Origin: a virus
Taxonomy: Duplodnaviria; Caudoviricetes
DNA length: 50,456 nt
Virus record (IMG/VR): IMGVR_UViG_3300027985_000306
Coordinates: 1-50,456 of that record
Direction: 5' to 3' (one strand)
Part shown: positions 1 through 50,456 of the stretch, one piece after another
How positions within the stretch are numbered: position 1 is the first letter of the stretch
Layout: each line of letters starts with the position of its first letter
The notes under the pieces: generated by a model
What the model was told of the DNA's origin: nothing
The model's database searches: none
The model's input: the letters and a program-made list of their open reading frames with translations, nothing else
Translations under genes and position numbers: made by a program

Positions 1-2
1 CG

Positions 3-548
3 ATCGTAGCTATCAGCATAGACATGCAGACTAATGCTATCTATATCAGAGACATCGTAGCCCGGAAGATGCATCCACATGAGCTATACGCTGAGATATG
101 TGAGATGATAGTTCGCAACCGAGCCTTTGTACTGGGCGTAGAGGTTACGTCCTTACACGAGTTCATCGTTCACCCTCTTAAGAATGAGCTTCTACGGAAT
201 GGGCTTAACGTTGAGTTTATTGACCTACACGCCCGAGGAGGGGATAACGAGCGTGGCAAGATTCAGCGAATCAAACAGCTCAGCCACTACTATCGGGGTG
301 GTCTCATCTTCCATAATCCAGCAGTTTGCCCAGTCTTGGAAGGACAACTCATGTCATTTCCAAGATCAAAACGTTGGGATGTTATGGACGCCGTTGGATA
401 CTTTCCTGAGATGCTTGAGCGAGGAGAACGCTATATGCTCCCTGCACTGACCGCTGGAGAGTCTCGGGAGAGCGTGGAGAAGGAATACGAAGAACTCGAC
501 AAGGACGGTTACTACTCAGAAGCACTTGACTCATTCCACGTGATCTAA
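3..548 (+). CDS. terL: Terminase large subunit, C-terminal RNase H-like nuclease domain (5'-truncated; continues from the window end)
   Basis: Frame is open from position 3 (IVAISIDMQ...). Motifs GVE, K..RI..L, L..FP...DVMDA are typical of TerL nuclease domains. Lies directly upstream of the portal. Confidence 0.9.
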   Translation: MVAISIDMQTNAIYIRDIVARKMHPHELYAEICEMIVRNRAFVLGVEVTSLHEFIVHPLKNELLRNGLNVEFIDLHARGGDNERGKIQRIKQLSHYYRGGLIFHNPAVCPVLEGQLMSFPRSKRWDVMDAVGYFPEMLERGERYMLPALTAGESRESVEKEYEELDKDGYYSEALDSFHVI

Positions 549-2587
549 TGCCGCCTATTCTTGATCCCAACCCGCAGGAACGAGTACCTAAGAGTACTTT
601 CAAGGGACTACTCGATGTTAGTTATGACTATAACTATCCTCGGGATATGAACTTGAAGCCTGGGTCAGAGTTCCACGAGTGGCTACGTCAGCAGCTTTGG
701 TCTCGTGCTTTCAAGAGTCAGCGGACTATGAGTTGGCGCTATGACTCTTGGAAGGAGACTGATAGGTCACTAAAGGCGTATGTGCCCGCTAATTCTAAGG
801 CGGCTCAGAATATGTCTGATGGTGCTACAACCACGGATGAGGACGATCCGCTTTACAGGATCGTCCTGCCTGTGACTTACGCCAACTTGGAAACGTTGTT
901 GACATATATGGTTTCAGCCTTCCTTCAAGATCCTATCTTCAGTTATGAAGGGGCTGGGCCAGAAGACCAATATGGAGCCTTCCTCCTCACCCAACACGTC
1001 GCCCATCAGTGTAGAAAGGCTGCGGTGGGGTTGAACTTGCATACGCAATGGAGAGACGCTTTTGCTTACGGCTTCGGAGCAGTTTCTCCTATGTGGCATC
1101 AAGAACATGGGCGACGCGCTAGGGTGCAGGAGGAGGGCACTTTTGATCCTCTTACCAATTCCTTCAGAGTAACCGGCCGCCGTCGAGAGACTGTAGACGC
1201 CGTGCTGTGGGAAGGGAACAAGTTAGTCAATCTTGATCCCTACCGCTACTTCCCAGATCCCTCGCTGAGCGTAGACGCTGTGCAGGATGGAGAGTTCGTT
1301 GGTTGGTTGGATGAGACCAATTATATGAACCTCCGTGGTCGAGATACTCAGAAGAACGACTTCATCTTCAACGCGCAGTATGTACGGCACATCACTGGCA
1401 ACAGCAGTCTTAGTTCAGTTTATACTTCTGGGCGCGAGTCGGAGGTAGTGAAGGATAGAGACTCTGATGGTGTGACTCAGCCAGTTGATGTTCTGTGGAT
1501 GTACATTAACCTTATCCCTAATGAGTGGCAGTATGGGGGAAGCTCTCTTGGGAATAGCACAAAGCCTGAGAAGTGGCTGTTTGGTCTTGCTGGGGATCAG
1601 GTTATCATAGCGGCTCAACCTCTCGGACTGAATCACAACAGGTATCCAGTAGCGGTTGCAGCTCCAGACTATGACGGTTATAGTGCTGCTCCTGCTGCAA
1701 GACTTGAAATCACTCAGGACTTGCAGGCTATCATTGACTTTCTATATAGCAGCCATATTGCTAACATTCGCAAAGCTATCAACGATATGATCGTGGTCGA
1801 TCCGTCGTTGGTGAACATCTACGACCTTAACACTCCTAAACCAGGTAAGTTGATTCGTCTTCGTCGTACTGCGTGGGGTAGAGGAGGGATCGACGCCGCC
1901 GTAAAACAGCTACAAGTCAATGACGTTACCCAAAACCATACTGCCGACGCTAGCTTCCTTATGGGGTTTACACAACAAGTTATGGGTACATCCGACCAGC
2001 TACAGGGTGTACTGCCAAAGAGACGAGGGGAGCGAATCTCAGCTTCAGAAGCTCAAAACGCACGGCTCAGTGGGCTTGCTAGACTCGAAAGAGTTGCGAG
2101 AATAATCTCTCTTCAGAGTATGCAGCCGCTGGCCTATATGCTCGCTAGCCACACACAACAGTTCGCGGACCATGAACTGTATGTTAAGGTCTTAGGCGAG
2201 TGGCCTCGGCGGTTGCAGGAAGAGTACGGCGGTCAGGTAGGCAACATACAGCAGAATCGTCTGTTGGTAGATCCTATGGATATGCTGATAGACTTTGACA
2301 TAGAAGAACTTGATGGTACCATACCTGGGTCTGAAAGTGCTGAGACATGGATGCAGTTATTGCAGATTGCTTCACAGAACCCTCAGTTGCTAGCTCAGCT
2401 TAGAGTGCCTCAACTCTTCACGCACATTGCTCGTCATCTCGGTGCTAAGAACATCGAGGATTTCATCAACCGCAATCCACCTCCTATCCAAGTAGCTCCA
2501 GATGAAGAGGTGTTGAGAGAAGCAGAGAGAGGTAACTTGGTGGCGTTGTCAGGAGATGGTTCAGCTGGAGCTCCGCCGCTACAATGA
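548..2587 (+). CDS. Portal protein (podovirus type)
   Basis: 679 aa after TerL. DAFAYGFG, DPYRYFPDP and SASEA motifs and overall size match portal proteins. Confidence 0.85.
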   Translation: MPPILDPNPQERVPKSTFKGLLDVSYDYNYPRDMNLKPGSEFHEWLRQQLWSRAFKSQRTMSWRYDSWKETDRSLKAYVPANSKAAQNMSDGATTTDEDDPLYRIVLPVTYANLETLLTYMVSAFLQDPIFSYEGAGPEDQYGAFLLTQHVAHQCRKAAVGLNLHTQWRDAFAYGFGAVSPMWHQEHGRRARVQEEGTFDPLTNSFRVTGRRRETVDAVLWEGNKLVNLDPYRYFPDPSLSVDAVQDGEFVGWLDETNYMNLRGRDTQKNDFIFNAQYVRHITGNSSLSSVYTSGRESEVVKDRDSDGVTQPVDVLWMYINLIPNEWQYGGSSLGNSTKPEKWLFGLAGDQVIIAAQPLGLNHNRYPVAVAAPDYDGYSAAPAARLEITQDLQAIIDFLYSSHIANIRKAINDMIVVDPSLVNIYDLNTPKPGKLIRLRRTAWGRGGIDAAVKQLQVNDVTQNHTADASFLMGFTQQVMGTSDQLQGVLPKRRGERISASEAQNARLSGLARLERVARIISLQSMQPLAYMLASHTQQFADHELYVKVLGEWPRRLQEEYGGQVGNIQQNRLLVDPMDMLIDFDIEELDGTIPGSESAETWMQLLQIASQNPQLLAQLRVPQLFTHIARHLGAKNIEDFINRNPPPIQVAPDEEVLREAERGNLVALSGDGSAGAPPLQ

Positions 2588-2838
2588 ACGACCAAGAGAA
2601 ACATGACACGTATGCCTCTTCGATAGAGCATATCAGACGGAGTGTTTACAACGATCCGTTTTGGCATGATCTGGTTAGGTTCCTTCGGGAACAGATCGAA
2701 GAGGGCATTGTGGTTCTGAGAACATCACAAGATCTAAACCAGATCATCTTCACACAGGGAACACTGACCGCTCTTGAATCTGTCCTCCAGTTCCCAGAGG
2801 ACATAATCGCTATCCTAGACTCCGAAGCCGATGCCTGA
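2584..2838 (+). CDS. Small hypothetical protein downstream of portal
   Basis: 84 aa helical ORF, ATGA overlap with the portal stop; a small gene is common at this position in podoviruses. Confidence 0.65.
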   Translation: MNDQEKHDTYASSIEHIRRSVYNDPFWHDLVRFLREQIEEGIVVLRTSQDLNQIIFTQGTLTALESVLQFPEDIIAILDSEADA

Positions 2839-3595
2839 ACCTAACGACCCCCAAGGCCAGATCGCAGATATGCTCAACGCAGTTGAGGGTCCTAGTGATC
2901 CCGTAGAACCTTCTGCAGATCCAGTTCCGCAGCCTGAGCCTGTAGAGCCCGCTCCTGCGCCCGAACCCGAACCTCAACCGGAACCTGTAGCTCAGTCTCT
3001 TGAGGATCTAGTTGCTAGTCTCCAGACCGAGATTGCGTCGCTGAAGGCTCAATTGACTCCAAAGCCTACTCCAGAAGAGCCTCCGATTGCTGAGTCGGAC
3101 TTTCAGTTCGAGATCACGCAAGAGCAAGTCGATGAGGCGCTGTATGATCCTGGTAAGCTGCACGCTCTTCTGACTGGTCTCGTTGATCAGATGAAGAAGG
3201 AATCTCAACGGATCATCCAAGAGGTTCCTCGCGTGGTAGGAGCTACGGCGGCACGACAGGCGATCATTCAACAGACTGTCGCAACCTTCAAGGCAACACA
3301 TCCCAAACTCAACGAACCTCAACATGCGGATTATCTAGCTTGGACCACACAGCAGGTCGAGGCGGAGAATCCTGCCTGGACTCCACAGCAAGTGCTGGAC
3401 GAGACAGCAACACGCATGTACAGGAATCTCGGTATTGCTCAGGAAGCTGCTAAGATTCAAACTCAGAGCCAACAGGAAGCTGGTAAGCCTGCCTTTGCTT
3501 CCCGTCCCGGATCTAGTGCGAATCGTAGAGCTCAAGGTGATACCAGAACTCAACTGCAGAAAGAGATCGACGAGATGCTCGCTGCAATTAACTAA
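2831..3595 (+). CDS. Capsid scaffolding protein (putative)
   Basis: Pro/Glu-rich N-terminus, coiled coil, located between portal and major capsid gene. Confidence 0.7.
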   Translation: MPEPNDPQGQIADMLNAVEGPSDPVEPSADPVPQPEPVEPAPAPEPEPQPEPVAQSLEDLVASLQTEIASLKAQLTPKPTPEEPPIAESDFQFEITQEQVDEALYDPGKLHALLTGLVDQMKKESQRIIQEVPRVVGATAARQAIIQQTVATFKATHPKLNEPQHADYLAWTTQQVEAENPAWTPQQVLDETATRMYRNLGIAQEAAKIQTQSQQEAGKPAFASRPGSSANRRAQGDTRTQLQKEIDEMLAAIN

Positions 3596-3632
3596 CACGC
3601 CCCGCGTACTCACTAAATAAACCAAAAGCATC

Positions 3633-3986
3633 ATGGCGCAGTTTGCATCTCGGCAGCCAGCTCTTGGAGTTCTCTCGGAGGCTACTCCGTATGGAACTTA
3701 TGTAGAGCTTAGTGCTGCCGCTCAGCTCACTGTTCAGCAGAGGAGAGTGAAGGCAACAGCTAATACTGCTAATCCAAGCTGGACGCTCACGCTCCCGCCG
3801 GTAGTTGAAGCAGCAGGTCTCATTTTCTCAATCGTATCGGTTATTGCTGACGCTCAAGCAGTAACCGTTGCAGATGCGGGAGATGACGCCAACTTCGTTA
3901 ACCTGACGCTGGACACAACCGACGATGCAGCTTTGTTGATGTCAGACGGGAACCGTTGGTGGGTTCTCGTGAGCGACATCGCGTAA
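3633..3986 (+). CDS. Putative capsid decoration/head protein
   Basis: 117 aa beta-rich ORF (TLTLPP...LMSDGNRWWV) between scaffold and MCP, with an A-rich leader. Confidence 0.5.
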   Translation: MAQFASRQPALGVLSEATPYGTYVELSAAAQLTVQQRRVKATANTANPSWTLTLPPVVEAAGLIFSIVSVIADAQAVTVADAGDDANFVNLTLDTTDDAALLMSDGNRWWVLVSDIA

Positions 3987-4043
3987 GCCGCTAGGGTGGA
4001 GTCAGCATCCACTCCTTCTATCATCAAATAAACACTCAATATC

Positions 4044-5357
4044 ATGGCTACAATCGTTCCTTTTCTGGGGATGCGTGGCACCGGCGATTGGGTCACTAAT
4101 CAGCGTCCAGAAAGCTGGAGGATGCAGATTCTTCGACTCTACCCGAACGGTCAGGCACCCCTTACCGCTCTGCTCGCTATGGCAGGCTCTGAGGCAGTAG
4201 ATGATCCTAAGTTCCACTGGTGGACTAAGCATCTCCCTCTGCAGTCTGGAGCCATTACCGAGCTCTACACCGACGCAGGCTTGAGTTCTGCGTACTCCGC
4301 GGGGGCCGTAACAGGCACGACGCTCTTTGCTAAAGTTGCAGAGGCTGTCGCCAAGGAGTTCCGCGCTGGTCATACTGCAATGTTTCGCAAGGCAGCGGGT
4401 ACCGCTCTGGATGAGGTGGATTACCGATACGATGTTCGCGCTAAGGTAACTTCGTCTGTCCAGGCTGGAGCCAACAGCTACATTGCGCTTCGGTTGCTTC
4501 AGGACGCCAGCGCTACGTACGACCTCGACGAGGCTACGCACGTTATGGTAGTCGGCAACATCAACGCGGAAGGTGCGGAGATGCCGGACGTGATCACTTA
4601 CGATCCGGTTGAGTACGACAACGTTACTCAGATCTTCCGCACTCCTCTTTCCATCACGCGTACTGCTCGCAAGACTCGTCTGCGCACTGGCCCTGCTTAC
4701 CAGCAGGCCAAGGCCGAGGCTCTTGAGATGCACTCGATCGAGATGGAGAAAGCCCTCATGTGGGGCAAGAAGTACTCCGGTGTGGGTGCCAACGGCAAGC
4801 CTGAGCGTGCTACTGACGGTCTGGTGAACTTCATTCTCACCAACAATCCAGCCAACGTCGATGCTTACCATATCTCTGCGGACGTGGCAAGTTCTACGAC
4901 CTGGCTCAACGGTGGTGAAGATTGGCTGAACGCAAAGCTCGAAGTCATCTATCGCTATGGGTCGCCTGACAAGATGGCCCTTTGTGGTAGCAAAGTGTCT
5001 CTGGCACTGAGAGCTCTCGCTAAAGCTGGAGCTACCGTCAACATCACGCCGGTCACGGTTCAGTACGGAATCCGTCTGATGCAGTGGGACCACCAGTTCG
5101 GTACCCTGTACTTCAAGACGCATCCTCTGATGAACCACGATCCTCTGATGCGCCGAGATATGGTGATCTTCGAGCCGAAGAACATCAAGCAGCGGACCAT
5201 CGACGACACGATGTTCATCTCGGACCCAGAAGATCGTCGGAACCGGAATCACTCCAAGGACGCAACCGAAGAGGAGTTCCTCACCGAGATCGGCTTCGAG
5301 TACCACTACCCGGACACGATGGGTTATCTGTCTGGCTTCGGTGTAAACAAACCGTAA
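4044..5357 (+). CDS. Major capsid protein (DUF5309/SU10-like, HK97 fold)
   Basis: 437 aa with N.TQIFR...ITRT and E.EKALMWG motifs, strongly biased codon usage, followed by a hairpin. Confidence 0.85.
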   Translation: MATIVPFLGMRGTGDWVTNQRPESWRMQILRLYPNGQAPLTALLAMAGSEAVDDPKFHWWTKHLPLQSGAITELYTDAGLSSAYSAGAVTGTTLFAKVAEAVAKEFRAGHTAMFRKAAGTALDEVDYRYDVRAKVTSSVQAGANSYIALRLLQDASATYDLDEATHVMVVGNINAEGAEMPDVITYDPVEYDNVTQIFRTPLSITRTARKTRLRTGPAYQQAKAEALEMHSIEMEKALMWGKKYSGVGANGKPERATDGLVNFILTNNPANVDAYHISADVASSTTWLNGGEDWLNAKLEVIYRYGSPDKMALCGSKVSLALRALAKAGATVNITPVTVQYGIRLMQWDHQFGTLYFKTHPLMNHDPLMRRDMVIFEPKNIKQRTIDDTMFISDPEDRRNRNHSKDATEEEFLTEIGFEYHYPDTMGYLSGFGVNKP

Positions 5358-5359
5358 TG

Positions 5360-5416
5360 AGCGTAAGGGGGGCGGAGAGGTCAGCGGGGAATCTCTCCGC
5401 TCCCAAACGCTTTGTT
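5360..5416 (+). terminator. Stem-loop after MCP (terminator or mRNA-stabilising hairpin)
   Basis: GGGGCGGAGAG...CTCTCCGCTCCC stem closed by AGCGT/ACGCT, followed by TTTGTT. Confidence 0.6.
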
Positions 5417-5438
5417 GCGGAATAAGACATAGCAAACG

Positions 5439-6149
5439 ATGAGCTTACTAGATGTTCGAAAGAAGTTTGTGCTGTTGACAGGTCGATATGATCTTGTCAC
5501 AGATCTGACTACGTACGCGAACGTAGATCCTATCGGCGCGAACTTCTTCATTCAGGCAGGCCAGCGTATGCTAGACCGTATGTCATACGGAGGCCGACAT
5601 CATCAAGTGCGTTGGCGGACTACTCTGAATCAGGGCGAATATCTGATTCAGTCTTCCCGCCTTCGTGCTGTTAAATCAGTTCTAGTGGAGACAACTGATG
5701 AAGCGTACCACCTTGTCAAACTTCCATACGGACTACTCCGTGACACCTATGGGGGAGATGCTACGTTCGCAAGCATCGACGAAGGAGCCCCCGTCCACTT
5801 CTCCGCAGTATCAGTGCGAGACGTTGACACACCGACTACTACGACAGAGTCTCAAGCAGGGGTACTTATCCTACCGCCAGCTGATAAGTCTTATACGGTA
5901 GAGATCGACGGACTGTTCACGTCTGTTCCCTTGCTACTTGACGCGGACGAATCCTTCTGGACTGTAGCTTTTCCAGAGATCCTTATCCAAGCCGCATGGT
6001 ATGAGCTAGAGCGATATTATCGCAATAGCCAAGGTATGGTGGATCATATGGAATCTATTAAGCAAGATCTCCAAGGTATCGACTTCGACGAGGTTGAGGA
6101 GAGCATTGCTGGCCTTAATACAATGCAAGACTCCTGGCAATTCGGATGA
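5439..6149 (+). CDS. Head-tail adaptor / tail tubular protein A-like
   Basis: 236 aa after MCP; LILPPADKSYTVEI resembles podoviral adaptor proteins. Confidence 0.65.
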   Translation: MSLLDVRKKFVLLTGRYDLVTDLTTYANVDPIGANFFIQAGQRMLDRMSYGGRHHQVRWRTTLNQGEYLIQSSRLRAVKSVLVETTDEAYHLVKLPYGLLRDTYGGDATFASIDEGAPVHFSAVSVRDVDTPTTTTESQAGVLILPPADKSYTVEIDGLFTSVPLLLDADESFWTVAFPEILIQAAWYELERYYRNSQGMVDHMESIKQDLQGIDFDEVEESIAGLNTMQDSWQFG

Positions 6150-7735
6150 AGCAATTCACTTTCGAGCTTCTACCTACTCCACCTCTGGGCCTTCGTCCAG
6201 ATGCGCGAGCAGTTCGACGAGAGCGTTATCTCGTCGAGTCTTTGAACGTGCGTGGTACTGAGTATGGCTTGGAGGACTATATCCCTGTGACTGAGCCGGT
6301 TACAGGGCAGTCTATACAATTTCCTTTTCCTCAAATCATCCGTTTGTCTAGCACTACATATCTAATGCTTGCGAACGGAGTTCTTCACGAGTACAATGAT
6401 GCGACTAATCCTTGGTCTGACATCGGGCCTCTTGCTAGGTATCAGTATGACGATCCTAGCAGCGTTGCTACTCCTACAGCTCCTACTGACCAATATGATG
6501 TTGTTGATCTAGGAGACGCTTTCTATTTGTTCTCTCCTGAGCGGACTATCTTCAAGCCTAGCATGGAGACGTTCGCCGGGATGCCTCAGAAGATATTTGA
6601 GCAGAACGATGTCACAATCAACTCGGGGTGTTTCCACAAAGGGCGGGTGGTGTTCGGTGGTTTTGACAACTCCAACTTCTGGAACGACCTCTGGCAAGGA
6701 GTCTTCGCAGAATGGCAAGCCAGCTTCAACGATCTCCGACTCGAAACCAGCTTCAACGACATCGGAGCCAACTGGGTCTTCTGGTCTAGCATCGGAGGGG
6801 GAGATTTCCCTCTATGGCTCTTCTATCCGGACCTCTATTGCTCAAGTGCTATGGCTCCTACTGCCGCGAGGCTTTTAGAGCTACTAAAGCGCAACGAGCT
6901 TGGCTTTATGCAGATGCCCTTTCCTGGCACTGTTCTTTCAGTCAAAGCTCTTGGAGACAACGTGATTGTGTATGGAGATCAAGGGATAGGCGCACTAACG
7001 TTCACTCGCGCTATCCAAGAGATGCCACCAACCTACGGCTTTCGTCTTTTGTCTAGAGTCGGAGTCGTTGCACGAGACGCTGTTGGAGGTAATGATGGAG
7101 TTCATATCTTCATTGATAAGACTGGTGACCTATGGCAGCTTAGCACTGACCTTAATCTTGCAAAGCTTGGTTATAGAGAGTATCTCTACGATCTCCTCGG
7201 CGGAGACATCACTGTCAACTATAATGAACAACAACAAGAGTTTCACGTCTCTGGAGATTTCACAGCCGGAGTGTACGGCTTTCTTCTTAGGCCTCAGGGA
7301 CTTTTCCAGAACTTCCAAAGAGTCTGCTCCGGTAGTCGCTATTTGGAAGGAGGTATGGTCGGGTGGTCTAGCGACGATACAGACCCTGCGGGATTGGAGG
7401 CGAGGATTGTTACCTCACCATTCGACATGTCTACAACTGAACTCAAGACAATCACAGAGATCGGAGCAGATGTTAGATCCACCAACGATGTGTATGTAGC
7501 TATTGACTACAAATACAGTCGGAATGATGCTTGGTCCAGAGGGCCTTGGCATCTACTTAATAAGGAACGCAATGCGCGGGTGCAGGTAGCAGGGTTGGAG
7601 TTCCGAGTCGCTCTCAAGTGTGCTGCTTATGCGGGCTTTGAGTTGGACCACCTTCAAGTCCACTGGCAGCGTGATGACAAGCGTGTAACTAGAGGCCCCA
7701 ATGTTGATCCGTCTGTTGCCGGAGCAGGTGAGTAG
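6146..7735 (+). CDS. Tail nozzle / DNA-stabilisation protein (P22 gp10-like beta-propeller, putative)
   Basis: 529 aa beta-rich protein following the adaptor; assignment is mainly by synteny. Confidence 0.6.
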   Translation: MKQFTFELLPTPPLGLRPDARAVRRERYLVESLNVRGTEYGLEDYIPVTEPVTGQSIQFPFPQIIRLSSTTYLMLANGVLHEYNDATNPWSDIGPLARYQYDDPSSVATPTAPTDQYDVVDLGDAFYLFSPERTIFKPSMETFAGMPQKIFEQNDVTINSGCFHKGRVVFGGFDNSNFWNDLWQGVFAEWQASFNDLRLETSFNDIGANWVFWSSIGGGDFPLWLFYPDLYCSSAMAPTAARLLELLKRNELGFMQMPFPGTVLSVKALGDNVIVYGDQGIGALTFTRAIQEMPPTYGFRLLSRVGVVARDAVGGNDGVHIFIDKTGDLWQLSTDLNLAKLGYREYLYDLLGGDITVNYNEQQQEFHVSGDFTAGVYGFLLRPQGLFQNFQRVCSGSRYLEGGMVGWSSDDTDPAGLEARIVTSPFDMSTTELKTITEIGADVRSTNDVYVAIDYKYSRNDAWSRGPWHLLNKERNARVQVAGLEFRVALKCAAYAGFELDHLQVHWQRDDKRVTRGPNVDPSVAGAGE

Positions 7736-8141
7736 TATGTGGAAGGTTGTAGGAGCTGCCCTCGCGGAAGGCTTACCTGCAGAATACCAGACAGATACTT
7801 CTGCCATGACAGCTATTCTAACGGCTGTCCTTAAAGAAGAAGCTACAGTATGGGTGTACAGATCTCCTCAAGGAGATGGTACTACGCGAGCCTCCGCGCT
7901 CGTGTTGACTACTCTTTACCAAGCTCCAATCTTCTTCACCAAACATCTGCTGATCTACTCCTTCTATGCCTTTGAGGTATTGCCAGATGAAGCCTGGATC
8001 TCTGGCTTTGAAACTCTTCGCAAGTACGCTGAGAGTTTGAAGTTGGATAGTATCATCGCGTATACAATGCATCCAGGCATTATCAAAATGGCGAAGACTC
8101 GTTTAGGAGCTGTAGGTGATTACACTCTTCTCGAATTCTAA
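7701..8141 (+). CDS. Hypothetical protein (possible GNAT-like fold, position of P22 gp14)
   Basis: 146 aa between nozzle and ejection genes. Confidence 0.45.
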   Translation: MLIRLLPEQVSSMWKVVGAALAEGLPAEYQTDTSAMTAILTAVLKEEATVWVYRSPQGDGTTRASALVLTTLYQAPIFFTKHLLIYSFYAFEVLPDEAWISGFETLRKYAESLKLDSIIAYTMHPGIIKMAKTRLGAVGDYTLLEF

Positions 8142-8152
8142 ACAACACGGCA

Positions 8153-9973
8153 ATGGGTGGATCTGGATCAAGTGGAGAGATCAAAATTCCTGACTACATT
8201 CGAGCCGGTCACTACATGTGGCTCACAGGCTGGGATGATGAGGCAGGAGCTGCCGATGATCCTAGGCCAGCTTTGACTGGGCGCTCCATTGGAGAGATCA
8301 TGGGCTCGGGCAGTGGGCCTATAGGTATCGCTCAGAACCCGTTCATTCAGGGTTATGCTGGTGGACCTTTTGGCTCTACTGCTGTAGCTCTAACTAGTCC
8401 TGCTGCTGCATGGCAGACTATGGACGATAGAATCACTGTCCTTGGAGGTATCAACGAACAAGTAGTAGATGCAGATGCTGAGACTGATTGGACAGCTCTT
8501 CTAGCTAATGCAGTTGAGCAGGTAGATGTAGAGGGACGTATCGCAGCCATCGTACTTTCTACGCTAATTGAAACTGCTAGTGGTGCTGCTGACGATGAGC
8601 TTGCTCTAGTAAAGGCTGACCTTGTACGAGAGACTGGCATCTCGGAGACAACAGAATGGAATGCCTTCATAGCAGCTATCAAAGCTAAGGCTGATGAAGA
8701 AGGCATGTTGTCAACTATTAGTTTCGCTGGAATTGAGACAGCAGCTAGGACTAGTGCAGACGCTGTATACGACGCTGCCGTCGCTCTTGGCATTGGAGGC
8801 ACGGGTCTCAATGAGATTCCAGACTGGCAAGGTCTGGTAGACGCTGTTGTAGCGAAGTTGCAAGAGTGCGGTGTGCTAAAGAATATTGACATTGCTAGTC
8901 TCTTCCAACTTGCTCTGGTAGAGGCTAGCGACTCAATCGAAGAGGGTATCAGGAAGGCTAATGAGATCATAGATACTGAACTGCTCCAACCTGTAATCGA
9001 CGCTTACGATCAGCGCGTTTCTTATCAGAGAGCTCGACGTGTCAACGAGTTCACTGGTCTCATGGCTGATATAGGTGCTGTACAATCTAGCGCATTCCTA
9101 ATGGGCATGGCGCTCTTGCAAGCTCAGTATCAAGCAGACGTGAATGCTTTCGGAGCAAACCTGACGCTGGAAACCTACAAGCAGGCCATCCCTCTTCATA
9201 GTCAAAACCTTAGTAACTTCTTCCAACTTGGAGTTCAGTCCAGCGGTGAGAATGTTCGTAATCGGAGTCAGCTGTTCATCCAGAGTATGCAGAACATGGT
9301 GGACATGCAGATTAACAGAACTCGATTTGAGCAATCTCTGATCGCACTCTTCAGCGATATTGACAAAACCCATATTGCTGGAGACTTGCAAGCTGAAACT
9401 ACTAATAAGCAAGGACGAGATGAGTTCATTCGTTCTGGTGCTAATGGCTTTATCCAGATGTTCATTAACAAGATCCAATATGAACAGACACTAATGCGCC
9501 TGCATACACAAGTGTTTCTGGACATACTTGATCGAGAACTTCGTGCTGCTCAGACCAACAAGATCCAGCGAGAGCAGGCCCTGTCTCAAGGCATTGACCA
9601 CATGCGCCAGCTTAAGCAGTTTAATCTGCAAGCTGAGAAGGAGGTTGTGTCGATGCGTAATGAGTTGAGCAAATGGCAGCATGTTGGACTTCTTGAGAAA
9701 GAACAGCAGGACTGGGAACTTCGAGCTAAAGCTGAACTCTGGCCTTTGGAAGTTTATGCTAGAGCCGTACAGATTCTAACAACTGCTGCTACAGGTGCGG
9801 CTTTCGTGCCCCATCAACCTAGTCGAACGTCAAGTATCCTTGCGGGTGCTCTTGGTGGGGCGGGAACTGGAGCAGCTACTGGAGCAGCCATTGGAGCAGC
9901 TGGTGGACCTATAGGTGCGGGAGCCGGAGCCCTAATAGGTCTTCTACTTGGTGGTCTTGCTGGCGCTTTCTAA
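8153..9973 (+). CDS. Internal virion / DNA ejection protein
   Basis: MGGSG start, helical body, C-terminal glycine-zipper hydrophobic segment (GALGGAGTGAATGAAIG...). Confidence 0.65.
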   Translation: MGGSGSSGEIKIPDYIRAGHYMWLTGWDDEAGAADDPRPALTGRSIGEIMGSGSGPIGIAQNPFIQGYAGGPFGSTAVALTSPAAAWQTMDDRITVLGGINEQVVDADAETDWTALLANAVEQVDVEGRIAAIVLSTLIETASGAADDELALVKADLVRETGISETTEWNAFIAAIKAKADEEGMLSTISFAGIETAARTSADAVYDAAVALGIGGTGLNEIPDWQGLVDAVVAKLQECGVLKNIDIASLFQLALVEASDSIEEGIRKANEIIDTELLQPVIDAYDQRVSYQRARRVNEFTGLMADIGAVQSSAFLMGMALLQAQYQADVNAFGANLTLETYKQAIPLHSQNLSNFFQLGVQSSGENVRNRSQLFIQSMQNMVDMQINRTRFEQSLIALFSDIDKTHIAGDLQAETTNKQGRDEFIRSGANGFIQMFINKIQYEQTLMRLHTQVFLDILDRELRAAQTNKIQREQALSQGIDHMRQLKQFNLQAEKEVVSMRNELSKWQHVGLLEKEQQDWELRAKAELWPLEVYARAVQILTTAATGAAFVPHQPSRTSSILAGALGGAGTGAATGAAIGAAGGPIGAGAGALIGLLLGGLAGAF

Positions 9974-10001
9974 TCTCTGTTACACCGTAATACATAGAGC
10001 A

Positions 10002-11477
10002 ATGCCTGATCCTCCTGCCTTTCCTCGTCTGAGCATTTACAACTCGCTCAAGCAAGATGCTTTGGATTTGCCAGCACCAACTCTGACAGATCTAAATGCT
10101 GAACTGCGTAGAAGTGCCGACGTTTATTACCCTGGCCCAGATGGTCTAGTTCAGGCTGTATCTCCTGCAGGGACAACTGAGCGGCTTCCTATTGCTAGTG
10201 CAGTTCCTGTGCCTGTTTCTGATGTTAACCTCAGCCAACGGGTACCAGTAGAGCCTACGGTGTCTCCTACTCCGCGCACAGGTTTCTTTACACAGCTACG
10301 TCCAGGCAGTTCTGGCATTAGCAGATTTTTCTCTAATACCGCAGTCCAGGAAGGGTTAGGCCAGTTCGCCCTAGCATTCAGCGGTAACAGAGAAGGTTCT
10401 GCAGGAACTGTGCTTGGTCGTGCAGCTATAGGTATGGCTCAACGTTCTGCTGAGAATTCCTATATGCGTCGATTGTTGGCTGGAGAAGACCCGGCTAAGA
10501 TCTCTGGTCCGGATGTAGCTGCTCTAACTCCTGAGGGTCGGCAACGCGCTATGGGCGTGGCATTGCAGCAGCGAGAGGATGCTAGACGTGAGCGAGATAT
10601 CACATTGAAAGAACAACAAGAGAAGAGGATCGCTTCACAGGAAGGCTATAGACTTCTCTTGGCTACAGAGCAGACTCTTAACGACACTACACGTCTCCGT
10701 ATCCAGCAGTGGAAGACTAAATTTGACGCTTATCTGGATGTCAAGCAGTATAACTTCGCTGTAAGCAAAGAAGAGTTTGCTCAAACCAGAGCCTTGATTG
10801 CGGAGGATCTACAACAGGATATCTTTGATCTTCGAGAGAAGGTTGCAGAAGCTAGCATGGAGGTAGATCGTGAGCGAGCTAAGTTGATGCGTCGTACAGA
10901 TCCAAACCTTAGATCTGGAACCAATGCAGAAGGCCAAGAGGCTATGAACCTTCTGCGAACTCAAAGTATTCTCGAAGGAGCACGCGAGAGCTACGAGGAG
11001 CAGCGTGCCTTGATTAGAGAGGCCGAGGCCCAAGTCACTATGCTTAAGAATGCAGCAGGCTGGAGCGTGAACCAAGCAGAACAGAACGCTATTGATGCTG
11101 CACAGACGATAGTCGATACGCTAACTGGGCAGCTTCCTCAAGTAGAAGAAGAGATAAAAGCTGCTCGTAAGAAGTATCGAGAAGCTCTGGGTCTGACTAA
11201 TGGCTCGCCCTCTTCTACTACGGAAGAAGAAACTGGTGGGGATACTGGCGAGGCTGCACCAGACAGTGCGCGAACCAAGACTCAGCCGACTGCTGCGGCT
11301 GATACTCTAACAACTGCACAGACTAGTGCGTTGAATGACGTTTCTAGACTAGTCACCGCACCAAATTCTACTGCTGACCAGCTTACAGCTGCATATGCTA
11401 AAGCTAAGAATGCAGGAGTCAAGTTCACGCCTGAACAGGCGGCTGCTATTGAAGCGAAAATCCGAGAGAAACTCTAA
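10002..11477 (+). CDS. Internal virion / ejection protein (coiled-coil)
   Basis: ATG at 10002 preferred over the upstream GTG; helical Q/E/R-rich protein in the ejection module. Confidence 0.55.
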   Translation: MPDPPAFPRLSIYNSLKQDALDLPAPTLTDLNAELRRSADVYYPGPDGLVQAVSPAGTTERLPIASAVPVPVSDVNLSQRVPVEPTVSPTPRTGFFTQLRPGSSGISRFFSNTAVQEGLGQFALAFSGNREGSAGTVLGRAAIGMAQRSAENSYMRRLLAGEDPAKISGPDVAALTPEGRQRAMGVALQQREDARRERDITLKEQQEKRIASQEGYRLLLATEQTLNDTTRLRIQQWKTKFDAYLDVKQYNFAVSKEEFAQTRALIAEDLQQDIFDLREKVAEASMEVDRERAKLMRRTDPNLRSGTNAEGQEAMNLLRTQSILEGARESYEEQRALIREAEAQVTMLKNAAGWSVNQAEQNAIDAAQTIVDTLTGQLPQVEEEIKAARKKYREALGLTNGSPSSTTEEETGGDTGEAAPDSARTKTQPTAAADTLTTAQTSALNDVSRLVTAPNSTADQLTAAYAKAKNAGVKFTPEQAAAIEAKIREKL

Positions 11478-14400
11478 TGGCCTACCCGATGCCTCAGGAC
11501 CCTATGCGCTCTCTAGACGAAGCGCTTGGGTTGTCCACTCCTCAAGACTCTCTCAATCAAGCTCTAGGCTTAACTCCTCAAGAAGCGCAGGGACCAGTAA
11601 CAGGTTCTCCAAGTACGCTTGATGAAATCCAGCAGTTCGCTACATCTGTTATCAAAGGCATTGGCGAATTTCCTGGAGGGGCTGTCGAGGGCACAGGTAT
11701 TCTTGTTGATAAGCTGACGAAGTTTATCATTGAGAATACTGGTGGAAAGGTACGCGATCCAGGTAACACGTTTGGCAATAACATTGCTGAGCTTGGTAGA
11801 GACATTACGGATACTATCTCCAGTTGGCTTCCAGAGGATGATCCTAGACAAGCTGGTGACATTGGCGATATGGTAGGCAACGCCCTTGGCCAGGTCGTTC
11901 CTCTAATGCTTGGAGGTACTGTTGCTAAGGCCTTTGGTGCTAGCCAAAAAGGTATCAATATCACAATGGCAGCCGCTACAGGTTTGACTATGGCGGCTGA
12001 CGGTTACACTCAGGCTTTAGCTAAGGGCGCAGATGAGGGTGAGGCTTGGGATAGATTCCTAGCTGGTATTGTGATCGGCGCTACGGAAGCTGCTCCTCTT
12101 GGACATCTTATTAGTCGATTGGACAAAGGTACTGGAGGTGCTATAAAGCGTGCCTTAGTTGAAGCAGCCGTACAAGGTAGTGAAGAACTTATCCAGGAGT
12201 TCGCTCAGACAGTAATGGAGAATGCTGCGGACATTTGGATCTTGGGAGAAGACAAAGACTTTCTGGAGGGTTCAGGGACTGCGGCTCAAGTAGGAGGCAC
12301 AGCGGGAGCGATTCTTGGTGCAGCTACGCAAGCTCTGCTCGGGCGTAAGATGCGTAAGGCACAGATTAGAAGTGATGAGAATGTAGCTAACATTCGAGCC
12401 CAACAGGAACTTGCTTCTCAAGAAACCTTAGCCCGTCCAACGAACATTGAGGCCGGAGCAACAGAGCGATTCGATGATAGAGGCACTGTCAATACTATAG
12501 AGCCTGGAACTGGGCCAGATTCAGGCAACATTATCGACTCGTCGGAGACTTTGTACTACCAAGCAAGTCCAAACGAGATTGGAGGTATCATAAAGGCTGG
12601 TCTTGAGAATGGCACAGAGGTAGGCTTTGATACTAGATCCAAAGTGTTTAGTGGTCCAAATCCTATTCTCATCTTTGATCAAAACTCTGCTAATACAGAG
12701 AATGTCGAAGACGGTGAGGGCATTGTATCGTCTGGACGGCCTAAGCCTACTGGTATCCTATTAGATCTTTCTCAGCAAGAGTACAGCATATCAGACCAAC
12801 AATACTTCGGTGCTTGGAATGCTCTGGTCCAGCAAGCGTCTAGTCATGGTGTAGACTCTGACACCGTGATGAAGGCTAGGCAGAATCCCAAGGGTCCAGA
12901 GTTCCAAAACCTTCCTCCAGACCTTCAACAAGCGGTATTGGAGTTCATCCCTTTGCAGGAACAGTGGAGTTCTCAGAGGGATAGCGACCAAACTTTTCCT
13001 GCGAATAAAGAAGAAGTAGTAGCGCAATATGAGAAGTTCGGATTGCCGGTGTATGAGATTGCTACAGATGAAGATGGCAATGTTTCCCTTGTCGGATCTC
13101 TATACACTCCATCGAGAGAGGCTAGCAACTCCCCAATCCAAAGACCTGCGCCGAGAACTATTGACGAGGCAGCCCAAACGATTGAGGAAGCAGGAATAAG
13201 TCTAGAAGAAGGCTTTGAGCGTTCGGTGTCTCAACAGACTTCTTCTACGGACGGCCTTACAACATACGGTCTTTCATACACAGCCTCTTCAGTAATAGAG
13301 AATCGCTTTGGTTTTAATGAGTATACAAAGCCAGAGAAGCGCAAGTGGAATGCTGCGTTTAAAGAAGCTGTGACCCGCTTTGGTGTTAGTCTGGACTACA
13401 TGGAAAGTCTAGCCAAACAGGTCAACGAAAATCCTCAGCCTATTAGTGATATAGAACATGCAGGGATGGTGCTTAAGCTGGCTCAGCTACACGCAGAGTT
13501 TGAAGCACAACAGCTTGCTACAGAGCAAGCCATAGAACGAGGTGATCTCGCAGCTGCTCAGCTGACTCAAGCTACTCGTGATGATATTCGAGAGCGCATT
13601 GATCGCCTCGTATACGCTAGTCGTCGGGCTGGTAGCGAAGCAGGTCGAGCACTTAATATTCGTAAGGCTACTCTTAATACACTAAAGTTCGATTTCGCTA
13701 CAATCGAGCGTTTGGCTAGAATTGCCAAGACTGCACCACTTACGGAGTCTGAACTGTCAGAACTACGTGGCCATGCAGAAGCTATCCGTGCAGCCGAGGC
13801 TGAGGTGGCTAGACTCGAAAAGCTGGAACAGGAGAAGACTGATACGGAACTTGAAGCGGGAGCGCAGCAGACTCTTGAGATAGAGAAAGAAGCTGCTACT
13901 AAGTTCCAAGGTAAGATCGAAGATGTTATCAAAGAGCGGGCTAAGTTGATCAATGCTCTCAAAGGTCTTGGTAATCAAGCAAACGACATCACAGGTCTTA
14001 GTGCTCGCGGGGTGTGGGTTCTGGGTCGTCTGGCTATCAGTTATGTCCATGAAGGAGTTACTACACTAGAAGAGGTATATAGACGAACCCGCATCGACAC
14101 ACAAGGCTTCCCTGGCATCGTGGACCTAACACCTCGTGATGTATACGAGGCTATGAACTCGCAGAATCCAGATGCGAAGAAGCGTACGCTGTCAGAGACT
14201 ACTAAGATCGTTCGTCAGCTTCAGACAGAAGCTAGATTGATTACAGAAGTAGAAGACGCCCTCAACGGATATTTCAAAGATCCAGTTGCGCGTCCTCCTT
14301 CTCCAGAGCGTATTCAGGAGTTGCAGAAGATTCTCAGAGAACTTCGACAAAATAGCTATGAGGCCAGACAACGCCGACATGATAAATCTTTAGACACTGC

Positions 14401-16528
14401 CCATAAGAAGATTGTTGAACTACAGCAGATTCTCGGGACAGGTTATCCGTTGCCTCAAGATCTAGCTCGGGCTCATGAGCTCCTTAGGGATCTCAGGGAT
14501 CTGAAGAGTACTAGAAAAACCATTGCTGCTAAAGGCAAGATTGATAGAACGAAGCAGACCAAGCGGCAGCGTATAGCTGAACTTGATCAAGCTAAGGAAG
14601 AGCTTAAGGATATTCGGAAGCAGCTACGGAAGGACAAATCCTTCGCGGAAGCTAAGAAGAAGATCGATAAGCTACAGAAGCTTTTGAACACCAATGAGCC
14701 AACTCCTCAGACTCTTGACGAAGCGCAGGATCTTCTCCAAGATTTGAAGGATCTCAAGAAGGTTAGAAGTGGGGATGAGAAGACTAATGTTGGCAGTCTC
14801 GAATGGTACCAACAGCAGTTGGATTCTGGAAATCCTCAGATGCCTCCATCGAAGCCAACTCCGCGTGCCAGGATCAAGGCACTTGATGATGCTCGCAATA
14901 CCTTAGCTAGAATGAAAGCTGAGGTTGAACAGCTCATTGAGCAGAAGAAGCCCTTCACTATGAAGAGCCTAATGGACCTTGGGCTTAGTCGGAAGGAGGC
15001 TATCTTTGGAACGACTCGACAAACTGTTGTAGACGGAGAAACTAAAGAAGAATACATTCCAGGAGCAATCGCTCGTCAGCTTCCTCATTATAAGAGACTC
15101 CCCATCACGTTGATGGCTTCGATTGACTGGTCAGGGATTCTACGTCAAGGTTTGCTTCTCAACGCTCGGGCTGTTACTAATACTAGTAGACGAAACACGA
15201 CCAAGGCTGCGCTCGTTGGAGCTGCTAAGGCATGGGGTAGTAAGCATAGCGCTCGCGGGCTTGATATTATGATACAGAACGATCCTATGCATGAGATTCG
15301 TCTCAAGCATAAATTGTTCATATCACCCTTTGAAGGAACTTTCACTGGCAAAGAGGAACTGTTCGCTAATAGACTTGTCCAGAGCATGGCTGGGGAGAGA
15401 AGTAATCCAGCTTTCAGAAAGTGGGCTCAGTGGATTATGTCTAGTGAACGGCATATGAGCACGCACCTTAACCTTCTGCGTGTTGGGGTGTTCGATCAGT
15501 TTTATAGAGAAAATCCTGTGTCGTCCTTCAGATCGGCAGAAGAGCATCAGAAAGCTATGGATGCTTATGCTGATTATATCAACAAAGCTACCGGGCGTGG
15601 TGTTCTCAAAGGGGGTATAGGGGCAGCCTTGTCGGAGGTATACTTCGCTCCGAAATTTGCTGTCTCTCGCTTTCAGGCTCCTCTGACTCTCTTTAAGTAT
15701 TGGAAGATGCCTCAAGTCCGTAGACAGATCGCAGCAGATCTAGCATCTATGTTAACGACTAATGTCGTGATGATGATGCTGGCCCAGCTTTCTGGTGCGG
15801 CTTTTGTAGGTCTTGATCCGAGAGATAGCGACTTTGGCAAGATGGTCTTTGGGAACACTAGGATTGATCCTTGGGGCGGCTTCATTCAACCGGCCCGTCT
15901 AATCGGAGCCATAGGTATGGGCTATCTTGAGCGGCAGGATTTGATAGGTAAACATTTGCCTGACAACATGAAAGTGTTCGGCGGGATTAATAGTATCTAT
16001 GATCTGGTAGCCAACTTTTCTCACTACAAACTTGCTCCGCACATTACTATTGCAGCCGACCTAATCCAAGGTAAGAACGTTGTTGGTGAGGAGGTTGGAC
16101 CTATTGATGTAGCAGCTGGATCTGTAGTCACACTCTTCTTGCAAGAGCTATACAGCACATTCAAGGTCCAAGGGCTAGTTACGGCGCTCGGATCATCTGT
16201 GCCAGCATGGCTAGGCATGGGTGTATCATCGTATGGTGATGCGTTGAAGCGTGGAGATACTAAGCAGATTCTACGCAACGCGGGCTTTAGACCAAGAACT
16301 CCTACGTATCCTGATTGGGTAAATCAGGATGAGGACTTCAAGAAGGAGCTAGACGAAGCGTTTGCTGCTCAGTTTTGGGCTAGGACTATGGTATACGAAC
16401 CTCAGTTCGAGCATCACCCGCCAGAGAGACAGCGAGAATGGTTAGAGGCCATTGCTGCTCAAGCACGTTGTGATGTGTTGGCTCAGATCGGAGAGCGTTG
16501 TGGTAAGCCTCCAAAGCTCCCTTACTAG
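11477..16528 (+). CDS. Large internal virion / polyvalent ejection protein (1683 aa)
   Basis: Last gene of the virion module. Contains an EGSEELIQE-type motif, coiled coils and C-terminal hydrophobic segments typical of large injected proteins. Confidence 0.7.
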   Translation: MAYPMPQDPMRSLDEALGLSTPQDSLNQALGLTPQEAQGPVTGSPSTLDEIQQFATSVIKGIGEFPGGAVEGTGILVDKLTKFIIENTGGKVRDPGNTFGNNIAELGRDITDTISSWLPEDDPRQAGDIGDMVGNALGQVVPLMLGGTVAKAFGASQKGINITMAAATGLTMAADGYTQALAKGADEGEAWDRFLAGIVIGATEAAPLGHLISRLDKGTGGAIKRALVEAAVQGSEELIQEFAQTVMENAADIWILGEDKDFLEGSGTAAQVGGTAGAILGAATQALLGRKMRKAQIRSDENVANIRAQQELASQETLARPTNIEAGATERFDDRGTVNTIEPGTGPDSGNIIDSSETLYYQASPNEIGGIIKAGLENGTEVGFDTRSKVFSGPNPILIFDQNSANTENVEDGEGIVSSGRPKPTGILLDLSQQEYSISDQQYFGAWNALVQQASSHGVDSDTVMKARQNPKGPEFQNLPPDLQQAVLEFIPLQEQWSSQRDSDQTFPANKEEVVAQYEKFGLPVYEIATDEDGNVSLVGSLYTPSREASNSPIQRPAPRTIDEAAQTIEEAGISLEEGFERSVSQQTSSTDGLTTYGLSYTASSVIENRFGFNEYTKPEKRKWNAAFKEAVTRFGVSLDYMESLAKQVNENPQPISDIEHAGMVLKLAQLHAEFEAQQLATEQAIERGDLAAAQLTQATRDDIRERIDRLVYASRRAGSEAGRALNIRKATLNTLKFDFATIERLARIAKTAPLTESELSELRGHAEAIRAAEAEVARLEKLEQEKTDTELEAGAQQTLEIEKEAATKFQGKIEDVIKERAKLINALKGLGNQANDITGLSARGVWVLGRLAISYVHEGVTTLEEVYRRTRIDTQGFPGIVDLTPRDVYEAMNSQNPDAKKRTLSETTKIVRQLQTEARLITEVEDALNGYFKDPVARPPSPERIQELQKILRELRQNSYEARQRRHDKSLDTAHKKIVELQQILGTGYPLPQDLARAHELLRDLRDLKSTRKTIAAKGKIDRTKQTKRQRIAELDQAKEELKDIRKQLRKDKSFAEAKKKIDKLQKLLNTNEPTPQTLDEAQDLLQDLKDLKKVRSGDEKTNVGSLEWYQQQLDSGNPQMPPSKPTPRARIKALDDARNTLARMKAEVEQLIEQKKPFTMKSLMDLGLSRKEAIFGTTRQTVVDGETKEEYIPGAIARQLPHYKRLPITLMASIDWSGILRQGLLLNARAVTNTSRRNTTKAALVGAAKAWGSKHSARGLDIMIQNDPMHEIRLKHKLFISPFEGTFTGKEELFANRLVQSMAGERSNPAFRKWAQWIMSSERHMSTHLNLLRVGVFDQFYRENPVSSFRSAEEHQKAMDAYADYINKATGRGVLKGGIGAALSEVYFAPKFAVSRFQAPLTLFKYWKMPQVRRQIAADLASMLTTNVVMMMLAQLSGAAFVGLDPRDSDFGKMVFGNTRIDPWGGFIQPARLIGAIGMGYLERQDLIGKHLPDNMKVFGGINSIYDLVANFSHYKLAPHITIAADLIQGKNVVGEEVGPIDVAAGSVVTLFLQELYSTFKVQGLVTALGSSVPAWLGMGVSSYGDALKRGDTKQILRNAGFRPRTPTYPDWVNQDEDFKKELDEAFAAQFWARTMVYEPQFEHHPPERQREWLEAIAAQARCDVLAQIGERCGKPPKLPY

Positions 16529-17043
16529 AGTGGCAACGACTCAATGTTTGCGAGTGAACGCTGATCCCATCTGCGTCCTGGCGCGCCTACATCTACGTGA
16601 GTGAACGTGTCATATCTGCCAATTCCACCTACGTGTAAGCTCTCAGCGTACTCCGCTACTTGCTCGGGATCGACACCTCTCACCTGAATATCAGCAGCCA
16701 TGCCGCGAACATGGTAGCTATTCTTAGAACTGTTTCTTGTGGCGTCGTTGTGTTCTGGGCTTCGATACCAACTTCGAATGATTACAGGCTTGTTGAAGTG
16801 TTCTCGAATCTCCTGCAGCAAGAACACTAGAGGTCTAGAGATCAAGACTAGATCTGAGCCGTCTCTGCTTGCAGCTTCGATCAGTCTAAAGTTCTCAGAT
16901 AGCTTAAAAGCTGGCCCTTCAATGCTGAGTCGATAGGCGCGGACTGTGTACTCGGAGTAATATCGGCGTGACATTGGTCTGATGGTTTTGGTTAGAGGAA
17001 CGATTGGCCCTTCTGGGCCGAACCTGCCAGTTCGCGTGTTCAT
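16525..17043 (-). CDS. Peptidase M15A (D-Ala-D-Ala carboxypeptidase-like), probable endolysin
   Basis: LSENF, S.YRSPEHN, SYH..G.AADI and FTHVD Zn-binding motifs. Confidence 0.9.
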   Translation of the reverse strand: MNTRTGRFGPEGPIVPLTKTIRPMSRRYYSEYTVRAYRLSIEGPAFKLSENFRLIEAASRDGSDLVLISRPLVFLLQEIREHFNKPVIIRSWYRSPEHNDATRNSSKNSYHVRGMAADIQVRGVDPEQVAEYAESLHVGGIGRYDTFTHVDVGAPGRRWDQRSLANIESLPL

Positions 17044-17396
17044 GATCGAAACCCGTTAAGGGAGTCCCATTCCCAATGAGGTTTTTCATCCATAGTAGTT
17101 CCTCTATATCTGGCTCCGTGTATCCAGAGACCAGTTGGAATACCAGGGATTCCTAGGCTAAAGTGTTGGTAAGAGTGCGCGACGTTCTGTGGCTCTTCGG
17201 CTAAATGCTTTTTCATAGCATCCAGAGATTTAGTGGCCCAAGCCATCTGCCAGACTCCTCCTTCTTGGAGAAGGATCTCGTACCCGTACCACATCTCTAT
17301 TAACCCGTCCATCTCCCTTCGATGGAGTTCAGCTTCAATAGCTTCGTTTATCATGTTCTCGAGAGCTTCTACAGCTTCTCGTTTTATCTTGCTCAT
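17040..17396 (-). CDS. Hypothetical protein
   Basis: Start MSKIKR at 17396 overlaps the upstream stop; tightly packed operon. Confidence 0.55.
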   Translation of the reverse strand: MSKIKREAVEALENMINEAIEAELHRREMDGLIEMWYGYEILLQEGGVWQMAWATKSLDAMKKHLAEEPQNVAHSYQHFSLGIPGIPTGLWIHGARYRGTTMDEKPHWEWDSLNGFRS

Positions 17397-17629
17397 TAGA
17401 TTACCTCTCTGTCTTCGTCTTCCATCTCCAGCCAACGCTGCAGAGCGTCGATAGCGCCGATGACAGCCTTTCTCTTAGACTCACCGGGCTTTTCTCCTGC
17501 TCTTAGTAGCTTCTTGACTGCCTGGAAGAGTGGTGCTTCGAGATTGCCATAGACACGATCTATCCTGTAAGGATCGAGTTTAGCTCCTCGAAAGGTCTTG
17601 TTGTAATGTTGTGGAGTAGGATCGTCCAT
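17396..17629 (-). CDS. DUF3310-like protein (T7 gp1.7 nucleotide kinase-like)
   Basis: P.HY ... AVKKLLRAGEK ... A...L.R pattern. Confidence 0.6.
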   Translation of the reverse strand: MDDPTPQHYNKTFRGAKLDPYRIDRVYGNLEAPLFQAVKKLLRAGEKPGESKRKAVIGAIDALQRWLEMEDEDREVI

Positions 17630-17635
17630 CTTCGT

Positions 17636-18163
17636 TCAACCCTCGGACATAGGAGGACCAGGACGGAGAGCTTCCTCTTCCTTCTCACGGTCTCGGTTCA
17701 GTGCGTGAAAGGTGTTCCAGCCTTCAGGATACCGAGCCTCCAGCTTCCTGGAATTAGCTTCCTCAGCCGCCGAGACATCAAGACCCATCCCCTGCATGGC
17801 GCATTCAGCGAACCAAAGCACATCTCCAATCTCTTCGATTACAGAGCTGTTCAGCTGAGACTCTCCATAAGCGAAGGGATCTTCGAGATACTCCCGAAGA
17901 ATCTCCGCCAGTTCTCCAGCCTCGTCCATGATACCTAGCATACCATGCACGGTATCGCGTACTGGCCAGATACCTTGTCTTTGAACTCCCTGTGCTGGAC
18001 GTCCTGGGATGTCGTAGAACAACCGCTTCTTGATCTCCTTGATCTTCAGCGCTGCTATCTGCAACTCATATAGTGCAGAGTAGATTTCGTTCTTGGGAAT
18101 GGCTAGGTAGTTGAACTCTGTACTCTTGGTTCGAGATACAGTGTCACTGACTTGGTGTTTCAT
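17636..18163 (-). CDS. MazG-like nucleoside triphosphate pyrophosphohydrolase
   Basis: GIMDEAGELAE, EEIGDVLWF and N..KL..RYP motifs. Confidence 0.85.
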   Translation of the reverse strand: MKHQVSDTVSRTKSTEFNYLAIPKNEIYSALYELQIAALKIKEIKKRLFYDIPGRPAQGVQRQGIWPVRDTVHGMLGIMDEAGELAEILREYLEDPFAYGESQLNSSVIEEIGDVLWFAECAMQGMGLDVSAAEEANSRKLEARYPEGWNTFHALNRDREKEEEALRPGPPMSEG

Positions 18164-19383
18164 TGTAGTTTCTTCAATAAAGGGTTATTAGGAATGACTT
18201 CGACGACTGTTGTTCTACCAGTGACTAACCTCCTAGCAAACTGAAGTTGCACCATCGAATCAACAGCAGACTCGAGAGCCTTGACTGTTCCGAGATCACC
18301 GTAAAAGGCTCTAAAGATTTCATCGTATGTAGCTCTCATGTTTGGCCGAAGTACTAGCCAAGCACATATCTCGTATACAACAGGAGCTATCTGTGAGCTG
18401 CCTCGACCCATAAACGTACGAGGCATTTTAACCTCGGTTCGTTCCAGAAGGTCTATTGCTCTAAGCAATATCTCCTTTGAAATCTTCAGAGTACCATCGT
18501 CGGTTCTACAATCTTCGCTGACTGACAGGATCATACACAACTTCAAGATATGAGTCGCTCGTCGGCTGTTATATCCCGCGAAGTTGGGATCGCTGAACGG
18601 AGGAAACTTATCTTGATTCGTGTACCACTTCACCCACTCGTCTACGAACTCCTCTGTCACTAAGAACATCCCGTTCGTCGTGTAGATGTCCTCCAGATCT
18701 GCTAGTAGATCCTTCTTCAATTGCTCATCAGTGACACTTAGGAATGGGGCAGGCACTAACTTTCCCTTATCTTCCTCAAAGACGAAGATGATTCGGCTAG
18801 CGAGCCCTCCTCCGATAGCGTCTTGGGGTAGAGCATTCTGTATCAAGTGTGGTGTTGTGGCTCCGATAAGATTCACCCACACGCCTACTATCTCATCCGT
18901 TCCCATGTTCTTGGTTCGATAAGTCCAGTTGTCTCGACAGTCGAACCAATCTGTTAGGTCTGCGATAAGCTGCTTATTGTCATAGCCGAGAAACACTGTT
19001 AGTTCCTGGCTATATATCGTAAGCGATGCGTGAGTTATAATCTTGCCGTCACTGCGTTGTAGGTACTCCGTGCTGTTTTTCAGTTCTCGTATAAGCGCCT
19101 CTCTTGTTATTGCCTCGGCTGCAAGTTTGATGCCGAGTTCCCTCAGGAAGCCCGCTCCAGTACCCATAGCAGTACCTTTGCGACACTTGCCTGAGGGACC
19201 TACTAGCACAATGTACATGTTAGGATAGAACACGCCAGCGGTGCCCCACCTAAGATAGCACTTTCGTTGCAGCGCAGCGGCGATTAGAGCTACAGCTACC
19301 CACTCACGATATAAGAGAGGAGGTTCACTGTGGTCTGTGTACTTAAGGTAGCTTGTGATCCAATCATCGACGCGTCTACTCAT
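18160..19383 (-). CDS. DUF3987-like P-loop NTPase (putative replicative helicase)
   Basis: YPNMYIVLVGPSGKCRKGTA Walker A variant, T.EALI, ELTVFL, GGGLASRIIFV; adjacent to the polymerase module. Confidence 0.75.
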   Translation of the reverse strand: MSRRVDDWITSYLKYTDHSEPPLLYREWVAVALIAAALQRKCYLRWGTAGVFYPNMYIVLVGPSGKCRKGTAMGTGAGFLRELGIKLAAEAITREALIRELKNSTEYLQRSDGKIITHASLTIYSQELTVFLGYDNKQLIADLTDWFDCRDNWTYRTKNMGTDEIVGVWVNLIGATTPHLIQNALPQDAIGGGLASRIIFVFEEDKGKLVPAPFLSVTDEQLKKDLLADLEDIYTTNGMFLVTEEFVDEWVKWYTNQDKFPPFSDPNFAGYNSRRATHILKLCMILSVSEDCRTDDGTLKISKEILLRAIDLLERTEVKMPRTFMGRGSSQIAPVVYEICAWLVLRPNMRATYDEIFRAFYGDLGTVKALESAVDSMVQLQFARRLVTGRTTVVEVIPNNPLLKKLQ

Positions 19384-20735
19384 ATCCTAATGTTGTCATC
19401 TTCTGTTTCTGACTCCAGTACTACTCTAACAGAGACTCCCTCCGAGAGATTATCCGTTCTGTAGGACATAACAGACGGATATATCCCGAATCTTGATGCA
19501 AACTCAGCACAAGATTCTTCGATTCCGAGTCTCAGATTCGTCAGAGCTTCTTGCATCTCAGAGACAGTAGGCGCTTCAACGGGAGGATCTGGCGGGAGTT
19601 CAACTTCAGTAAGGAGGAATCCTGTTGGGAGGACGGGTACTGGCTCTCCTGAGTCAGAATAGAACTTGTCTCCCAGGATACCACTAGGCAAAGGCTGATC
19701 GTTCCACACTCGATAGCCATATACTCCCTCGAATCCAGGCTTGTACCTAAACACGTTTCCTTCATGGAAGGGTCTGGTTGGGTTGTTGAGAACGAATCCA
19801 TACGTGTCCTTAGGTTCGTAGTCTCCTCTAGGATTAACATTGGTTTCGCATCCAAGAACGGATAGTCCCTCCATCGTCATGCTGTTCCAGGTGCCGTACA
19901 GACCGGCGGTTGACTTAGCGAGTATTCTTGAGAGGCGATTCATTCGCATAGGCTTCCGTCCGTTGAAGAACACGGCGTATCCTGAGATATGGTCGAAAAC
20001 CACACCGTCTAGGATAATACCTCCACCACCAGCAGAGTACACACCATGTTCACCATCGCCTTTGTATGCCAACTGTTTGCATAGAGTACGAAGGATGTAG
20101 CGCTCTTCGTAGAACTCATCCGTGTCCTCAATATCCGGCCCCTCAACCGAATCCCGAGGAGGGATTAGTCCTGTCATTCCGGCTTGCGCTACGGCCTCAT
20201 GGATGTCAAAGGCTAGCTCACCTGCGTTTAGGATGAGCCCGACAGGAACTCGGGCAATGATCTCCCAAACAGGGTCTTCTGGATATGGGTCAACTCCGCA
20301 GTATCGGAACGCGCCCCGCAAGAGAGTAATGTCTCCCTCAGAAGTAGCAAGCTCCTGCATCCCTCCCATGATCTGACTACTGATGGTGAAGTCTTCCCAG
20401 TAGAAACGACTATCAACCCAGAGCGAAGCCATTAATAGACCTGGCCCTATGAACCTCATATTAGGTCCGAGTTTGATCGTTCGATACTGACGAGTACCGG
20501 GCTGGAACTTGTCTGTCCAGTTGCGGATGCCTAGATCTACCACAGCTTCGTCATCCCAATGCACCTCGTATACTTTACCGTCTGGAGCGCCAGGATGATT
20601 AAAGCCGTAGACGCCTTGAGCTTCTCCATATATTCCCCTGTTGATATGGAGCGTGTCGATGTCCTGAGTGCCTAGCTTGTAGAACGCGTCCTTCAAGTTG
20701 AAAGGCCCGTCAGGATAGATTTCTAGTATAGCCAT
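19380..20735 (-). CDS. Hypothetical protein with possible right-handed beta-helix
   Basis: GEHGVY...GIILDGVVFDHISGYAVFF pattern resembles parallel beta-helix repeats. Confidence 0.45.
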   Translation of the reverse strand: MAILEIYPDGPFNLKDAFYKLGTQDIDTLHINRGIYGEAQGVYGFNHPGAPDGKVYEVHWDDEAVVDLGIRNWTDKFQPGTRQYRTIKLGPNMRFIGPGLLMASLWVDSRFYWEDFTISSQIMGGMQELATSEGDITLLRGAFRYCGVDPYPEDPVWEIIARVPVGLILNAGELAFDIHEAVAQAGMTGLIPPRDSVEGPDIEDTDEFYEERYILRTLCKQLAYKGDGEHGVYSAGGGGIILDGVVFDHISGYAVFFNGRKPMRMNRLSRILAKSTAGLYGTWNSMTMEGLSVLGCETNVNPRGDYEPKDTYGFVLNNPTRPFHEGNVFRYKPGFEGVYGYRVWNDQPLPSGILGDKFYSDSGEPVPVLPTGFLLTEVELPPDPPVEAPTVSEMQEALTNLRLGIEESCAEFASRFGIYPSVMSYRTDNLSEGVSVRVVLESETEDDNIRI

Positions 20736-20736
20736 G

Positions 20737-23211
20737 TCAGTCTCCTGTTGTGAGTTGGTGATATGCCGACTCTAGCATCTGTGCTACAGCTTGTCGTCGG
20801 CCATGAGTGATGGTATGTTTGAACTCCACGCCGTCTTTCAGATTCTTAGCATGTATGCTGAAGTCTACTGGAATCACGAAGCGTCTCCCTTTCCACTCCA
20901 GCGGAGTTTCTAAGCTAGACTTTATCAGGTCAAGCAGGAATGCTTGATCTAACCAGGGCACGCTTAGTGGAATCTGAAAGGCTATAGAGTCGTGGACTTG
21001 AGCGAGAAGTTCTACAGACTTCATCGCAGGGTCGTTATACACATAGGCTAATCCTCGTTCGTTGATGATGTCTGCGACAGTTGATTGAGGAATGAAGGCG
21101 TAGGCCTCTTTGAAGAGAGTATCACCCCACCTGTCAGTAAAGGTGTACTTTCTACCAAAGAGATTCGTGACCACCATACCTTGTCTAAGTTCCTCTTGGA
21201 CGGCTCGATGGTACTTAGCCACCCCAGGGTATGCTCGGTGGTACTGGTCATGAATCCACTTGGCGTCGCGTTCGCTAATTTCGAGGTGGAGCGCAAAGGA
21301 TTTGTAACCGAGTCCATAGTTCAATCCGTGGTTTGCACGTTTGCCCCAATAGCGATGAGTGAATCGTCCTCCACCAAGGTCGCTCTTCACGTCGTTGTTG
21401 TTCATGTCGATAATCTCCTCGACGGGGATACCGAAGATGAGACTAGCCGTCTTACTGTGGATGTCAACCCCGTTCTCGAAAGCATCAATCATCGACACGT
21501 CAGGACCAAGATAGGCAACGACTCTGTTCTCCGCTTGGCTTAGGTCCAGGTTATACGCAACATAACCTTCGTCTGGTAGCATGAACTTCTTCATTATCGG
21601 AGGCTGATTCTGAATATTAGCTCCAGTCCCGAAGATAGTTTTGCTACTAGACAGTCGACCCGTTCTCGCTCCAACAGGGTTGATGCTACTTCTAAGCCTT
21701 CCGTCGTCATCCAACTTCATGGAGAAGTAAGTACCCTCCAGTTTAGCAAGGGTTCGATGTTCAAGAACAAGCTGCGCTACCTTATCTCCCTTTCCCGATA
21801 GCCTCTTAAGCGCTTTCTCGTTCGTTGTTACCTTACCTTGATCTTTGTATGGAGGATACTTCTTCTTTGTGTAGAAGTAATCCTTCAACTGAGTTGGGCT
21901 TCTAGGATTCAATTCGTATCCGGCAGTGATGTTTATCTGCTTTTCCAATTCCGCTAGATGCAACTTTGCAGCAGAAGCCTGCTTCTTCAAGCCGTCAACA
22001 TCCATACGAATGCCCCGCTCAGTCATAAAGAGAAGCGGAGCAAGTAGCGAAGCCTGACGCTTGTAGGTCTTGTAGTTACCTTGTGTCTTTAACTCAGCTA
22101 CTTGTTTGGGGAAGGCTTCCATTAGAACAATGCTATCAAGTGCATTGTATCGCCAGAAGCGCATTTGCCAATCTGCACCTACTGACGTGAAGCCTTTGAT
22201 CTGGTCCTTAATTACGCTCTTACCCTCGTCCTTGTAATACGGGATGTCAGTATACAGACTGGTGATGAACGCAAGACCTTTTGAGAAGTCTGGATAGAGA
22301 ATAGCTTGCGCTATCATTGTATCCTGTACGTTGTTGGTTAGCACTGCATATTCACGCAATAGAAACGAAGTATCGAACATCGCATTTTGAGCGATCTTCT
22401 CTATCCTCTCATTGCCGAGTATATCTGCTATCCGTTTCCAAACCTCTCGCTCTTGTTCGATTGTGAAGTACTCCCTCCCGTCGTTAATGAAAGGGATAGA
22501 TATAACATCCTTGTCACTGTAAGCGAAGCTAATGCAAGTCACAAAACCTTTGCTAACTTCGATGTCGAAAGCTACACGTTGCGCGTTCCAGCAAGCGCTT
22601 AGGTAGTCAATACACTCCTCGAATGTTGGCTTCAGTATATACCTTCGATCATCGACAGGGAGATCGGGTGACATTGACTGTTGCTTGGCTCTACGAAGAT
22701 CAAATGCGATCAAGTGCCGCCAACTGTACTGGCGCAGCGCAGCCGCCGGATGTATGATCGGTATGACCTTTACTCCAGGCACAAGACTCGATTCCATCAC
22801 AGAACCACGCCACTTTGTTATTCCTTGCTCTCCGGTCAAGGCGTACAAAGCAGCATTGCCTACGGCGATGATTACATTAGGTCGCACTGTCTCTATCTCT
22901 GTCTTCAGCAAGTCGATGTATTGCCGAGCAGCTTTTGAGATCACGACTTTATTGCCTAGCCGTATAAAGACGTTAAGGTTGTTATTAGGTGGACGTTCTT
23001 TGATTACGTTGGTAATGTAGCAGACCTGTCGTAGGATCCCTGCTTTTACCAACAATCTGTCGAGTAGCTTCCCACTAACTCCGACAAAGGGCTGCTTCAT
23101 GCGAGCCTCAGTTTCGCCGGGTGCTTCACCGACGATCATGATCTCAGCATTTTCAGGGCCTATCGCTGGAACTATGTTGTGCGGAAGATTCTCCGTTGCT
23201 ATTGCGCTCAT
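20737..23211 (-). CDS. polA: Family A DNA polymerase with N-terminal uracil-DNA glycosylase-like domain and 3'-5' exonuclease
   Basis: UDG motifs GEAPG..E, PFVG.SG, HPAA. Exo motifs FDIE, QNAMFD, YNALD. Pol motifs TGRLSS, DLSQAENR, KRANHGLNYG, QVHDS. Confidence 0.95.
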   Translation of the reverse strand: MSAIATENLPHNIVPAIGPENAEIMIVGEAPGETEARMKQPFVGVSGKLLDRLLVKAGILRQVCYITNVIKERPPNNNLNVFIRLGNKVVISKAARQYIDLLKTEIETVRPNVIIAVGNAALYALTGEQGITKWRGSVMESSLVPGVKVIPIIHPAAALRQYSWRHLIAFDLRRAKQQSMSPDLPVDDRRYILKPTFEECIDYLSACWNAQRVAFDIEVSKGFVTCISFAYSDKDVISIPFINDGREYFTIEQEREVWKRIADILGNERIEKIAQNAMFDTSFLLREYAVLTNNVQDTMIAQAILYPDFSKGLAFITSLYTDIPYYKDEGKSVIKDQIKGFTSVGADWQMRFWRYNALDSIVLMEAFPKQVAELKTQGNYKTYKRQASLLAPLLFMTERGIRMDVDGLKKQASAAKLHLAELEKQINITAGYELNPRSPTQLKDYFYTKKKYPPYKDQGKVTTNEKALKRLSGKGDKVAQLVLEHRTLAKLEGTYFSMKLDDDGRLRSSINPVGARTGRLSSSKTIFGTGANIQNQPPIMKKFMLPDEGYVAYNLDLSQAENRVVAYLGPDVSMIDAFENGVDIHSKTASLIFGIPVEEIIDMNNNDVKSDLGGGRFTHRYWGKRANHGLNYGLGYKSFALHLEISERDAKWIHDQYHRAYPGVAKYHRAVQEELRQGMVVTNLFGRKYTFTDRWGDTLFKEAYAFIPQSTVADIINERGLAYVYNDPAMKSVELLAQVHDSIAFQIPLSVPWLDQAFLLDLIKSSLETPLEWKGRRFVIPVDFSIHAKNLKDGVEFKHTITHGRRQAVAQMLESAYHQLTTGD

Positions 23212-23350
23212 TTTGTTTGCGGCTAAAGTTGAAGATTCGCTCCAGCATCTCGTGATACTCTTCTACTGGCATCTGAGATAGAGCATCTAGTTCCATGTTG
23301 GCTGACTCTGGTGAGAAGAGCCCCTCCAACCACTCTAAGAATCGTTTCAT
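23153..23350 (-). CDS. Hypothetical protein
   Basis: MKRFLEWLEG...; ATG at 23350 forms an ATGA overlap with the upstream small ORF. Confidence 0.5.
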   Translation of the reverse strand: MKRFLEWLEGLFSPESANMELDALSQMPVEEYHEMLERIFNFSRKQNERNSNGESSAQHSSSDRP

Positions 23351-23490
23351 GTTATCGTGTATATGGCTATGTAGAGCGCGCCTATGAAGCACGCTGCTAC
23401 AAAGAGTATCATCAGGATCAGAATGAGACAGTTACCTCTTGAGAAGAGGTTGTCGTCGTCAGGGAAGTACTTAGTCGTCGGTTCTTTCAT
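23347..23490 (-). CDS. Small membrane protein (47 aa, not in ORF track)
   Basis: MKEPTTKYFPDDDNLFSRGNCLILILMILFVAACFIGALYIAIYTIT*; one TM helix; overlaps both neighbours. Confidence 0.6.
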   Translation of the reverse strand: MKEPTTKYFPDDDNLFSRGNCLILILMILFVAACFIGALYIAIYTIT

Positions 23491-23758
23491 CGTCGTATAC
23501 CTCCGTGTGGCTTACAAAAGTGGTCGCCACTAACTCCATTTCCGTAGAATCTGGAGTCAGTACGATAGGTTCGTCGAGATCGAAGTCTCGTTGTCCTGGC
23601 CCGGTTGTGACTCGAATGCCGTTTATATGAACGTGGTCTTCTGCTACCTGATAATACCGAGCCTTAACGATGACTCGAACATCCCAGATCACGCCATAAG
23701 GTGCAGGCTTTCCGTCTATCAAAGGCAGGATGTCGATGGTCGGATCACTTTGTTCCAT
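23471..23758 (-). CDS. Hypothetical protein
   Basis: 95 aa ORF in operon context. Confidence 0.55.
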   Translation of the reverse strand: MEQSDPTIDILPLIDGKPAPYGVIWDVRVIVKARYYQVAEDHVHINGIRVTTGPGQRDFDLDEPIVLTPDSTEMELVATTFVSHTEVYDDERTDD

Positions 23759-23770
23759 TATCTTACATAG

Positions 23771-25156
23771 TTAATATGACTTCCACGAACCATAAGATTC
23801 GCTAGTCACGCGGTGAATAAAGGCGTTGCGATACTTCTCTTCGAGATCCCACCCGAAAGCAGGAAGACCCAACTTGGCTGCCGCCAGCATTGTGTTACCA
23901 CTACCAGCGAACGGAACCATGACTGTCGAAGACTCTCTCGCAAACGTGTTGATGATGTCCTGCATCATCTCAATAGGCCGTTCGGTCGGATGTATCTTCT
24001 TCGTGCTGTGCACTGGAGAATAATCAAAGACATTGATCCGTCCTTGCTTATTCATTCCAGGAGAACCTTTGCGAGCATAGAAGAAGAACTCTGCCGCATT
24101 GCCGAGATACTTATCCGGATGATGAGTCTGACCTGTTCTCTTAGTCCACACTCCTGGAATACGTTTCATCTCAAAGCCTGCTTCGACGATCCAGTCTGCT
24201 AGAGGCTGGAACCAGGGCTCAGGCCCGAACCAGCATACTAGCCATGAGTGCGAAGACATCACGCGATAGCATTCCGCTAAGGTTTTTCGCATGAAGTCTT
24301 CATAGAATGTAGGTTTGATCTCATTATACTTCGACGTATCCGCTTTCTTCTTCTGGCCATGCAGATCAATCGCGTAAGGAGGATCAAGTTCGACGAAGTT
24401 GACAATCCCGTCAGTCACCTTTCCAACACCATCGAAGAAGTTACCTAGCTGGTACGAAGCTATGAGCGCATCGCCCTTCTTCAGCTTAGGTTGGACATCA
24501 CTCTTCATCTTCTGGCGGCGAGCAACTTCCTTCAACGCCTCACGCTTGATTTCCTCTTCTCGCAATCTAGCCGCATCGGCCTTGGTCTTTACCTTTGAAA
24601 GCAGATCAGGATTCTCTTGTAGGAATTGATGCAGCTGCACATCTCGGCTCAGTGTCGCAGCGCTGACTCCAAGCTGATCTGCTACATCACGCAAGGAAAC
24701 TCCCGACGCGTCTGGAGCCGTGCTGATCTTCTCTCCATACTGCTCTTGCATCAGCCGAAGGATCTCTGCTCGTGCAGCTAACTCTTCTGGCGGAGACAGC
24801 CTCTTTCTGTTCAAGTTCTCATGAAGCTCCAGCGTTCGGATCTCCATAGCGGTGAGCGTATGCTCAAAGATCAGCGCGGGTATTTGCTTCAGCTGAATAG
24901 ACAGCGCAGCCATTGTTCGCCGTCCACCAGCTATAAGCAAATACGGCTGCCTAGGATCTTTAGGCTCCATCGACTTCAGTTCAGCTTCGTCAAGAGCTGA
25001 CTTCAGAACTATAGCAATGGGAGAGATCATCCCATTCACTTTCATATCATCAGCCAGCTCTTCGATGCCTACATAGTCTCCCCGCATTCGCTTGCCTAGA
25101 TCAATCTTCAGCGGGTCTATGAAGTCCATCTTTTTATTAAGGACAGTTTCTCTCAT
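23771..25156 (-). CDS. ParB/Srx N-terminal domain fused to beta-class N6A/N4C DNA methyltransferase
   Basis: G.ISPIAI...LIAGGRR...ENLNR ParB motifs and an HTH, then DPPY (motif IV), HPTERP and PFAGSG (motif I). Confidence 0.9.
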   Translation of the reverse strand: MRETVLNKKMDFIDPLKIDLGKRMRGDYVGIEELADDMKVNGMISPIAIVLKSALDEAELKSMEPKDPRQPYLLIAGGRRTMAALSIQLKQIPALIFEHTLTAMEIRTLELHENLNRKRLSPPEELAARAEILRLMQEQYGEKISTAPDASGVSLRDVADQLGVSAATLSRDVQLHQFLQENPDLLSKVKTKADAARLREEEIKREALKEVARRQKMKSDVQPKLKKGDALIASYQLGNFFDGVGKVTDGIVNFVELDPPYAIDLHGQKKKADTSKYNEIKPTFYEDFMRKTLAECYRVMSSHSWLVCWFGPEPWFQPLADWIVEAGFEMKRIPGVWTKRTGQTHHPDKYLGNAAEFFFYARKGSPGMNKQGRINVFDYSPVHSTKKIHPTERPIEMMQDIINTFARESSTVMVPFAGSGNTMLAAAKLGLPAFGWDLEEKYRNAFIHRVTSESYGSWKSY

Positions 25157-25656
25157 TTACTCTCTCCAAGTTGTCTAAGAAGTTCCAGGCGTACTTCCGG
25201 GGGAAGAGCCTTCAGTTGTTCCAGTGTATCAGCTGCATGACTCTTCTTCGGCTTAGCTGAGACAGCTCTCTTCTTAACTGTCTCAGCTGTATCGCGTCTT
25301 AGCTGACGCTTTCCTCGAATAATCTCATCGAGTTCTTCGTCAGTTAGATCTCTAAGAGTCTTGCGAATATCGTCAATGTGAGCCATATCCATTCTCCTTG
25401 TAGCGGCGAACGACAGGATGCTTCCAGACGTCCGGTATCCCGGCTGTCGGCTTTCGTATCCTATTGCTACAGAGTTCGCCTTGGTGTTGGGGAAATGAGT
25501 TGCCAACTGTCGCACTGTCGTAGTCCGTCCTAGGTACTCCTTGGTACCAGCGAACTGCACGATAATGGGCTCGTCAGCATACTCACCTAATTGTTCGAGG
25601 CAGTCAGCCAAGGTTGACTGTGGGCCTAGCGTAGTGCTAATCTGAGTCGTCAGCAT
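25153..25656 (-). CDS. Hypothetical protein
   Basis: 167 aa ORF overlapping both neighbours. Confidence 0.55.
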   Translation of the reverse strand: MLTTQISTTLGPQSTLADCLEQLGEYADEPIIVQFAGTKEYLGRTTTVRQLATHFPNTKANSVAIGYESRQPGYRTSGSILSFAATRRMDMAHIDDIRKTLRDLTDEELDEIIRGKRQLRRDTAETVKKRAVSAKPKKSHAADTLEQLKALPPEVRLELLRQLGESK

Positions 25657-25891
25657 CTCCTGTATCCAAAGCCATTAGATCCAACAAACCTACTCTACGA
25701 GAGAGTAGCGCTCCGAGGAATAGATCAGCTTGTGGGTGCAAGAGTACACGGATCAGATCATCAACGATTACAGAGAACACGGCCTTTTGCAGGCCATGAA
25801 CTTGACCGAGCGTAGCGTCCAGCGCGGCCTTTTGTTCCTCTGTTAGTTCTACGCTAAGCCGTGGTGCATACTTGCGTTTGCTCGTAGACAT
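25637..25891 (-). CDS. Hypothetical protein (possible ribbon-helix-helix DNA binder)
   Basis: PRLSVELTEEQKAALD N-terminus resembles RHH proteins. Confidence 0.45.
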   Translation of the reverse strand: MSTSKRKYAPRLSVELTEEQKAALDATLGQVHGLQKAVFSVIVDDLIRVLLHPQADLFLGALLSRRVGLLDLMALDTGDADDSD

Positions 25892-25911
25892 AGCTGTTTC
25901 TGGTTAAAGCC

Positions 25912-25949
25912 AAAAAAGGGGTGAGGACATTGACTGCCCCCACCCCTTT
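25912..25949 (-). terminator. Rho-independent terminator after the SSB gene
   Basis: Minus strand AAAGGGGTGGGGGCA...TGTCCTCACCCC followed by TTTTTT. Confidence 0.8.
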
Positions 25950-25976
25950 AGGTGGCTAGGCTATGCGGGATGTAGC

Positions 25977-26432
25977 CTAGGCTCCGGTGATGAAGTAGCG
26001 GATGCGGTTCTGCTCGCCGTACTCGGGATCATCGTCCTTACGGAGAACAGCCACGCATTCGGCTCCGACCATCTCGGCCAAGTCAAGCTGGCCGTTGTTC
26101 GGCAGACCGAGAGCCTCCAACGTCTTGTTGAGGTTGACTCGGTTGCGGTTCAACTGGCGCTGATCGTTGAACGACGGGTCAGGAATCCAGTTGAAGTGAG
26201 TGACCGCCTTGGCAGTCGGGTAGTCTGCGATCTCGAACGTCGTGAGAAGATACCGCTGGCTGTCAGGGCTTTTCTGGTTAAGCCGCGCTCCGATGCAGAC
26301 GAGGTTGTACTCGCCTGGTTCTACTGCGTGTTCTTCGACGGCATCGTCGAGTTCCATGACCGTGAGGTCGAGGACGGTGGAGCCTTCGACGGGTTCTGCG
26401 TGCTCCATTGCTTCTGCGAGTGTAGTGCTCAT
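25977..26432 (-). CDS. Single-stranded DNA-binding protein (DUF669-like)
   Basis: PGEY....I, DL.EMVG..C...L, YGEQNRI; downstream of a Sak4-like ATPase. Confidence 0.7.
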   Translation of the reverse strand: MSTTLAEAMEHAEPVEGSTVLDLTVMELDDAVEEHAVEPGEYNLVCIGARLNQKSPDSQRYLLTTFEIADYPTAKAVTHFNWIPDPSFNDQRQLNRNRVNLNKTLEALGLPNNGQLDLAEMVGAECVAVLRKDDDPEYGEQNRIRYFITGA

Positions 26433-26486
26433 TGCTTTGTGTTGTGGTTATGTTTCTGCGCAAAGGCGCGCATTGTAGCGAAGGGA

Positions 26487-26591
26487 GGCCCCGACCCTCT
26501 GTGCTTGTCCTATACCGACTACGCCAGTGTAATCCAGAAGCAACCCTTAGGGACTGGATGGTAGAACGTAGACGGCCAAGCTACCTTCGCT
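26487..26591 (-). ncRNA. Candidate structured RNA of unknown family
   Basis: Intergenic with nested stems AGCGAAGG/CCTTCGCT, GGCC/GGCC, CTACG/CGTAG, ATCCAG/CTGGAT. Confidence 0.45.
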
Positions 26592-26597
26592 TCTTGG

Positions 26598-26972
26598 TTA
26601 GGTGGAAAAGGACGGACAAAAATCGGCTCGATGTACAGACGGCCAGGGCTTCGCAGGCTGAGGTAGAGCGCCGTGACACTCTCCCCAATCTTCGTGCTCT
26701 ATATACTCCTTGCTGATATGATCGTAGGCCAACTCAGTGTGCTTAAACCAGCAGCAGTTTGCACAACGGCCAGGAACAGTTGCAGCTTTCTTTTCTTTGC
26801 TCACGAAATAGAACCTCCACCAGTCGTAGAAGATTTCACGTTCTCCAGGTAGCGGCTTGTAGCTTGGAATCCCGTAGGGATCGCCACTGAGAGACGTAAA
26901 CCATCTGATGATCGGGGCTGTGTCACTACGATACTCTCGTCGTCGATGTTCAAACAGGATCATCCACCTCAT
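26598..26972 (-). CDS. Hypothetical protein with Cys-rich (possible Zn-binding) C-terminus
   Basis: CANC...GEC...DFC pattern. Confidence 0.55.
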   Translation of the reverse strand: MRWMILFEHRRREYRSDTAPIIRWFTSLSGDPYGIPSYKPLPGEREIFYDWWRFYFVSKEKKAATVPGRCANCCWFKHTELAYDHISKEYIEHEDWGECHGALPQPAKPWPSVHRADFCPSFST

Positions 26973-27816
26973 CCTGCTTATCCTCCCAGGACATGCCTGC
27001 TTTCTTGAGAATTAAGCTAAGATTCTGAGGTTCTCGCTCTTGAAGAACATCAGCCCTTCGCAGACGGGATCTGGCAATGTAGATCCCAGAAGGAGTAAGA
27101 CGATACTCGTACTTTCGTGTAGTACCGGCAGGCTTACCTTCTGCGAAATACACTTCGTCGAACAAGCTAGGCATCTGCTGAGCGAACTTCCGTCCGTCCA
27201 TAGCTACCATAGCGAACGTGCGGCCAGTCTTCTCGTCCTTGTCGATCACCATGTGCGCTATAACAACGGTGTGACAAGGGAGCGTAGCGATGTCGCTGAT
27301 ATGTTGAGCGAGGACTTTCTGGTGAACGAGGTAATCTGACATCTCCGGGATGATGTCGGGGTCTTTGCCTAGATCCGCGCTGAGCTTGGGCGGCTTGCGC
27401 TTACGAGCCTTGAGGATCTCATGCATCAGAGCCGACGTGAACCGAGTCCAACTGTCGATCACGTACGTACCGACGTGTTCAAACATGTTGATCTGCTTGA
27501 GCCGATAGAACTCGCGTTCCCATGCACGATAAGCCTTAGGCTCAGTCGCACTGTCCTCCTCGAAGCGGTTGTCAACAATGACTCTTCCGCTGTCGATTTG
27601 GCTTTGCTCAATGCAGTTAGATCCGCCAGGATCAAAGCTATGGATCAAGACTGGACCAGGGGCGAACTGCATCCCGTACGTCTTACCGCTTCCGTAGTCT
27701 CCGATTACGAGAAAGTTTGCGTACTTCCTGGTCTTCGTGTACATCTGACGTATCTTCTGGAACTCCGTCTGTACGTCCAACCTTATCTGCTTCCGAACTT
27801 GCTCTTTCGTCTGCAT
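26950..27816 (-). CDS. AAA_24 / Sak4-like ssDNA-annealing ATPase
   Basis: Walker A GDYGSGKT, VIDSWT, VVIAH, FDEV, ARSR; sits between nuclease and SSB. Confidence 0.8.
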   Translation of the reverse strand: MQTKEQVRKQIRLDVQTEFQKIRQMYTKTRKYANFLVIGDYGSGKTYGMQFAPGPVLIHSFDPGGSNCIEQSQIDSGRVIVDNRFEEDSATEPKAYRAWEREFYRLKQINMFEHVGTYVIDSWTRFTSALMHEILKARKRKPPKLSADLGKDPDIIPEMSDYLVHQKVLAQHISDIATLPCHTVVIAHMVIDKDEKTGRTFAMVAMDGRKFAQQMPSLFDEVYFAEGKPAGTTRKYEYRLTPSGIYIARSRLRRADVLQEREPQNLSLILKKAGMSWEDKQDEVDDPV

Positions 27817-28165
27817 CTTCTGTCTCCGTTGGGTCTTGGGTGGTCACTTTGTAGACCGGGCGGCGGCCAAATCCAAAGTCAATCCAGTGCAATTCGTCGC
27901 TACCCTCAAAGGTGCGAATAGTAGCTTTGAGTTGCTCCGGGTTCTTGGGACTCTCAATCCTCCGCCAGGTGTCCGTCGAGTACTTCTTGAACCAGTAGGT
28001 TGTCATGGGTTTGTAGATTTCGCGGTGAAGGAGTTTAGGATTCCAGTCCGTAAAGAGGGCTATCTCTTGAACAGTTATGTACTCTGACCGCTCAGGGAAC
28101 AAGTCTTGAGCCCGCCCGATGTCAGAGCTATTACTGTTCGTGAACGGTCTGCGTAATCGCGTCAT
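27683..28165 (-). CDS. Hypothetical protein
   Basis: 160 aa ORF filling the gap, with a 3' overlap into the Sak4-like gene. Confidence 0.45.
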   Translation of the reverse strand: MTRLRRPFTNSNSSDIGRAQDLFPERSEYITVQEIALFTDWNPKLLHREIYKPMTTYWFKKYSTDTWRRIESPKNPEQLKATIRTFEGSDELHWIDFGFGRRPVYKVTTQDPTETEDADERASSEADKVGRTDGVPEDTSDVHEDQEVRKLSRNRRLRKR

Positions 28166-28174
28166 GACGCTCTC

Positions 28175-29224
28175 CTAGCGCTTCTGCACCTCTTGGATCT
28201 CGCTTTCGCCTGCCTTTACAATGTACTTCGCATCATCCTGTTCTCGTCTTGGATCCCAGAACGCTTGCTCGAAGCCACTTGGTGGACTGTCTGCGTGTTC
28301 CAGCGGGTTCGGCCAGGTAGCACAGAACTGCGCGAAGGGACAGCCATACTTAGAACAACTCGTCCCGTTGCAAGGAAAGGCAGGAAGAATGTCGTCGTCT
28401 GGCGTACTGTTGACAAGGTTTTCCCAGTGCCAACTCATGTAGTCGAGGATATGATTGACTCGCCACAGTCCTTCGACCATCATGCGTTCGCTCTTGGCGA
28501 CTGGCACTCGAATGAACTCGTTGTTGTCTGGCTTAGCTTTCGTTGGCGCACGAAGGATCGCACCGTTGATAATCACGCCAGACACATCATCGTCAGGGAA
28601 GATCGCGTTGAGAGCGTGAGTGTACAGCCACGGCTGCGTTATCAAGTCCCATTGATCTGCCCAACGTTGAGACCATCGGCCTGTTGTCTTGTGTTCCATG
28701 CTCGCTATACGCCCGTTGCGGCGGACGATTGAATCGAGCTTGAAGTGCAGTACTCGATCCTCCTGAACAGGGACACTACCTGCGACCTCGGTGTACATTG
28801 TTCTCATCTCTCGCTTGTCCCGCTCCCACAGTTGCGCGTACTTGACGAGAGCACGCAGGGCGTTCTCGGGATTCTTCGCACTGTGTGGATCTGGACCCAA
28901 GGTCTGAGGGAACTGAGACTCGTAGTAGTCATTGAACAACTGCCATGCTTCGAGCACAGCCTTGTCGCTATAACCGTCGTCGGTGTTCAGAGATCGGAGA
29001 AGATGCTCCATAGCAAGATGCCATCCGCTACCGAACTCTAGATGAATGTTAGGGTCGATACCTCTCCAGCCGAGAACATACTGGAAGAAGTACTTACGTG
29101 GACTATCCAAGAACGTCTGTATCTTCGACGCATCGTGGATGTCCATAGTCGGGTGATAGACCAGTCCGGTTTCCGCTATCTCTTCACCAGCGGTCCAGAT
29201 CCGATCTCCTAGTGATTGGAGCAT
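28175..29224 (-). CDS. PD-(D/E)XK (Cas4/RecB-like) exonuclease
   Basis: FGSGWH..ME, E....., KLD...EHKTT, Q...Y and C-terminal C..C..C cluster. Confidence 0.85.
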   Translation of the reverse strand: MLQSLGDRIWTAGEEIAETGLVYHPTMDIHDASKIQTFLDSPRKYFFQYVLGWRGIDPNIHLEFGSGWHLAMEHLLRSLNTDDGYSDKAVLEAWQLFNDYYESQFPQTLGPDPHSAKNPENALRALVKYAQLWERDKREMRTMYTEVAGSVPVQEDRVLHFKLDSIVRRNGRIASMEHKTTGRWSQRWADQWDLITQPWLYTHALNAIFPDDDVSGVIINGAILRAPTKAKPDNNEFIRVPVAKSERMMVEGLWRVNHILDYMSWHWENLVNSTPDDDILPAFPCNGTSCSKYGCPFAQFCATWPNPLEHADSPPSGFEQAFWDPRREQDDAKYIVKAGESEIQEVQKR

Positions 29225-29262
29225 AAGTTAGTTGTTCCGTGACTACGCAAGAGCGCGTATCG

Positions 29263-29335
29263 CAGGGCCAGGAGGGCTCGAACCTCCAACCTCCAGATTC
29301 AAAGTCTGGTGTTCTGCCAGTTGAACTATGACCCT
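29263..29335 (-). tRNA. tRNA-Gln (anticodon TTG), no encoded CCA
   Basis: Cloverleaf: acceptor AGGGTCA/TGGCCCT, D arm GTTC/GAAC, anticodon arm CCAGA-CTTTGAA-TCTGG, T arm GGAGG-TTCGAGC-CCTCC, discriminator G. Confidence 0.93.
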
Positions 29336-29336
29336 G

Positions 29337-29453
29337 TTCGTGTGGTTGTGCTAAGCACCGACGTTAGTCGGGGAGAAGTCCGTGTTTTTGCTGGCATTAG
29401 CATAAAGGACGACAGTTCGCATCGCCCCTTGGGAAGTCCACAACCTACACGAA
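29337..29453 (-). ncRNA. Candidate multi-branched structured RNA abutting the tRNA 5' end
   Basis: Closing stem TTCGTGT(A)GGTTGTG/CACAACCACACGAA with three internal hairpins. Confidence 0.5.
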
Positions 29454-29460
29454 GTTGTTG

Positions 29461-29613
29461 TCAAAGACCTGCGCGGTCTTCGAGATCATTCACTCTCGCT
29501 TCGATGTCTTCAATACGTTCAAGGACAGATCGAAGTAGTTGATCTACCAGATGAACGATGAAATCGAATAGCCAACTCGGTACCCATCGAGGCTTCTTGA
29601 TTGTCGTAGCCAT
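29461..29613 (-). CDS. Small hypothetical protein (50 aa, not in ORF track)
   Basis: MATTIKKPRWVPSWLFDFIVHLVDQLLRSVLERIEDIEARVNDLEDRAGL*; A/C-rich leader like other genes; short coiled coil. Confidence 0.6.
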   Translation of the reverse strand: MATTIKKPRWVPSWLFDFIVHLVDQLLRSVLERIEDIEARVNDLEDRAGL

Positions 29614-29631
29614 TTGCGTGGTGTTTAGAGG

Positions 29632-29958
29632 TTAGTCTAGCTTCAGTGATCGAGCAATATACCCATCGTTCTTGTGGATGAGTAAGTTGATCTTTCCGTG
29701 CTTAGCCGCCATGATAGCCGTAGCCACCATGTTCATCTGAGTGAGGCTAGTACATAGAATATAGTCATATGGCTTGCTATTCTTTAGCACGTCTGAGAAC
29801 TTTCGGTACATCTGTGTGATAGCATACCGATTGATAGGGCCTTTGGAAAGGAAGACCAAAGGGCCGAACTTCTCTGCTGCGCTAAAGTCATGGCCGCCGT
29901 CATTCACTACATAGACCGTGCTGTAGTGAGTTTGGCCGGGATCGTCTGACTGTCGCAT
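29632..29958 (-). CDS. Hypothetical phage protein
   Basis: 108 aa ORF (VYVVNDGGHDFSAAEKFG...) with globular alpha/beta composition. Confidence 0.65.
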   Translation of the reverse strand: MRQSDDPGQTHYSTVYVVNDGGHDFSAAEKFGPLVFLSKGPINRYAITQMYRKFSDVLKNSKPYDYILCTSLTQMNMVATAIMAAKHGKINLLIHKNDGYIARSLKLD

Positions 29959-29993
29959 ACCTTATGTCGCTTGCTAATTTGTGCGTATGAGCC

Positions 29994-30035
29994 AAAGAAA
30001 AAAGAAGGGGATGGGCAGAACCCATCCCCCTCTTC
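29994..30035 (-). terminator. Rho-independent terminator
   Basis: GGGGATGGG-TTCTG-CCCATCCCC followed by TTCTTTTTTT on the minus strand. Confidence 0.85.
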
Positions 30036-30051
30036 TCGGTACGGATGCCGA

Positions 30052-30471
30052 CTACGCGGCTTCGAGACCGGCCTTGAGCATTGCGATGATCGCAGCGCGC
30101 TCGTCTTCGTCCAGCTTGTTGAAGTTGGAGAGGATCGAGGACTTGGGATCGCGCGTCGGAGAACGATCCACGTCGGGCCGCCAGTCGGTGAACTCGACAT
30201 CGAGCTGATCTTGGGTCGCGCCGTCTACAAGGCGGGCGCGGATCTGCGACTGGAGCTTGACGTTGGCCGACCTGATGAAGAAGTCGTAGACCGTTTCGTC
30301 GCCGAACTTCTCAATGGCTTCTGCGGCGTTGGCACCTGGATCCCAGTTCACAGTGCCAGACACCTTGTAGGTGTTGCCGTCTTCGTCTTCCAGCTCCTTA
30401 GTAGCTGTCACTTCAACCAACGACGAGACTTCCTCTTCAACGTCGGCAGTCGGGGTAAGGACTTCACTCAT
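30052..30471 (-). CDS. Acidic hypothetical protein with its own promoter and terminator
   Basis: Start MSEVLT at 30471; biased codon usage; flanked by a consensus promoter and a terminator. Confidence 0.75.
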   Translation of the reverse strand: MSEVLTPTADVEEEVSSLVEVTATKELEDEDGNTYKVSGTVNWDPGANAAEAIEKFGDETVYDFFIRSANVKLQSQIRARLVDGATQDQLDVEFTDWRPDVDRSPTRDPKSSILSNFNKLDEDERAAIIAMLKAGLEAA

Positions 30472-30541
30472 GACAAACCTCTTAGTTTGTTTGTTGTGTT
30501 GGGTGATACCCGTGCTTTCGCGTACGGGCGGGAATGTTTTG

Positions 30542-30572
30542 CAAATATACAGTGTGACGCGGCAAGTGTCAA
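30542..30572 (-). promoter_or_regulatory. Sigma70-type promoter
   Basis: TTGACA-17 nt-TATATT; the -10 extends to TATATTTG, matching the Bacteroidota TAnnTTTG element. Confidence 0.8.
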
Positions 30573-30598
30573 CCACTATGCGAATTTTGTTAGTCTTG

Positions 30599-30997
30599 TT
30601 AATTTGCGTCACCAAAGAGATCCTTCTGCCTAGAGTCACCTAGGTGCTTACGGATCTTCTCAGCGATCAGGTCGAGATCTGCGCTGGATGCAGAGATCCT
30701 ATCGACTCCCTCAGCCACTCGATCTTCTTCTTGGAGCGCAGAGACGATAGCCCTCTTTGCTGCCGAGCCTGTCGGAGTACCAAGTCCCATGCTATCAAGC
30801 GCTACTGTTGCGTCTTCGACTGTGTTATAACGCGACAGTTCGTGTTCGACTAGATCATGGAATGTGGAGACGATAAGATGGATCAGGTGTGATCTGCTCG
30901 TCGGACTGTAGCCCCTGTCCCGGAAGAACCGAGCAAGTGCAGCCATCTGGCGTAGATCTACCCGAGCGTTTACGGGAATGCGTTGTGAGTCAGCCAT
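30599..30997 (-). CDS. Hypothetical protein (possible RHH-type regulator)
   Basis: IPVNARVD...SRSHLIHLIV pattern. Confidence 0.5.
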   Translation of the reverse strand: MADSQRIPVNARVDLRQMAALARFFRDRGYSPTSRSHLIHLIVSTFHDLVEHELSRYNTVEDATVALDSMGLGTPTGSAAKRAIVSALQEEDRVAEGVDRISASSADLDLIAEKIRKHLGDSRQKDLFGDAN

Positions 30998-31027
30998 GTG
31001 CGTGCTATGTTTTAGAATTTGACAAAG

Positions 31028-31222
31028 CTAGAGGTATATAGACAGTACCCGTAGCATTGCTATTAGGTAGAACAACAGATACCCAGCCCCGATAACAACG
31101 AGGCCGAGCACTGTCACGAACACGAACCATACGAGAACGAATTCTCTACTGATCCGCTTTTCATTGTGGAGATCGAAGATAGTCCAGGCCAGGTAGTCCA
31201 CAAGGCTTTCAGTAATCTTCAT
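31028..31222 (-). CDS. Small membrane protein
   Basis: Start MKITES at 31222; long hydrophobic C-terminal helix. Confidence 0.5.
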   Translation of the reverse strand: MKITESLVDYLAWTIFDLHNEKRISREFVLVWFVFVTVLGLVVIGAGYLLFYLIAMLRVLSIYL

Positions 31223-31451
31223 TGTAGTAGTCGCTAGCCCACCAAGCCAGCGCCTCTTCCTCCAACGTCTCCAACTCTTCATCAGAGGGCTCGAACTCGA
31301 CTCCATCTTCCGTGAACGCCTGGAAGATGGAGGCCGTGGGCGGTGTTGCCGGTTCCCAGAACGTCTGGGGAGATCCGTGGTCGATGTCTGCAATTACAGA
31401 GACGTCTTCTTGATCTCCGAGCCTGCAGAAGAACTTAACGCGAGTTGTCAT
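31209..31451 (-). CDS. Acidic hypothetical protein
   Basis: 80 aa ORF, ATGA overlap with the upstream small ORF. Confidence 0.6.
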   Translation of the reverse strand: MTTRVKFFCRLGDQEDVSVIADIDHGSPQTFWEPATPPTASIFQAFTEDGVEFEPSDEELETLEEEALAWWASDYYNEDY

Positions 31452-31534
31452 TTTCCTATGAGGTCTGCGAGTTTAACAAAGAGCAGCACTATCAACAGTG
31501 CCACCATGAGAGCGATGGGATCGTCTAGTTTCAT
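31448..31534 (-). CDS. Tiny hydrophobic peptide (28 aa, not in ORF track)
   Basis: MKLDDPIALMVALLIVLLFVKLADLIGK*; ATGA overlaps at both ends. Confidence 0.55.
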   Translation of the reverse strand: MKLDDPIALMVALLIVLLFVKLADLIGK

Positions 31535-32133
31535 CTGGACTCCAGCAATCCTTTGATGCTGGTTCCGAGGAGCTTAGGTTCGACTCGGCCCATCGCAGTT
31601 CCTGTTGCCAGCTTGTTCATGAAGGTCAGACCGCTATCACCGTCTCGTCCGATGAAGATGGTATCGAGCGCTGATTTGAATTTGTCTCGCCATACAATGC
31701 AGTCATCGGGCCGGTCGGGTTGGCCGTCTGAGACAACGATGAACTTCATACCCATGTCGTCGAACGTGTGCGCCAACTCCAGCGCGGCGCGGAGATTCGT
31801 CGTACCTTCGGGTCTTGGCGGCAGTCCACCATATTGAACTCCAGCACCGGACGCGAACGTGATGAGGAGAACCTTACCTTGGTACTGCTGCTGAATCATC
31901 TCAAGCGCCTTTACCGCTTCACTATAGCGAGTGCCGCTCGTTTCTTCTGCGCGGCCATACGACCACGAACCATCCAGACGTGTCAGCATTGAACTGGAAC
32001 AGTCGAGTAGAACAACCACGTCGGCGTTCGCCACGATCTCTTCCGGCTTCTTGTTACGTCGGGCTGCTAGATCAAAGATCGAGCCCTCCGCAATGCTGGT
32101 TTCTCGCTTCTGGATTGCAGTTGAGTTGCTCAT
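31531..32133 (-). CDS. von Willebrand factor A (vWA) domain protein
   Basis: MIDAS DCSSSM, GTTNL..AL, VVSDG.P, TIFIG; start MSNST at 32133. Confidence 0.85.
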   Translation of the reverse strand: MSNSTAIQKRETSIAEGSIFDLAARRNKKPEEIVANADVVVLLDCSSSMLTRLDGSWSYGRAEETSGTRYSEAVKALEMIQQQYQGKVLLITFASGAGVQYGGLPPRPEGTTNLRAALELAHTFDDMGMKFIVVSDGQPDRPDDCIVWRDKFKSALDTIFIGRDGDSGLTFMNKLATGTAMGRVEPKLLGTSIKGLLESR

Positions 32134-32501
32134 TTGCTCTTCTGGTCTTCGAGTGATTGAGTGATGATGTTGATGAGTTCGTCGACTTTGTGCATCAAGC
32201 ATCTCGCGGTGTCCCAGGAGTACCCGTCGTAACACGGATAGACTTCCCAGTACGGGGCGTTAACGGCTCCTAAGAGATCATAGCCGTCAAGATAGACACT
32301 GACACCTCGATCGCCTACGTTTACAAGAAACCTAACAATCGCTCCGCCAAACCCTGGAATGATCTTAACTTCCCAGTCAGACGGAAACTTGATCGCGGGG
32401 ATCTCTTTTCTCCAACGATCCGCTTGGAACACACGGTCGTGATCTCCAGCGCTGCGGTAGAGATCCATCCGCTCCACGCTGAGGCGAGTTCCCTTAGGCA
32501 T
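32130..32501 (-). CDS. Hypothetical protein
   Basis: 123 aa ORF overlapping neighbours. Confidence 0.6.
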   Translation of the reverse strand: MPKGTRLSVERMDLYRSAGDHDRVFQADRWRKEIPAIKFPSDWEVKIIPGFGGAIVRFLVNVGDRGVSVYLDGYDLLGAVNAPYWEVYPCYDGYSWDTARCLMHKVDELINIITQSLEDQKSK

Positions 32502-33045
32502 ATCTATACCTCGTGTTTTGTTGTGAACGGGCCATGAGAACGAGCGCCGCGTCGTAACGCTTGCGTCTGTTCATGTCCGTGAGAACTTCGTACGCTTCTC
32601 GTACGATGTGAAAGTGGTCGGTGTCTCCTCCCTTGTCGGGATGATACTGCTTGGCGAGAGCGAAGAACGCCTTCCTTATTTCTTTTTCATCTGCATCACT
32701 CTCGACACCCAAGACGGTGTAGTAGGTCGAACGGTCTATGAAATTGCCGTTCATGATGTCTTCGAGCGACACGTCGTTAGTGCGAATCTCCGGCAGCTTA
32801 CCTTCGTAATACTTCTTTGTCAGATCACAGACAGCAAGGATTGTAGCCGGATTCGTCGTGAGATGCCAGACCTTCTTGTCACCATCCCATCGTCTATCTT
32901 TGAATGGGATCTTGACTTTGAAGTCACCTAGCATGTCCGGGTTGTAAGGCATGGCGAGAATCATATCGACCTTTGATATGACTAAACTCGGCAGCTTTAC
33001 CACGGGTGGTTGGTAGCCCTTACGGTAGGCTCTGCGTGCGGCCAT
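32494..33045 (-). CDS. J-domain (DnaJ-like) protein with N-terminal extra domain
   Basis: YY.VLGV...A...EIRKAF..LAKQYHPDKGG...F....EAYEVLTD...R..YD. Confidence 0.9.
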   Translation of the reverse strand: MAARRAYRKGYQPPVVKLPSLVISKVDMILAMPYNPDMLGDFKVKIPFKDRRWDGDKKVWHLTTNPATILAVCDLTKKYYEGKLPEIRTNDVSLEDIMNGNFIDRSTYYTVLGVESDADEKEIRKAFFALAKQYHPDKGGDTDHFHIVREAYEVLTDMNRRKRYDAALVLMARSQQNTRYRYA

Positions 33046-33218
33046 AGTACCTCGTTGATTAAGCGGTTAACGGTTTCTACAGAGATGCCTAACTGCACTG
33101 CACAGTAGGCCAGGTCGTGTTCCCATAGCAGAAGGCCGTAGCAAACCATCCCGGCCTGCCACCGCCAACTACTATCCTTGAAACACCTCGTTAGGTAGAG
33201 CAGCTCAAGCGCGCTCAC
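32997..33218 (-). CDS. Hypothetical protein with possible HTH
   Basis: CAVQLGISVETVNRLI resembles an HTH. Confidence 0.45.
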   Translation of the reverse strand: MSALELLYLTRCFKDSSWRWQAGMVCYGLLLWEHDLAYCAVQLGISVETVNRLINEVLWPHAEPTVRATNHPW

Positions 33219-33715
33219 TTCAGCTTGTTGTAAAGAACGTCGAGCAACTTCTTACGCTGCTCATCATTCATACTAGCAAACTGGTCAAGAAGTGATTGCT
33301 TGGCTTTCTCTTTTTGTTCGTGCTCCTTAGCTACTTTCTTCTTCCGCCGGTCTACCACAGTCCGCACTTCTACAAAGCGGAATGTGATGAGCGGACCTTG
33401 CTTCCGTAATGGTATGAGACGACCATTTACGGAGTAAGTCTTCCAAGTTCCGGGGATGCTCTTACGCACTCTGTAGTCCGCGAACACTTCTTCGACAGTC
33501 TTAGCATCCTTGCGGTGGAGCGTGACATCCCAGAACTCAAGACTTCCTTCTTTACCGTGCTCCCACTTGATTGGGAGACTAGGCATCCCTGGTTGTTTGA
33601 CTCGCCTTTGAGTCAGGACTCCGACTAGCTTCGAGACACAAGATCTCAAATGCTCGTCGTCGCCAGCCAAAGCTAACTCCAGATGCCGAATGATGTCGGA
33701 CTGTTCTAGCTTCAT
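33215..33715 (-). CDS. Basic hypothetical protein
   Basis: 166 aa ORF preceded by three GTTAC repeats. Confidence 0.65.
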   Translation of the reverse strand: MKLEQSDIIRHLELALAGDDEHLRSCVSKLVGVLTQRRVKQPGMPSLPIKWEHGKEGSLEFWDVTLHRKDAKTVEEVFADYRVRKSIPGTWKTYSVNGRLIPLRKQGPLITFRFVEVRTVVDRRKKKVAKEHEQKEKAKQSLLDQFASMNDEQRKKLLDVLYNKLK

Positions 33716-33779
33716 AGCTTAGTTGATTTGGGCGATGGATGTGGACATGTGCGTAAGTTACGAAGTTACACGGTTACAG

Positions 33780-34025
33780 TCAAATAGACGATGCATTTTT
33801 TTGGTACGGATCGTCGAGTAGTGTAACCACTTCTACCACGTAACTCACATGCTCATGGTTGAATGGGCTAAAGTCAATCTCCAGTTGGCTGTCGCTAGTA
33901 ACGATGAAACGGGCTCCGGCTGGCGGATACCCGAGTTCTTCTTCTAGGAAGTTCTGGAGAGCAAATGGACCTTCTTCCGTCGGACTGTAGTCCGCACTGG
34001 TCCCGAGTCGTCTACGGCGTCGCAT
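33780..34025 (-). CDS. Hypothetical protein
   Basis: 81 aa ORF on the early strand. Confidence 0.45.
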   Translation of the reverse strand: MRRRRRLGTSADYSPTEEGPFALQNFLEEELGYPPAGARFIVTSDSQLEIDFSPFNHEHVSYVVEVVTLLDDPYQKNASSI

Positions 34026-34070
34026 TGTCGTGCATAGTTCGTCGCGTTGCTTGCTTTGTTTGATAATCGT

Positions 34071-34105
34071 ACAAAGAACAAAGGGTGGGATCTACCCCAC
34101 CCCTT
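34071..34105 (-). terminator. Putative terminator
   Basis: GGGGTGGG-GTAGAT-CCCACCCT followed by TTGTTCTTTGT. Confidence 0.6.
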
Positions 34106-34122
34106 GTCCATTGCCGCCTTAT

Positions 34123-34425
34123 CTACTTCTCTGCGTCGAGACGCAGTTGGAATTGCTTGGCCGCCCAGCAGCTCATGCGAAGTCGAATCTCATCCACGTA
34201 GTCAGGATGTATCTCGTTGTCCTGCGTGAAGGTGGTGAGATCCCAACAACGATAGCTACCTTCCTCCGGTTCGATACAGAGGGAGTTACTACGCTCAGGG
34301 TCGTCATATCGCGGATGGCAGTAGAGATCACACTCTACGCCTTGCGCGTTGATCCACCGGCCGAGGTAGACACAGTGTCTGCACTGATGCCAGGAGTGGA
34401 GAGGCTCTTTATCCGAGATTGTCAT
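34123..34425 (-). CDS. Hypothetical protein (H..C..C motif)
   Basis: 100 aa ORF in early operon. Confidence 0.55.
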   Translation of the reverse strand: MTISDKEPLHSWHQCRHCVYLGRWINAQGVECDLYCHPRYDDPERSNSLCIEPEEGSYRCWDLTTFTQDNEIHPDYVDEIRLRMSCWAAKQFQLRLDAEK

Positions 34426-34612
34426 TTTCGTTGCTTGGGATCAGTTGAGGATTCTCCTTGTGCAAGCGCTGAGCACTAACGATAAAGGGAGTCCGATTGA
34501 GGGCAGTGGACGCGATCACGTAGGAGCGAACGCGGCCTTTCGTGTCGCGGATAGTCTGGAGCACTTCGTACTCCCGCGTGACCTTGCGGATTGTGTGCTT
34601 AACAGTCTTCAT
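34409..34612 (-). CDS. Hypothetical protein
   Basis: Start MKTVKH at 34612. Confidence 0.5.
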   Translation of the reverse strand: MKTVKHTIRKVTREYEVLQTIRDTKGRVRSYVIASTALNRTPFIVSAQRLHKENPQLIPSNENDNLG

Positions 34613-34889
34613 TGTTCTCCTCGTTTTCGTCTCGATGGAAGGTGAGAAGCATCCCACCAGCTAAGCAGGATGCAGATGCAAGATGCATGTCGTTGCTGCA
34701 ACAGAGCAAAAGCACGCGGGTAGCAATGCTGATGCGGAGAGCAGAGATCGCCTGCTTCTCAACTGGGCAACTCGGACTCGTTGGATCAAGCAGCCTGTTG
34801 AGAGCGTCGACCATTATCTCACCTGCGGAGTCAGCATCGGGCTGGTGCTCGTTCAGGTGATTCAGGATGTGGAGAGTATGAGAGTTCAT
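34599..34889 (-). CDS. Hypothetical protein
   Basis: 96 aa ORF in early operon. Confidence 0.45.
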   Translation of the reverse strand: MNSHTLHILNHLNEHQPDADSAGEIMVDALNRLLDPTSPSCPVEKQAISALRISIATRVLLLCCSNDMHLASASCLAGGMLLTFHRDENEENNEDC

Positions 34890-34893
34890 TGTC

Positions 34894-35229
34894 CTACTGC
34901 GGTTTGTGGTTGATGATCGGCTTGTAGCGCCGTTCGAAGGTCTCGATGAAGTTCTGAGTACAAGAAGACCGATGCAATACGATCCCGCTACCGGGATGCC
35001 AAGTTACTCGGTTCCAGCCTCCAAACGTAATCGAGTCGTGGCCCACGTTCTGCACACAGAAGTCCTTCGGACATTCTGCTTCTTCGAAGATTCGGTAGAT
35101 GTCATACACAACATGTGCGACCATGTGTGTAGCTTCATCTCCGATCACATCGAGTGCGCGAGAAAGAGCCTGTTTGCCTCTGTCGTCCATAAGCTCAAGC
35201 GTTTGAGTGAGCGATGCGGCTGGCATCAT
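34894..35229 (-). CDS. Hypothetical protein (true start may be the downstream MDDRG)
   Basis: The annotated ATG lies within the CTGATGA core of hammerhead HH-B. Confidence 0.55.
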   Translation of the reverse strand: MMPAASLTQTLELMDDRGKQALSRALDVIGDEATHMVAHVVYDIYRIFEEAECPKDFCVQNVGHDSITFGGWNRVTWHPGSGIVLHRSSCTQNFIETFERRYKPIINHKPQ

Positions 35230-35287
35230 CAGAGGTTGAGAACCACCCCAACCTGACGGGCGGTTGTTGAGACCGCCCCGTTTCGCC
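35222..35287 (-). ncRNA. Type II hammerhead ribozyme (HH-B)
   Basis: GGC-GAAA-[CGGGGCGGT/ACCGCCCG]-TC^-[AGGTTGGGG/TTCTCAACCT]-CTGATGA-T-GCC. Complete catalytic core; predicted GUC cleavage between 35255 and 35254. Confidence 0.9.
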
Positions 35288-35290
35288 TTA

Positions 35291-35536
35291 TTAGCTGTTG
35301 TTGTTAGATTCCCGAACTCTGGCGAGCTGCTTGTAGAGATTGAGTTCGAGTTCCGTCAAGATTCGCTCATACGTCTCGGGCCTATGTACCTGCATTTCTG
35401 CGTCGAGAAGTATGATGATGTCTTTGAGAAACCAGATGATTTCTCGCTTCGCGCTTGAGTCATCCATCGGCTCAGTCTTGAAGATGCTCTCAGCTCGATG
35501 GGCGAGAGCAAGGATGGTGTTCTTCTTACTTAGCAT
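35291..35536 (-). CDS. Hypothetical protein
   Basis: 81 aa ORF; its stop directly precedes HH-B. Confidence 0.55.
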   Translation of the reverse strand: MLSKKNTILALAHRAESIFKTEPMDDSSAKREIIWFLKDIIILLDAEMQVHRPETYERILTELELNLYKQLARVRESNNNS

Positions 35537-35705
35537 AACGGTCCTCGTAGTTGAATTTGTCCGGGAATGCGAAAGCCAGTTGCATCGGGTGCAACTGGTG
35601 GTACTGTCGTTCTAGGTCCGTGCGTTCCTTCTTGGTTACGCCAGACCGAGCATGGTCTATCTTCCGAACCTTAGGAGGTTTCGGAGTGTACTCAGCATAC
35701 CTCAT
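35526..35705 (-). CDS. Small hypothetical protein (59 aa, not in ORF track)
   Basis: MRYAEYTPKPPKVRKIDHARSG...YEDRYAK*; ATGA overlap with the upstream gene. Confidence 0.55.
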   Translation of the reverse strand: MRYAEYTPKPPKVRKIDHARSGVTKKERTDLERQYHQLHPMQLAFAFPDKFNYEDRYAK

Positions 35706-36169
35706 CGGGGCCTCCGTCGGCTACGTGTGACACGAAGTTCCTTCGAGCCGAAGACCGCACGAAGGATTTGTTGTTCGTCTTCCTTCTCCTCCTCCGGCTC
35801 ATCACCGTCGAAGTTAGGAATCTCAGGGCGAGTGCGATGCTCCCACCACTCGGAGCCGTCGTATTCTCCGCGCTCCATCCAAGTTCCGTCCTTCAGCCAG
35901 ACGGTGCCGAAGAGTTCCTGGCCGCCGTAGCCGCCGTCGTAACGGAAGTCGAGGACTTGGAGATCCTGCCACGTCGGCTCGCGCATGGCGAGGAGATCGC
36001 GTTGGTAGGGCCACTCTTCGATGTCTCGATCCTCGACCGAGATCACGATGGCTTCGATCTGCGCCCAGACGTTGTTGGCCGGTTCGTCTTCGGGCATGTT
36101 GCTAAACTGCCTGATTGCTCCAAGCAGTTCAGTCAGGGCATGTCGCCCCTCACGTTCGCGTCTGCTCAT
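35702..36169 (-). CDS. Hypothetical phage protein (YD.GYG.QEL.G.VW..DGTW.ERGEYDGSEWW family)
   Basis: Distinctive Gly/aromatic motif that I recognise from phage early proteins of unknown function. Confidence 0.7.
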   Translation of the reverse strand: MSRREREGRHALTELLGAIRQFSNMPEDEPANNVWAQIEAIVISVEDRDIEEWPYQRDLLAMREPTWQDLQVLDFRYDGGYGGQELFGTVWLKDGTWMERGEYDGSEWWEHRTRPEIPNFDGDEPEEEKEDEQQILRAVFGSKELRVTRSRRRPR

Positions 36170-36175
36170 GTTGTC

Positions 36176-36388
36176 TTACCTCTGGTTTTTGGTTTGAAAC
36201 CTCTCTTCGAGCCGCTCCGCCCGCTCACCGCTGAGTAGGAGATACCGACACTCGAAGTTGTTTTCGTTGACTTGTTGCACCCACTTGAGTTGGTACCACT
36301 CGAAGGAGTTATCCGACGCTCTGGTCGAGCGCATGTACAACTTGCCGTGGTGCTGAATGATTTCGTGAGTCACGAAAGTTGTCATCAT
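36176..36388 (-). CDS. Hypothetical protein
   Basis: 70 aa ORF in operon. Confidence 0.55.
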   Translation of the reverse strand: MMTTFVTHEIIQHHGKLYMRSTRASDNSFEWYQLKWVQQVNENNFECRYLLLSGERAERLEERFQTKNQR

Positions 36389-36651
36389 TCGATCTCGGCT
36401 GTGTGAACGAAGAGAACATCTCGGTCGTTGCCGAAGTAGATAGTAACATCCCCACCTTCGTTGGCGAGGAGTTCAACTGCTTCAGCAAGCGAGATGTCAT
36501 GCATGGACTCCCAGGTTTCGCTAATGCGTTCCCAAGAGATGTAATTCGGCGGCAAGCCGATCTTGTCGATGCCCGCTTTGAGAGCATCATTCGGGAGACG
36601 GAAGACTCTCGCCTTACCGCTTCCTGTGTACATAGTGAATACTCGTTCCAT
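36385..36651 (-). CDS. Hypothetical protein
   Basis: 88 aa ORF with an AC-rich leader. Confidence 0.6.
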   Translation of the reverse strand: MERVFTMYTGSGKARVFRLPNDALKAGIDKIGLPPNYISWERISETWESMHDISLAEAVELLANEGGDVTIYFGNDRDVLFVHTAEIE

Positions 36652-36671
36652 TGTCGTGTTGGTTTGGTTGA

Positions 36672-36712
36672 GAAGAAAAGAACGAAGGGGACGGGGGACC
36701 GAAGTCCCCCCG
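36672..36712 (-). terminator. UUCG-capped hairpin / weak terminator
   Basis: CGGGGGGAC-TTCG-GTCCCCCG followed by a pyrimidine run (TTCGTTCTTTTCTT). Confidence 0.5.
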
Positions 36713-36720
36713 CACAGGGC

Positions 36721-36927
36721 CTAACCCCACCCTGCCAGTTTCCTAAGGGTTCTCGTCATATAGCCGAGACGCCACATTCCGCGTCTCAGGGGCACTTGCC
36801 AGACATACGGGTTTTGATACCTTTTTGACTGACGGCCCCACTTGTAAGCCGTACGGAGAAGACGAATCCTTGTGTTCCAGTCCATGATGTTGTTTGGTTT
36901 AGGAGTGAAGGTAGGTCTGATCTTCAA
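36721..36927 (-). CDS. Hypothetical basic protein
   Basis: 68 aa; AY..G.......NPY......W..GY pattern resembles ribosome-modulation-factor-like phage proteins (weak). Confidence 0.45.
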   Translation of the reverse strand: MKIRPTFTPKPNNIMDWNTRIRLLRTAYKWGRQSKRYQNPYVWQVPLRRGMWRLGYMTRTLRKLAGWG

Positions 36928-37537
36928 CCAGGTGCTCGATCAGGTCGTTGTAGTCGTACTCCGGCATGACATCGCGGAAGTGTTGCTCCGGGTCGCCGTA
37001 CATCCCGTTCCGCTTGTTATGCACTCGGGTGAGAACGACGTGCTGCGTGATCGGGTAGTAAGTGAAGTCGACGATGTAGATGGTCATGCTTTGGCTCGTC
37101 CACGCGTATGAGTCGATGAACTTAGGCTGCCTGCGCTCGTAGCGATCCTCCTCGGCTTCAAGCGCTTTCTTGAGTTCGCCCAAGTCGTTGTACATGTCCG
37201 GCTCGTCCTCAACCATGTCATGTTCGAGAGCCAGTTCCCACTCGGACTTCTCACGAGTGATGATCGCCTGGTAGACAGCAGGCTTGCGGCACCAGCGGCC
37301 ATGTTCGTTCGTGTGGTAGCCACGCATCGGGTTCTGAACCCTGCGCCGGACCGAGAAGCCGAAGTTCTTGAGGCCACTGTAGATCGAGAAAGCCTGACCC
37401 TGTGTGAGATCACTAACGACGAGTCCTTCATCCTCCGCGAGTTGCTCGGCCTTGCGATAAACTTCGCTGTGGTTCCAGCAAATCGGCGCAGGGAGATCCG
37501 CGCGTTTCATGACCTGCATGTTGTGTTTGGGATGCAT
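36899..37537 (-). CDS. Hypothetical protein
   Basis: Start placed at MHPKH (37537), downstream of hammerhead HH-A; the longer ORF-track start runs through the ribozyme. Confidence 0.6.
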   Translation of the reverse strand: MHPKHNMQVMKRADLPAPICWNHSEVYRKAEQLAEDEGLVVSDLTQGQAFSIYSGLKNFGFSVRRRVQNPMRGYHTNEHGRWCRKPAVYQAIITREKSEWELALEHDMVEDEPDMYNDLGELKKALEAEEDRYERRQPKFIDSYAWTSQSMTIYIVDFTYYPITQHVVLTRVHNKRNGMYGDPEQHFRDVMPEYDYNDLIEHLVEDQTYLHS

Positions 37538-37577
37538 GATGTTACCTCTTTCCTTAGTGCTAAAAGCGATGACTGCT

Positions 37578-37650
37578 GGCATCGTCAGACCTTGGGAACA
37601 ACCCCAAGATGACCGGAGGCGAAGCCTAAGCAACAACCTCCGGTTTCGCC
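37578..37650 (-). ncRNA. Type II hammerhead ribozyme (HH-A)
   Basis: GGC-GAAA-[CCGGAGG/CCTCCGG]-TC^-[ATCTTGGGG/TCCCAAGGT]-CTGACGA-T-GCC. Complete core; predicted GUC cleavage between 37611 and 37610. Confidence 0.9.
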
Positions 37651-37851
37651 TTATTTGCTGCTGTTCTTGTGCTCCTGGTAGATCGCCTCGATGCCGACGT
37701 TGGCGGGGTAGTCGATCTTCCTGGCCGCACCGGGAACGATGTACTCAGTCCACTGGACGTGCAGCGTCTCGAAGTCTTCGTATCTGTGGTAGAGCGTGCC
37801 GTTGATGTACAGCCGCTCGGTGTGGGCGAAGATGTTGACGTGGGCTTTCAT
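37651..37851 (-). CDS. Hypothetical protein
   Basis: 66 aa; its TAA stop abuts HH-A. Confidence 0.6.
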   Translation of the reverse strand: MKAHVNIFAHTERLYINGTLYHRYEDFETLHVQWTEYIVPGAARKIDYPANVGIEAIYQEHKNSSK

Positions 37852-37907
37852 GTTGTTTCGTTGGTTTAGACCAAAGGGTCCGTTCTTTGTAAGATAATCG
37901 AACGAAG

Positions 37908-38072
37908 TTACCTCTCGGCGTTGTTGTTTTTAAGGAGCTCCGCCCATTGCTTATACAAGCGAGGAGGGAGATTCTTGCGAGCGTGCTCATCAAGCCTCTT
38001 GTCAAGTTGCTTGATCAGAAGCGCTCGGATCCTACTCGGATCATGTGGGATGTTGTCAAGGTCGATGTTCAT
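37908..38072 (-). CDS. Small hypothetical protein (54 aa, not in ORF track)
   Basis: MNIDLDNIPHDPSRIRALLIKQLDKRLDEHARKNLPPRLYKQWAELLKNNNAER*. Confidence 0.55.
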   Translation of the reverse strand: MNIDLDNIPHDPSRIRALLIKQLDKRLDEHARKNLPPRLYKQWAELLKNNNAER

Positions 38073-38075
38073 AGC

Positions 38076-38273
38076 TTAGAGTAGTACGACAACTCGGAGC
38101 TGAGCCTTGTTGCCTTGTTCGTCACGGTCGCAGACCAGGAAATCGTCGAACGTCGCGTGACGTTCAACCATATCATTCAGAGGGGTGTCCTTCGGCACCT
38201 CCATGAACATTTCGAGATCCCCAAACTTCGCTTGGATGCCTTGGAGAATCTCAATGGCTTCACTGACTTTCAT
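38076..38273 (-). CDS. Hypothetical protein
   Basis: MKVSEAIEILQ....GDL.; first gene after the promoter at 38354-38382. Confidence 0.65.
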   Translation of the reverse strand: MKVSEAIEILQGIQAKFGDLEMFMEVPKDTPLNDMVERHATFDDFLVCDRDEQGNKAQLRVVVLL

Positions 38274-38353
38274 GACAAGAACCTCCTTGTTGTTGTGAAA
38301 CAGTTATGTAAGGGGCCTTAGCCCCGCCCCGATGTTCTATCACCGGGGAATAC

Positions 38354-38382
38354 AAGTTACGAAAAAATCAAACCAAAGTCAA
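38354..38382 (-). promoter_or_regulatory. Sigma70-type early promoter
   Basis: TTGACT-17 nt-TAACTT upstream of the small early-gene operon. Confidence 0.65.
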
Positions 38383-38429
38383 GCCTGTACGGTCGTTTTT
38401 GTCTAGGAAAAGACGCACGTTGATTACAT

Positions 38430-38676
38430 GTAACATCGTAACCTTGTAACCTTGTAACCCCACCACCCTCTCCCCCCAACGGTATCAAACGTAGACGGAC
38501 ACCTACTCTCTACCTTCCCTTCTATCTATCTTCTTTACTTAGTTATTTTTTTCTTTTTTTTTTTAAAGAGAGAGAGAAAGAAAGATAGAAAGAAAGCGCC
38601 GGTCTATGTCCGAGCCGGGACAGAGGAGAGGGGGACATGGTTACATGATTACATGGTTACACAGTTACAACGTTAC
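38430..38676. repeat. Inverted arrays of 8-nt-period GTAAC/GTTAC repeats around a pyrimidine/purine tract (candidate replication origin)
   Basis: GTAAC at 38430, 38438, 38446, 38454; (G/A)TTAC at 38640, 38648, 38656, 38664, 38672; central T-rich then AG-rich tract. Confidence 0.75.
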
Positions 38677-39081
38677 GAATCAGGGGGTCGGAAAGTGCAA
38701 CTACAACACATACCGCAGATAGAAGACAGTTGAGCTTAAATCCACATCCAATCGGGCTGTTTTCTTATTTTTCCTCTTAGCACATAGGACTACGTATATC
38801 GGTGTCTAGCCACATCGCCATACCGACCCCGGCCCCCTTCGTGTAGTTCGTCACACTGTAGCTCACGCTATTTAACTCCCCCTAACAACTACCCCTACCA
38901 GTCAACAACGTTATGGCTTGTACTACGTATATACCCCAACACCTCGTCACACTGTAGCAAGCGGAGCTTCGCCCTACTAGACCATTTTCCTTCGCGGGTG
39001 TAGTACAGCCGTTATTGTACATGGGCCGCCCCCATGCCAGCAAGAACGCAATAACGGTCTTCTACGGTCGTTTATGTACAT

Positions 39082-39120
39082 AAAAAAAGGGACAACCGCT
39101 TACGCGTGGTTGTCCCTTTC
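39082..39120 (-). terminator. Rho-independent terminator of the first early cassette
   Basis: AAAGGGACAACC...GGTTGTCCC followed by TTTTTTT. Confidence 0.85.
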
Positions 39121-39150
39121 TTGTATGGATAAGGGTTGCTTTTTCCTTAC

Positions 39151-39375
39151 TTACTTGTTCGCGTTCATGTTCGCACTTCCGTTCACTTCAACGTGAAGGA
39201 ATCCGAACATTCCCTTACGGAATTTGACCTGTACTTCAACGGGCACGTTGAACGTTTCCGATGTGTACGTGAAGGTCACGCTTTCCGCGTCTTGTGTGCC
39301 GTTCAACATCTTGTATGAGGCTTCAAGCAACAAATCCTCAACAATCCGTTCGGCTTGTTTCTTTGGGAAGAACAT
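39151..39375 (-). CDS. Hypothetical early protein
   Basis: 74 aa; shares the atypical codon usage of its upstream neighbour. Confidence 0.65.
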   Translation of the reverse strand: MFFPKKQAERIVEDLLLEASYKMLNGTQDAESVTFTYTSETFNVPVEVQVKFRKGMFGFLHVEVNGSANMNANK

Positions 39376-39380
39376 GACGT

Positions 39381-40094
39381 TTACTTGTTGTCGTTGTTGT
39401 TGTCGTTGTCGGTACCTTCGTTGTTCGCGGATTCCTTCGCTTTCTTCGCTTCGATCATTGCCTTTTCACGTGCTTCCAACAATGCGATCAAGGCGCGAAC
39501 ATCTTCCGGGGTTTCGGCTTTGGTTTCCTTCAACAACTTGTCGGTCTTTTCTTCCGTTGACAACGGATACTCCATCGGCACACCGATGTTGTTGAATCCA
39601 ACCTCAACAACGGGGATGGATTCCTTCACATCTTCCATCTTGCCGCCCAAGGCGGCTTTCCGGCGAACGGTGCGGGTGATACGCTTTCCATCGTTCAACG
39701 GCTTTCCGTCTTCACCGATCGCCCCCCATGACTTCCAGAAGCGATGAAAGGCGGCTTTCGTCTTCGGCTTGTCCCTGTTCACTCGTGCGAACGTGACAAC
39801 CTTTTTACGTGCCGCTTCCTTCAAGATCGGCTTCAATTCAACCCCGGCGAAGTTGACGTGCAACATGATGTATTCACCCGTTGTGTTGTCCCCTTCGTCT
39901 TTGTCGTATCCAACATGCGTCAACAGCTTGATAACTGCTTCCGGCACATCGGGGACAACGAACATCGGCTCCTCTTTCTTCGCTTCCGGCTTCACGTCAT
40001 TCGTTGACGTATCGGCTTCCACGGCTTCCACGGCTTCAACAACGTCCGTTGTTGCCGCTTCAACGGCTTCAACTTTCTTGGCTTGCTTTGACAT
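39381..40094 (-). CDS. Hypothetical early protein (237 aa, charged), probably first gene transcribed
   Basis: Start MSKQAKK at 40094 after an AC-rich leader; EAV repeats; GAA/CAA/TTG-biased codons. Confidence 0.75.
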   Translation of the reverse strand: MSKQAKKVEAVEAATTDVVEAVEAVEADTSTNDVKPEAKKEEPMFVVPDVPEAVIKLLTHVGYDKDEGDNTTGEYIMLHVNFAGVELKPILKEAARKKVVTFARVNRDKPKTKAAFHRFWKSWGAIGEDGKPLNDGKRITRTVRRKAALGGKMEDVKESIPVVEVGFNNIGVPMEYPLSTEEKTDKLLKETKAETPEDVRALIALLEAREKAMIEAKKAKESANNEGTDNDNNNDNK

Positions 40095-40222
40095 TGGTTC
40101 GGTGTTTGTTGCCCTTGTAAGGGCAATGTGTACGTTCCAGCGGCAAAGCAACCCTTATCCCTTCAACTTCAATCCCAACTTCCCATCGGGCGAACAAGAA
40201 ACCGTCCCTTGTCCCCCCGTCC

Positions 40223-40241
40223 CCCACACATTCAAAGAACA
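40223..40241 (-). promoter_or_regulatory. boxA/boxC-like antitermination signal
   Basis: TGTTCTTTGAA immediately followed by TGTGTGGG in the 5' leader. Confidence 0.55.
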
Positions 40242-40390
40242 CGCTTGCAACCACGCTTGCGCTTGCGCAAACGCGTTGCGCGTACGCATGGAAATGTTCA
40301 AAAGATCCCTGTTTATGTGAATCTAACATGAAGACGGATTCATGCAGGGTTGGCATAACAAGTTAAGTCTAATGTTTACACGCGCTGGAC

Positions 40391-40418
40391 ATAGTATGAA
40401 TCGTGTAAAAAGATACAA
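40391..40418 (-). promoter_or_regulatory. Putative early promoter
   Basis: TTGTAT-16 nt-TACTAT. Confidence 0.45.
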
Positions 40419-40433
40419 GTGAAGACCGTTGTT

Positions 40434-40483
40434 CAACCCGCCCCCCGTACATCAAGCGCCGTGAACAACCCGCCCCCCGTACA
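40434..40483. repeat. 18-bp direct repeat x2
   Basis: CAACCCGCCCCCCGTACA at 40434-40451 and 40466-40483. Confidence 0.85.
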
Positions 40484-40776
40484 CAACATGCGATGTTCAC
40501 CGGCTTTGATATAACCGCTTTGTGTAAACGCTGGAATAATATGCATTTAAGGAGCACCCCCCTTGGGGAACAACGTCCTGGATTGTAGAACGTCAAGCAT
40601 CGACACAATATGGGAGGGTTCTAGCTTTTCCCACATCTTTGTTCACTTCACTCTTGTTCGCCCCGCTTAACAAATTTGTTTTAAACAATTTGTGTGTTGG
40701 GGCTGCTTGCGTTTGGTCGGCGCGTTCTTTATTGTTACGCTGTTCGCCGGACTTTTGTTAGATCACTAAGAAAGCC

Positions 40777-41322
40777 ATGTCAGACGACAGCAACGCAGCC
40801 GCTAGGATCTTCGATATTGATTCCGGGCGCACTAGTCCCGGTTCGTATCAGCTTAAGAAGATGCGGGCTGTCCATCGCCGGATCGCAGAACACGCCGCCC
40901 TAGGTATGAAGGACAAGGACATCGCAGCCGTGGTAGGGGTCACGCCGCAGACCGTAAGCTACACGCGGAAGTCTCAAGTCGTTCAGGACTACATGGACAT
41001 CCTAGAGAGTGCGGCCGCCGGTCAGACAATCGACACGCTGAAGGAACTACGAGAACTCGCGCCCTTCGCGGCGAGGACTCTCGAAATTCTAATGCTGAAT
41101 CCAAACACCGACGACAAGATTCGTGCTAGTGTCGCCCAGGATCTACTTGATCGCGCCGGATATGCTCCGGTGAAGAAGGTAGCCACAGCCCATATGAACG
41201 TTCTCGATACACAGGACATCAAGGACATCAAGAAGAGGGCTCGGGAAGCTGGCGTTATGCTTACATCCCCCGACGCTAGCTCTGTTACAGCCTTGGACAT
41301 AGACGACGACTCCGACGAATGA
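40777..41322 (+). CDS. terS: Terminase small subunit (putative)
   Basis: N-terminal HTH (KDIAAVVGVTPQTVS) and A.DLLDRAGY motif; first late-strand gene. Confidence 0.65.
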   Translation: MSDDSNAAARIFDIDSGRTSPGSYQLKKMRAVHRRIAEHAALGMKDKDIAAVVGVTPQTVSYTRKSQVVQDYMDILESAAAGQTIDTLKELRELAPFAARTLEILMLNPNTDDKIRASVAQDLLDRAGYAPVKKVATAHMNVLDTQDIKDIKKRAREAGVMLTSPDASSVTALDIDDDSDE

Positions 41323-41699
41323 GCGCCGCTAAGTGGAATCGAGATTTCGAAGAGAACTCCCAGTTCGACTTCTACGTGACGAAGTACGACTCGGAGTGTA
41401 CGCCTCAATCCGTAACGGGTTGGGGAGCTAAGTTTCAAGTACGAGCTGATCGGCTGGTCACATCGCCAGTCATCTATGAAGCCACTGTCGGTGCGGGAAT
41501 TACGGTGGAACCCGGCGGAGTGACAGGGTTATTTCATATCTTGTTGACGGTGCCTCAAGTCAACAGCCCTGGGGTGATAGGGTGGACCCGTGGCTTCTAT
41601 GACTTGGTAGTGTGGCCGGCCGACGGCTCGATAATTGACCAGGCCAAGCGCCTCGTTGAAGGCGTGGCTACCTGGAAACCTGCTGCTACGCACCCCTGA
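41319..41699 (+). CDS. Tail fibre attachment / BppU-like Ig-fold protein (putative)
   Basis: TGW.AKFQVR...G...I.LT...YDLVV...RLVEG pattern. Confidence 0.55.
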   Translation: MSAAKWNRDFEENSQFDFYVTKYDSECTPQSVTGWGAKFQVRADRLVTSPVIYEATVGAGITVEPGGVTGLFHILLTVPQVNSPGVIGWTRGFYDLVVWPADGSIIDQAKRLVEGVATWKPAATHP

Positions 41700-42448
41700 T
41701 GGCTGAAGATCCCTACATCTTAGCCGATGGGCAGGACTACATTGCCGAGAAAGACCCCACGCGGGAAGAGGGCATTATAGTCAAAGAAGCGAAACCAGTT
41801 AAACTCTATCTTCCTGGTGAATTCCTGGTACTAGGCCGTGAGCTTTGTCTCCCGAATGAATCCTTCTACATGGTCCCGGACTACGCTCTGTGCGCCGTCA
41901 TGGGGAAGGATCAGATCTGCGAGGAGCTTACAGGTACCGCTCGCGTCGTCTGGTGCACGACTCACCCAGCAGACGGCGTAGTATATGCATCACTCGTAGG
42001 CCCTACGGGACCGTGGATACAGGTTGCTGCTCACTCCGATGATCGACAATGCCACGATCTTGAGTTCCCTGTGCTTGGAGTCGATATCAAGCACTGGTTT
42101 TATGTTGAGTCTACAAGCGCTCTTACTGGCGTTACTCTACAAGGCAGCGGTATTTTCTGCTCCGGAGTTGTCCTTGTTGTTGCTACGTCCGCTACATTCG
42201 CGTTCCTTACGGTTACTAAGAAGAGCTATACGTCGATAGATCTCGTGGTAGACGAGAACGACATGTATGGCGCTCCGAAGTTTCCAGATTTGCTTGTGTC
42301 TTCTAACGAAGCTACTTACGACCCAGGACTTACCACCTACGCTTACACTCCTACAGGAGCAGAAGAGCAACTGACTGATCTTACGATTAGTGCAGTAGAT
42401 GAAAGTGATATGTACTCTGGGATTAAGAGCATGACAATCACGCCATGA
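41699..42448 (+). CDS. Putative virion structural protein
   Basis: 249 aa, beta-rich, with an Fn3-like stretch (VVWCT...Y.....WFYVES). Confidence 0.45.
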   Translation: MAEDPYILADGQDYIAEKDPTREEGIIVKEAKPVKLYLPGEFLVLGRELCLPNESFYMVPDYALCAVMGKDQICEELTGTARVVWCTTHPADGVVYASLVGPTGPWIQVAAHSDDRQCHDLEFPVLGVDIKHWFYVESTSALTGVTLQGSGIFCSGVVLVVATSATFAFLTVTKKSYTSIDLVVDENDMYGAPKFPDLLVSSNEATYDPGLTTYAYTPTGAEEQLTDLTISAVDESDMYSGIKSMTITP

Positions 42449-43929
42449 AGAGAATAATTGCTCCGCCAATTCGTATAGGTGTTGGTCAGCCCGTTACCAT
42501 CAAAGTGAAAGCTACGCTCGATGGTAAGGTAGTTTTGCACAGAGAAGGTCACTCCCTGCTTGCGAACTTCCTTCGGCTGCTATATGCGAAGATGATTGGT
42601 GGTCCTAGCGATTCCCAGGACTACGGAGCAACTATGAGGGCGATATATCCTACGTCTGACCAGTTTCAGACCAAGGTTTTGTCGGCTACGAAGGATGATC
42701 CATGCAGGGTTATTCTTGATGAAGGGGAAGGCTGGTCTACTTCAGGAGAGGAAGCAAGGCGTGCTGCGATCTCAGGAGCGCAAGGAATGACGCTTCTGAA
42801 CAATGATGAGCTCTTTTTAGATTACATAGGTCCCAGTACGTATGATGTTTATACTGATTTTGTTGGCGGTACGGGACTTGATACGACATTAGAATCAGAT
42901 TATGTAGCTGATTCAGCTAGAGTTATTAAGTATGACTATGCCCCTTCACATGGAAACAGTGGTACATTTAGCGTTCTTGGGTCTAAAATCCTATACGGTA
43001 TACGCCTTGGTACAGGTTCCACGGCGGTAGCTATTGATAACTTTCATCTCGATAGAATAGATATGGAGATGGAAGTTGGAGATCAGACTGTTACTCCTCC
43101 TGCCGTTGATACAGAAGCCGAGACGTCTACCATCGTATTTACCAGAACCTTTACGAACAACTCTCCTTCAACAGTTACTGTTACAGAGATCGGACTCTTT
43201 GCGAATATTGGACACTGGCTCACTGGCTATCCTGCAATGATAGCCAGAGATATCATCTCTCCCTCACAAGCAATTCCCGCTGGGTCAGAGTTTACTATCG
43301 AATATCAGATTGTTGTAGCTCTTGAGAACGTAACTCCTCCCTATGGCGGTGTTCTTCGTCAGCTTGGGGAGCTTCTTTACCGTCAGTTCAATCAAGCAAC
43401 TAGGGAAGCTAAGGACTGGCTTAACGCTAGCCAGTCTGTTGGTCCAGGCAACTTGAATCTAAGAGTATGCTTTCCTGGAGGTTTTAGTACTCCTTTTTAT
43501 ACTGGGAATGACCAACCAGGCTGGCCGTTTGGCCCCCTTCTCGGAACGGATGATCAGACAGATAATCCGCTAGGTATTGACAACTTTGGCCTCAATAGTG
43601 GTGTTGATGATACTCTTATTTACTATGGAAAAGGCACTGGGCCAAATGGGATAGGTGAACTTCGTTACTTCCCGGCGTTAGTTGAAGATTTCACTGTAGC
43701 GGGAGGTATTGCTAGCTTTCATATCATTCGGCCAGCGCTCAATGTTAGTGGTTCGCAAATCACAGCGAAAGAGGCTGGACTAGTCGTGTGTGGGAACAAT
43801 ACTGGAGATTTAGGCAATAGCTGGAACGACATACACTTTGTTACTAGGCATATCTTGTCTAGCGCTGTCCCTATCGACAATAACGAATTGGTCTTGATAG
43901 ACCAAGAGTTCGCTTTGCAGGTATCATAA
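42445..43929 (+). CDS. Putative tail/appendage protein with two related domains
   Basis: Repeated motif N.S...TVTEIGLF...ARDII / NVSGSQITAKEAGLV...TRHIL. Confidence 0.55.
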   Translation: MKRIIAPPIRIGVGQPVTIKVKATLDGKVVLHREGHSLLANFLRLLYAKMIGGPSDSQDYGATMRAIYPTSDQFQTKVLSATKDDPCRVILDEGEGWSTSGEEARRAAISGAQGMTLLNNDELFLDYIGPSTYDVYTDFVGGTGLDTTLESDYVADSARVIKYDYAPSHGNSGTFSVLGSKILYGIRLGTGSTAVAIDNFHLDRIDMEMEVGDQTVTPPAVDTEAETSTIVFTRTFTNNSPSTVTVTEIGLFANIGHWLTGYPAMIARDIISPSQAIPAGSEFTIEYQIVVALENVTPPYGGVLRQLGELLYRQFNQATREAKDWLNASQSVGPGNLNLRVCFPGGFSTPFYTGNDQPGWPFGPLLGTDDQTDNPLGIDNFGLNSGVDDTLIYYGKGTGPNGIGELRYFPALVEDFTVAGGIASFHIIRPALNVSGSQITAKEAGLVVCGNNTGDLGNSWNDIHFVTRHILSSAVPIDNNELVLIDQEFALQVS

Positions 43930-44681
43930 TGTCCGCTATACGAGAAGAGATTAGACTGGGCATTGCTCAAGCGACTGTTGGGGATACCACCCTCAGTATC
44001 TCGGGACCGCTGAAGCTGTCCTTGCATACAGCTGATCCCGGCTTTTCAGGTGCGCCGACTAATGAGGTTACTGGAGGCAGCTATGCTAGACAGACGATAA
44101 CCTTCGGAGCGCCTACGACTGATGCTCCTGGCCGAAAAATCAACAACAACAATCAGATAGAATTCGCTGGTATGCCTGCGGCTACCATCACACATTGGTA
44201 TGTTTGGAGCAGTCTTGGCGTAGCGTTGTTTCGAGGGACTATTTCTGCGTCGGTAGGGGCTGGACAATCCCTTATCGTAGAGATTGGAGACATTAAACTA
44301 CACGTTGAGGGGCTGCAATCTACCTTCTGGATGGACGCAGTTCTGGATGCTCTGCGAGCTGCCACAGAAGTAGACTACACATCCGACACGATTTATCTCT
44401 CTCTTTGCTCTGCAGATCCTGGGCAGGGAGCAGTTACAAATTTGCTACCAGGGATAACACCATTGGATGCCAAGGCAGCGCTTGATACAGTGCAATCAGT
44501 ATACCACTGGACAAATGGCAATGTCCTAACGCATCCTCAAATATCGCCAGCTACGCCAGCTTATTGGGTTATATATAATGCCTCGTTATCGAATCAGGTG
44601 CTTTTAAGGACTAACATTGGAGGTTCTGAGCATACAGACTTCCGTTGGCGTCCTTATAAGCCAGACCTTTATGCTGCGTAA
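43929..44681 (+). CDS. Tail fibre-associated protein with tandem L.L.TADPG domains (paralog of 48025-48771)
   Basis: LHTADPG...EVTGGSYARQTITF and a second LCSADPG unit. Confidence 0.65.
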   Translation: MSAIREEIRLGIAQATVGDTTLSISGPLKLSLHTADPGFSGAPTNEVTGGSYARQTITFGAPTTDAPGRKINNNNQIEFAGMPAATITHWYVWSSLGVALFRGTISASVGAGQSLIVEIGDIKLHVEGLQSTFWMDAVLDALRAATEVDYTSDTIYLSLCSADPGQGAVTNLLPGITPLDAKAALDTVQSVYHWTNGNVLTHPQISPATPAYWVIYNASLSNQVLLRTNIGGSEHTDFRWRPYKPDLYAA

Positions 44682-45382
44682 TGCCACTTCATAACTACAA
44701 TACTGCAGCGGATTGGGACGCTGTCTACGGACCTGCTAATAGCAGTCGAGTAGCTAGCTTGGTGGAGTACGTGCAGCACTCGCCTACTAGAAGAACGGCC
44801 AGGAATATTCCGTTCTCCGAAGATCCTTTGAAGTGGCAGAAGTTGGTCTATGGGAACGAGGACGACATTGAATGGTATCATCTGCGGAGAGATCATATCT
44901 TATCGTTGTTCAGCGTTGGACTTACGGATAGAAAGCTCGTCATTGGAGGTGGTACAGGAGCACTCGCTGAATCGTTCATAGCAGCAGGGCACTCGAACAT
45001 ATGGACTCTGGAATCTAGCCCTTGGATTAACGGTAATACGGCTAGAATGTGGAACAGCACGTTGATGGTTAATGAGTCTATCAACGGGAACCAGTTGAAG
45101 CAGAAGCTACGGTCTGTTACAGGAGATGATGTGTTCGATTGGATCATTGATGAGTATATGTTCGAAGGCTATTTAGATGCAGAGCTAACGAATATTGAAG
45201 TCAATCCTAGCACTCGGTTTATCGACCTGCCTGAACTGATCCTAGATGTAGGCGTCCCACAGACGCATATTATTCATCTAGTCCATGCCTCAGGCAATCC
45301 TGCCTACATCAACGTAAAGTCCATAGCGGAGTGGGAGCTTCTCGACTCCAGTCATACGTGGACTGTAGTTCCGGGGGTGTAG
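44681..45382 (+). CDS. Hypothetical protein with class I SAM-methyltransferase-like motif
   Basis: KLVIGGGTGALAE...WTLESS...FDWII resembles motifs I, II and IV. Confidence 0.45.
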   Translation: MPLHNYNTAADWDAVYGPANSSRVASLVEYVQHSPTRRTARNIPFSEDPLKWQKLVYGNEDDIEWYHLRRDHILSLFSVGLTDRKLVIGGGTGALAESFIAAGHSNIWTLESSPWINGNTARMWNSTLMVNESINGNQLKQKLRSVTGDDVFDWIIDEYMFEGYLDAELTNIEVNPSTRFIDLPELILDVGVPQTHIIHLVHASGNPAYINVKSIAEWELLDSSHTWTVVPGV

Positions 45383-45383
45383 C

Positions 45384-48017
45384 ATGGCTCAACTACTCAC
45401 ATCAGGTGCTGAATATCGTCCTACGTATGATGGACGCATCGGGCCATGGAGAGATGCCAGCGGTAGGTTCAATGGCATTATGAAGGAGACGGGAGCTAGA
45501 GACAATGTTTATGCTTTCCGTAGTCCTGCTGGCGGCCCGTTATCTGGTACTTGGGGTTCTAATAGCGAAGGTAACGGAACTACCAACTTTGCGATTGTTT
45601 GTGTAGATACCCAGTTGGTAGGTACGACTCTTCACGTAGCCTTCATGGCTCAGAGTATTACTGCAGCGCAGAACTGGATTCTAAGATATGCAACATACAC
45701 ACTAGGGACAACTCCTGCATGGAGCATTGGGGAGTTGGTCGATGATTACAGCACTTCTGGTACTCTCTCTACTGAAACCTATACTCCAGTTCCGACGTGC
45801 CGAATCGACGTACGTTCGGATGGGGATGTTCTGATTGCCTATCAAGGAGGTTTGGAGACAGTCAAAGGAACGGATAGGAATAGAGTTAAGTATGCTCGTC
45901 GGGAGGGAGGTTCTTGGACGGCTAACATCGCGCTTGATGCGGGCGGGGCAATTGACTATGACCATCCTCGCGCTGGTGAGATGACAGGTACGGATAACTT
46001 TTACATTATGTTCTGTAATCGAGGCGATGCACAGACTGAAGGTACCGCTTCGTCCTCACGAGATAAGAGATACATTGATAGTTCAAATTCAATCAACACT
46101 GCTGGTGGTACGACTAACTATGGTCCTAGTGACGCAGTAGCAATAGATAGCAATGATATTGTTGTTATTGAAAGAGATTCGAGTACTGGACAGATAGAGC
46201 TAGACGAAGTTGATGCAACTCCTTCTACGGTCACAAACAGAAGTTCTGGGCTCTTTAACATCTTGTCAGGTTGGGGTAGTGCTGGCTGTGATTGGGATGG
46301 TAGTAAGCTGCATATCATTGCAAGGAAGGATGATACTACGGACTCTCGTAGGTACGCAACTTGGGTGCGGACTAATACTTGGACGGATGTTCAAGAAGAA
46401 GAAGCTACGGAGACTAGCAATTATGGCTACAGCGTTGTATATAATGGTGCTGATGGTAAGCTAGGCTATTTCTTCGCTGACGCCGCAACTGGTGGAGATT
46501 GTTATTATGAGGAGATAACACTAACTACTTATAGTGATCTCGTAGCAGCTCCAGCAGGTGCAGCGGCAGGAACTGGTGCTGGTAAGCCCATCACGACATT
46601 ATCTCCGGCTCCTGCGGGTGCTGGAACAGGTACAGGTGCTGGTACTGCATTTGCGACTTTACTCCCTGCATATCTTGGTATTGCCAGTAACACAGGCGAA
46701 GGATCAACGCCTCAGGATCTTATTGTAGCTCCTGTAGGTATCGCCACTGGAACTGGCACAGGTAAGGATATCTTTGTTCTCAATACTCTTGGAGGGGCCA
46801 ACTTCCTGGAGTTTACTGGAACTAGTGTTGCTCCTTGGGTAGGAGATGTTCTTTCTGCTGCTCCAGCAGGGGCGGCTACTAACACTGGAGCCGGACAAGG
46901 GTATGATACTCTTGCCGTAGCTCCTGCTGGTATTGCTACTAACACAGGAACAGGTAAGGGATTTGAAACTCTCTCACCTGCTTTCGCTGGTGCCGGTACA
47001 GGTACAGGCGCGGGAACTGCATTTGAGCTTCTTGTTGCGGCCTTTAGTGCTCTGGCAACTGGTACAGCTACAGGTCTTGCTCTTGAGATTCTAACGGCTG
47101 CTTTTGCTGGTGCTGCTAGCAATACAGGGACAGGAAGTAGCGGAGTAACCTATGAAGATCTGATTGCTGCCTTTGCTGCTTCTGCTGCAAACACTGGAGC
47201 AGGCCAGCCCTTTACAACAGTAGTGCCTGCATTTGCAGGAGCTGCTACTGGCTCTGGCGTAGGTATTCTTTGTATTCTCGTTTCAATGGCTGCTGCTGCG
47301 TCTAATACAGGTGCAGGTAAGGGTCTGGAGGCTTTGACAGCAGCATTTGCTGGAGCCGGAACGGGTACTGCTGCGGGTACTGCATTAGAGACTCTTATAG
47401 CGGCATTCTCTGGTGCTGGAACAGGCAGTGGAGCAGCAACAGCGTTAGAGACTCTTTCGATAGCCTTCAATGGTATTGCTACCAACATTGGTTGGGAGGA
47501 TTTGGGCTACGAAGAACTCATTATTCAGGCATTAGGCTTAGCTACCACTGCTCCAGCTTATGGGACTGTATACAAAGTTCTTGCTCCTCATTTTCGCGGT
47601 ATTGCTAAGAACCATACTCCTGCTGAGCTACTGATTCAGCTTTTGGGCGCAGGTACTGGAACTGCTTCGGGCCTGTCCCTTGTCAATCTTAGCTCCGTTC
47701 TGTTCTCTGGTGCAGCTACAGGTGCCGGTGCGGGTGCTCCTATAGCTACGCTAGTTCCAGCATTTGCTGGCTCAGCGGCTGGTTCTGCTGCTGCTCTTGG
47801 TTATACTCTTATAGTTCCAGTCTTCAATGGTGCTGCCTCTGTTCTTGGTGGAGGAGGCGATATTGGAGTGCTGACAATAGACTTCAATGGTAGGGCTAAG
47901 GTTTGGGGCCTCTGCACTGCGCCGACTCCTATTGTTGATTTCGTAGCAAAGGCATACGGGCATGAGTTCGTAGCCAAAGCGTTTCGTAGCGCCTTTTTCT
48001 CCAACGAACTAAAATAA
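45384..48017 (+). CDS. Tail fibre/spike: N-terminal beta-propeller-like head plus Ala/Gly/Thr repeat shaft
   Basis: BNR-like blades (LHVAF..YA....W) followed by ~20-aa repeats such as L.AAFAGAGTGT.AG.A.E. Confidence 0.7.
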   Translation: MAQLLTSGAEYRPTYDGRIGPWRDASGRFNGIMKETGARDNVYAFRSPAGGPLSGTWGSNSEGNGTTNFAIVCVDTQLVGTTLHVAFMAQSITAAQNWILRYATYTLGTTPAWSIGELVDDYSTSGTLSTETYTPVPTCRIDVRSDGDVLIAYQGGLETVKGTDRNRVKYARREGGSWTANIALDAGGAIDYDHPRAGEMTGTDNFYIMFCNRGDAQTEGTASSSRDKRYIDSSNSINTAGGTTNYGPSDAVAIDSNDIVVIERDSSTGQIELDEVDATPSTVTNRSSGLFNILSGWGSAGCDWDGSKLHIIARKDDTTDSRRYATWVRTNTWTDVQEEEATETSNYGYSVVYNGADGKLGYFFADAATGGDCYYEEITLTTYSDLVAAPAGAAAGTGAGKPITTLSPAPAGAGTGTGAGTAFATLLPAYLGIASNTGEGSTPQDLIVAPVGIATGTGTGKDIFVLNTLGGANFLEFTGTSVAPWVGDVLSAAPAGAATNTGAGQGYDTLAVAPAGIATNTGTGKGFETLSPAFAGAGTGTGAGTAFELLVAAFSALATGTATGLALEILTAAFAGAASNTGTGSSGVTYEDLIAAFAASAANTGAGQPFTTVVPAFAGAATGSGVGILCILVSMAAAASNTGAGKGLEALTAAFAGAGTGTAAGTALETLIAAFSGAGTGSGAATALETLSIAFNGIATNIGWEDLGYEELIIQALGLATTAPAYGTVYKVLAPHFRGIAKNHTPAELLIQLLGAGTGTASGLSLVNLSSVLFSGAATGAGAGAPIATLVPAFAGSAAGSAAALGYTLIVPVFNGAASVLGGGGDIGVLTIDFNGRAKVWGLCTAPTPIVDFVAKAYGHEFVAKAFRSAFFSNELK

Positions 48018-48024
48018 CACGATC

Positions 48025-48771
48025 ATGTCAGACTTCTGTAACTACGCAGAAAATGCTGCGGTAGACGCTGCTGTAGGTGCTGCTACGCTGGCTGCTACCA
48101 CAAGCCTTACGCTGCACTTGCACACCGCTGATCCTGGCGAAGTTGGAACTTCCAACGAGGTAACTGGAGGCTCCTATTCAGCCCAAGCGATCACATTCAG
48201 TGCTCCAGAAGCTGGAACTGGAGCTAATCGAAAGGTGGAGAACGACGCGGCTATCACATTTAGTGGTATGCCTGCTGCCACTGTTACTCACTTTTCGGTG
48301 TGGGATCAATCGTCCAACGTCTGGTTCAAGGGAGCATTCGGTTCTTCTATCGTCGTTGGTGCTGGAGGTGACATTGACATCGCTATCGACGGCATCAGCA
48401 TCGAACTGTCGGGAGACTGGAACGCGATCGTTATGGATGGTATTCTAAATGCCTTCCGAGGTAGCGCCGCATTCAACCTCACTGGTGAGACGATCGTCTT
48501 GACGCTCTGTACAGGCGATCCTGGTACTGGTGTTGTAGCCAACGAAGTCGCAGGCATTACTCACCAGACACCTACATGGGGAGCCGCCTCAGATGGTGTA
48601 AAGTTGAACAGCGCAGACATCACGTTCCCAACCGTCTCGTCTGCTACAGTATCTTGGGCTGCGTTGCTTCGAGAGAGCGACGATCAAGTTCTGTGGAGTG
48701 ACGACATTGCAGATGCAACTAGCACAGACTTCCGTGTGAAAACGGGTGATCTGAGCGTAACTGTAGCCTGA
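48025..48771 (+). CDS. Tail fibre-associated protein with tandem L.L.TADPG domains
   Basis: LHTADPG...EVTGGSY..Q.ITF.AP; GMPAAT.TH shared with 43929-44681. Confidence 0.65.
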   Translation: MSDFCNYAENAAVDAAVGAATLAATTSLTLHLHTADPGEVGTSNEVTGGSYSAQAITFSAPEAGTGANRKVENDAAITFSGMPAATVTHFSVWDQSSNVWFKGAFGSSIVVGAGGDIDIAIDGISIELSGDWNAIVMDGILNAFRGSAAFNLTGETIVLTLCTGDPGTGVVANEVAGITHQTPTWGAASDGVKLNSADITFPTVSSATVSWAALLRESDDQVLWSDDIADATSTDFRVKTGDLSVTVA

Positions 48772-49112
48772 TGTCTACATCAGCTGGAATCTTCGAGATA
48801 CCAGTTGGTGGGGCTCGGGATGTCTCCATCGACTGGTCAGATTGGCTTGAGAGTCTACCGTCGGGGCAAACACTTGATGCGGTGTCTGCTCCGACGGCAG
48901 ACGGCTCTGATGGCAACATCACCAATCCCTACAATCCAAGCTTGGTAGGTAATATCTCTACCCACTACTTTAACGCTGAAAGCGCTTTTGTAGGAGTTTA
49001 CCTATTCAAGATCACTGCGACGTCTAACGGTACGCCTCCAGTACCTGACTTCAAAGGACCACGGTGGCTTACTATCAAGGTACTGCCTAGGGCTTTTGTC
49101 GAGGAGGTTTGA
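48771..49112 (+). CDS. Fibre-tail adaptor-like protein
   Basis: D.SIDWSDWL motif typical of small phage fibre adaptors. Confidence 0.5.
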   Translation: MSTSAGIFEIPVGGARDVSIDWSDWLESLPSGQTLDAVSAPTADGSDGNITNPYNPSLVGNISTHYFNAESAFVGVYLFKITATSNGTPPVPDFKGPRWLTIKVLPRAFVEEV

Positions 49113-49162
49113 CGGGGAGACTCTCATCATCATGAATCCTACCCGCTTTCATAGGAGGAGAC

Positions 49163-49504
49163 ATGGAGTCGATTATAGACGCCTTGACTAGTGTTGAGCC
49201 ATTACTGGGCGTAATAGCCACTATAGCTATTGGGATAGTAGGATATCTCGTTCACGAAAATCGTGCTCTTAACAAGAGACTAACTGATGTCCAGGACAGA
49301 GAGATCGACGGGCTCAAGAAGTTTTTGGGCGTTCTTGAGACAGTGGAGAACTTTGTTCGGACAGCAACCGCCGATACCGAGCATGAACGGGAATTCAGAG
49401 TCCAATGCCGAACTACCCTCGAAGCCGTCAGGGAGCAACAAAAGGAGATTACCGAACTCCTCCGAAATCGCTTACTTGCACAGGCAGATAGAGGCCCGAA
49501 TTAG
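49163..49504 (+). CDS. Holin-like membrane protein
   Basis: Single N-terminal TM helix plus coiled coil; AGGAGG Shine-Dalgarno upstream. Confidence 0.5.
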   Translation: MESIIDALTSVEPLLGVIATIAIGIVGYLVHENRALNKRLTDVQDREIDGLKKFLGVLETVENFVRTATADTEHEREFRVQCRTTLEAVREQQKEITELLRNRLLAQADRGPN

Positions 49505-49545
49505 GAGTATTCGTTCTTCTGGCTATGTCAAACCATCTAACATAG

Positions 49546-50456
49546 ATGAGCGATCCTAACAACATACGGGACATTCTGGCAGCCTGTTATCAGGACTCGC
49601 AGACTATGGCTAAGGTATTCTTGCCTGAGCGGTTCTGGAGACCGTTCGATCCGCAGGTGCATGGCCAGATGTTTGACCTGATCGACAACAGCGATAATCC
49701 ACTAAAGGCCATTGCAGCGCCTCGTGGTATGGGTAAGACTTCTATCATCAACCTATTGCTGCCTATGAAAGCTATCTTGTTTCAGGAAAGCCGCTACATC
49801 GTTCCAGTTAGCGCAACGACCGACCTTGCAATGCAGCAAGCTGAGAACTTGAAACAAGAACTAATCATCAATCCTTTGGTTGAGAAGCTCTATGGTCCCT
49901 TGGCATCTCAAAACTTCAGCAAGCGTCAGTGGGTCGTCAACATAGGCGACCAGGATATATGCGTTATGCCTCGAGGCGCTGGACAGCAGATTCGTGGTTT
50001 GCTCTACCGTAACTACAGACCCGGCCTTATCCTCGTGGATGACTTGGAAGATCCAGAGGCGATGGACTCCGAGGAACAGCGAGCTAAGAAGAAGGAGTGG
50101 TTCTACGCTGACCTACTAAACTGTGTTGACCGTGGAAAAGGTAGCCAATGGCAGATCATTGTACTGGGTACGATTCTGCACCAAGACTCTTTGCTCGAAG
50201 GTCTGCTTGATAATCCTTCTTGGGACTCTATTCGCCTCGAGTTGTGCGATGACAATCTAAACAGTCTTGCGCCGAACTTTATGTCCACCAAGGACGTTCG
50301 GACGCTATATCAGCAATTTAAGGAAGCTGGAAAGGAGGATACATTCTATCGAGAATATAGAAACAACCCTGTTCCTATCTCTTCAGATGCTACCTTCCCT
50401 TCCGCACTGTTTAAGAACTACGATCCTGTCAAAGAGAATCTCGACGCCAATCCGCA
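49546..50456 (+). CDS. terL: Terminase large subunit, N-terminal ATPase domain (runs off the window end; not in ORF track)
   Basis: MSDPNNIRD...; Walker A APRGMGKTS, QQIRG, Walker B LILVDDLED, IVLGTILH.DSLL. Confidence 0.92.
   Translation, partial: MSDPNNIRDILAACYQDSQTMAKVFLPERFWRPFDPQVHGQMFDLIDNSDNPLKAIAAPRGMGKTSIINLLLPMKAILFQESRYIVPVSATTDLAMQQAENLKQELIINPLVEKLYGPLASQNFSKRQWVVNIGDQDICVMPRGAGQQIRGLLYRNYRPGLILVDDLEDPEAMDSEEQRAKKKEWFYADLLNCVDRGKGSQWQIIVLGTILHQDSLLEGLLDNPSWDSIRLELCDDNLNSLAPNFMSTKDVRTLYQQFKEAGKEDTFYREYRNNPVPISSDATFPSALFKNYDPVKENLDANP

Follow-up and report, generated by a model that had tools for sequence, protein, structure and literature searches.

The window, the whole stretch of 50,456 nucleotides analysed here, is a complete genome of about 50 kb of an SU10-like podophage, a virulent-type, environmental and uncultured phage from metagenomes, whose 679-aa protein is an SU10-type portal (Pfam). 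The minus strand carries every open reading frame (ORF) from ~40.1 kb down to 16.5 kb. This leftward operon starts with small genes, mostly without a family match, continues into replication genes and ends in a DNA polymerase A-UDG, a methylase and a nuclease. Megablast of positions 33000-40000 against GenBank phages gave no match. Two hammerhead ribozymes (HHR1 and HHR2) lie in the operon, and the features around them are, in the direction of transcription:

37651..37851, minus strand: 66-aa ORF, its TAA (37653-37651) abutting HHR1
HHR1 5' part, minus strand: GGC (stem II) 37650-37648; GAAA 37647-37644; stem III 37644-37612; C17 37611
Predicted cleavage site 1 (HHR1), minus strand: C17 37611 / A1.1 37610, GUC/A between stems III and I
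HHR1 stem I, minus strand: 37610-37589, loop GUUGUU 37602-37597
HHR1 3' part, minus strand: CUGACGA 37588-37582; extra U 37581; GCC (stem II) 37580-37578
HHR1 tail, minus strand: pseudoknot AGCAGU 37577-37572; conserved CAUCGCU 37571-37565
37537-36899, minus strand: 212-aa ORF
36692..36712, minus strand: GC-rich UUCG hairpin GGGGGAC-UUCG-GUCCCCC, in the 247-nt gap 36652-36898
36651-36385, minus strand: 88-aa ORF
36388-36176, minus strand: 70-aa ORF
36169-35702, minus strand: 155-aa ORF (phrog_3972 domain)
35705-35526, minus strand: 59-aa ORF
35536-35291, minus strand: 81-aa ORF
HHR2 5' part, minus strand: GGC 35287-35285; GAAA 35284-35281; stem III 35281-35256; C17 35255
Predicted cleavage site 2 (HHR2), minus strand: C17 35255 / A1.1 35254, on which direct reading and parse agree
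HHR2 stem I, minus strand: 35254-35233, loop GUGGUU 35246-35241
HHR2 3' part, minus strand: CUGAUGA 35232-35226; extra U 35225; GCC 35224-35222
HHR2 tail, minus strand: pseudoknot AGCCGC 35221-35216; CAUCGCU 35216-35210
34894..35229, minus strand: 111-aa ORF 3' of HHR2, its longest form beginning at an AUG within the ribozyme core

The first-pass annotation had recognised two type II hammerheads, each on the coding strand at the end of a gene, and had proposed an Infernal/Rfam check. With gathering thresholds, an Rfam cmscan across the whole window confirmed both as full-length matches (model 1-66/66) to Hammerhead_II, RF02276, whose gathering score is 37: HHR1 at 37567-37651(-) with 39.1 bits (E 1.5e-4) and HHR2 at 35214-35288(-) with 39.6 bits (E 1.2e-4). 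The only other match in the whole window was one tRNA, and a permissive Rfam scan (E<=1) found no further ribozyme, including in the 36652-36898 gap. Both RF02276 scores exceed the threshold by merely ~2 bits. In the per-genome search with RF02276, the E-values were 2.7e-8 and 3.6e-8, and none of the 14 control genomes matched.

The core is intact in both copies, with GAAA (G12-A14), the A15.1...U16.1 pair closing stem III, C17, and CUGACGA in HHR1 or CUGAUGA in HHR2. Both have a stem I of 8 bp with a 6-nt loop, a stem III of 8 bp (with one bulged G in HHR2), an extra U between A9 and G10.1 and an open 3-bp stem II (GGC/GCC), which is the type II topology; the shared stem II flanks read as first annotated. 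The cores had been placed at or near stop codons, and TAA indeed directly precedes each ribozyme: the TAA at 37653-37651 abuts the GGC of stem II in HHR1, and in HHR2 two TAA codons in a row (35293-35291 and 35290-35288) precede GGC. Hammerhead cleavage leaves 2',3'-cyclic phosphate and 5'-OH ends.

HHR1 and HHR2 are direct repeats that have diverged, with one block of 45 nt (80% identity) and one of 29 nt (86%), and the 29-nt block extends ~15 nt into the upstream coding sequence. As had been noted, stems I and III differ between the copies yet both pair: stem I carries two double, compensatory changes, and stem III is wholly different in sequence with its pairing retained. The pseudoknot between loop I and the 3' tail (GUUGUU/AGCAGU in HHR1, GUGGUU/AGCCGC in HHR2) has one compensatory change from G-C to U-A; by eye, with no program score, it has six pairs per copy including G-U wobbles, above the minimum of 4 bp taken from Perreault et al. 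(2011). Perfect cores together with compensatory pairing changes argue for selection acting on the RNA fold and not on DNA homology alone. The predicted terminal structures left by cleavage are stable, at -19.8 and -13.7 kcal/mol for the 3' ends and -16.0 and -18.8 kcal/mol for the 5' ends. In the ViennaRNA minimum free energy folds of both ribozymes, which are computed without scoring of the hammerhead core or pseudoknot, the tail CAUCGCU pairs instead with GGCGA or with G8-A9-U-G-C, and such alternative pairing would be inactive.

Cleavage after both C37611 and C35255 would release an RNA of 2356 nt (35255..37610, minus strand), the length that had been given earlier. Its "about 7 ORFs" become six plausible ones; the seventh is a doubtful 68-aa ORF with a TTG start. 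The 66-aa ORF upstream (37651..37851) has no Pfam or PHROG family, and the 212-aa ORF after HHR1 has no relative in the viral or metagenome contig collections. The hairpin cited in the first-pass annotation is real in the sequence (~36710-36693(-)). It is absent from the list of the terminator scan, and its U-tract is interrupted and set back; it is at best a weak terminator candidate, which could stop some transcripts between the two ribozymes; the fold of the 36652-36898 gap is no better than that of shuffles (z -0.45). A search for sequencing runs with the region returned no RNA run. Three DNA-contig runs aligned to the region gave fragmentary, near-identical contigs, which reach into the ribozymes only at 35214-35258, the 3' half of HHR2, with the sequence unchanged there; they contain no joints, as expected for DNA.

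The same stem II flanks occur in 38 other viral contigs, 20 of which carry 2-12 hammerheads, always on one strand per record, with arrays reaching 12 ribozymes in ~50-kb phages. A set of 83 hammerheads was compiled from the two window copies and 81 from 19 records, 17 of the 81 scoring below the Rfam gathering score. Of the 83, 80 follow an open frame of 40 codons or more that ends within -60..+25 nt of stem II (within -12..+1 in 39/83). The native stem II covaries and is fully paired in 80/83, and the 1-nt insert between A9 and G10.1 is found in 54/83. Neighbouring ribozymes are spaced by 69-6446 nt (median 730), and the window pair, at 2363 nt, falls within this range. A metagenome pattern scan for the sub-subtype of the window returned one contig, L159, with two co-oriented hammerheads 1.27 kb apart, one of them sub-threshold at 35.4 bits. 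The tail can form an outer helix with the 5' flank in 27/83, against 18.0 +/- 3.1 with shuffled tails, and this helix has only 3 bp in the window copies. The AUG in the core (A6-U7-G8 or A9-U-G10.1), which is in frame with a downstream ORF in both window copies, was considered as a start codon; of the 72 hammerheads with a core AUG, 36 keep that frame open over 40 codons or more, and 32 and 24 do so for the other two frames, which is chance, and the idea was rejected. The real start of the 111-aa ORF may be the ATG at ~35190.

Here it is proposed that the two hammerheads probably cut the early polycistronic mRNA, without a host RNase, into linear segments capped by hairpins. While a single long transcript across both ribozymes is being made, each ribozyme would fold and cut itself after C17, the active fold consisting of the hairpin stems III and I, the 3-bp stem II and the pseudoknot between loop I and the 3' tail. 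Cleavage would leave the upstream piece with the stem III hairpin and a 2',3'-cyclic phosphate at its 3' end, and the downstream piece with a 5'-OH in front of the stem I hairpin; segments cut in this way in vivo could differ in stability and translation. Whether cleavage would stabilise or destabilise the products depends on the host RNases. What is observed is the two motifs, where they lie and how the family as a whole is arranged; linear processing is preferred because of the Rfam-grade cores, the compensatory pairing, the position after stop codons, the pattern across the family, published cleavage of related ribozymes and the stability of the predicted terminal structures. It corresponds to the fallback in the first-pass annotation, exonuclease-protected processing comparable to that by T7 RNase III, which becomes the favoured reading.

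The tail helix leaves room for a different role, judged rather unlikely, that of a decay or timing switch and not of a stabiliser: cutting would mark the early mRNA for degradation or uncouple its parts, and the tail CAUCGCU would toggle the ribozyme from an inactive fold to an active one and back. In 37 of the 83 hammerheads, 5 bp or more can form between the tail and the 3' strand of the core (G8-A9-(U)-G-C), against 11.9 +/- 3.0 with shuffled tails; its partners vary together (GAUGC/GCAUC, UGAGC/GCUCA, CUGACG/CGUCAG), and both window copies have it, with 5 and 6 bp. Regulated cleavage in phages was also speculated on by Perreault et al. (2011, PMC3088659). However, the helix is missing in 46/83, swapping tails among family members hardly shortens it (4.11 vs 3.95), and the same pairing could merely form after cleavage. 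No ligand or protein partner is known for such a switch, and the direction of its effect on stability would hinge on the host.

The repeat structure and the scattered distribution also fit a largely selfish or neutral module, a quite improbable reading in which a hammerhead unit of ~95 nt spreads between phages and serves mainly as a short block of homology for recombination of gene cassettes, without benefit to expression. Besides the reach of the repeat into coding sequence, the contigs that carry these flanks have no proteins in common with the window in the regions sampled: a tblastn search with all 193 ORFs of the window found nothing at E<=1e-3 in L159 or the 38 hammerhead loci, and its control worked. 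No type II hammerhead was found in 19 portal-protein relatives (<=58% identity), including the five that are at least 90% complete, so the ribozymes are dispensable in this lineage. The neighbouring genes are not constant either, and a regex search at 80 loci with the phrog_3972 domain found no hammerhead. Against such a module stand the perfect cores, the stems and pseudoknot kept paired through compensatory change, and the near-universal gene-matched orientation and position after an ORF (80/83).

The first-pass annotation had instead given weight to the interchangeable stem II. In the circular reading, one half of each ribozyme (3' of HHR2, 5' of HHR1) would come together again after double cleavage, and reverse hammerhead ligation or host RtcB would join 35255 to 37610; such a circular or re-ligated polycistronic mRNA is considered very improbable. 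The ends would have suitable chemistry (2',3'-cyclic phosphate and 5'-OH, as known for the family), and the stem II strands of HHR1 and HHR2 are identical. GGC/GCC is, however, the stem II of 67 of the 83 hammerheads, and its flanks are those of the 38 contigs. Of 63 pairs of array neighbours, 44 form a fully paired chimeric stem II, against 43.8 +/- 3.6 by chance, and 19/63 lose at least one chimeric pair even though the native stem II covaries; the stem II common to HHR1 and HHR2 is that of the family consensus, with no sign of selection between neighbours.

When the naked excised RNA of 2356 nt is folded in full with ViennaRNA, which considers canonical pairs alone, without core or tertiary contacts, nt 42-52 pair with nt 2316-2328 (P 0.8-0.98), so the termini could share one junction; the chimeric stem II has a probability of 0.0003, and the end helix takes up GGC and G12-A13, which excludes the catalytic fold. 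This pair-specific end-to-end helix is present but not exceptional, and it was rejected as a candidate signal: random inter-genome chimeras match its ddG of -7.7 kcal/mol in 30% of cases, and shuffled tails in 8%. That the ends of the six-gene RNA meet in one junction and that a host RtcB-type ligase closes it into an exonuclease-proof mRNA is scarcely to be expected. The phage has no RtcB (PF01139), Rnl2-type (PF09414) or T4 Rnl1-type (PF09511) ligase, the control for PF09511 having matched nothing anywhere. Type II halves would be joined by the 3-bp stem II alone, which would favour product release, and ribosomes on the six ORFs would hold the ends apart. Neither pair-specific reassembly of the ends into a competent hammerhead or a helix ready for a ligase nor a small non-coding unit (~150-1000 nt) with type I or III ribozymes, as in retrozymes and viroid-like RNAs, was found here. 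The novelty claimed for a circular cassette did not hold, since Perreault et al. (2011, PMC3088659) already described flanking hammerheads and raised circular or spliced products, an idea they thought worth testing, and could detect neither product (data not shown). The literature searched contained no circular polycistronic phage mRNA of this kind; such a molecule, if real, would be important, but it has been suggested before and nothing in this analysis speaks for it. Cutting of the message, and not an RNA circle, is the most likely role of an arrangement that was described for phages in 2011.

The pair is a clean, complete-genome case of hammerhead punctuation in a virulent-type environmental podophage, with ribozymes that start on the nucleotide after a stop codon. 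A 2019 review still called hypothetical what hammerheads do for bacteria and phages. Well-defined pairs such as HHR1/HHR2 are handy test cases for self-cleavage against mRNA stability and translation. The survey is perhaps more useful than the pair, with its arrays of up to 12 ribozymes, chance-level compatibility of neighbours and recurrent tail helix competing with the core.

Among known systems, the early transcript of T7 is cut between cistrons by RNase III into stable hairpin-ended segments. The proposed processing similarly places intercistronic cuts in a polycistronic early mRNA and yields hairpin-ended segments; T7, however, needs a host protein enzyme, which leaves 5'-phosphate and 3'-OH ends, whereas here the RNA is predicted to cut itself, leaving 5'-OH and 2',3'-cyclic phosphate ends. 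In retrozymes and viroid-like RNAs, as outlined by de la Pena et al. (2020), type III or I hammerheads bound non-coding units of 150-1000 nt, a rod-like fold juxtaposes the ends, a tRNA ligase closes them and the circles have been demonstrated. The window shares with them two same-sense hammerheads in direct repeats that bound a unit and the same end chemistry, but its ribozymes are of type II and its unit is a 2.36-kb coding segment in a phage without a ligase. Both linear fragments of three type II hammerheads of Desulfovibrio vulgaris were captured from cells by cyPhyRNA-seq, according to Olzog et al. (2021); these belong to the same Rfam family and lie in a phage-gene neighbourhood, as single loci at three genome positions and not as a flanking pair.

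The closest systems are the prophage hammerheads that flank genes or gene blocks in Perreault et al. (2011, PLoS Comput Biol, PMC3088659), exemplified by the A. tumefaciens ardA triple and by those of C. scindens and of A. caulinodans. Processing of long phage transcripts was proposed there, three tandem prophage arrangements gave the expected cleavage products in vitro, and the A. tumefaciens triple was cleaved in vivo in E. coli. As in those clusters, the ribozymes of the window are of type II with a loop I/3'-tail pseudoknot, and co-oriented copies in phage DNA flank single genes or short blocks of variable identity. Unlike them, the window pair belongs to a metagenomic SU10-like podophage and not to a prophage of a named bacterium, and consists of just two copies 2.36 kb apart that enclose six ORFs. 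The HHR1/HHR2 pair adds to the phage hammerhead clusters already described and is not a new arrangement.

At the Rfam gathering thresholds, the whole window contains one tRNA and two Hammerhead_II matches, and a permissive Rfam scan of the window returned no further ribozyme:

37567-37651, minus strand: HHR1, the upstream Hammerhead_II (39.1 bits against a threshold of 37, full model)
35214-35288, minus strand: HHR2, the downstream Hammerhead_II (39.6 bits against a threshold of 37, full model)

The first-pass annotation, which had placed two type II hammerheads at stop codons on the minus strand and had proposed an Infernal search with the Rfam models as the check, was correct in every particular that could be checked. 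Both intact cores have GGC-GAAA, the A15.1-U16.1 pair closing stem III, C17, a stem I of 8 bp with a 6-nt loop, and CUGA(C/U)GA followed by one extra U and then GCC. Stem I has two double changes between the copies, and stem III is wholly unlike in sequence, yet it pairs in each. The 6 nt of loop I can pair with the 6 nt after stem II (GUGGUU/AGCCGC in HHR2 and GUUGUU/AGCAGU in HHR1), with a compensatory G-C to U-A difference between them; according to the available text of Perreault et al. 2011 (PMC3088659), this loop I/tail pseudoknot is required for fast cleavage. A TAA stop directly precedes the first nucleotide of each ribozyme. The predicted cuts after C37611 and C35255 would give an RNA of 2356 nt, in agreement with the size originally proposed for the product of double cleavage. 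The copies also resemble each other for about 15 nt beyond the 5' side of the ribozymes, where the last codons of the preceding ORFs lie (35277-35305 and 37640-37668, 86% over 29 nt), which suggests that duplication or acquisition of the hammerhead unit included its upstream flank.

The shared stem II had been regarded as a special feature of this pair. However, a pattern made from its flanks matches 38 other viral contigs, whose sampled neighbourhoods have no protein in common with the window. All 38 records have an Rfam match at E<=0.001 (above the cut-off in 35), and 20 of them have two or more, 102 in total and on a single strand within each record. The parsed set of 83 hammerheads includes the two window copies and 81 Rfam matches (E<=0.001; 17 under the gathering score) from 19 of the 20 multi-match records, leaving out G015, where one match sits at either end of the contig, and match number seven of G018. 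Among the 83, 67 have GGC/GCC as stem II, a share inflated by the choice of records through the window's own flanks, and 10 have GCC/GGC (nine with a U insert and one with a C insert). In 80 of the 83 every pair of the native stem II can form, whereas the chimeric stem II needed for circularisation is fully paired in 44 of 63 neighbouring pairs, against 43.8 +/- 3.6 for random pairs and 43.4 +/- 2.1 for order-shuffles within genomes; the permutation test draws from the same set, so the flank-based selection bias does not affect its outcome. Therefore, selection maintains the native stem II of each ribozyme, and compatibility between neighbours shows no sign of being selected.

In 80 of the 83 hammerheads, an open frame of 40 codons or more lies upstream and ends between -60 and +25 nt of stem II; in 39 it ends between -12 and +1, and in 12 the stop abuts stem II, as in HHR1. 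Neighbouring hammerheads are 69-6446 nt apart (median 730), and within the arrays a ribozyme occurs roughly every one to two ORFs. The window pair is an ordinary, sparse case of intercistronic hammerhead punctuation. In three phage records of about 50 kb (loci L140-L142), co-oriented type II hammerheads form dense arrays, with 11, 12 and 12 copies inside 8-9.4 kb and about one copy for every one to two ORFs:

G019:C1:42560-51528, minus strand: dense array
G023:C1:38841-46856, plus strand: dense array
G034:C1:37921-47357, minus strand: dense array

The exact sub-subtype of the window (flanks plus CATCGC tail) was found in a single metagenome contig, where a pair of hammerheads likewise lies on one strand, separated by 1.27 kb (8309-8380 and 9583-9655, minus strand; 44.9 and 35.4 bits); this contig has no protein in common with the window.

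Here it is proposed that the transcript is likely processed by self-cutting hammerheads. HHR1 and HHR2 would each cut during transcription. The upstream product would then close with the stem III hairpin and carry a terminal cyclic phosphate, and the downstream product would have a 5'-OH ahead of the stem I hairpin. A further hairpin probably comes next in the two window copies, where CAUCG of the tail can fold back to pair with (C)GAUG. In bacterial RNA decay, such ends would be poor substrates for 3' exonucleases and for the 5'-monophosphate-dependent RNase E, so the likely effect would be that cistrons are differentially stabilised and uncoupled. Where the host has RNase J-type enzymes, the cuts could instead promote decay.

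Beyond the pseudoknot lies a conserved tail, which reads CAUCGCU in HHR1 and HHR2 (37571-37565 and 35216-35210, minus strand) and is family-wide in the surveyed multi-hammerhead loci (L140-L158). It can pair onto the core 3' strand G8-A9-(U)-G10.1-C10.2, a pairing incompatible with the active fold. This helix has at least 5 bp in 37 of the 83 hammerheads, compared with 11.9 +/- 3.0 when the tails are shuffled, and its partners covary. The helix could lock the RNA after cleavage or represent an off-state, and it is not mentioned in the available text of Perreault et al. 2011 (PMC3088659).

Closure of the excised 2356-nt RNA into a circle is highly improbable. In its ViennaRNA fold, which scores canonical pairs only, nt 42-52 (UCGCUUUUAGC, the HHR1 tail) are predicted to pair with nt 2316-2328 (GCUAAUAAGGCGA, the HHR2 5' flank) at P 0.8-0.98, and this helix would bring the ends together; however, it is not a hammerhead, because it takes up the stem II strand and G12-A13, and the chimeric stem II has a predicted pair probability of 0.0003. 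Among 138 random inter-genome chimeras, 30% match the cofold ddG of the end helix (-7.7 kcal/mol), as do 8% of 200 shuffled tails, and the value lies inside the spread of 63 real neighbour chimeras (median -5.6). Family searches of the window found that the phage encodes neither RtcB nor a protein of the RNA_ligase or T4 Rnl1 families, the T4 Rnl1 blank being weak, as the control for that family had no match either. A search of sequencing runs found no RNA run that contains the region, and the literature searched, mostly at title/abstract level, has no report of a circular phage mRNA made by hammerheads. Excision is plausible and circularisation is unsupported; the circular idea, for which the first-pass annotation knew of no described phage precedent, had already been published and tested with a negative result, as far as the available text of Perreault et al. 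2011 (PMC3088659) goes.

The genome (50456 bases, rated 100% complete in the IMG/VR virus record) has the following Pfam-assigned genes:

548-2584, plus strand: SU10-type portal
4044-5354, plus strand: SU10-type major capsid protein
plus strand: podophage fibre protein
20740-23211, minus strand: 824-aa ORF for a DNA polymerase A that carries a uracil-DNA glycosylase-superfamily domain at its N terminus
minus strand: ParB-methylase
minus strand: PD-(D/E)XK nuclease
minus strand: AAA_24 ATPase
minus strand: DnaJ-domain protein

Between about 40.1 and 16.5 kb every ORF is oriented leftward, and small ORFs fill 33-38.3 kb; nine of the ten tested between 34126 and 37851 have no Pfam or PHROG family, the sole PHROG match being that of a 155-aa ORF to phrog_3972. 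From the leftward ORFs, the replication-type Pfam genes and the small family-less ORFs, we infer that "early operon" is a reasonable label for the ribozyme-bearing stretch. The phrog_3972 domain (about 50 aa, residues 70-119 of the ORF at 35705-36169, minus strand) is present in 495 viral loci, and a regex search of 80 of them found no type II hammerhead within about 6 kb. The single phage tRNA (29263-29335, minus strand; anticodon loop CUUUGAA) reads manually, on the Rfam alignment, as having the anticodon UUG (Gln).

Upstream of the operon there is a non-coding region of about 800 nt (38300-39150), with tandem repeats spaced 8 nt (ACATGGTT/ACATGATT, 38635-38666) plus GGTTACAAGGTTACAAGGTTACG, flanking a long imperfect palindrome rich in purine/pyrimidine, both strands of which have sub-threshold matches to models of plant miRNA precursors (53 bits, with a GA of 200). 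The region resembles a replication origin or a regulatory sequence. A promoter-like TTGACT-17-TAACTT lies at about 38383-38355 (minus strand), ahead of the ribozyme-bearing operon. A canonical intrinsic terminator at 39083-39122 (minus strand; GGGACAACC...GGTTGTCCC, then a T run) follows a 74-aa ORF; the ribozyme operon is therefore probably a transcription unit separate from the genes at 39151-40151.

The role of bacterial and phage hammerheads was still described as hypothetical in a 2019 review. In the available text of Perreault et al. 2011 (PMC3088659), hammerheads on either side of prophage genes or gene blocks imply long phage transcripts processed into operon-length or gene-length mRNAs; spliced or circular products were considered, but neither was detected. 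Three tandem arrangements gave the expected cleavage in vitro, one of them also in E. coli. In the part of the cyPhyRNA-seq study available, the two linear cleavage products were captured for each of three type II hammerheads in D. vulgaris.

What the first reader, a model, noticed from the sequence alone, without database searches (positions are those of the whole stretch)
39075..40320. A 1.2-kb zone nearly devoid of CAG/GAG/TAG (and CTG/CTC/CTA) in a genome otherwise rich in them
Seen: by manual count there are about 14 such trinucleotides (both orientations together) in ~1240 nt and no TAG/CTA at all, against roughly 115 expected at uniform composition. AG appears almost only as AAG and CT as CTT. 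The bias covers coding and non-coding DNA and shifts codon usage to GAA, CAA and TTG, whereas the capsid gene uses GAG, CAG and CTG freely. GATC and CCGG are still present, so this is not general palindrome avoidance. Established: T7 and T5 inject a leading, restriction-site-poor segment first. Inference: this is the first-entering DNA, purged of AG-containing type I/IIG/III/BREX-like motifs or of a phage-modified motif, and its two genes are anti-defence or host-takeover candidates. An alternative is avoidance of DnaG priming triplets (CTG/CTA) next to the origin.
Basis: partly seen in the sequence, partly recalled or inferred. Interest (0 to 1): 0.85.

Follow-up and report, generated by a model that had tools for sequence, protein, structure and literature searches.

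The report
AG/CT-purged first early phage operon
The first gene unit that this uncultured 50-kb phage switches on is written almost without the DNA words CAG/GAG/TAG and CTG/CTC/CTA, and relatives show a weaker form of the same bias at the same place, which points to an unidentified factor in the infected cell that reads these short words.

Summary
Window 39063-40322 holds 14 BAG/CTV trinucleotides against about 135 expected (B = C, G or T; V = A, C or G). None of 1,852 windows elsewhere falls below 94.

The zone is one leftward unit beside the small-terminase gene: leader, two genes and an intrinsic terminator. The bias is not explained by protein composition, codon usage or the capsid-gene style. 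It also covers non-coding DNA.

A relative with 56% DNA-polymerase identity has an even barer AG/CT-free stretch at the syntenic place, over unrelated genes. In whole genomes of further relatives, the first early gene avoids CT, TA and AG on its sense strand, but not AAG, GA or TC. Import from a donor is therefore refuted.

My best reading (0.4) is selection against a 2-3-nt word read on DNA, most likely the target of the family's conserved ParB-adenine methyltransferase or of a frequent-cutting nuclease or nickase. This would leave a mark-free, cut-free first-expressed segment, as in the first-step-transfer DNA of phage T5.

An RNA-level reading (0.3), in which the first mRNA resists a nuclease or modifier, is not excluded.

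Genome termini, entry order, methylation motif and gene functions remain unknown.

The parts
39063..40322 (.). Core BAG/CTV-poor zone. It is also TA-poor and CG-rich.
   Evidence: 14 sites against 136.3 expected. It holds the largest site-free gaps of the genome. Composition-corrected rho(AG/CT) is 0.65 against 1.21 in the rest, and rho(TA) is 0.35.
39381..40094 (-). First early gene P0001 (237 aa), function unknown. It has no Shine-Dalgarno sequence and an A/C-rich leader.
   Evidence: Translation. There is one homologue, P0003 (63% identity), among 5.8 billion and 1.8 billion proteins searched. Given its amino acids and the genome's codon usage, BAG is 7 against 33.9, CTV 2 against 30.9, AAG 46 against 35.2. 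It has a weak profile link to the first early proteins of relatives.
39151..39375 (-). Second gene of the unit, P0002 (74 aa), function unknown.
   Evidence: Translation. No family at curated level. AG+CT is 18 against 29.9 expected, z=-4.4.
39083..39122 (-). Intrinsic terminator: a 15-bp G+C-rich stem followed by a run of U. It ends the unit, and the motif-free zone stops within about 20 nt of it.
   Evidence: Inverted repeat I6. The fold gives -26.3 kcal/mol with a U-run. The first site is at 39062.
40095..40322 (-). Non-coding leader or promoter region of the unit, equally purged.
   Evidence: 2 sites against 24.7 expected. No convincing sigma-70 promoter was found.
39121..39142 (.). Left arm of a 22-nt inverted repeat that brackets the two genes. 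It pairs with 40145-40166.
   Evidence: Repeat I1, 91% complementary, with 1,002 nt between the arms. In the RNA this would pair the 5' and 3' untranslated regions. The duplex energy was not significant against random windows.
40145..40166 (.). Right arm of the same inverted repeat.
40393..40530 (.). Second site-free block, upstream of the unit. It holds two exact 18-nt C-rich direct repeats (40434-40451 and 40466-40483), which are a candidate regulator or packaging site.
   Evidence: 0 sites against 14.9 expected. The repeats are unique in the genome.
40777..41322 (+). Small terminase gene, the first gene of the rightward late block. It marks the divergent junction.
   Evidence: HTH_23 hit. 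tblastn match to the annotated small terminase of Desulfofustis phage. Used as the anchor in relatives.
38437..38661 (.). Long imperfect palindrome of about 220 nt inside a non-coding, repeat-rich stretch of about 750 nt just downstream of the terminator. It may be a border element.
   Evidence: Matches only hairpin-type Rfam models, below their thresholds. The fold gives -110 kcal/mol. Repeats.
23771..25156 (-). ParB_N + N6_N4 DNA methyltransferase fusion with a DPPY motif. It is the only sequence-specific DNA-marking enzyme found and a candidate reader of the avoided word.
   Evidence: Pfam hits. Sequence. PDB relatives are DpnA, CcrM and ParB/Spo0J. Present in 29 of 29 family genomes examined.

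Best explanation
The zone is the phage's first early transcription unit: leader, two genes and terminator, lying next to the small-terminase gene and the early/late divergence point. Purifying selection keeps it free of a 2-3-nt word read on DNA. In this phage the word is BAG/CTV; in the nearest relative available it is AG/CT.

The first is the family's own conserved ParB_N-adenine methyltransferase. In that case the first-expressed segment of an otherwise densely marked incoming genome stays unmarked. Host RNA polymerase could then transcribe it at once, and modification-dependent defences could not see it. The second is a frequent-cutting nuclease or nickase, phage-borne or host, that is active while only this segment matters.

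Shown: the depletion, its limits, its independence of protein sequence and codon usage, and its recurrence at the same position.

Inferred: that selection acts at the DNA level, that this unit is expressed or enters first, and the identity of the agent.
For: 1. Size and sharpness. The zone has 14 sites against about 135 expected, and nothing elsewhere falls below 94.

2. Not explained by protein or codon style. With the same proteins and the genome's codon usage, 84.1 +/- 6.6 sites are expected in the two coding sequences and 12 are seen. A synonymous shuffle that keeps the zone's own codon usage gives 19.9 +/- 2.5 (P about 0.0005). NCT codons are 0 of 73 against 40-50% elsewhere. Non-coding parts hold 0 against 9.5 and 2 against 24.7.

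3. The avoided set is closed under reverse complement here. BAG and CTV are both down, while AAG and CTT are both tolerated. In the relative, AG is 6 against 56 and CT is 12 against 55.

4. Positional, not inherited. The relative's contig is syntenic. Its bare stretch lies over proteins with no similarity to P0001 or P0002. Its first gene has BAG+CTV+CTT of 1 against 28 expected given its amino acids, while the controls GA (14 against 11.6) and TC (20 against 19.5) are normal.

5. Family-wide. In 16 of 26 genomes the genome-wide minimum of corrected rho(AG/CT) lies 0.3-3.3 kb upstream of the small-terminase gene, where about 1.7 are expected by chance. The first early ORF is depleted at z <= -3 in 12 of 14 genomes tested. 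The capsid gene is not depleted in 28 genomes.

6. Depletion appears to reach DNA outside the transcript. Examples are the block 40393-40530 and about 190 nt upstream of a promoter-like site that I read by eye in the relative (sequence).

7. Precedents from papers, of which I read passages only:
- M.CviQII methylates AG and Nt.CviQII nicks R^AG (PMC3017599, PMC3299994).
- A plasmid methyltransferase acts at SAY (PMC7736820).
- Phage thymine modifications act at TG, NTC or NTG, some with ParB-like activators (PMC13458397, PMC13229309).
- T5 is vulnerable to restriction and CRISPR only through sites in its first-step-transfer DNA, which is bordered by a non-coding region rich in repeats and palindromes (PMC10644984, bioRxiv 10.1101/866236).

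8. The methyltransferase is in 29 of 29 family genomes and carries the adenine-type DPPY motif.
Against: 1. In nine relatives the signature is not strand-symmetric. On the sense strand AAG is 131 against 135 (0.97), but CTT is 28 against 58 (0.48). This fits a transcript-level or template-strand effect better than plain double-strand recognition.

2. The left limit coincides with the predicted RNA 3' end to within about 20 nt. An RNA-level constraint predicts this directly.

3. TA is co-depleted (0.27 here, 0.63 in relatives) and CG is enriched. A single AG/CT reader does not explain this.

4. Every family genome has the methyltransferase, yet zone strength ranges from 0.38 to 0.86. Presence of the enzyme does not predict the zone, and its motif is unknown.

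5. Fourteen sites remain in the zone. A lethal cutter would not be fully escaped.

6. No nuclease or nickase candidate was found. One weak REase hit (E=0.004) was judged spurious because no Pfam or PHROG family backs it and the matched ORF's likely product is a short acidic protein.

7. Termini and entry order are unknown.

8. Other dinucleotide classes also have their minima near the junction more often than chance: GA/TC in 9 genomes, GC in 7 and TA in 5 of 26. The region is therefore compositionally odd in more than one way.
Confidence: 0.4

Rival explanations
1. RNA-level protection. The first early mRNA is selected to lack CU, UA and [C/G/U]AG because a host or phage RNA-targeting enzyme with 2-3-nt specificity is active at the onset of infection. 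Candidates are an mRNA interferase, another RNase or an RNA ADP-ribosyltransferase. Only this transcript has to survive it.
For: - The zone ends within about 20 nt of the predicted transcript 3' end.
- In nine relatives the sense strand avoids CT (0.56, z=-9.9), TA (0.63) and AG (0.76), but not AAG (0.97). Sense CTT is depleted (0.48), which is a strand asymmetry.
- A 22-nt repeat could pair the 5' and 3' untranslated regions.
- Both genes lack a Shine-Dalgarno sequence (sequence).
- Precedents: a defence enzyme that modifies mRNA at a dinucleotide (bioRxiv 10.1101/2024.02.24.581662; I saw only the search listing and the start of the abstract, and I recall that the dinucleotide is GA). From recall only: MqsR (GCU) and MazF (ACA) spare transcripts that lack their sites.
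Against: - In this phage and in the close relative the avoided set is reverse-complement closed. An RNA reader would then need two unrelated words.
- The upstream block 40393-40530 is also bare, and so is the relative's DNA upstream of its promoter-like site. However, transcription starts are not mapped.
- All other phage mRNAs carry the words at normal or high frequency.
- No known RNase has this specificity, as far as I recall.
Confidence: 0.3
2. CRISPR PAM avoidance in the DNA that is injected or exposed first. This would lower spacer acquisition and targeting there.
For: PAMs are 2-3-nt words read on either strand of double-stranded DNA. PAM depletion in phages is described (PMC4246573, listing and start of abstract only). 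T5 is CRISPR-sensitive only in its first-step-transfer DNA (passages).
Against: - The same CT/TA/AG signature recurs in relatives of 37-51% G+C, which are unlikely to share one CRISPR type.
- AAG is exempt here. By my recall it is the strongest type I-E PAM.
- A 1.3-kb PAM-free patch protects only 2.5% of the genome.
Confidence: 0.06
3. Avoidance of primase initiation triplets on both strands, next to an origin. By my recall, bacterial DnaG starts at CTG or CTA; the phage's own primase is an alternative.
For: The avoided CTV set includes CTG and CTA while CTT is tolerated. Primases read 3-nt words. A large palindrome and repeats that could be an origin lie next to the zone. A phage-encoded primase-helicase (DUF3987) is conserved in 29 of 29 genomes.
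Against: - CTC is as depleted as CTG.
- In relatives CTT is depleted too.
- TA co-depletion is unexplained.
- I can give no reason why priming should be harmful in exactly one transcription unit.
- DnaA boxes are not enriched: 6 found against 8.6 expected.
Confidence: 0.06
4. No site-specific reader is involved. The cause would be codon adaptation of a very highly expressed gene, a local mutation bias, or recent import from a donor with this signature.
For: The zone's codon usage is very distinct, with C-ending two-fold codons and rare-type codons AGR, ATA and CTA avoided. The early-proximal region of the family is unusual for several dinucleotides.
Against: - Non-coding parts are equally bare, and the synonymous shuffle still leaves a deficit.
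- The capsid gene shows no such bias in 28 genomes.
- NCT is avoided while the controls NGT and NTT are not.
- The words CTG, CAG and GAG, which by my recall are usual optimal codons at 50% G+C or more, are avoided.
- The bias recurs over non-homologous genes at the same position.
- The sense-strand base composition does not fit non-template-strand C-to-T deamination.
Confidence: 0.06

Closest known systems
First-step-transfer (FST) DNA of phage T5 and relatives
   Same: Both are a small leading set of pre-early genes with their own signals. Both are followed by a long non-coding region rich in repeats and palindromes. In T5, target sites matter only in that segment (passages read in PMC10644984 and bioRxiv 10.1101/866236). 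One published hypothesis holds that T5 FST DNA lacks the sites of the phage's own host-DNA-degrading nuclease.
   Different: In T5 the entry order and pause were shown by experiment. Here nothing is known about entry. T5 FST is about 10 kb and is a terminal repeat. This zone is 1.3-1.5 kb, and no terminal repeat is shown. In T5 the avoided items are ordinary 5-13-bp recognition sites. Here they are 2-3-nt words depleted about ten-fold. DnaA boxes are not enriched here.
Chlorovirus short-motif systems: Nt.CviQII (R^AG) with M.CviQII (AG), and Nt.CviPII (CCD)
   Same: These are viral enzymes that read AG or RAG on double-stranded DNA, which is the same word length and nearly the same word (passages in PMC3017599 and PMC3299994).
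   Different: Those are eukaryotic algal viruses. No motif-free early zone is mentioned in the passages I read. The methyltransferase here is a ParB_N fusion of unknown specificity, and no nickase was found.
Promiscuous or dinucleotide-context phage and plasmid DNA modification: M.EcoGIX/M.BceJIII at SAY, Hia5, thymine hypermodification at TG, and ParB-activated thymine dioxygenases at NTC/NTG
   Same: They show that mobile-element DNA-marking enzymes commonly have 2-3-nt specificity, and that ParB-like domains assist such enzymes (passages in PMC7736820, PMC3299994, PMC13458397, PMC13229309).
   Different: The passages I read describe no local exemption zone. The motif of the enzyme here is untested.
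Motif-free transcripts that escape sequence-specific mRNA interferases (MqsR/GCU, MazF/ACA; recalled, not read here)
   Same: Whole transcripts are selected to lack a 3-nt word, and the limits coincide with the transcript.
   Different: Those involve one word on one strand. Here two reverse-complementary sets plus TA are avoided, and DNA that is probably untranscribed is bare too.
CRISPR PAM depletion in phage genomes (PMC4246573; listing and start of abstract only)
   Same: Short words are avoided on both strands.
   Different: That depletion is genome-wide and weak. This one is local and ten-fold, and it is shared by relatives of very different G+C content.

Membership tests
T5-type first-step-transfer segment | The segment is the physical leading end of the virion DNA and enters before the rest, with a pause. 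| not testable with these tools
   Only assembled contigs could be laid, with no read starts. Indirect hints only: the small-terminase gene is adjacent, and the relative's contig starts about 250 nt before its bare first gene.
T5-type first-step-transfer segment | A self-contained pre-early transcription unit followed by a long non-coding border region rich in repeats and palindromes. | tested here: met
   Terminator at 39083-39122, then about 750 nt without a convincing ORF. This stretch holds direct repeats and a 220-nt palindrome.
T5-type first-step-transfer segment | The border carries ordered DnaA boxes, and the segment is part of a long terminal repeat. | tested here: not met
   DnaA-box matches number 6 against 8.6 expected, and only one lies near the zone. 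No terminal repeat is visible in the circularly cut contig.
Classical restriction-site (4-8 bp palindrome) avoidance | Specific recognition sites are missing while their sub-words occur normally. | tested here: not met
   The depleted units are tri- and dinucleotides. GATC, CCGG, ACGT, CGCG, GTAC and CATG are present at or above the genome rate.
Short-motif viral methyltransferase/nickase pair (M.CviQII / Nt.CviQII type) | A DNA methyltransferase is encoded by the virus. | tested here: met
   ParB_N + N6_N4_Mtase with a DPPY motif, present in 29 of 29 family genomes.
Short-motif viral methyltransferase/nickase pair (M.CviQII / Nt.CviQII type) | The enzyme's target is AG or RAG, and a cognate nickase exists. 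| not testable with these tools
   Specificity cannot be read from the sequence. No nickase or nuclease family was found among the ORFs scanned.
Interferase-resistant (motif-free) mRNA | Depletion is confined to the transcribed strand and to the transcript. | tested here: inconclusive
   The 3' limit fits the terminator, and relatives show sense-strand asymmetry. However, here and in the close relative both complementary sets are lost, upstream DNA is bare, and the transcription start is unmapped.
CRISPR PAM depletion | The avoided word equals the PAM of the host's CRISPR system. | not testable with these tools
   The host is unknown. The signature is shared by relatives of 37-51% G+C.

The most novel reading that the evidence does not exclude
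This is one instance of a general, undescribed rule of phage genome design: the first gene unit to be expressed is written without the two-letter word that a lineage-specific nucleic-acid-marking or -cutting enzyme reads. Here the word is AG/CT, and the enzyme may be the ParB-fused adenine methyltransferase, which would then have near-dinucleotide specificity. This would create an unmarked 'landing pad' on an otherwise densely marked genome. If so, the banned word in such pads would reveal the specificity of unknown phage DNA-modification or host-shutoff enzymes directly from sequence.
Probability: 0.25. Interest if true: 0.9.

Novelty: new variant of a known kind. Interest (0 to 1): 0.8.

Why it matters
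A ten-fold purge of 2-3-nt words needs persistent selection at dozens of synonymous and non-coding positions. Something in the infected cell must therefore read these words during the first minutes of infection. No known bacterial defence or phage function that I could find in print accounts for this in a single early gene unit.

The signature recurs at the same position in relatives drawn from a family with more than 550 polymerase matches in IMG/VR. It can therefore be studied comparatively.

It also points to a design rule for making phage early genes resistant to that mechanism.

The zone also marks P0001 and its positional counterparts as the family's first-acting proteins.

Tried and rejected
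**Function of P0001 and P0002**
- Pfam, PHROGs and PADLOC gave nothing at curated level.
- The 5.8-billion-protein search and the 1.8-billion-representative profile search found only P0003.
- The ESM Atlas gave no usable hit.
- AlphaFold models reached pLDDT 41 and 51 only.
- Foldseek against the PDB gave 0 matches at E <= 0.001.

**DNA of P0003's 49-kb contig**
- It could not be obtained.

**Similarity searches**
- blastn and tblastn against the cultured-phage collection gave no match for the region or for P0001.

**Anchors that failed in IMG/VR**
- The 494-aa protein, the 877-aa protein and the terminase N-terminal part found nothing.

**Termini**
- Only contigs were available. They showed no molecule ends, no joints and no terminal repeat.
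- No RNA holder is listed for this DNA. This says nothing about expression.

**Ideas dropped**
- DnaA-box or T5-like membrane anchoring: boxes are not enriched.
- Virion RNA polymerase: the 1,683-aa protein has no family and no PDB relative.
- A restriction-like nuclease in ORF 30052-30639: the hit is weak (E=0.004), no Pfam or PHROG family backs it, and the likely product is a short acidic protein with homologues in two relatives.
- DarT-type ssDNA ADP-ribosylation: the passages read give TNTC for DarT2 and no consensus for DarT1.
- Pairing of the 5' and 3' untranslated regions as a strong structure: the duplex energy of -44.5 kcal/mol is only 1.3 sd below random windows.
- A sigma-70 promoter for the unit: none is convincing.
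- Contig ends of relatives lying near the small-terminase gene: judged by eye from the coordinates, not clearly above chance and not computed.
- Bulk-genome enrichment of AG/CT-containing codons as a sign of positive selection: the effect is modest (NCT 0.43 against T3 0.31) and I do not rely on it.

**Supplements**
- Supplementary files of the papers could not be seen. The motif tables of PMC13229309 and PMC13458397 may bear on which dinucleotide contexts occur.
Full report
**What the window is.** The 50,456-nt window is a whole virus record. It is cut inside the large-terminase gene, with a one-base frame offset at the junction.

Rightward genes run from the small terminase (40777-41322) through fibre, terminase, portal, capsid and a 1,683-aa protein to about 16.5 kb. 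Leftward genes run from 37.6 kb down to 16.5 kb. They encode DNA polymerase A, a ParB_N-N6_N4 methyltransferase fusion, a PD-(D/E)XK-type exonuclease, a DUF3987 helicase, an AAA_24 protein, MazG, a DnaJ-domain protein and an M15 peptidase.

The finding lies between the two blocks, as the first leftward unit.

**The observation.** The genome's own frequencies predict 134.8 and uniform composition predicts 116.6.

AG is AAG in 17 of 21 cases, and CT is CTT in 72 of 82. No window of the same size elsewhere has fewer than 94 (1,852 windows, mean 139.4, sd 19.4). The eight longest site-free gaps of the genome are all in 39062-40531.

The core is 39063-40308/40322. After an 84-nt island with 6 sites comes a second bare block, 40393-40530, with 0 sites against 14.9 expected. 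This block holds two exact 18-nt C-rich repeats.

TA is also depleted (27 against 65.5) and CG is enriched. After correction for local base composition, rho(AG/CT) is 0.65 against 1.21 in the rest, and rho(TA) is 0.35.

A contig from a different study reproduces 39761-40079 with one difference.

**Anatomy.** On the minus strand the zone holds four parts:
- a 228-nt leader;
- P0001 (39381-40094, 237 aa);
- P0002 (39151-39375, 74 aa);
- a strong intrinsic terminator (39083-39122).

The first site to the left is at 39062, about 20 nt beyond the U-run.

Neither gene has a Shine-Dalgarno sequence, and the leaders are A/C-rich. A 22-nt inverted repeat (39121-39142 and 40145-40166) brackets the genes.

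Downstream lie about 750 nt without a convincing ORF. This stretch holds direct repeats and a 220-nt palindrome with a fold energy of -110 kcal/mol.

**Not protein composition, not codon style.** I kept the two proteins and drew codons from the usage of 17 long genes of the genome. This gives 84.1 +/- 6.6 sites (minimum 61 in 2,000 draws), and 12 are observed.

Shuffling synonymous codons within the two genes keeps their own codon usage. It gives 19.9 +/- 2.5 sites (P about 0.0005), so codon junctions are purged as well.

Codon counts in the two genes:
- NCT codons are 0 of 73 (40-50% elsewhere).
- GAA to GAG is 30:5.
- TTG supplies 15 of 18 Leu.
- AAG supplies 26 of 36 Lys, the same share as genome-wide. 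AAG is therefore truly exempt.

Non-coding parts hold 0 against 9.5 and 2 against 24.7 (all).

The capsid gene is a highly expressed control. It shows BAG 53 against 57 and CTV 85 against 71.

**The nearest relative that could be read.** An IMG/VR contig of 47,798 nt has 56% DNA-polymerase identity and a syntenic early block. It starts with 35 nt, a run of 44 A, and then a stretch (77 to about 960) with AG 6 against 56 and CT 12 against 55. Here AAG (1 against 21) and CTT (3 against 18) are low as well. Seven of the 12 CT are CTAC.

Its first gene (328-633) has BAG 0 against 12.7, CTV 1 against 10.8 and CTT 0 against 4.5, given its amino acids. The controls are normal: GA 14 against 11.6 and TC 20 against 19.5. 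The third gene is normal.

A 26-bp hairpin follows the first gene. The proteins there have no similarity to P0001 or P0002.

The property therefore belongs to the position, not to a gene lineage.

**The family.** A polymerase profile found at least 550 relatives in IMG/VR, and 80 loci were returned. I asked for 29 contigs of 43 kb or more. Of these, 27 were held and were fetched whole. G001 was added to them.

All 29 genomes, the window included, carry the ParB-methyltransferase, the exonuclease and DUF3987.

Local depletion by dinucleotide class:
- AG/CT is the most strongly locally depleted of the ten strand-symmetric dinucleotides in 10 of 29 genomes, and the second most in 6 more.
- With composition-corrected rho, the genome-wide minimum for AG/CT lies 0.3-3.3 kb upstream of the small-terminase gene in 16 of the 26 genomes where that gene was located. 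About 1.7 are expected by chance.
- Other classes also exceed chance there: GA/TC 9, GC 7 and TA 5. The rest range from 0 to 3.

I then applied the amino-acid-controlled test to 14 of the 26 genomes. The choice was mine and not random: nine of the eleven lowest zone ratios, two middling ones (G009, G012) and the two weakest (G023, G025). In 12 of the 14, at least one of the first early-strand ORFs has z <= -3 for AG+CT. Later ORFs sit near 0, and G023 and G025 show nothing.

I picked one low-z early ORF per genome for the next tests. In most genomes it was the most depleted one; G000, G009 and G018 were trimmed to an internal start, which in G018 is not a start codon. Because of this choice, the size of the deficit is inflated by selection, but its specificity is not.
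- The synonymous shuffle gives P <= 0.023 in 7 of 12.
- Summed over nine relatives, on the sense strand:

| Word | Observed / expected | Ratio |
|---|---|---|
| CT | | 0.56 (z=-9.9) |
| TA | | 0.63 |
| AG | | 0.76 |
| BAG | | 0.63 |
| CTV | | 0.58 |
| CTT | 28 / 58 | 0.48 |
| AAG | 131 / 135 | 0.97 |
| GA | | 0.95 |
| TC | | 1.04 |
| CG | | 1.61 |

- NCT codons are 48 of 289 against 130 expected, while the controls NGT and NTT are unchanged.
- The window's own two genes give the same profile, only stronger: CT 0.26, TA 0.27, AG 0.76 and CG 1.69.
- The capsid gene in 28 genomes shows no depletion: BAG 0.85, CTV 1.22, CTT 1.00 and AAG 1.03.

The first early proteins of the relatives align with P0001 over shared motifs. 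The profile comparison is weak (E=0.005, probability 7%). They may be fast-evolving positional orthologues, but this is not established.

More distant relatives gave only weak dips. These were the cultured or deposited Desulfofustis, Manatee Spring and Microcystis phages and the five small-terminase loci.

**What could read such words.** The avoided unit is 2-3 nt, and the signature is shared by phages of 37-51% G+C. Host-specific restriction, BREX or PAM sets are therefore poor explanations. A family-encoded enzyme, or universal machinery, is more likely.

The only sequence-specific DNA enzyme I found is the ParB_N-methyltransferase. It has a DPPY motif of the adenine type, a GGRRT motif in the ParB part, and PDB relatives DpnA, CcrM and ParB/Spo0J.

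Papers show that such short specificities exist. I read passages only:
- M.CviQII methylates AG, and Nt.CviQII nicks R^AG.
- M.EcoGIX acts at SAY.
- A phage thymine hypermodification acts at TG.
- Phage thymine dioxygenases act at NTC or NTG, some needing a ParB-like activator.

T5 gives the closest functional analogy. Only sites in its first-step-transfer DNA expose it to restriction and CRISPR. That DNA is bordered by a non-coding region full of repeats and palindromes. One hypothesis holds that it lacks the sites of T5's own host-DNA-degrading nuclease.

**Weighing.**

For a DNA-level reader:
- DNA that is probably untranscribed is bare.
- The property is positional.

For an RNA-level or template-strand effect:
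- The 3' limit coincides sharply with the terminator.
- Relatives show an AAG/CTT asymmetry.
- TA is co-depleted.

I put 0.4 on the DNA-level reading, in which the target is that of the phage's own modification enzyme or of a frequent cutter or nickase. I put 0.3 on an RNA-level reading. Small weights go to PAM avoidance, primase sites and non-selective causes.

The two genes remain of unknown function. Entry order and termini remain unknown.

**Earlier notes of this scan.** Notes from other genomes describe first early gene units purged of other dinucleotides: AA/TT with AAG/CTT, CA on one strand, GA/TC, GA/GG/TC/CC, TA and CC/GG. These are unchecked AI notes, and I did not test them. They suggest that this finding belongs to a wider class in which the banned word differs by lineage. 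That raised my weight for a lineage-specific enzyme.

Two literature searches for a described local purge of this kind found only the T5 preprint and genome-wide PAM depletion.

Noticed in passing
window 35214-35288 (-) and 37567-37651 (-): Two type II hammerhead ribozyme matches lie just above the Rfam gathering score (39.6 and 39.1 bits against 37). Both are on the early-gene strand. The second lies at the start of the next early unit, so the early transcripts may be self-cleaved.
   Followed up: partly
window 38437-38661: A near-perfect palindrome of about 220 nt (fold -110 kcal/mol) with an A-rich loop. It sits in about 750 nt of non-coding, repeat-rich DNA right after the zone's terminator. 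It could be an origin, a processing site or a border element of the T5 injection-stop kind.
   Followed up: partly
window 29262-29335 (-): A phage-encoded tRNA-Gln with anticodon UUG, which reads CAA. The purged unit uses CAA 3:1 over CAG, whereas the rest of the genome prefers CAG (59%).
   Followed up: no
window 40434-40451 and 40466-40483: Two exact 18-nt C-rich direct repeats, unique in the genome, between the purged unit and the small-terminase gene. They are a candidate packaging or regulator site. A related C-rich word lies at 40213-40228.
   Followed up: partly
window 49546-50456 joined to 1-548: The large-terminase gene is split by the contig ends, with a one-base frame offset. About 25 residues are unmatched relative to the Desulfofustis phage protein. 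The record is probably a few dozen bases short of a clean circle.
   Followed up: partly
window 23771-25156 (-) and all 28 relatives G001-G028: A ParB N-terminal domain (GGRRT motif) fused to a DPPY adenine methyltransferase is a core gene of this large uncultured podophage family, present in 29 of 29 genomes. Its target is unknown.
   Followed up: partly
L003 1-76: The relative's contig begins with 35 nt of unrelated-looking sequence and a run of 44 A, directly before its AG/CT-free stretch. This could be a real homopolymer that broke the assembly or a library artefact at a true DNA end.
   Followed up: no
window 39063-40322 and first early ORFs of relatives: TA is depleted as strongly as CT (0.27 here and 0.63 in nine relatives, amino-acid-controlled), and CG is enriched 1.6-1.7-fold. 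CT, TA and AG are the three steps of CTAG.
   Followed up: partly
window 44 kb and 48 kb (43929-44681, 48025-48771): Two proteins match the fibre protein family Gp80 of Ralstonia podophage GP4 (PF23140). The adaptor matches the SU10 adaptor family. Both support a podophage morphology.
   Followed up: no

Follow-up and report, generated by a model that had tools for sequence, protein, structure and literature searches.

The window, that is, the whole stretch of 50,456 nt of phage DNA that was analysed, carries a leftward cassette of two ORFs, A and B, which are the first two early genes of the phage. The features of this cassette are collected in Table 1. The codon-usage signal was 0.35 for ORF A and 0.23 for ORF B, the gene median being 0.24; an alternative upstream ORF (40356-40069), which would cover the 5' arm described below, was rejected with a codon score of about 0. 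The start of ORF A at 40094 is supported because its sole homologue likewise begins with M-[A/S]-K-Q. This homologue, P0002 (63% identity), was the only one recovered in two very large protein searches, one word-indexed and the other with full HMMER. A direct orthologue of the cassette sits on a 49-kb relative. Neither ORF A nor ORF B belongs to a Pfam or PHROG family; no ORF A loci were found in viral or metagenome contigs, tblastn of ORF A against phages gave no match, nor did the DNA of the cassette region against GenBank phages, and a 494-aa neighbour gene used as a query returned no loci. For ORF A, the Atlas returned nothing usable, its own model having a pLDDT of 0.45 and the best feature score being 0.79. 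No RNA sequencing runs were listed as containing sequence of the window. Downstream of ORF B, a hairpin (39122-39083) followed by a T-run resembles an intrinsic terminator; with its loop of 10 nt, it is absent from the list of a consensus terminator scan.

Table 1. Genes, helix arms and other elements of the early cassette (positions in the window).
Feature	Position	Strand	Basis or remark
Intrinsic-terminator-like hairpin, 12-15 bp stem, 10-nt loop, U-run after	39076..39122	(-)	repeat pair 39083-39097 / 39108-39122 and fold
3' arm of candidate long-range helix	39121..39142, perfect core 39127-39142	(-)	repeat search
ORF B, 74 aa, no family	39151..39375	(-)	codon score 0.23
ORF A, 237 aa, no family	39381..40094	(-)	codon score 0.35
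Translation start region, ATG 40094 and codons 2-5	40078..40097	(-)	potential partner of the 3' half of the 5' arm
Short local hairpin of the leader, stem of 7 bp, located between 5' arm and start codon	40106..40123	(-)	in every leader fold
5' arm of candidate long-range helix	40145..40166, perfect core 40145-40160	(-)	repeat search, duplex energy
Upstream leader segment	40190..40201	(-)	can pair with 39151-39162 (end of ORF B), competes with main helix
boxA-like box GTTCTTTGAAT, leader, 63 nt upstream of 5' arm	40233..40243	(-)	1 mismatch to GYTCTTTRANA

An initial annotation had reported that the cassette is bracketed by exact 16-bp reverse-complementary arms, one before the start of ORF A and the other between the stop of ORF B and the terminator. 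Both the arms and their placement were confirmed. The core GGATAAGGGTTGCTTT lies at 39127-39142 (+) with its exact reverse complement at 40145-40160, and these two are the sole matches in the window when up to 2 mismatches are allowed (shuffle mean 0.04; 0 of 100 shuffles gave at least two). With 2 mismatches, the repeat extends over 22 positions (39121-39142 / 40145-40166). On the minus (coding) strand, the end of the 5' arm is 50 nt from the ATG of ORF A, and the 3' arm begins 8 nt past the stop of ORF B (39151) and adjoins the terminator hairpin. The 16-bp repeat is the longest exact inverted repeat of the window, the next six being of 14 nt; among inverted repeats within 3 kb, the next three are of 13 nt. 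By rough arithmetic, chance would provide about 0.3 16-mer inverted repeats per window at any distance and about 0.02-0.05 within 1-3 kb. The length of the repeat is by itself a weak hint, and the case rests on the position of the arms.

The duplex energy of the arms is -25.6 kcal/mol for the 16-bp core and -27.0 kcal/mol for the 22 positions. In fold predictions, the probability of the helix is about 1.0 for an RNA starting at 40166. With 35-60 nt of extra leader, the helix is out of the minimum-energy fold and its probability is 0.2-0.45 as a result of a competing pairing. The upstream leader segment at 40190..40201 engages the end of ORF B in the minimum-energy fold if the transcript starts at or above 40201, the probability of the main helix then being 0.2. 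By these predictions, the helix of the window is the least certain among the ten cassettes considered here.

The other nine cassettes come from distant phages. Using the adjacent 181-aa gene, 104 loci were fetched and grouped into 70 clusters, 63 of which had sufficient upstream sequence to be tested. An ORF-enclosing helix was present in 9 of the 63 (L009, L011, L025, L043, L044, L051, L058, L063 and L046/L109; among cluster mates, L044 and L045 are identical and L050 is without the region). The layout is shared: the core of the 5' arm stands 11-59 nt before the ATG, one or two ORFs follow, and the core of the 3' arm lies 7-27 nt past the stop. The helices of the relatives cover 14-33 positions, those of at least 21 positions being found in 7 of the 10 cassettes, and the sequence of the arms differs in every cassette. 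Across cassettes, the enclosed segment is protein-coding and 0.26-1.0 kb long; the enclosed proteins (44-237 aa) are hydrophilic by inspection and mostly not homologous to one another, and those of the relatives belong to no Pfam or PHROG family. The minimum-energy fold of 8 relatives includes most or all of the helix, namely 16-31 of its pairs, at a mean pair probability of 0.78-0.98. No Rfam family reached the gathering score in 9 relatives.

As a control statistic, we scored, for ORF ends, the best exact complement measuring 13 nt or more that was anchored on them. It was found on the early side of 9 of 64 loci, in 0 of 64 for each of two decoy pairings and in 1 of 66 for late genes; six of the nine early-side matches are clean cases, L014, L049 and L054 being of other kinds. 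When scoring tolerated G·U pairs, 7 of the 63 relatives stood above all 64 decoys. Run-length and diagonal scoring were used in place of RNAduplex, which, applied to all intergenic regions, returned huge energies that are an artefact of long loose duplexes. A high-scoring pair in L069 was rejected; it encloses no ORF and resembles two inverted copies of the box described below. The possible multi-ORF cases L083 and L038 were left out of the count, and the Desulfofustis phage OP947158 has no ORF-enclosing helix. The design is optional: homologues of enclosed genes exist without a helix in L010, L007, L008, L056 and L058, where the best scores (22-31) equal the background. By family, these helix-free homologues are L011-family genes in the first four and an L063-family gene in L058.

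A terminator hairpin directly follows the 3' arm in the window, L063, L011 and L009. This is the usual build of 3'-derived small RNAs, and self-targeting representatives of this class exist (PMC7821165), so that the 3' arm and terminator might be released as a 3'-UTR-derived small RNA acting in trans on new leaders. We regard such a small RNA as improbable: in L043, L058, L025, L051, L109 and L044, the arm is followed not by a terminator but by the next gene, which begins within about 30-60 nt, and pairing in cis accounts for all ten cassettes.

The composition of the helices bears on whether the arms act as RNA or as DNA. On the sense strand, the non-Watson-Crick positions comprise 20 G·U against 3 A·C (p = 0.0005; helix limits from a strand-symmetric score), and 9 against 1 under a stricter rule. 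The homologous cassettes of L051 and L109, whose proteins are 55% identical, show covariation: among 24 aligned pairs, 12 differ on both sides and 5 on a single side, and 6 are unchanged. Pairing is kept in 97.9% of cells compared to 35-48% with the partner slid, a value reached by 0 of 500 shuffles. The covariation in related phages that had been proposed as a check was thus found in L051/L109, that is, in a pair of relatives and not in the repeat of the window itself. [quoted passage not shown] It is highly probable that an RNA helix is under selection and, judging from sequence comparison, the arms of the window most likely pair in the mRNA, looping out the first two early genes.

A perfect 16-bp inverted repeat with arms about 1 kb apart has the geometry of Hin-type invertible segments, and the arms could in principle be the ends of such a segment, terminal repeats of a mobile cassette or two sites for one protein. 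This DNA-level alternative, raised in part by the initial annotation, is very improbable. Firstly, the sense-strand G·U bias argues against sites acting as double-stranded DNA, for which a 20:3 ratio is unexpected. Secondly, the arm sequences differ from phage to phage, yet their positions track start and stop codons. Thirdly, the failure to recognise an invertase was borne out: neither PF00239 (Resolvase) nor PF00589 (Phage_integrase), the domains of serine and tyrosine recombinases, matched at E<=1 anywhere in the genome, the controls being positive. No transposase was recognised in the cassette, ORF A and ORF B matching no family, and no flanking direct repeat or target-site duplication was seen by eye at the arms. 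The assembled contigs of four DNA runs, two of them probably from the source sample and the others covering small pieces off the arms, showed no inversion joints, but contigs drop rare variants, and the result bears on neither inversion nor expression.

A second shared element lies upstream of the 5' arm. In the relatives, a box with the sequence GTTCTTTGACA is located 1-39 nt before the arm and matches 10 of 11 positions of the published boxA consensus GYTCTTTAANA (PMC5725501), a gamma-proteobacterial consensus that may not be that of the hosts. The box of the window matches 9 of 11 positions of this consensus, which likewise may not be its host's, and is the weakest copy of the set and also farther off from the arm. 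Exact copies of the motif GYTCTTTRANA lie 5-39 nt ahead of the arm in 5 of the 10 cassettes, and copies with 1 mismatch occur in 3 more, the window included; the G at box position 8 is accepted here as a putative boxA variant. This frequency of 8 in 10 compares with a background of 0.024 per segment of equal size. L044 has no box, no boxB or boxC was identified, and a literature search for the box sequence in connection with boxA found nothing relevant. Near-consensus sigma-70 promoters, identified as consensus matches only, occur in 6 relatives at 39-122 nt upstream of the arm, and box and arm are therefore presumably transcribed; L043, L058, L025 and L051 carry promoters of this kind. The possibility that TTGACA within the box serves as a -35 element was rejected; only L051 has a weak -10 (9/12) at the correct spacing, and stronger promoters lie further upstream. 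With a boxA-like box preceding the 5' arm, the analogy to the processing stalk of rRNA turned out to be closer than the initial annotation could have known, and the box is probably involved.

The 5' arm has a second potential partner in the start region of ORF A. In the minimum-energy fold of the leader alone, 40154-40145 is paired with 40080-40089. The predicted cost of opening the start region of the window is 17.3 kcal/mol when the arm is free compared to 10.3 kcal/mol when it is sequestered, and 0 of 100 shuffled arms equalled the masking by the real one. Over the ten cassettes, the 5' arm masks the start region beyond shuffles in 8 (the real value is matched by no more than 4 of 100 shuffles); it does not in L011 (96 of 100) and L025 (19 of 100). 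In 9 of 10 cassettes, the start region is predicted to become more open once the 5' arm is sequestered, and in all ten the helix leaves the Shine-Dalgarno sequence and start codon uncovered. Masking played no part in finding the cassettes. These fold calculations lead us to favour, by a modest degree, a role in start-site unmasking that goes beyond the processing or end protection initially proposed.

The same data bear on three other explanations. [quoted passage not shown] This is unlikely, as the helix covers the Shine-Dalgarno sequence or start codon in none of the ten cassettes and sequestration of the arm is predicted to open, not close, the start region in nine. Another is that the repeat of the window alone, the helices of the relatives being real, arose by coincidence or by a recent template switch and has no function. 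The 0.3 16-mer inverted repeats expected per 50 kb and the loss of the helix from the minimum-energy fold with a longer leader fit such an origin, which we nevertheless consider quite improbable: both arms occupy codon-anchored positions matching those of 9 relatives, the arm masks the start region better than 100 of 100 shuffles, and a box with 1 mismatch stands upstream of it.

The last is that the helix is solely an RNase III processing stalk or protects the ends of the mRNA, in which case pairing between the 5' arm and the start region would be incidental. Helices of 14-33 positions, 7 of 10 reaching at least 21, exceed the needs of a regulatory pairing; relatives have 39-122 nt of leader beyond the arm; the RNA of several of them continues into the next gene, and a cut would separate the cistrons; rRNA leader-trailer helices are RNase III sites (PMC10250234); and L011 and L025 are without significant masking. 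Against it, masking beats shuffled arms in 8 of 10 cassettes independently of how these were discovered, and the phage genome is without an RNase III or dsRNA-binding domain. A stalk with no other role is a minority possibility that deserves some weight. As part of a combined function, RNase III cleavage of the helix is by analogy somewhat favoured. Overall, the preferred reading, which we hold to be probable, is a leader-trailer helix like that of rRNA operons that would act on the mRNA through RNase III processing, start-site unmasking or both.

In this model, the unit would be ordered as promoter, boxA-like box, 5' arm, ribosome-binding region, ORF A and ORF B, 3' arm and terminator. During transcription, the 5' arm would fold onto the start-codon region and mask the start. 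Synthesis of the 3' arm, immediately past the last stop, would let the longer 5'-3' helix (16-22 bp, about -26 kcal/mol) win, so that the mRNA becomes a closed loop and the start region is exposed. The helix would provide two turns of double-stranded RNA, and a cut by the host RNase III would yield a cassette mRNA whose ends are paired. At the boxA-like box, host NusB/S10 would bind, and this complex could keep the leader near the polymerase and resist termination on the still-untranslated RNA, as at rRNA operons. We infer that the helix forms in vivo and that it would affect translation, RNase III cleavage and Nus binding.

This arrangement can be compared with known systems. In rRNA operons, leader and trailer form a helix that is cleaved by RNase III (PMC10250234), and a Nus loop and translational repression near boxA have been described (PMC5725501). 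The cassettes resemble these operons in the order of promoter, boxA-like box, leader strand, long enclosed RNA and trailer strand, in the box lying just upstream of the leader strand (PMC10250234), and in having a helix of about 17 bp or more kept by covariation (L051/L109), that of the window being of 16 perfect bp and 22 positions. They differ in that a phage early protein-coding cassette is enclosed and that the leader strand can pair with the start-codon region as well. Complementarity of 5' and 3' UTRs within one transcription unit is shared with icaR, hbs and RNAIII, the handful of bacterial cases listed by a 2021 review, which asks how general such pairings are (PMC7821165). In icaR of Staphylococcus aureus, the 3' UTR covers the Shine-Dalgarno sequence and represses, whereas the partner of the 3' arm here is an upstream anti-start segment, de-repression being the predicted outcome; the present helices are also longer and lie directly after the stop codon. 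In hbs of Bacillus subtilis, a long-range helix of similar length (14 bp between 5' and 3' UTR) modulates nuclease access (PMC5737220). It differs in protecting against RNase Y and in being a single gene, not a design found repeatedly, and neither a box nor an alternative pairing at the start site is described for it (PMC5737220).

Toxin and phage transcripts offer further comparisons. In hok mRNA of plasmid R1 (fbi-tac) and other type I toxin mRNAs, the 5' end pairs with the 3' end or with local translation-control elements; in hok, the 5'-3' pairing keeps the mRNA silent, and the products are small hydrophobic toxins with an antisense RNA. The three-way RNA switch is alike and the sign is opposite, and the proteins enclosed here are hydrophilic and of 44-237 aa. 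A hok-like type I toxin mRNA was rejected on this ground, the enclosed proteins not being small hydrophobic toxins. Host RNase III processes T7 early mRNA and the lambda N leader, affecting translation or stability; those sites are local intergenic hairpins, whereas here the helix encloses whole cistrons. No description of ORF-enclosing leader-trailer helices in phages was found in a literature search that covered a minority of subscription journals.

At least ten phage cassettes that look unrelated share this design, together with covariation, a G·U bias on the sense strand and a boxA-like box that is conserved. We tentatively raise the idea, doubtful as it is, that this phage clade copied the logic of rRNA operons, a Nus-held leader strand and closed loop forming a cis 'toehold' switch for complete mRNAs. 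Bound at the boxA-like box, host Nus factors would keep the leader strand at the polymerase up to the synthesis of the trailer strand behind the stop. If true, the closed-loop switch would parallel, in prokaryotes, the closed-loop integrity check of eukaryotes, an intact 3' end being required. The cassettes offer a comparative test bed for the co-transcriptional formation of long-range mRNA helices, for the action of Nus factors on protein-coding phage genes outside lambdoid phages and for whether translation can depend on an mRNA's own 3' end. Since several relatives carry near-consensus sigma-70 promoters, their cassettes are directly testable in laboratory strains.

The 16-nt sequence at the 5' end of the leftward early cassette and its exact reverse complement behind the last gene were found at the positions reported in the initial annotation, and no other copy is present in the window. 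Pairing of the arms extends to 22 positions with 2 mismatches. The repeat is the longest exact inverted repeat of the genome (the runner-up is 14 nt, and 13 nt within 3 kb). On the coding strand, the ATG of ORF A lies 50 nt 3' of the 5' arm end. The 3' arm is indeed placed between stop codon and terminator: it starts 8 nt past the stop of ORF B and the terminator hairpin follows directly. Codon bias is normal in ORF A and ORF B and is not normal in an upstream ORF overlapping the 5' arm. A single homologue of ORF A was found among billions of proteins (P0002, 63% identity, from a 49,420-nt contig).

The window comprises the whole of an IMG/VR virus record (50,456 nt) and encodes a SU10-type portal and a SU10-type major capsid protein, together with a family A DNA polymerase, a primase and an exonuclease; the nearest GenBank match of the polymerase belongs to a Desulfofustis phage (41% identity). 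Rightward genes run from 40777 past the record end to 16528 and leftward genes from 40094 to 16525, so that the cassette heads the leftward block carrying the replication genes. A 680-nt divergent region separates it from a gene for a 181-aa helix-turn-helix or small-terminase-like protein. This region contains an 18-nt direct repeat that looks like an operator, and the palindrome bordering the 181-aa gene is possibly another one (Table). Most start codons of the window are preceded by A/C-rich stretches and lack a Shine-Dalgarno sequence, which hints at a host making little use of such sequences; mRNA structure at start sites would then matter more. Both record ends (1-548 and 49546-50456) lie inside open reading frames adjoining the portal gene. 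These are probably the two parts of a single gene, perhaps that of the large terminase, through which a circular or permuted assembly was cut.

To collect distant relatives, an alignment of the many distant homologues of the 181-aa protein was used, giving 36 metagenome and 68 viral loci (designated by L-numbers) that formed 70 clusters at 90% identity; in 63 of them, 700 nt or more of sequence preceded the match. A leftward cassette resembling that of the window was identified in 9 of the 63 clusters. The layout is common to all: a 5' arm just 5' of the ribosome-binding region, one or two ORFs, and a 3' arm right behind the last stop codon (Table). With perfect cores, 11-59 nt separate the 5' arm end from the ATG and 7-27 nt the stop codon from the 3' arm. 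L063 and L011 repeat the plan of the window exactly, with two overlapping ORFs, the second being short, then 3' arm and terminator. No two cassettes have similar arm sequences, and the enclosed proteins matched no Pfam or PHROG family; beside the homologous cassettes L051 and L109, homology between enclosed proteins was detectable only for L043 and L063. The design is limited to a minority of relatives and is missing around some homologous genes. Two candidate helices enclosing several ORFs, spanning 1.1-1.5 kb with the 3' arm 3-7 nt past a stop codon, were not counted: that of L038 (7099-7082/5577-5560) scored inside the decoy range and the arms of that of L083 (1629-1584/482-437) are themselves hairpins. 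In the Desulfofustis phage L110 (OP947158.1), one of the first leftward genes beside the small terminase (2204-2680, minus strand) has been annotated as an inhibitor of the host RecBCD nuclease, which hints that early genes at the position of the cassette may serve counter-defence.

Features of the window and enclosing helices of the related cassettes
Feature	Window coordinates	Strand	Description
Box GTTCTTTGAAT	40243-40233	minus	1 mismatch; 63 nt before 5' arm
Arm cores	40145-40160; 39127-39142	minus	perfect 16 bp
Direct repeat CAACCCGCCCCCCGTACA	40434-40451; 40466-40483		exact, 18 nt; 32 nt apart; divergent promoter region
Palindrome ACAAATTTGT and near copy	40669-40700		just 5' of rightward 181-aa gene
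Direct repeat TCGTCACACTGTAGC	38848-38862; 38944-38958		exact, 15 nt; 96 nt apart; non-coding, 3' of cassette
Long hairpin	38420-38680	minus	~110 bp, imperfect; z = -8.5
Type II hammerhead ribozymes	35214-35288; 37567-37651	minus	39.6 and 39.1 bits (Rfam gathering score 37)
L058 helix			31 positions: 29 Watson-Crick, 2 G·U
L051 helix			31 positions: 26 Watson-Crick, 4 G·U, 1 A·C
L025 helix			28 positions: 24 Watson-Crick, 4 G·U
L043 helix			26 positions: 23 Watson-Crick, 3 G·U
L109 helix (record behind L046)			24 positions: 21 Watson-Crick, 3 G·U
L009 helix			25 positions: 20 Watson-Crick, 3 G·U, 2 mismatches
L044 helix			21 positions: 19 Watson-Crick, 2 G·U
L063 helix			17 positions: 16 Watson-Crick, 1 G·U
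L011 helix			14 positions

Each locus was scored by the best exact complement between the region upstream of an ORF and the region right behind a stop codon. Complements of at least 13 nt were present in 9 of 64 early-side loci and in 0 of 64 for each of two decoy pairings; late genes gave 1 of 66 loci and 1 of 66 in the decoy. Six of the nine are clean cases (the window, L011, L025, L043, L058 and L063). In L014 the match belongs to a long hairpin of low complexity, and in L054 it is a near-palindrome; the ninth, in L049, is also outside the clean set. When the score tolerated G·U pairs, the maximum of 64 decoys was exceeded by 7 of 63 relatives; the window helix falls under this maximum because all 40 kb were searched.

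The initial annotation proposed that the arms pair in the mRNA and loop out both ORFs, and considered as an alternative that they are invertible-segment or protein-binding sites in DNA. Judged from sequence, strand asymmetry, covariation and the absence of a recombinase favour the RNA helix. When helix limits were set by a score blind to G·U versus A·C, transition-type non-Watson-Crick positions on the sense strand comprised 20 G·U and 3 A·C (p = 0.0005). The ratio was 16:1 and 22:4 under other settings and 9:1 under a stricter rule. Sites acting as double-stranded DNA should give no G·U bias, and this asymmetry thus argues for RNA pairing. The cassettes of L051 and L109 (55% protein identity, promoter and box in common) have their helices in one register in a MAFFT alignment; among 24 pairs, both sides differ in 12, a single side differs in 5, and 6 are invariant. 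Paired cells amount to 97.9%, compared to 35-48% with a slid partner, and the observed value was reached by 0 of 500 shuffles. As for an inversion of the segment, the window lacks genes for serine and tyrosine recombinases, in line with the earlier failure to recognise an invertase.

The predicted stability of the RNA helix varies between cassettes. In relatives folded with 60-nt flanks, the minimum-energy fold includes most or all of the long-range helix (16-31 of its pairs), and the mean pair probability is 0.78-0.98. The arm duplex of the window reaches -25.6 kcal/mol over its 16 bp and -27.0 when all 22 positions are included. An RNA starting at 40166 has the helix in its minimum-energy fold (probability ~1.0); with a start at 40201 or 40226, a competing long-range pairing of 40201-40190 with the end of ORF B lowers the probability to 0.2 or 0.45, respectively, the lowest values among the cassettes. 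Forcing the helix against this competitor costs only 3.2 kcal/mol.

A boxA-like box precedes the 5' arm in most cassettes. A single sense-strand copy of GTTCTTTGACA(A) is found 5' of the arm in each of L043, L058, L051 and L109 (at 5-10 nt) and L063 (at 39 nt). L011 and L009 carry boxes with 1 mismatch at 1 nt and 9 nt, and L025 a copy with 2 mismatches; L044 has no copy upstream of its 5' arm. The background for at most 1 mismatch is 0.024 per search window of that size. The box of our phage is the weakest of the set. The gamma-proteobacterial boxA consensus is given as GYTCTTTAANA in PMC5725501. Against this consensus, which may not be that of the hosts, the relatives' box matches at 10 of 11 positions and the window's at 9 of 11. 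In the rRNA boxA of other phyla, G is a normal base at position 8. Near-consensus sigma-70 promoters are predicted 39-122 nt 5' of the arm in L043, L058, L025, L009, L051 and L044; box and arm would therefore be transcribed, with the arm internal to the leader. In rRNA operons, a promoter is followed by boxA and then by the leader strand of a leader-trailer helix that RNase III cleaves (PMC10250234); promoter, boxA-like box and 5' arm of the phage cassettes would stand in the same order.

The arm may also act on translation. When the window leader is folded without the 3' end of the cassette, the 3' half of the 5' arm pairs with the ATG and with codons 2-5. The cost of opening the start region (-18 to +12) is 17.3 kcal/mol if the arm is free and drops to 10.3 if it is sequestered. 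The start region is easier to open with the arm sequestered in 9 of 10 cassettes, and in 8 of 10 no more than 4 of 100 shuffled arms equal the masking contribution of the real arm, the exceptions being L025 (19 of 100) and L011 (96 of 100). Masking played no role in the detection of cassettes. These foldings suggest a three-part switch, in which the 5' arm would mask the start site until captured by a 3' arm resembling the start region. By analogy with rRNA operons and from knowledge of Nus factors and RNase III, NusB/S10 would bind the box and keep the leader at the polymerase, and the nascent RNA, not yet translated, would in this way be protected from Rho as well; upon emergence of the trailer strand the helix would form, free the start site and present a 20-30-bp duplex that could be cut by host RNase III. 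The phage encodes no RNase III or dsRNA-binding domain.

Among the closest known designs is the rRNA leader-trailer helix with boxA. Hok-type switches are related in design and opposite in the sense of action. The few interactions between 5' and 3' UTRs described for bacteria, about three in number (RNAIII, icaR and hbs; reviewed in PMC7821165), also rank among the closest relatives. A phage-recurrent, boxA-preceded, ORF-enclosing helix whose leader strand doubles as anti-start element appears to be new; none was found in the literature searched.

The leftward transcript of the cassette also carries two matches to type II hammerhead ribozymes in intergenic spacers. Their CUGANGA, GAAA and GUC cores are intact, and each begins at the stop codon of an early ORF and occupies the whole spacer to the next ORF; RNA processing thus looks like a theme of the operon. 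An exact 15-nt direct repeat is present 3' of the cassette (Table), and the 700-nt non-coding gap past its terminator contains a long hairpin with outer arms of GTAAC-type repeats, CU-rich and GA-rich inner arms and an A-rich centre, which scores 71 on the minus strand versus 41. Its possible roles are those of a replication origin or of a structured RNA. Comparable long hairpins are present behind the first early cassette in L044 and also in L110 (1370-972), L014, L010, L056 and L007.

What the first reader, a model, noticed from the sequence alone, without database searches (positions are those of the whole stretch)
40165..40300. rRNA-operon-like antitermination leader (hairpin, boxA, boxC) on the first early transcript
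Seen on the minus strand: GC-rich hairpin-forming sequence (GCGCAACGCGTTTGCGC), then TGTTCTTTGAA, immediately followed by TGTGTGGG. Established: rrn leaders carry boxB, boxA (GCTCTTTAACA in E. coli, GTTCTTTGAAA in many other bacteria) and boxC (TGTGTGGG), recruiting NusB/E/A/G/SuhB to suppress Rho termination and help distant RNA arms pair. Inference: with the 16-bp stalk, the phage may present its first mRNA as a pre-rRNA mimic to borrow host Nus machinery without an N-like protein.
Basis: partly seen in the sequence, partly recalled or inferred. Interest (0 to 1): 0.72.

Follow-up and report, generated by a model that had tools for sequence, protein, structure and literature searches.

The report
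Phage early leader mimics rRNA operon
The first early message of this uncultured phage carries boxA, the short RNA signal that bacteria use to keep RNA polymerase running through their ribosomal RNA genes, followed by a long-range RNA stem that brackets the first two genes, and many related phages keep the same layout.

Summary
The boxA reading is supported; the boxC reading is not.

In 19 whole related phage genomes (MCP about 50% identical), the E. coli-type 12-mer G[CT]TCTTT[AG]ACAA occurs 8 times, always on the early strand. The late strand has 0 and about 0.7 are expected. Five more genomes carry one-base variants. Eight of ten examined sites have a sigma-70-like promoter just upstream.

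In ten genomes, the window included, boxA is followed by a long-range inverted repeat of unrelated sequence. It brackets the first early ORF(s), and its 3' arm starts 7-15 nt after the stop codon.

This is the rrn plan (promoter, boxA, leader-trailer helix) wrapped around protein genes. T7 has the local-hairpin version: boxA, then gene 0.3.

TGTGTGGG abuts boxA, whereas four real rrn leaders have 17-23 nt between them. It is absent from 13 of 14 relatives and belongs to a local G-run family.

Promoter, host and RNA evidence are missing for the window itself. This scan has noted boxA in phage early leaders before on other DNA. Verdict: a new variant of a known kind.

The parts
40434..40483 (-). 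Two perfect 18-nt direct repeats (TGTACGGGGGGCGGGTTG), 32 nt apart start to start, upstream of the leader. They are a possible regulator or promoter element of unknown role.
   Evidence: D16. They share ACGGGGGG with the G-run next to 'boxC'.
40295..40307 (-). A second, weaker boxA-like motif, GATCTTTTGAACA. It resembles the B. subtilis-type GAUCUUUGAAA with one extra U.
   Evidence: Read. The comparison is with the consensus quoted in PMC13753749. Not tested further.
40241..40283 (-). Stem-loop of about 18 pairs that ends at the first base of boxA.
   Evidence: -24.4 kcal/mol for the 48 nt upstream of boxA.
40229..40241 (-). boxA: TGTTCTTTGAATG. The core TGTTCTTT matches the 8 nt that NusB-NusE recognise.
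   Evidence: Identical 11-mer in four rrn leaders. Positional equivalent of G[CT]TCTTT[AG]ACAA in the relatives.
40205..40230 (-). Probably not a boxC.
40145..40166 (-). 5' arm of the long-range (leader-trailer type) helix. The perfect core is 40160-40145.
   Evidence: (I4).
39381..40094 (-). First early ORF, 237 aa, with an acidic repeat-rich N-terminus and no known family.
   Evidence: No detectable relation to the first proteins of the relatives.
39151..39375 (-). Second early ORF, 74 aa, no known family. It is the last gene inside the helix.
39121..39142 (-). 3' arm of the long-range helix. Its perfect core starts 8 nt after the stop codon of the 74-aa ORF.
   Evidence: (I4).
39082..39122 (-). 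Intrinsic-terminator-like hairpin (AAAGGGACAACC ... GGTTGTCCC followed by TTTTTTT), directly after the 3' arm.
   Evidence: I13; -17.2 kcal/mol; -24.3 kcal/mol for the 61-nt trailer. The consensus scanner missed it; its stated loop limit is 8 nt and this loop is 10 nt.

Best explanation
The stretch is the untranslated leader of the leftward early transcription unit of a lytic SU10-like podovirus. It is built on the plan of a bacterial rRNA operon.

Host RNA polymerase starts somewhere in 40300-40776 (start not located) and transcribes a stem-loop and then boxA (UGUUCUUUGAA). Host NusB-S10 binds boxA on the nascent RNA and, with NusA, NusG and SuhB-type factors, converts the polymerase into a termination-resistant complex. 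This protects the roughly 150-nt untranslated leader from Rho. It also lets part of the transcription pass the intrinsic terminator at 39122-39082 into the later early genes.

Because boxA stays tethered to the polymerase, the 5' arm (40160-40145) is held near the RNA exit. There it pairs with the 3' arm (39142-39127) as soon as that arm emerges, 8 nt after the stop codon of the second gene. The resulting helix closes a loop of about 1 kb that holds the two first genes. It is most likely a double-strand-specific (RNase III-type) processing or stabilising site, which would release an end-paired, stable immediate-early mRNA.

Shown: the motifs, the helix, the terminator, and the conservation of the promoter-boxA-helix-ORF layout in relatives. 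Inferred: Nus binding, read-through, tethering and RNase III cleavage. TGTGTGGG is not needed for this model.
For: (1) The 12-mer G[CT]TCTTT[AG]ACAA occurs 8 times in 19 whole relatives (898 kb), all on the early strand. The late strand has 0, the backwards-read control has 1, and the composition-based expectation for both strands is 0.71. In 61 further loci that cover mainly the structural arm (817 kb) there are 0.

(2) Seven of the 8 lie at the head of the early arm. One-base variants sit at the same place in G018, G017, G010, G004 and G008. Flanking sequence is not conserved.

(3) A TTGAC[ACT]-16..18-TAnnnT promoter starts 38-139 nt upstream of boxA in 8 of 10 genomes examined. The motif's own TTGACA has no -10 partner at the right spacing in the printed sequences (my reading).

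(4) A long-range helix follows boxA. By the longest-exact-run control against 300 random positions: window 0.003, G003 0.007, G006 0.010, G015 0.000, G017 0.007, G019 0.013, G018 0.043. By the duplex-energy control against 80 random positions: G009 0.000, G010 0.025, G014 0.025, G003 0.037, G006 0.037.

(5) The arm sequences are all different.

(6) The enclosed proteins are unrelated between the window and the relatives, so the RNA layout is what is kept.

(7) TGTTCTTTGAA is the boxA of four real rrn leaders that lie upstream of 16S rRNA: L209, L216, L233 and L213.

(8) NusB-NusE reads boxA nucleotides 1-8 only (PMC3177189, section 10), and these are intact in the window.

(9) A terminator follows the 3' arm.

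(10) T7 has GCTCTTTAACAA between host promoter A3 and gene 0.3.

(11) The tether-and-deliver model for rrn is in print (PMC8632103, passages; PMC10250234, passages).
Against: No sigma-70-like promoter was found upstream of the motif in the window: none on the minus strand, none in 40240-40776. Transcription of the motif therefore rests on gene order alone.

The window's motif lacks the ACAA tail that the relatives and E. coli keep (GAATG instead of GACAA).

By the duplex-energy control the window's helix is not exceptional: 0.81 of random positions do as well in this 50% GC genome. Each genome was given two tests.

Six of the 19 relatives (G001, G002, G007, G012, G013, G016) show no boxA at the early start. 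A seventh, G011, has one only in the middle of the arm. A Desulfofustis phage and three more distant cultured relatives have none.

The 11-mer-plus-TGTGTGGG pair is at about the chance level in 596 Gb of genomes: 77 hits, against roughly 110 by my arithmetic, and most of them are coding.

The relatives are only about 50% identical in MCP. No closer relative that holds the leader could be found, so positional equivalence rests on layout, not on alignment.

The host is unknown, so its rrn boxA cannot be compared. No RNA data exist.
Confidence: 0.6

Rival explanations
1. boxA is real, but it works as at E. coli suhB. There the Nus complex bound near the 5' end represses the downstream gene, by Rho-dependent termination or blocked translation. 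Under this reading boxA is a brake or timer on the first early genes rather than an antiterminator.
For: Nus factors bound to a leader boxA repress suhB, and boxA elements occur upstream of many non-rRNA genes (PMC5725501, passages). In several relatives boxA lies 60-150 nt upstream of the first start codon. The window's unit ends in its own terminator. A separate promoter-like site (TTGACT-17-TAACTT at 38382, minus strand) precedes the next genes.
Against: Repressing the very first genes of a lytic infection has no obvious benefit. The coupling to a bracketing helix is the rrn feature, not the suhB one. In the suhB search boxA was required within 50 nt of the start codon; here it is 146 nt away.
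Confidence: 0.12
2. In this particular phage the motif is a chance or decayed resemblance. The region is instead a protein-binding control region whose working elements are the ACGGGGGG-containing repeats, two upstream and one beside 'boxC'.
For: All 3 ACGGGGGG in the window lie on the minus strand within 40213-40480. Two of them are inside perfect 18-nt repeats. The window's motif departs from the family tail ACAA. No promoter was found upstream. TGTGTGGG is not enriched.
Against: The exact 11-mer is unique in the window. It sits on the right strand between the divergent junction and the 5' arm of the bracketing helix, which is exactly where the relatives have boxA. The third G-run is only a partial copy of the repeat: one search found no third match with up to 3 mismatches in this region.
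Confidence: 0.15
3. The inverted repeats act in DNA, not RNA. They would be the ends of a swappable gene cassette or a recombination or inversion site around the first early genes, and boxA is unrelated to them.
For: The enclosed genes belong to unrelated families in different phages.
Against: The arm sequences differ in every phage, so they cannot serve as shared recombination sites. The arms keep a fixed relation to the reading frame: 5' arm upstream of the start region, 3' arm 7-15 nt after the stop. They also keep a fixed order after boxA and on the transcribed strand. No recombinase or transposase gene lies beside them.
Confidence: 0.06

Closest known systems
Bacterial rrn operon leader (boxB-boxA-boxC, the Nus/SuhB/S4 antitermination complex, and the 16S leader-trailer RNase III helix)
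   Same: The order is promoter, hairpin, boxA, then the 5' strand of a long-range helix whose 3' strand lies just past the enclosed gene. The boxA core is identical to real rrn leaders. The helix is kept while its sequence drifts, as in Enterobacteriaceae (PMC10250234).
   Different: It encloses protein-coding genes (1 kb in the window, 0.2-0.6 kb in relatives), not 16S rRNA. The helix core is 11-18 perfect pairs, compared with 25-40 bp overall. boxC is not in the helix and is not conserved. In the window a terminator follows the helix.
Phage T7 early leader: host promoters A1-A3, boxA, then gene 0.3 (ocr)
   Same: It is a lytic phage whose early genes are read by host polymerase. A perfect GCTCTTTAACAA lies between promoter A3 and the first gene. 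The RNase III site R0.3 that follows boxA in T7 is recalled; it is not annotated in the record I read. No N protein is involved.
   Different: As I recall, T7 flanks gene 0.3 with two local RNase III hairpins (R0.3, R0.5). Here a single helix is made from the two flanks. Papers on the function of T7 boxA were not seen (recalled only; searches did not bring them up).
Lambda nut sites (boxA + boxB + N protein)
   Same: boxA sits on an early transcript, next to a hairpin, upstream of terminators.
   Different: No N-like protein was recognised. The hairpin is upstream of boxA, as in rrn, not downstream as in nut. The hairpin is not conserved in relatives.
E. coli suhB leader boxA (Nus-dependent repression)
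   Same: boxA lies in the 5' UTR of a protein-coding gene (PMC5725501).
   Different: At suhB boxA is close to the start codon and represses. No bracketing helix is described there.

Membership tests
rrn-type boxA / Nus-factor antitermination signal | An 8-nt boxA core read by NusB-NusE (E. coli UGCUCUUU; variants UGUUCUUU and UGAUCUUU) | tested here: met
   The window has TGTTCTTT. The same 11-mer lies upstream of 16S rRNA in 4 genomes. The core is defined in PMC3177189, section 10.
rrn-type boxA / Nus-factor antitermination signal | It lies on the nascent RNA, downstream of a promoter used by host polymerase | tested here: inconclusive
   Window: no promoter-like site upstream. Relatives: a promoter 38-139 nt upstream in 8 of 10.
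rrn-type boxA / Nus-factor antitermination signal | Conserved as a sequence island among relatives, on the transcribed strand only | tested here: met
   8 hits on the early strand, 0 on the late strand, 0.71 expected, in 19 genomes. The flanks are unrelated.
rrn-type boxA / Nus-factor antitermination signal | Binds NusB-S10 and makes polymerase resistant to terminators | not testable with these tools
   This needs a binding assay and a read-through reporter. A terminator is present downstream.
rrn leader architecture | A leader-trailer helix whose strands flank the enclosed gene | tested here: met
   A 16-bp perfect core, 20 of 22 positions paired. Exact-run control 0.003; the energy control is not significant for the window, at 0.81. 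The same layout occurs in 9 relatives.
rrn leader architecture | boxC (UGUGUGGG) 17-23 nt after boxA, inside the 5' strand of the helix | tested here: not met
   The gap is 0. It is outside the helix. 1 of 14 relatives has a boxC-like word. The real rrn leaders have a gap of 17-23 nt. The gap is 18-19 nt in Enterobacteriaceae.
rrn leader architecture | A boxB-like hairpin directly upstream of boxA | tested here: inconclusive
   Present in the window (-24.4 kcal/mol, abutting boxA). 6 of 14 relatives have a hairpin of -10 kcal/mol or better that ends within 6 nt of boxA. No control was run.
Lambda-type nut site | A boxB hairpin downstream of boxA, plus an N protein with an arginine-rich motif | tested here: not met
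   The hairpin is upstream of boxA. No family was assigned to any early ORF tested. Small N-like proteins can escape such searches.
RNase III processing site | About two turns of double-stranded RNA, cleaved by RNase III | not testable with these tools
   The helix length is compatible (16-22 bp in the window, 18-30 pairs in relatives). Cleavage was not tested.

The most novel reading that the evidence does not exclude
A widespread family of uncultured podoviruses presents its first early genes as a mock pre-rRNA. boxA loads the host's rRNA antitermination complex. That complex acts not only against termination but also as an RNA-looping chaperone: it delivers the 5' arm to the 3' arm so that the first gene is cut out by RNase III as an end-paired, unusually stable mRNA. 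This would be the first case of the rrn 'tether and deliver' mechanism used for a protein-coding message.
Probability: 0.3. Interest if true: 0.8.

Novelty: new variant of a known kind. Interest (0 to 1): 0.6.

Why it matters
The Nus/boxA machinery is usually treated as serving rRNA and lambdoid N systems. Whether the complex helps distant RNA segments pair is still argued, and only for rRNA.

A phage family that keeps promoter-boxA-bracketing helix around ordinary, fast-changing protein genes offers a small, non-essential natural substrate for testing that idea. One could move boxA, break and restore the arms, and read the mRNA ends and half-life.

It also suggests a general way for N-less lytic phages to shield their first message from Rho and from decay. 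Finally, it gives a sequence signature (boxA followed by a flank-to-flank helix) for finding the start of early transcription in uncultured phage genomes.

Tried and rejected
**Closer relatives that hold the leader: none obtained.**
- blastn of 39000-42000 against the phage records: no match.
- terS and the 237-aa protein as single queries in viral contigs: nothing.
- The 494-aa neighbour has one 65% relative, known as a protein only. Its alignment found nothing in viral contigs or metagenome contigs.
- The terS alignment was too variable to search with.
- The MCP alignment in metagenome contigs gave a 67% relative, but that contig holds only 4.5 kb upstream of MCP and does not reach the leader.

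**RNA evidence.** No RNA holder is listed. Laying four DNA runs showed only the probable source contig and three tiny fragments, with one A>G difference. Nothing was learned about variation in the leader.

**Other searches that led nowhere.**
- Rfam at a loose threshold gave only spurious microRNA-type hits on the long hairpin at 38437-38663, and nothing on the leader.
- The boxA...boxC pattern in viral contigs gave 62 loci, mostly one coding family with a 9-nt gap.
- The same pattern in genome contigs gave 77 loci, near the chance level. The three gap-0 hits are not next to rRNA.

**Ideas tested and dropped.**
- An alternative pairing of the G-rich leader with the 3' half of the terminator is no better than shuffles, at 0.65.
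- The motif as a second -35 element: no -10 partner at the right spacing in the printed sequences.

**Protein searches.** There is no homology between the window's 237-aa protein and the first proteins of the relatives. Pfam and PHROGs gave no function for any enclosed protein.

**Cultured distant relatives.** The Desulfofustis, Vibrio, Pseudomonas 119X and Caulobacter Kuura phages have no early-strand boxA.

**Literature.** Searches for a phage boxA combined with a long-range helix found no such description. This library lacks most subscription journals.

Full report
**What the window is.** The window is a whole IMG/VR virus record: 50,456 bases, rated 100% complete. It encodes an SU10-type portal and major capsid protein, a PolA fused to a UDG domain, a PD-(D/E)XK nuclease, a ParB-methylase and a small terminase. 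Structural genes run rightward from terS at 40777, wrapping over the record's end. Early and replication genes run leftward from about 40094 down to 16525. The finding lies in the divergent gap between these two arms, 40095-40776, on the minus (early) strand.

**The observation.**
- GTTCTTTGAA occurs exactly once in the window.
- TGTGTGGG is not enriched on its own: 2 matches against 1.17 expected.
- The hairpin is part of a longer stem-loop, 40283-40241, that abuts the motif.
- The '16-bp stalk' is a perfect 16-nt inverted repeat, 40160-40145 with 39142-39127. It extends to 20 of 22 paired positions.
- On the early transcript the two arms enclose the first two ORFs: 237 aa (40094-39381) and 74 aa (39375-39151).
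- The 3' arm is followed at once by a terminator-like hairpin with a T-run, 39122-39082.

**Relatives.** No close relative exists in the collections. The capsid protein, however, has more than 2000 environmental relatives at 50-67% identity. An alignment of 27 of them found 341 related stretches in IMG/VR, of which 80 were kept. I asked for the 21 records of 42 kb or more. Nineteen were held (L109 and L138 were not), and I read those 19 whole. All 19 share the window's architecture: terL, portal and MCP on one strand, PolA on the other; terS was recognised in 14, the methylase and the PD-(D/E)XK nuclease in 18.

**boxA in the relatives.** A crude count of TGTTCTTTGAA with one mismatch was not enriched: 41 matches against 52 for the backwards control. 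Position and tail tell a different story.
- The 12-mer G[CT]TCTTT[AG]ACAA is E. coli rrn boxA GCTCTTTAACAA with two transitions allowed.
- It occurs 8 times in the 19 genomes, always on the early strand and never on the late strand.
- The backwards-read control gives 1, and the composition-based expectation is 0.71.
- There are no hits in 817 kb of 61 other loci that mostly cover the structural arm.
- Seven of the eight lie at the head of the early arm. The eighth (G011) lies between early genes.
- G018, G017, G010, G004 and G008 have one-base variants at the same place: GTTCTTTGATAA, GATCTTTGACAA, GATCTTTGACAT, GTTCTTTCAAAT and GTTCTTTTACAA.
- G003 has GTTCTTTAACAA, an exact match to the gamma-proteobacterial consensus GYTCTTTAANA (PMC5725501, passages).
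- The flanks are unrelated between genomes.
- A TTGAC[ACT]-16..18-TAnnnT promoter begins 38-139 nt upstream of the motif in 8 of the 10 genomes tabulated. This puts boxA within the first 100 nt or so of the RNA.
- Six of the 19 (G001, G002, G007, G012, G013, G016) show no boxA at the early start.
- Four cultured, more distant relatives also have none.

**The bracketing helix.** After boxA I searched for complementarity between the next 260 nt and the following 3 kb.
- By the longest exact run, the fractions of 300 random positions in the same genome that do as well are: window 0.003, G003 0.007, G006 0.010, G015 0.000, G017 0.007, G019 0.013, G018 0.043.
- By duplex energy, which favours longer interrupted helices, the fractions of 80 random positions are: G009 0.000, G010 0.025, G014 0.025, G003 0.037, G006 0.037. 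For the window the figure is 0.81, so on this measure its helix is ordinary for a 50% GC genome.
- Each genome thus had two chances to pass. G004, G005, G008, G011 and G012 passed neither.
- The more telling regularity concerns the ten genomes that have a helix. The arms have entirely different sequences. The 5' arm lies between boxA and the start region. The core of the 3' arm begins 7-15 nt after the stop codon of the enclosed ORF(s), although the search was free to place it anywhere.
- The enclosed proteins fall into at least two families in the relatives. They are unrelated to the window's 237-aa protein, and none has a known function.
- Inverted repeats of 15 nt or more are otherwise rare in these genomes and cluster in the early arms.

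**Comparison with real rrn leaders.**
- A scan of 596 Gb of prokaryote genomes for TGTTCTTTGAA, 0-25 nt, TGTGTGGG gave 77 loci. That is about the number chance predicts (my arithmetic: roughly 110). Most are in coding families.
- Of 16 loci I checked with Rfam, 4 lie directly upstream of 16S rRNA: two Arenicellales, one Pseudoalteromonas and one Sumerlaeota. Their gaps are 17-23 nt.
- So the window's 11-mer is a genuine rrn boxA variant. Its zero-gap junction with TGTGTGGG is not an rrn feature.
[quoted passage not shown] There the helix matters more than the boxC sequence (PMC10250234, passages).
- In the window TGTGTGGG is outside the helix. It runs into a G-tract that shares ACGGGGGG with two perfect 18-nt repeats upstream. 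All three ACGGGGGG of the window lie within 40213-40480. Only 1 of 14 relatives has a boxC-like word after boxA. I therefore reject boxC.
- NusB-NusE reads only boxA nucleotides 1-8 (PMC3177189, abstract and section 10). So the window's departure from the ACAA tail need not abolish binding.
- B. subtilis rrn leaders have a small hairpin directly followed by AUGAUCUUUGAAA, which binds NusB (PMC13753749, passages). The window has the same hairpin-then-boxA order.

**Mechanism.** The best reading is an rrn-type, N-independent Nus antitermination leader coupled to a leader-trailer helix around the first early genes. The published model holds that the fastened boxA region lets the complex deliver the 5' strand to its distant partner (PMC8632103, passages). 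That model supplies a reason why boxA and the helix travel together. Nus binding, read-through of the terminator at 39082, and RNase III cleavage are all inferences.

**Gaps for the window.**
- No promoter was found.
- The host is unknown. Most genes lack a Shine-Dalgarno sequence. A capsid relative sits in a contig filed under Planctomycetes.
- No RNA data exist. The DNA is held by what is probably its source, a hydrothermal vent metagenome, and by fragments in three other runs.

**What is known already.** T7 carries a perfect GCTCTTTAACAA between host promoter A3 and gene 0.3. I checked the T7 sequence but saw no paper on the function of its boxA. The same look-up lists 36 earlier notes, from at least 35 genomes, of boxA in phage early leaders. 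One of them is an N-less lambdoid phage with boxA followed by one arm of a bracketing helix. These are unchecked AI notes. They show that the theme recurs in this scan, not that it is established. My literature searches found no description of a boxA-plus-bracketing-helix module in phages. The library lacks most subscription journals, and supplements were closed.

**Verdict.** It is a new variant of a known kind, of moderate to good interest.

Noticed in passing
window 35214-35288 (-) and 37567-37651 (-): Two type II hammerhead ribozymes score above Rfam's gathering threshold (39.6 and 39.1 bits against 37). Both are on the early strand, about 2.3 kb apart, so the early transcript may also be cut by its own ribozymes.
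   Followed up: no
window 38430-38680: A large imperfect inverted repeat built from GTAACC/GGTTAC iterons, around a T-rich centre. It lies in a gene-poor stretch just downstream of the terminator. It drew spurious microRNA-type Rfam hits. It could be a replication origin or another large RNA hairpin.
   Followed up: no
window 40434-40483 (-): Two perfect 18-nt direct repeats, TGTACGGGGGGCGGGTTG, 32 nt apart, upstream of the leader. A partial third G-run lies at 40220-40213.
   Followed up: partly
window 38382, 33783 and 30572 (-): Promoter-like sites on the early strand: TTGACT-17-TAACTT twice and TTGACA-17-TATATT once. The early arm may therefore have several internal promoters, while none was seen ahead of the boxA leader.
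   Followed up: no
window, gene starts throughout: Most of the 46 gene starts I printed have no Shine-Dalgarno sequence and instead have A/C-rich upstream regions. This hints at a host with weak SD use.
   Followed up: no
window 29262-29335 (-): A tRNA-Gln (UUG) gene lies within the early arm.
   Followed up: no
L006, L008, L042 and L051 (IMG/VR contigs): Four prophage-like contigs share a terminator-like GC stem with a T-run, then GTTCTTTGAAAA, then TGTGTGGG 9-10 nt later. No rRNA is present in the DNA held. This may be another phage leader with both boxA and boxC.
   Followed up: partly
G018, G006 and G003 early arms (L194-L196, L158-L160, L149-L151): Several further inverted repeats of 15-23 nt, with arms 0.2-2.4 kb apart, lie in the early arms of these relatives. 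More than one early gene may be bracketed by a long-range helix.
   Followed up: no
G011, position 8035 (+) (L173): A perfect GTTCTTTGACAA lies between two early genes, just after a stop codon, far from the early start. This is reminiscent of the second boxA in the rrn 16S-23S spacer.
   Followed up: no
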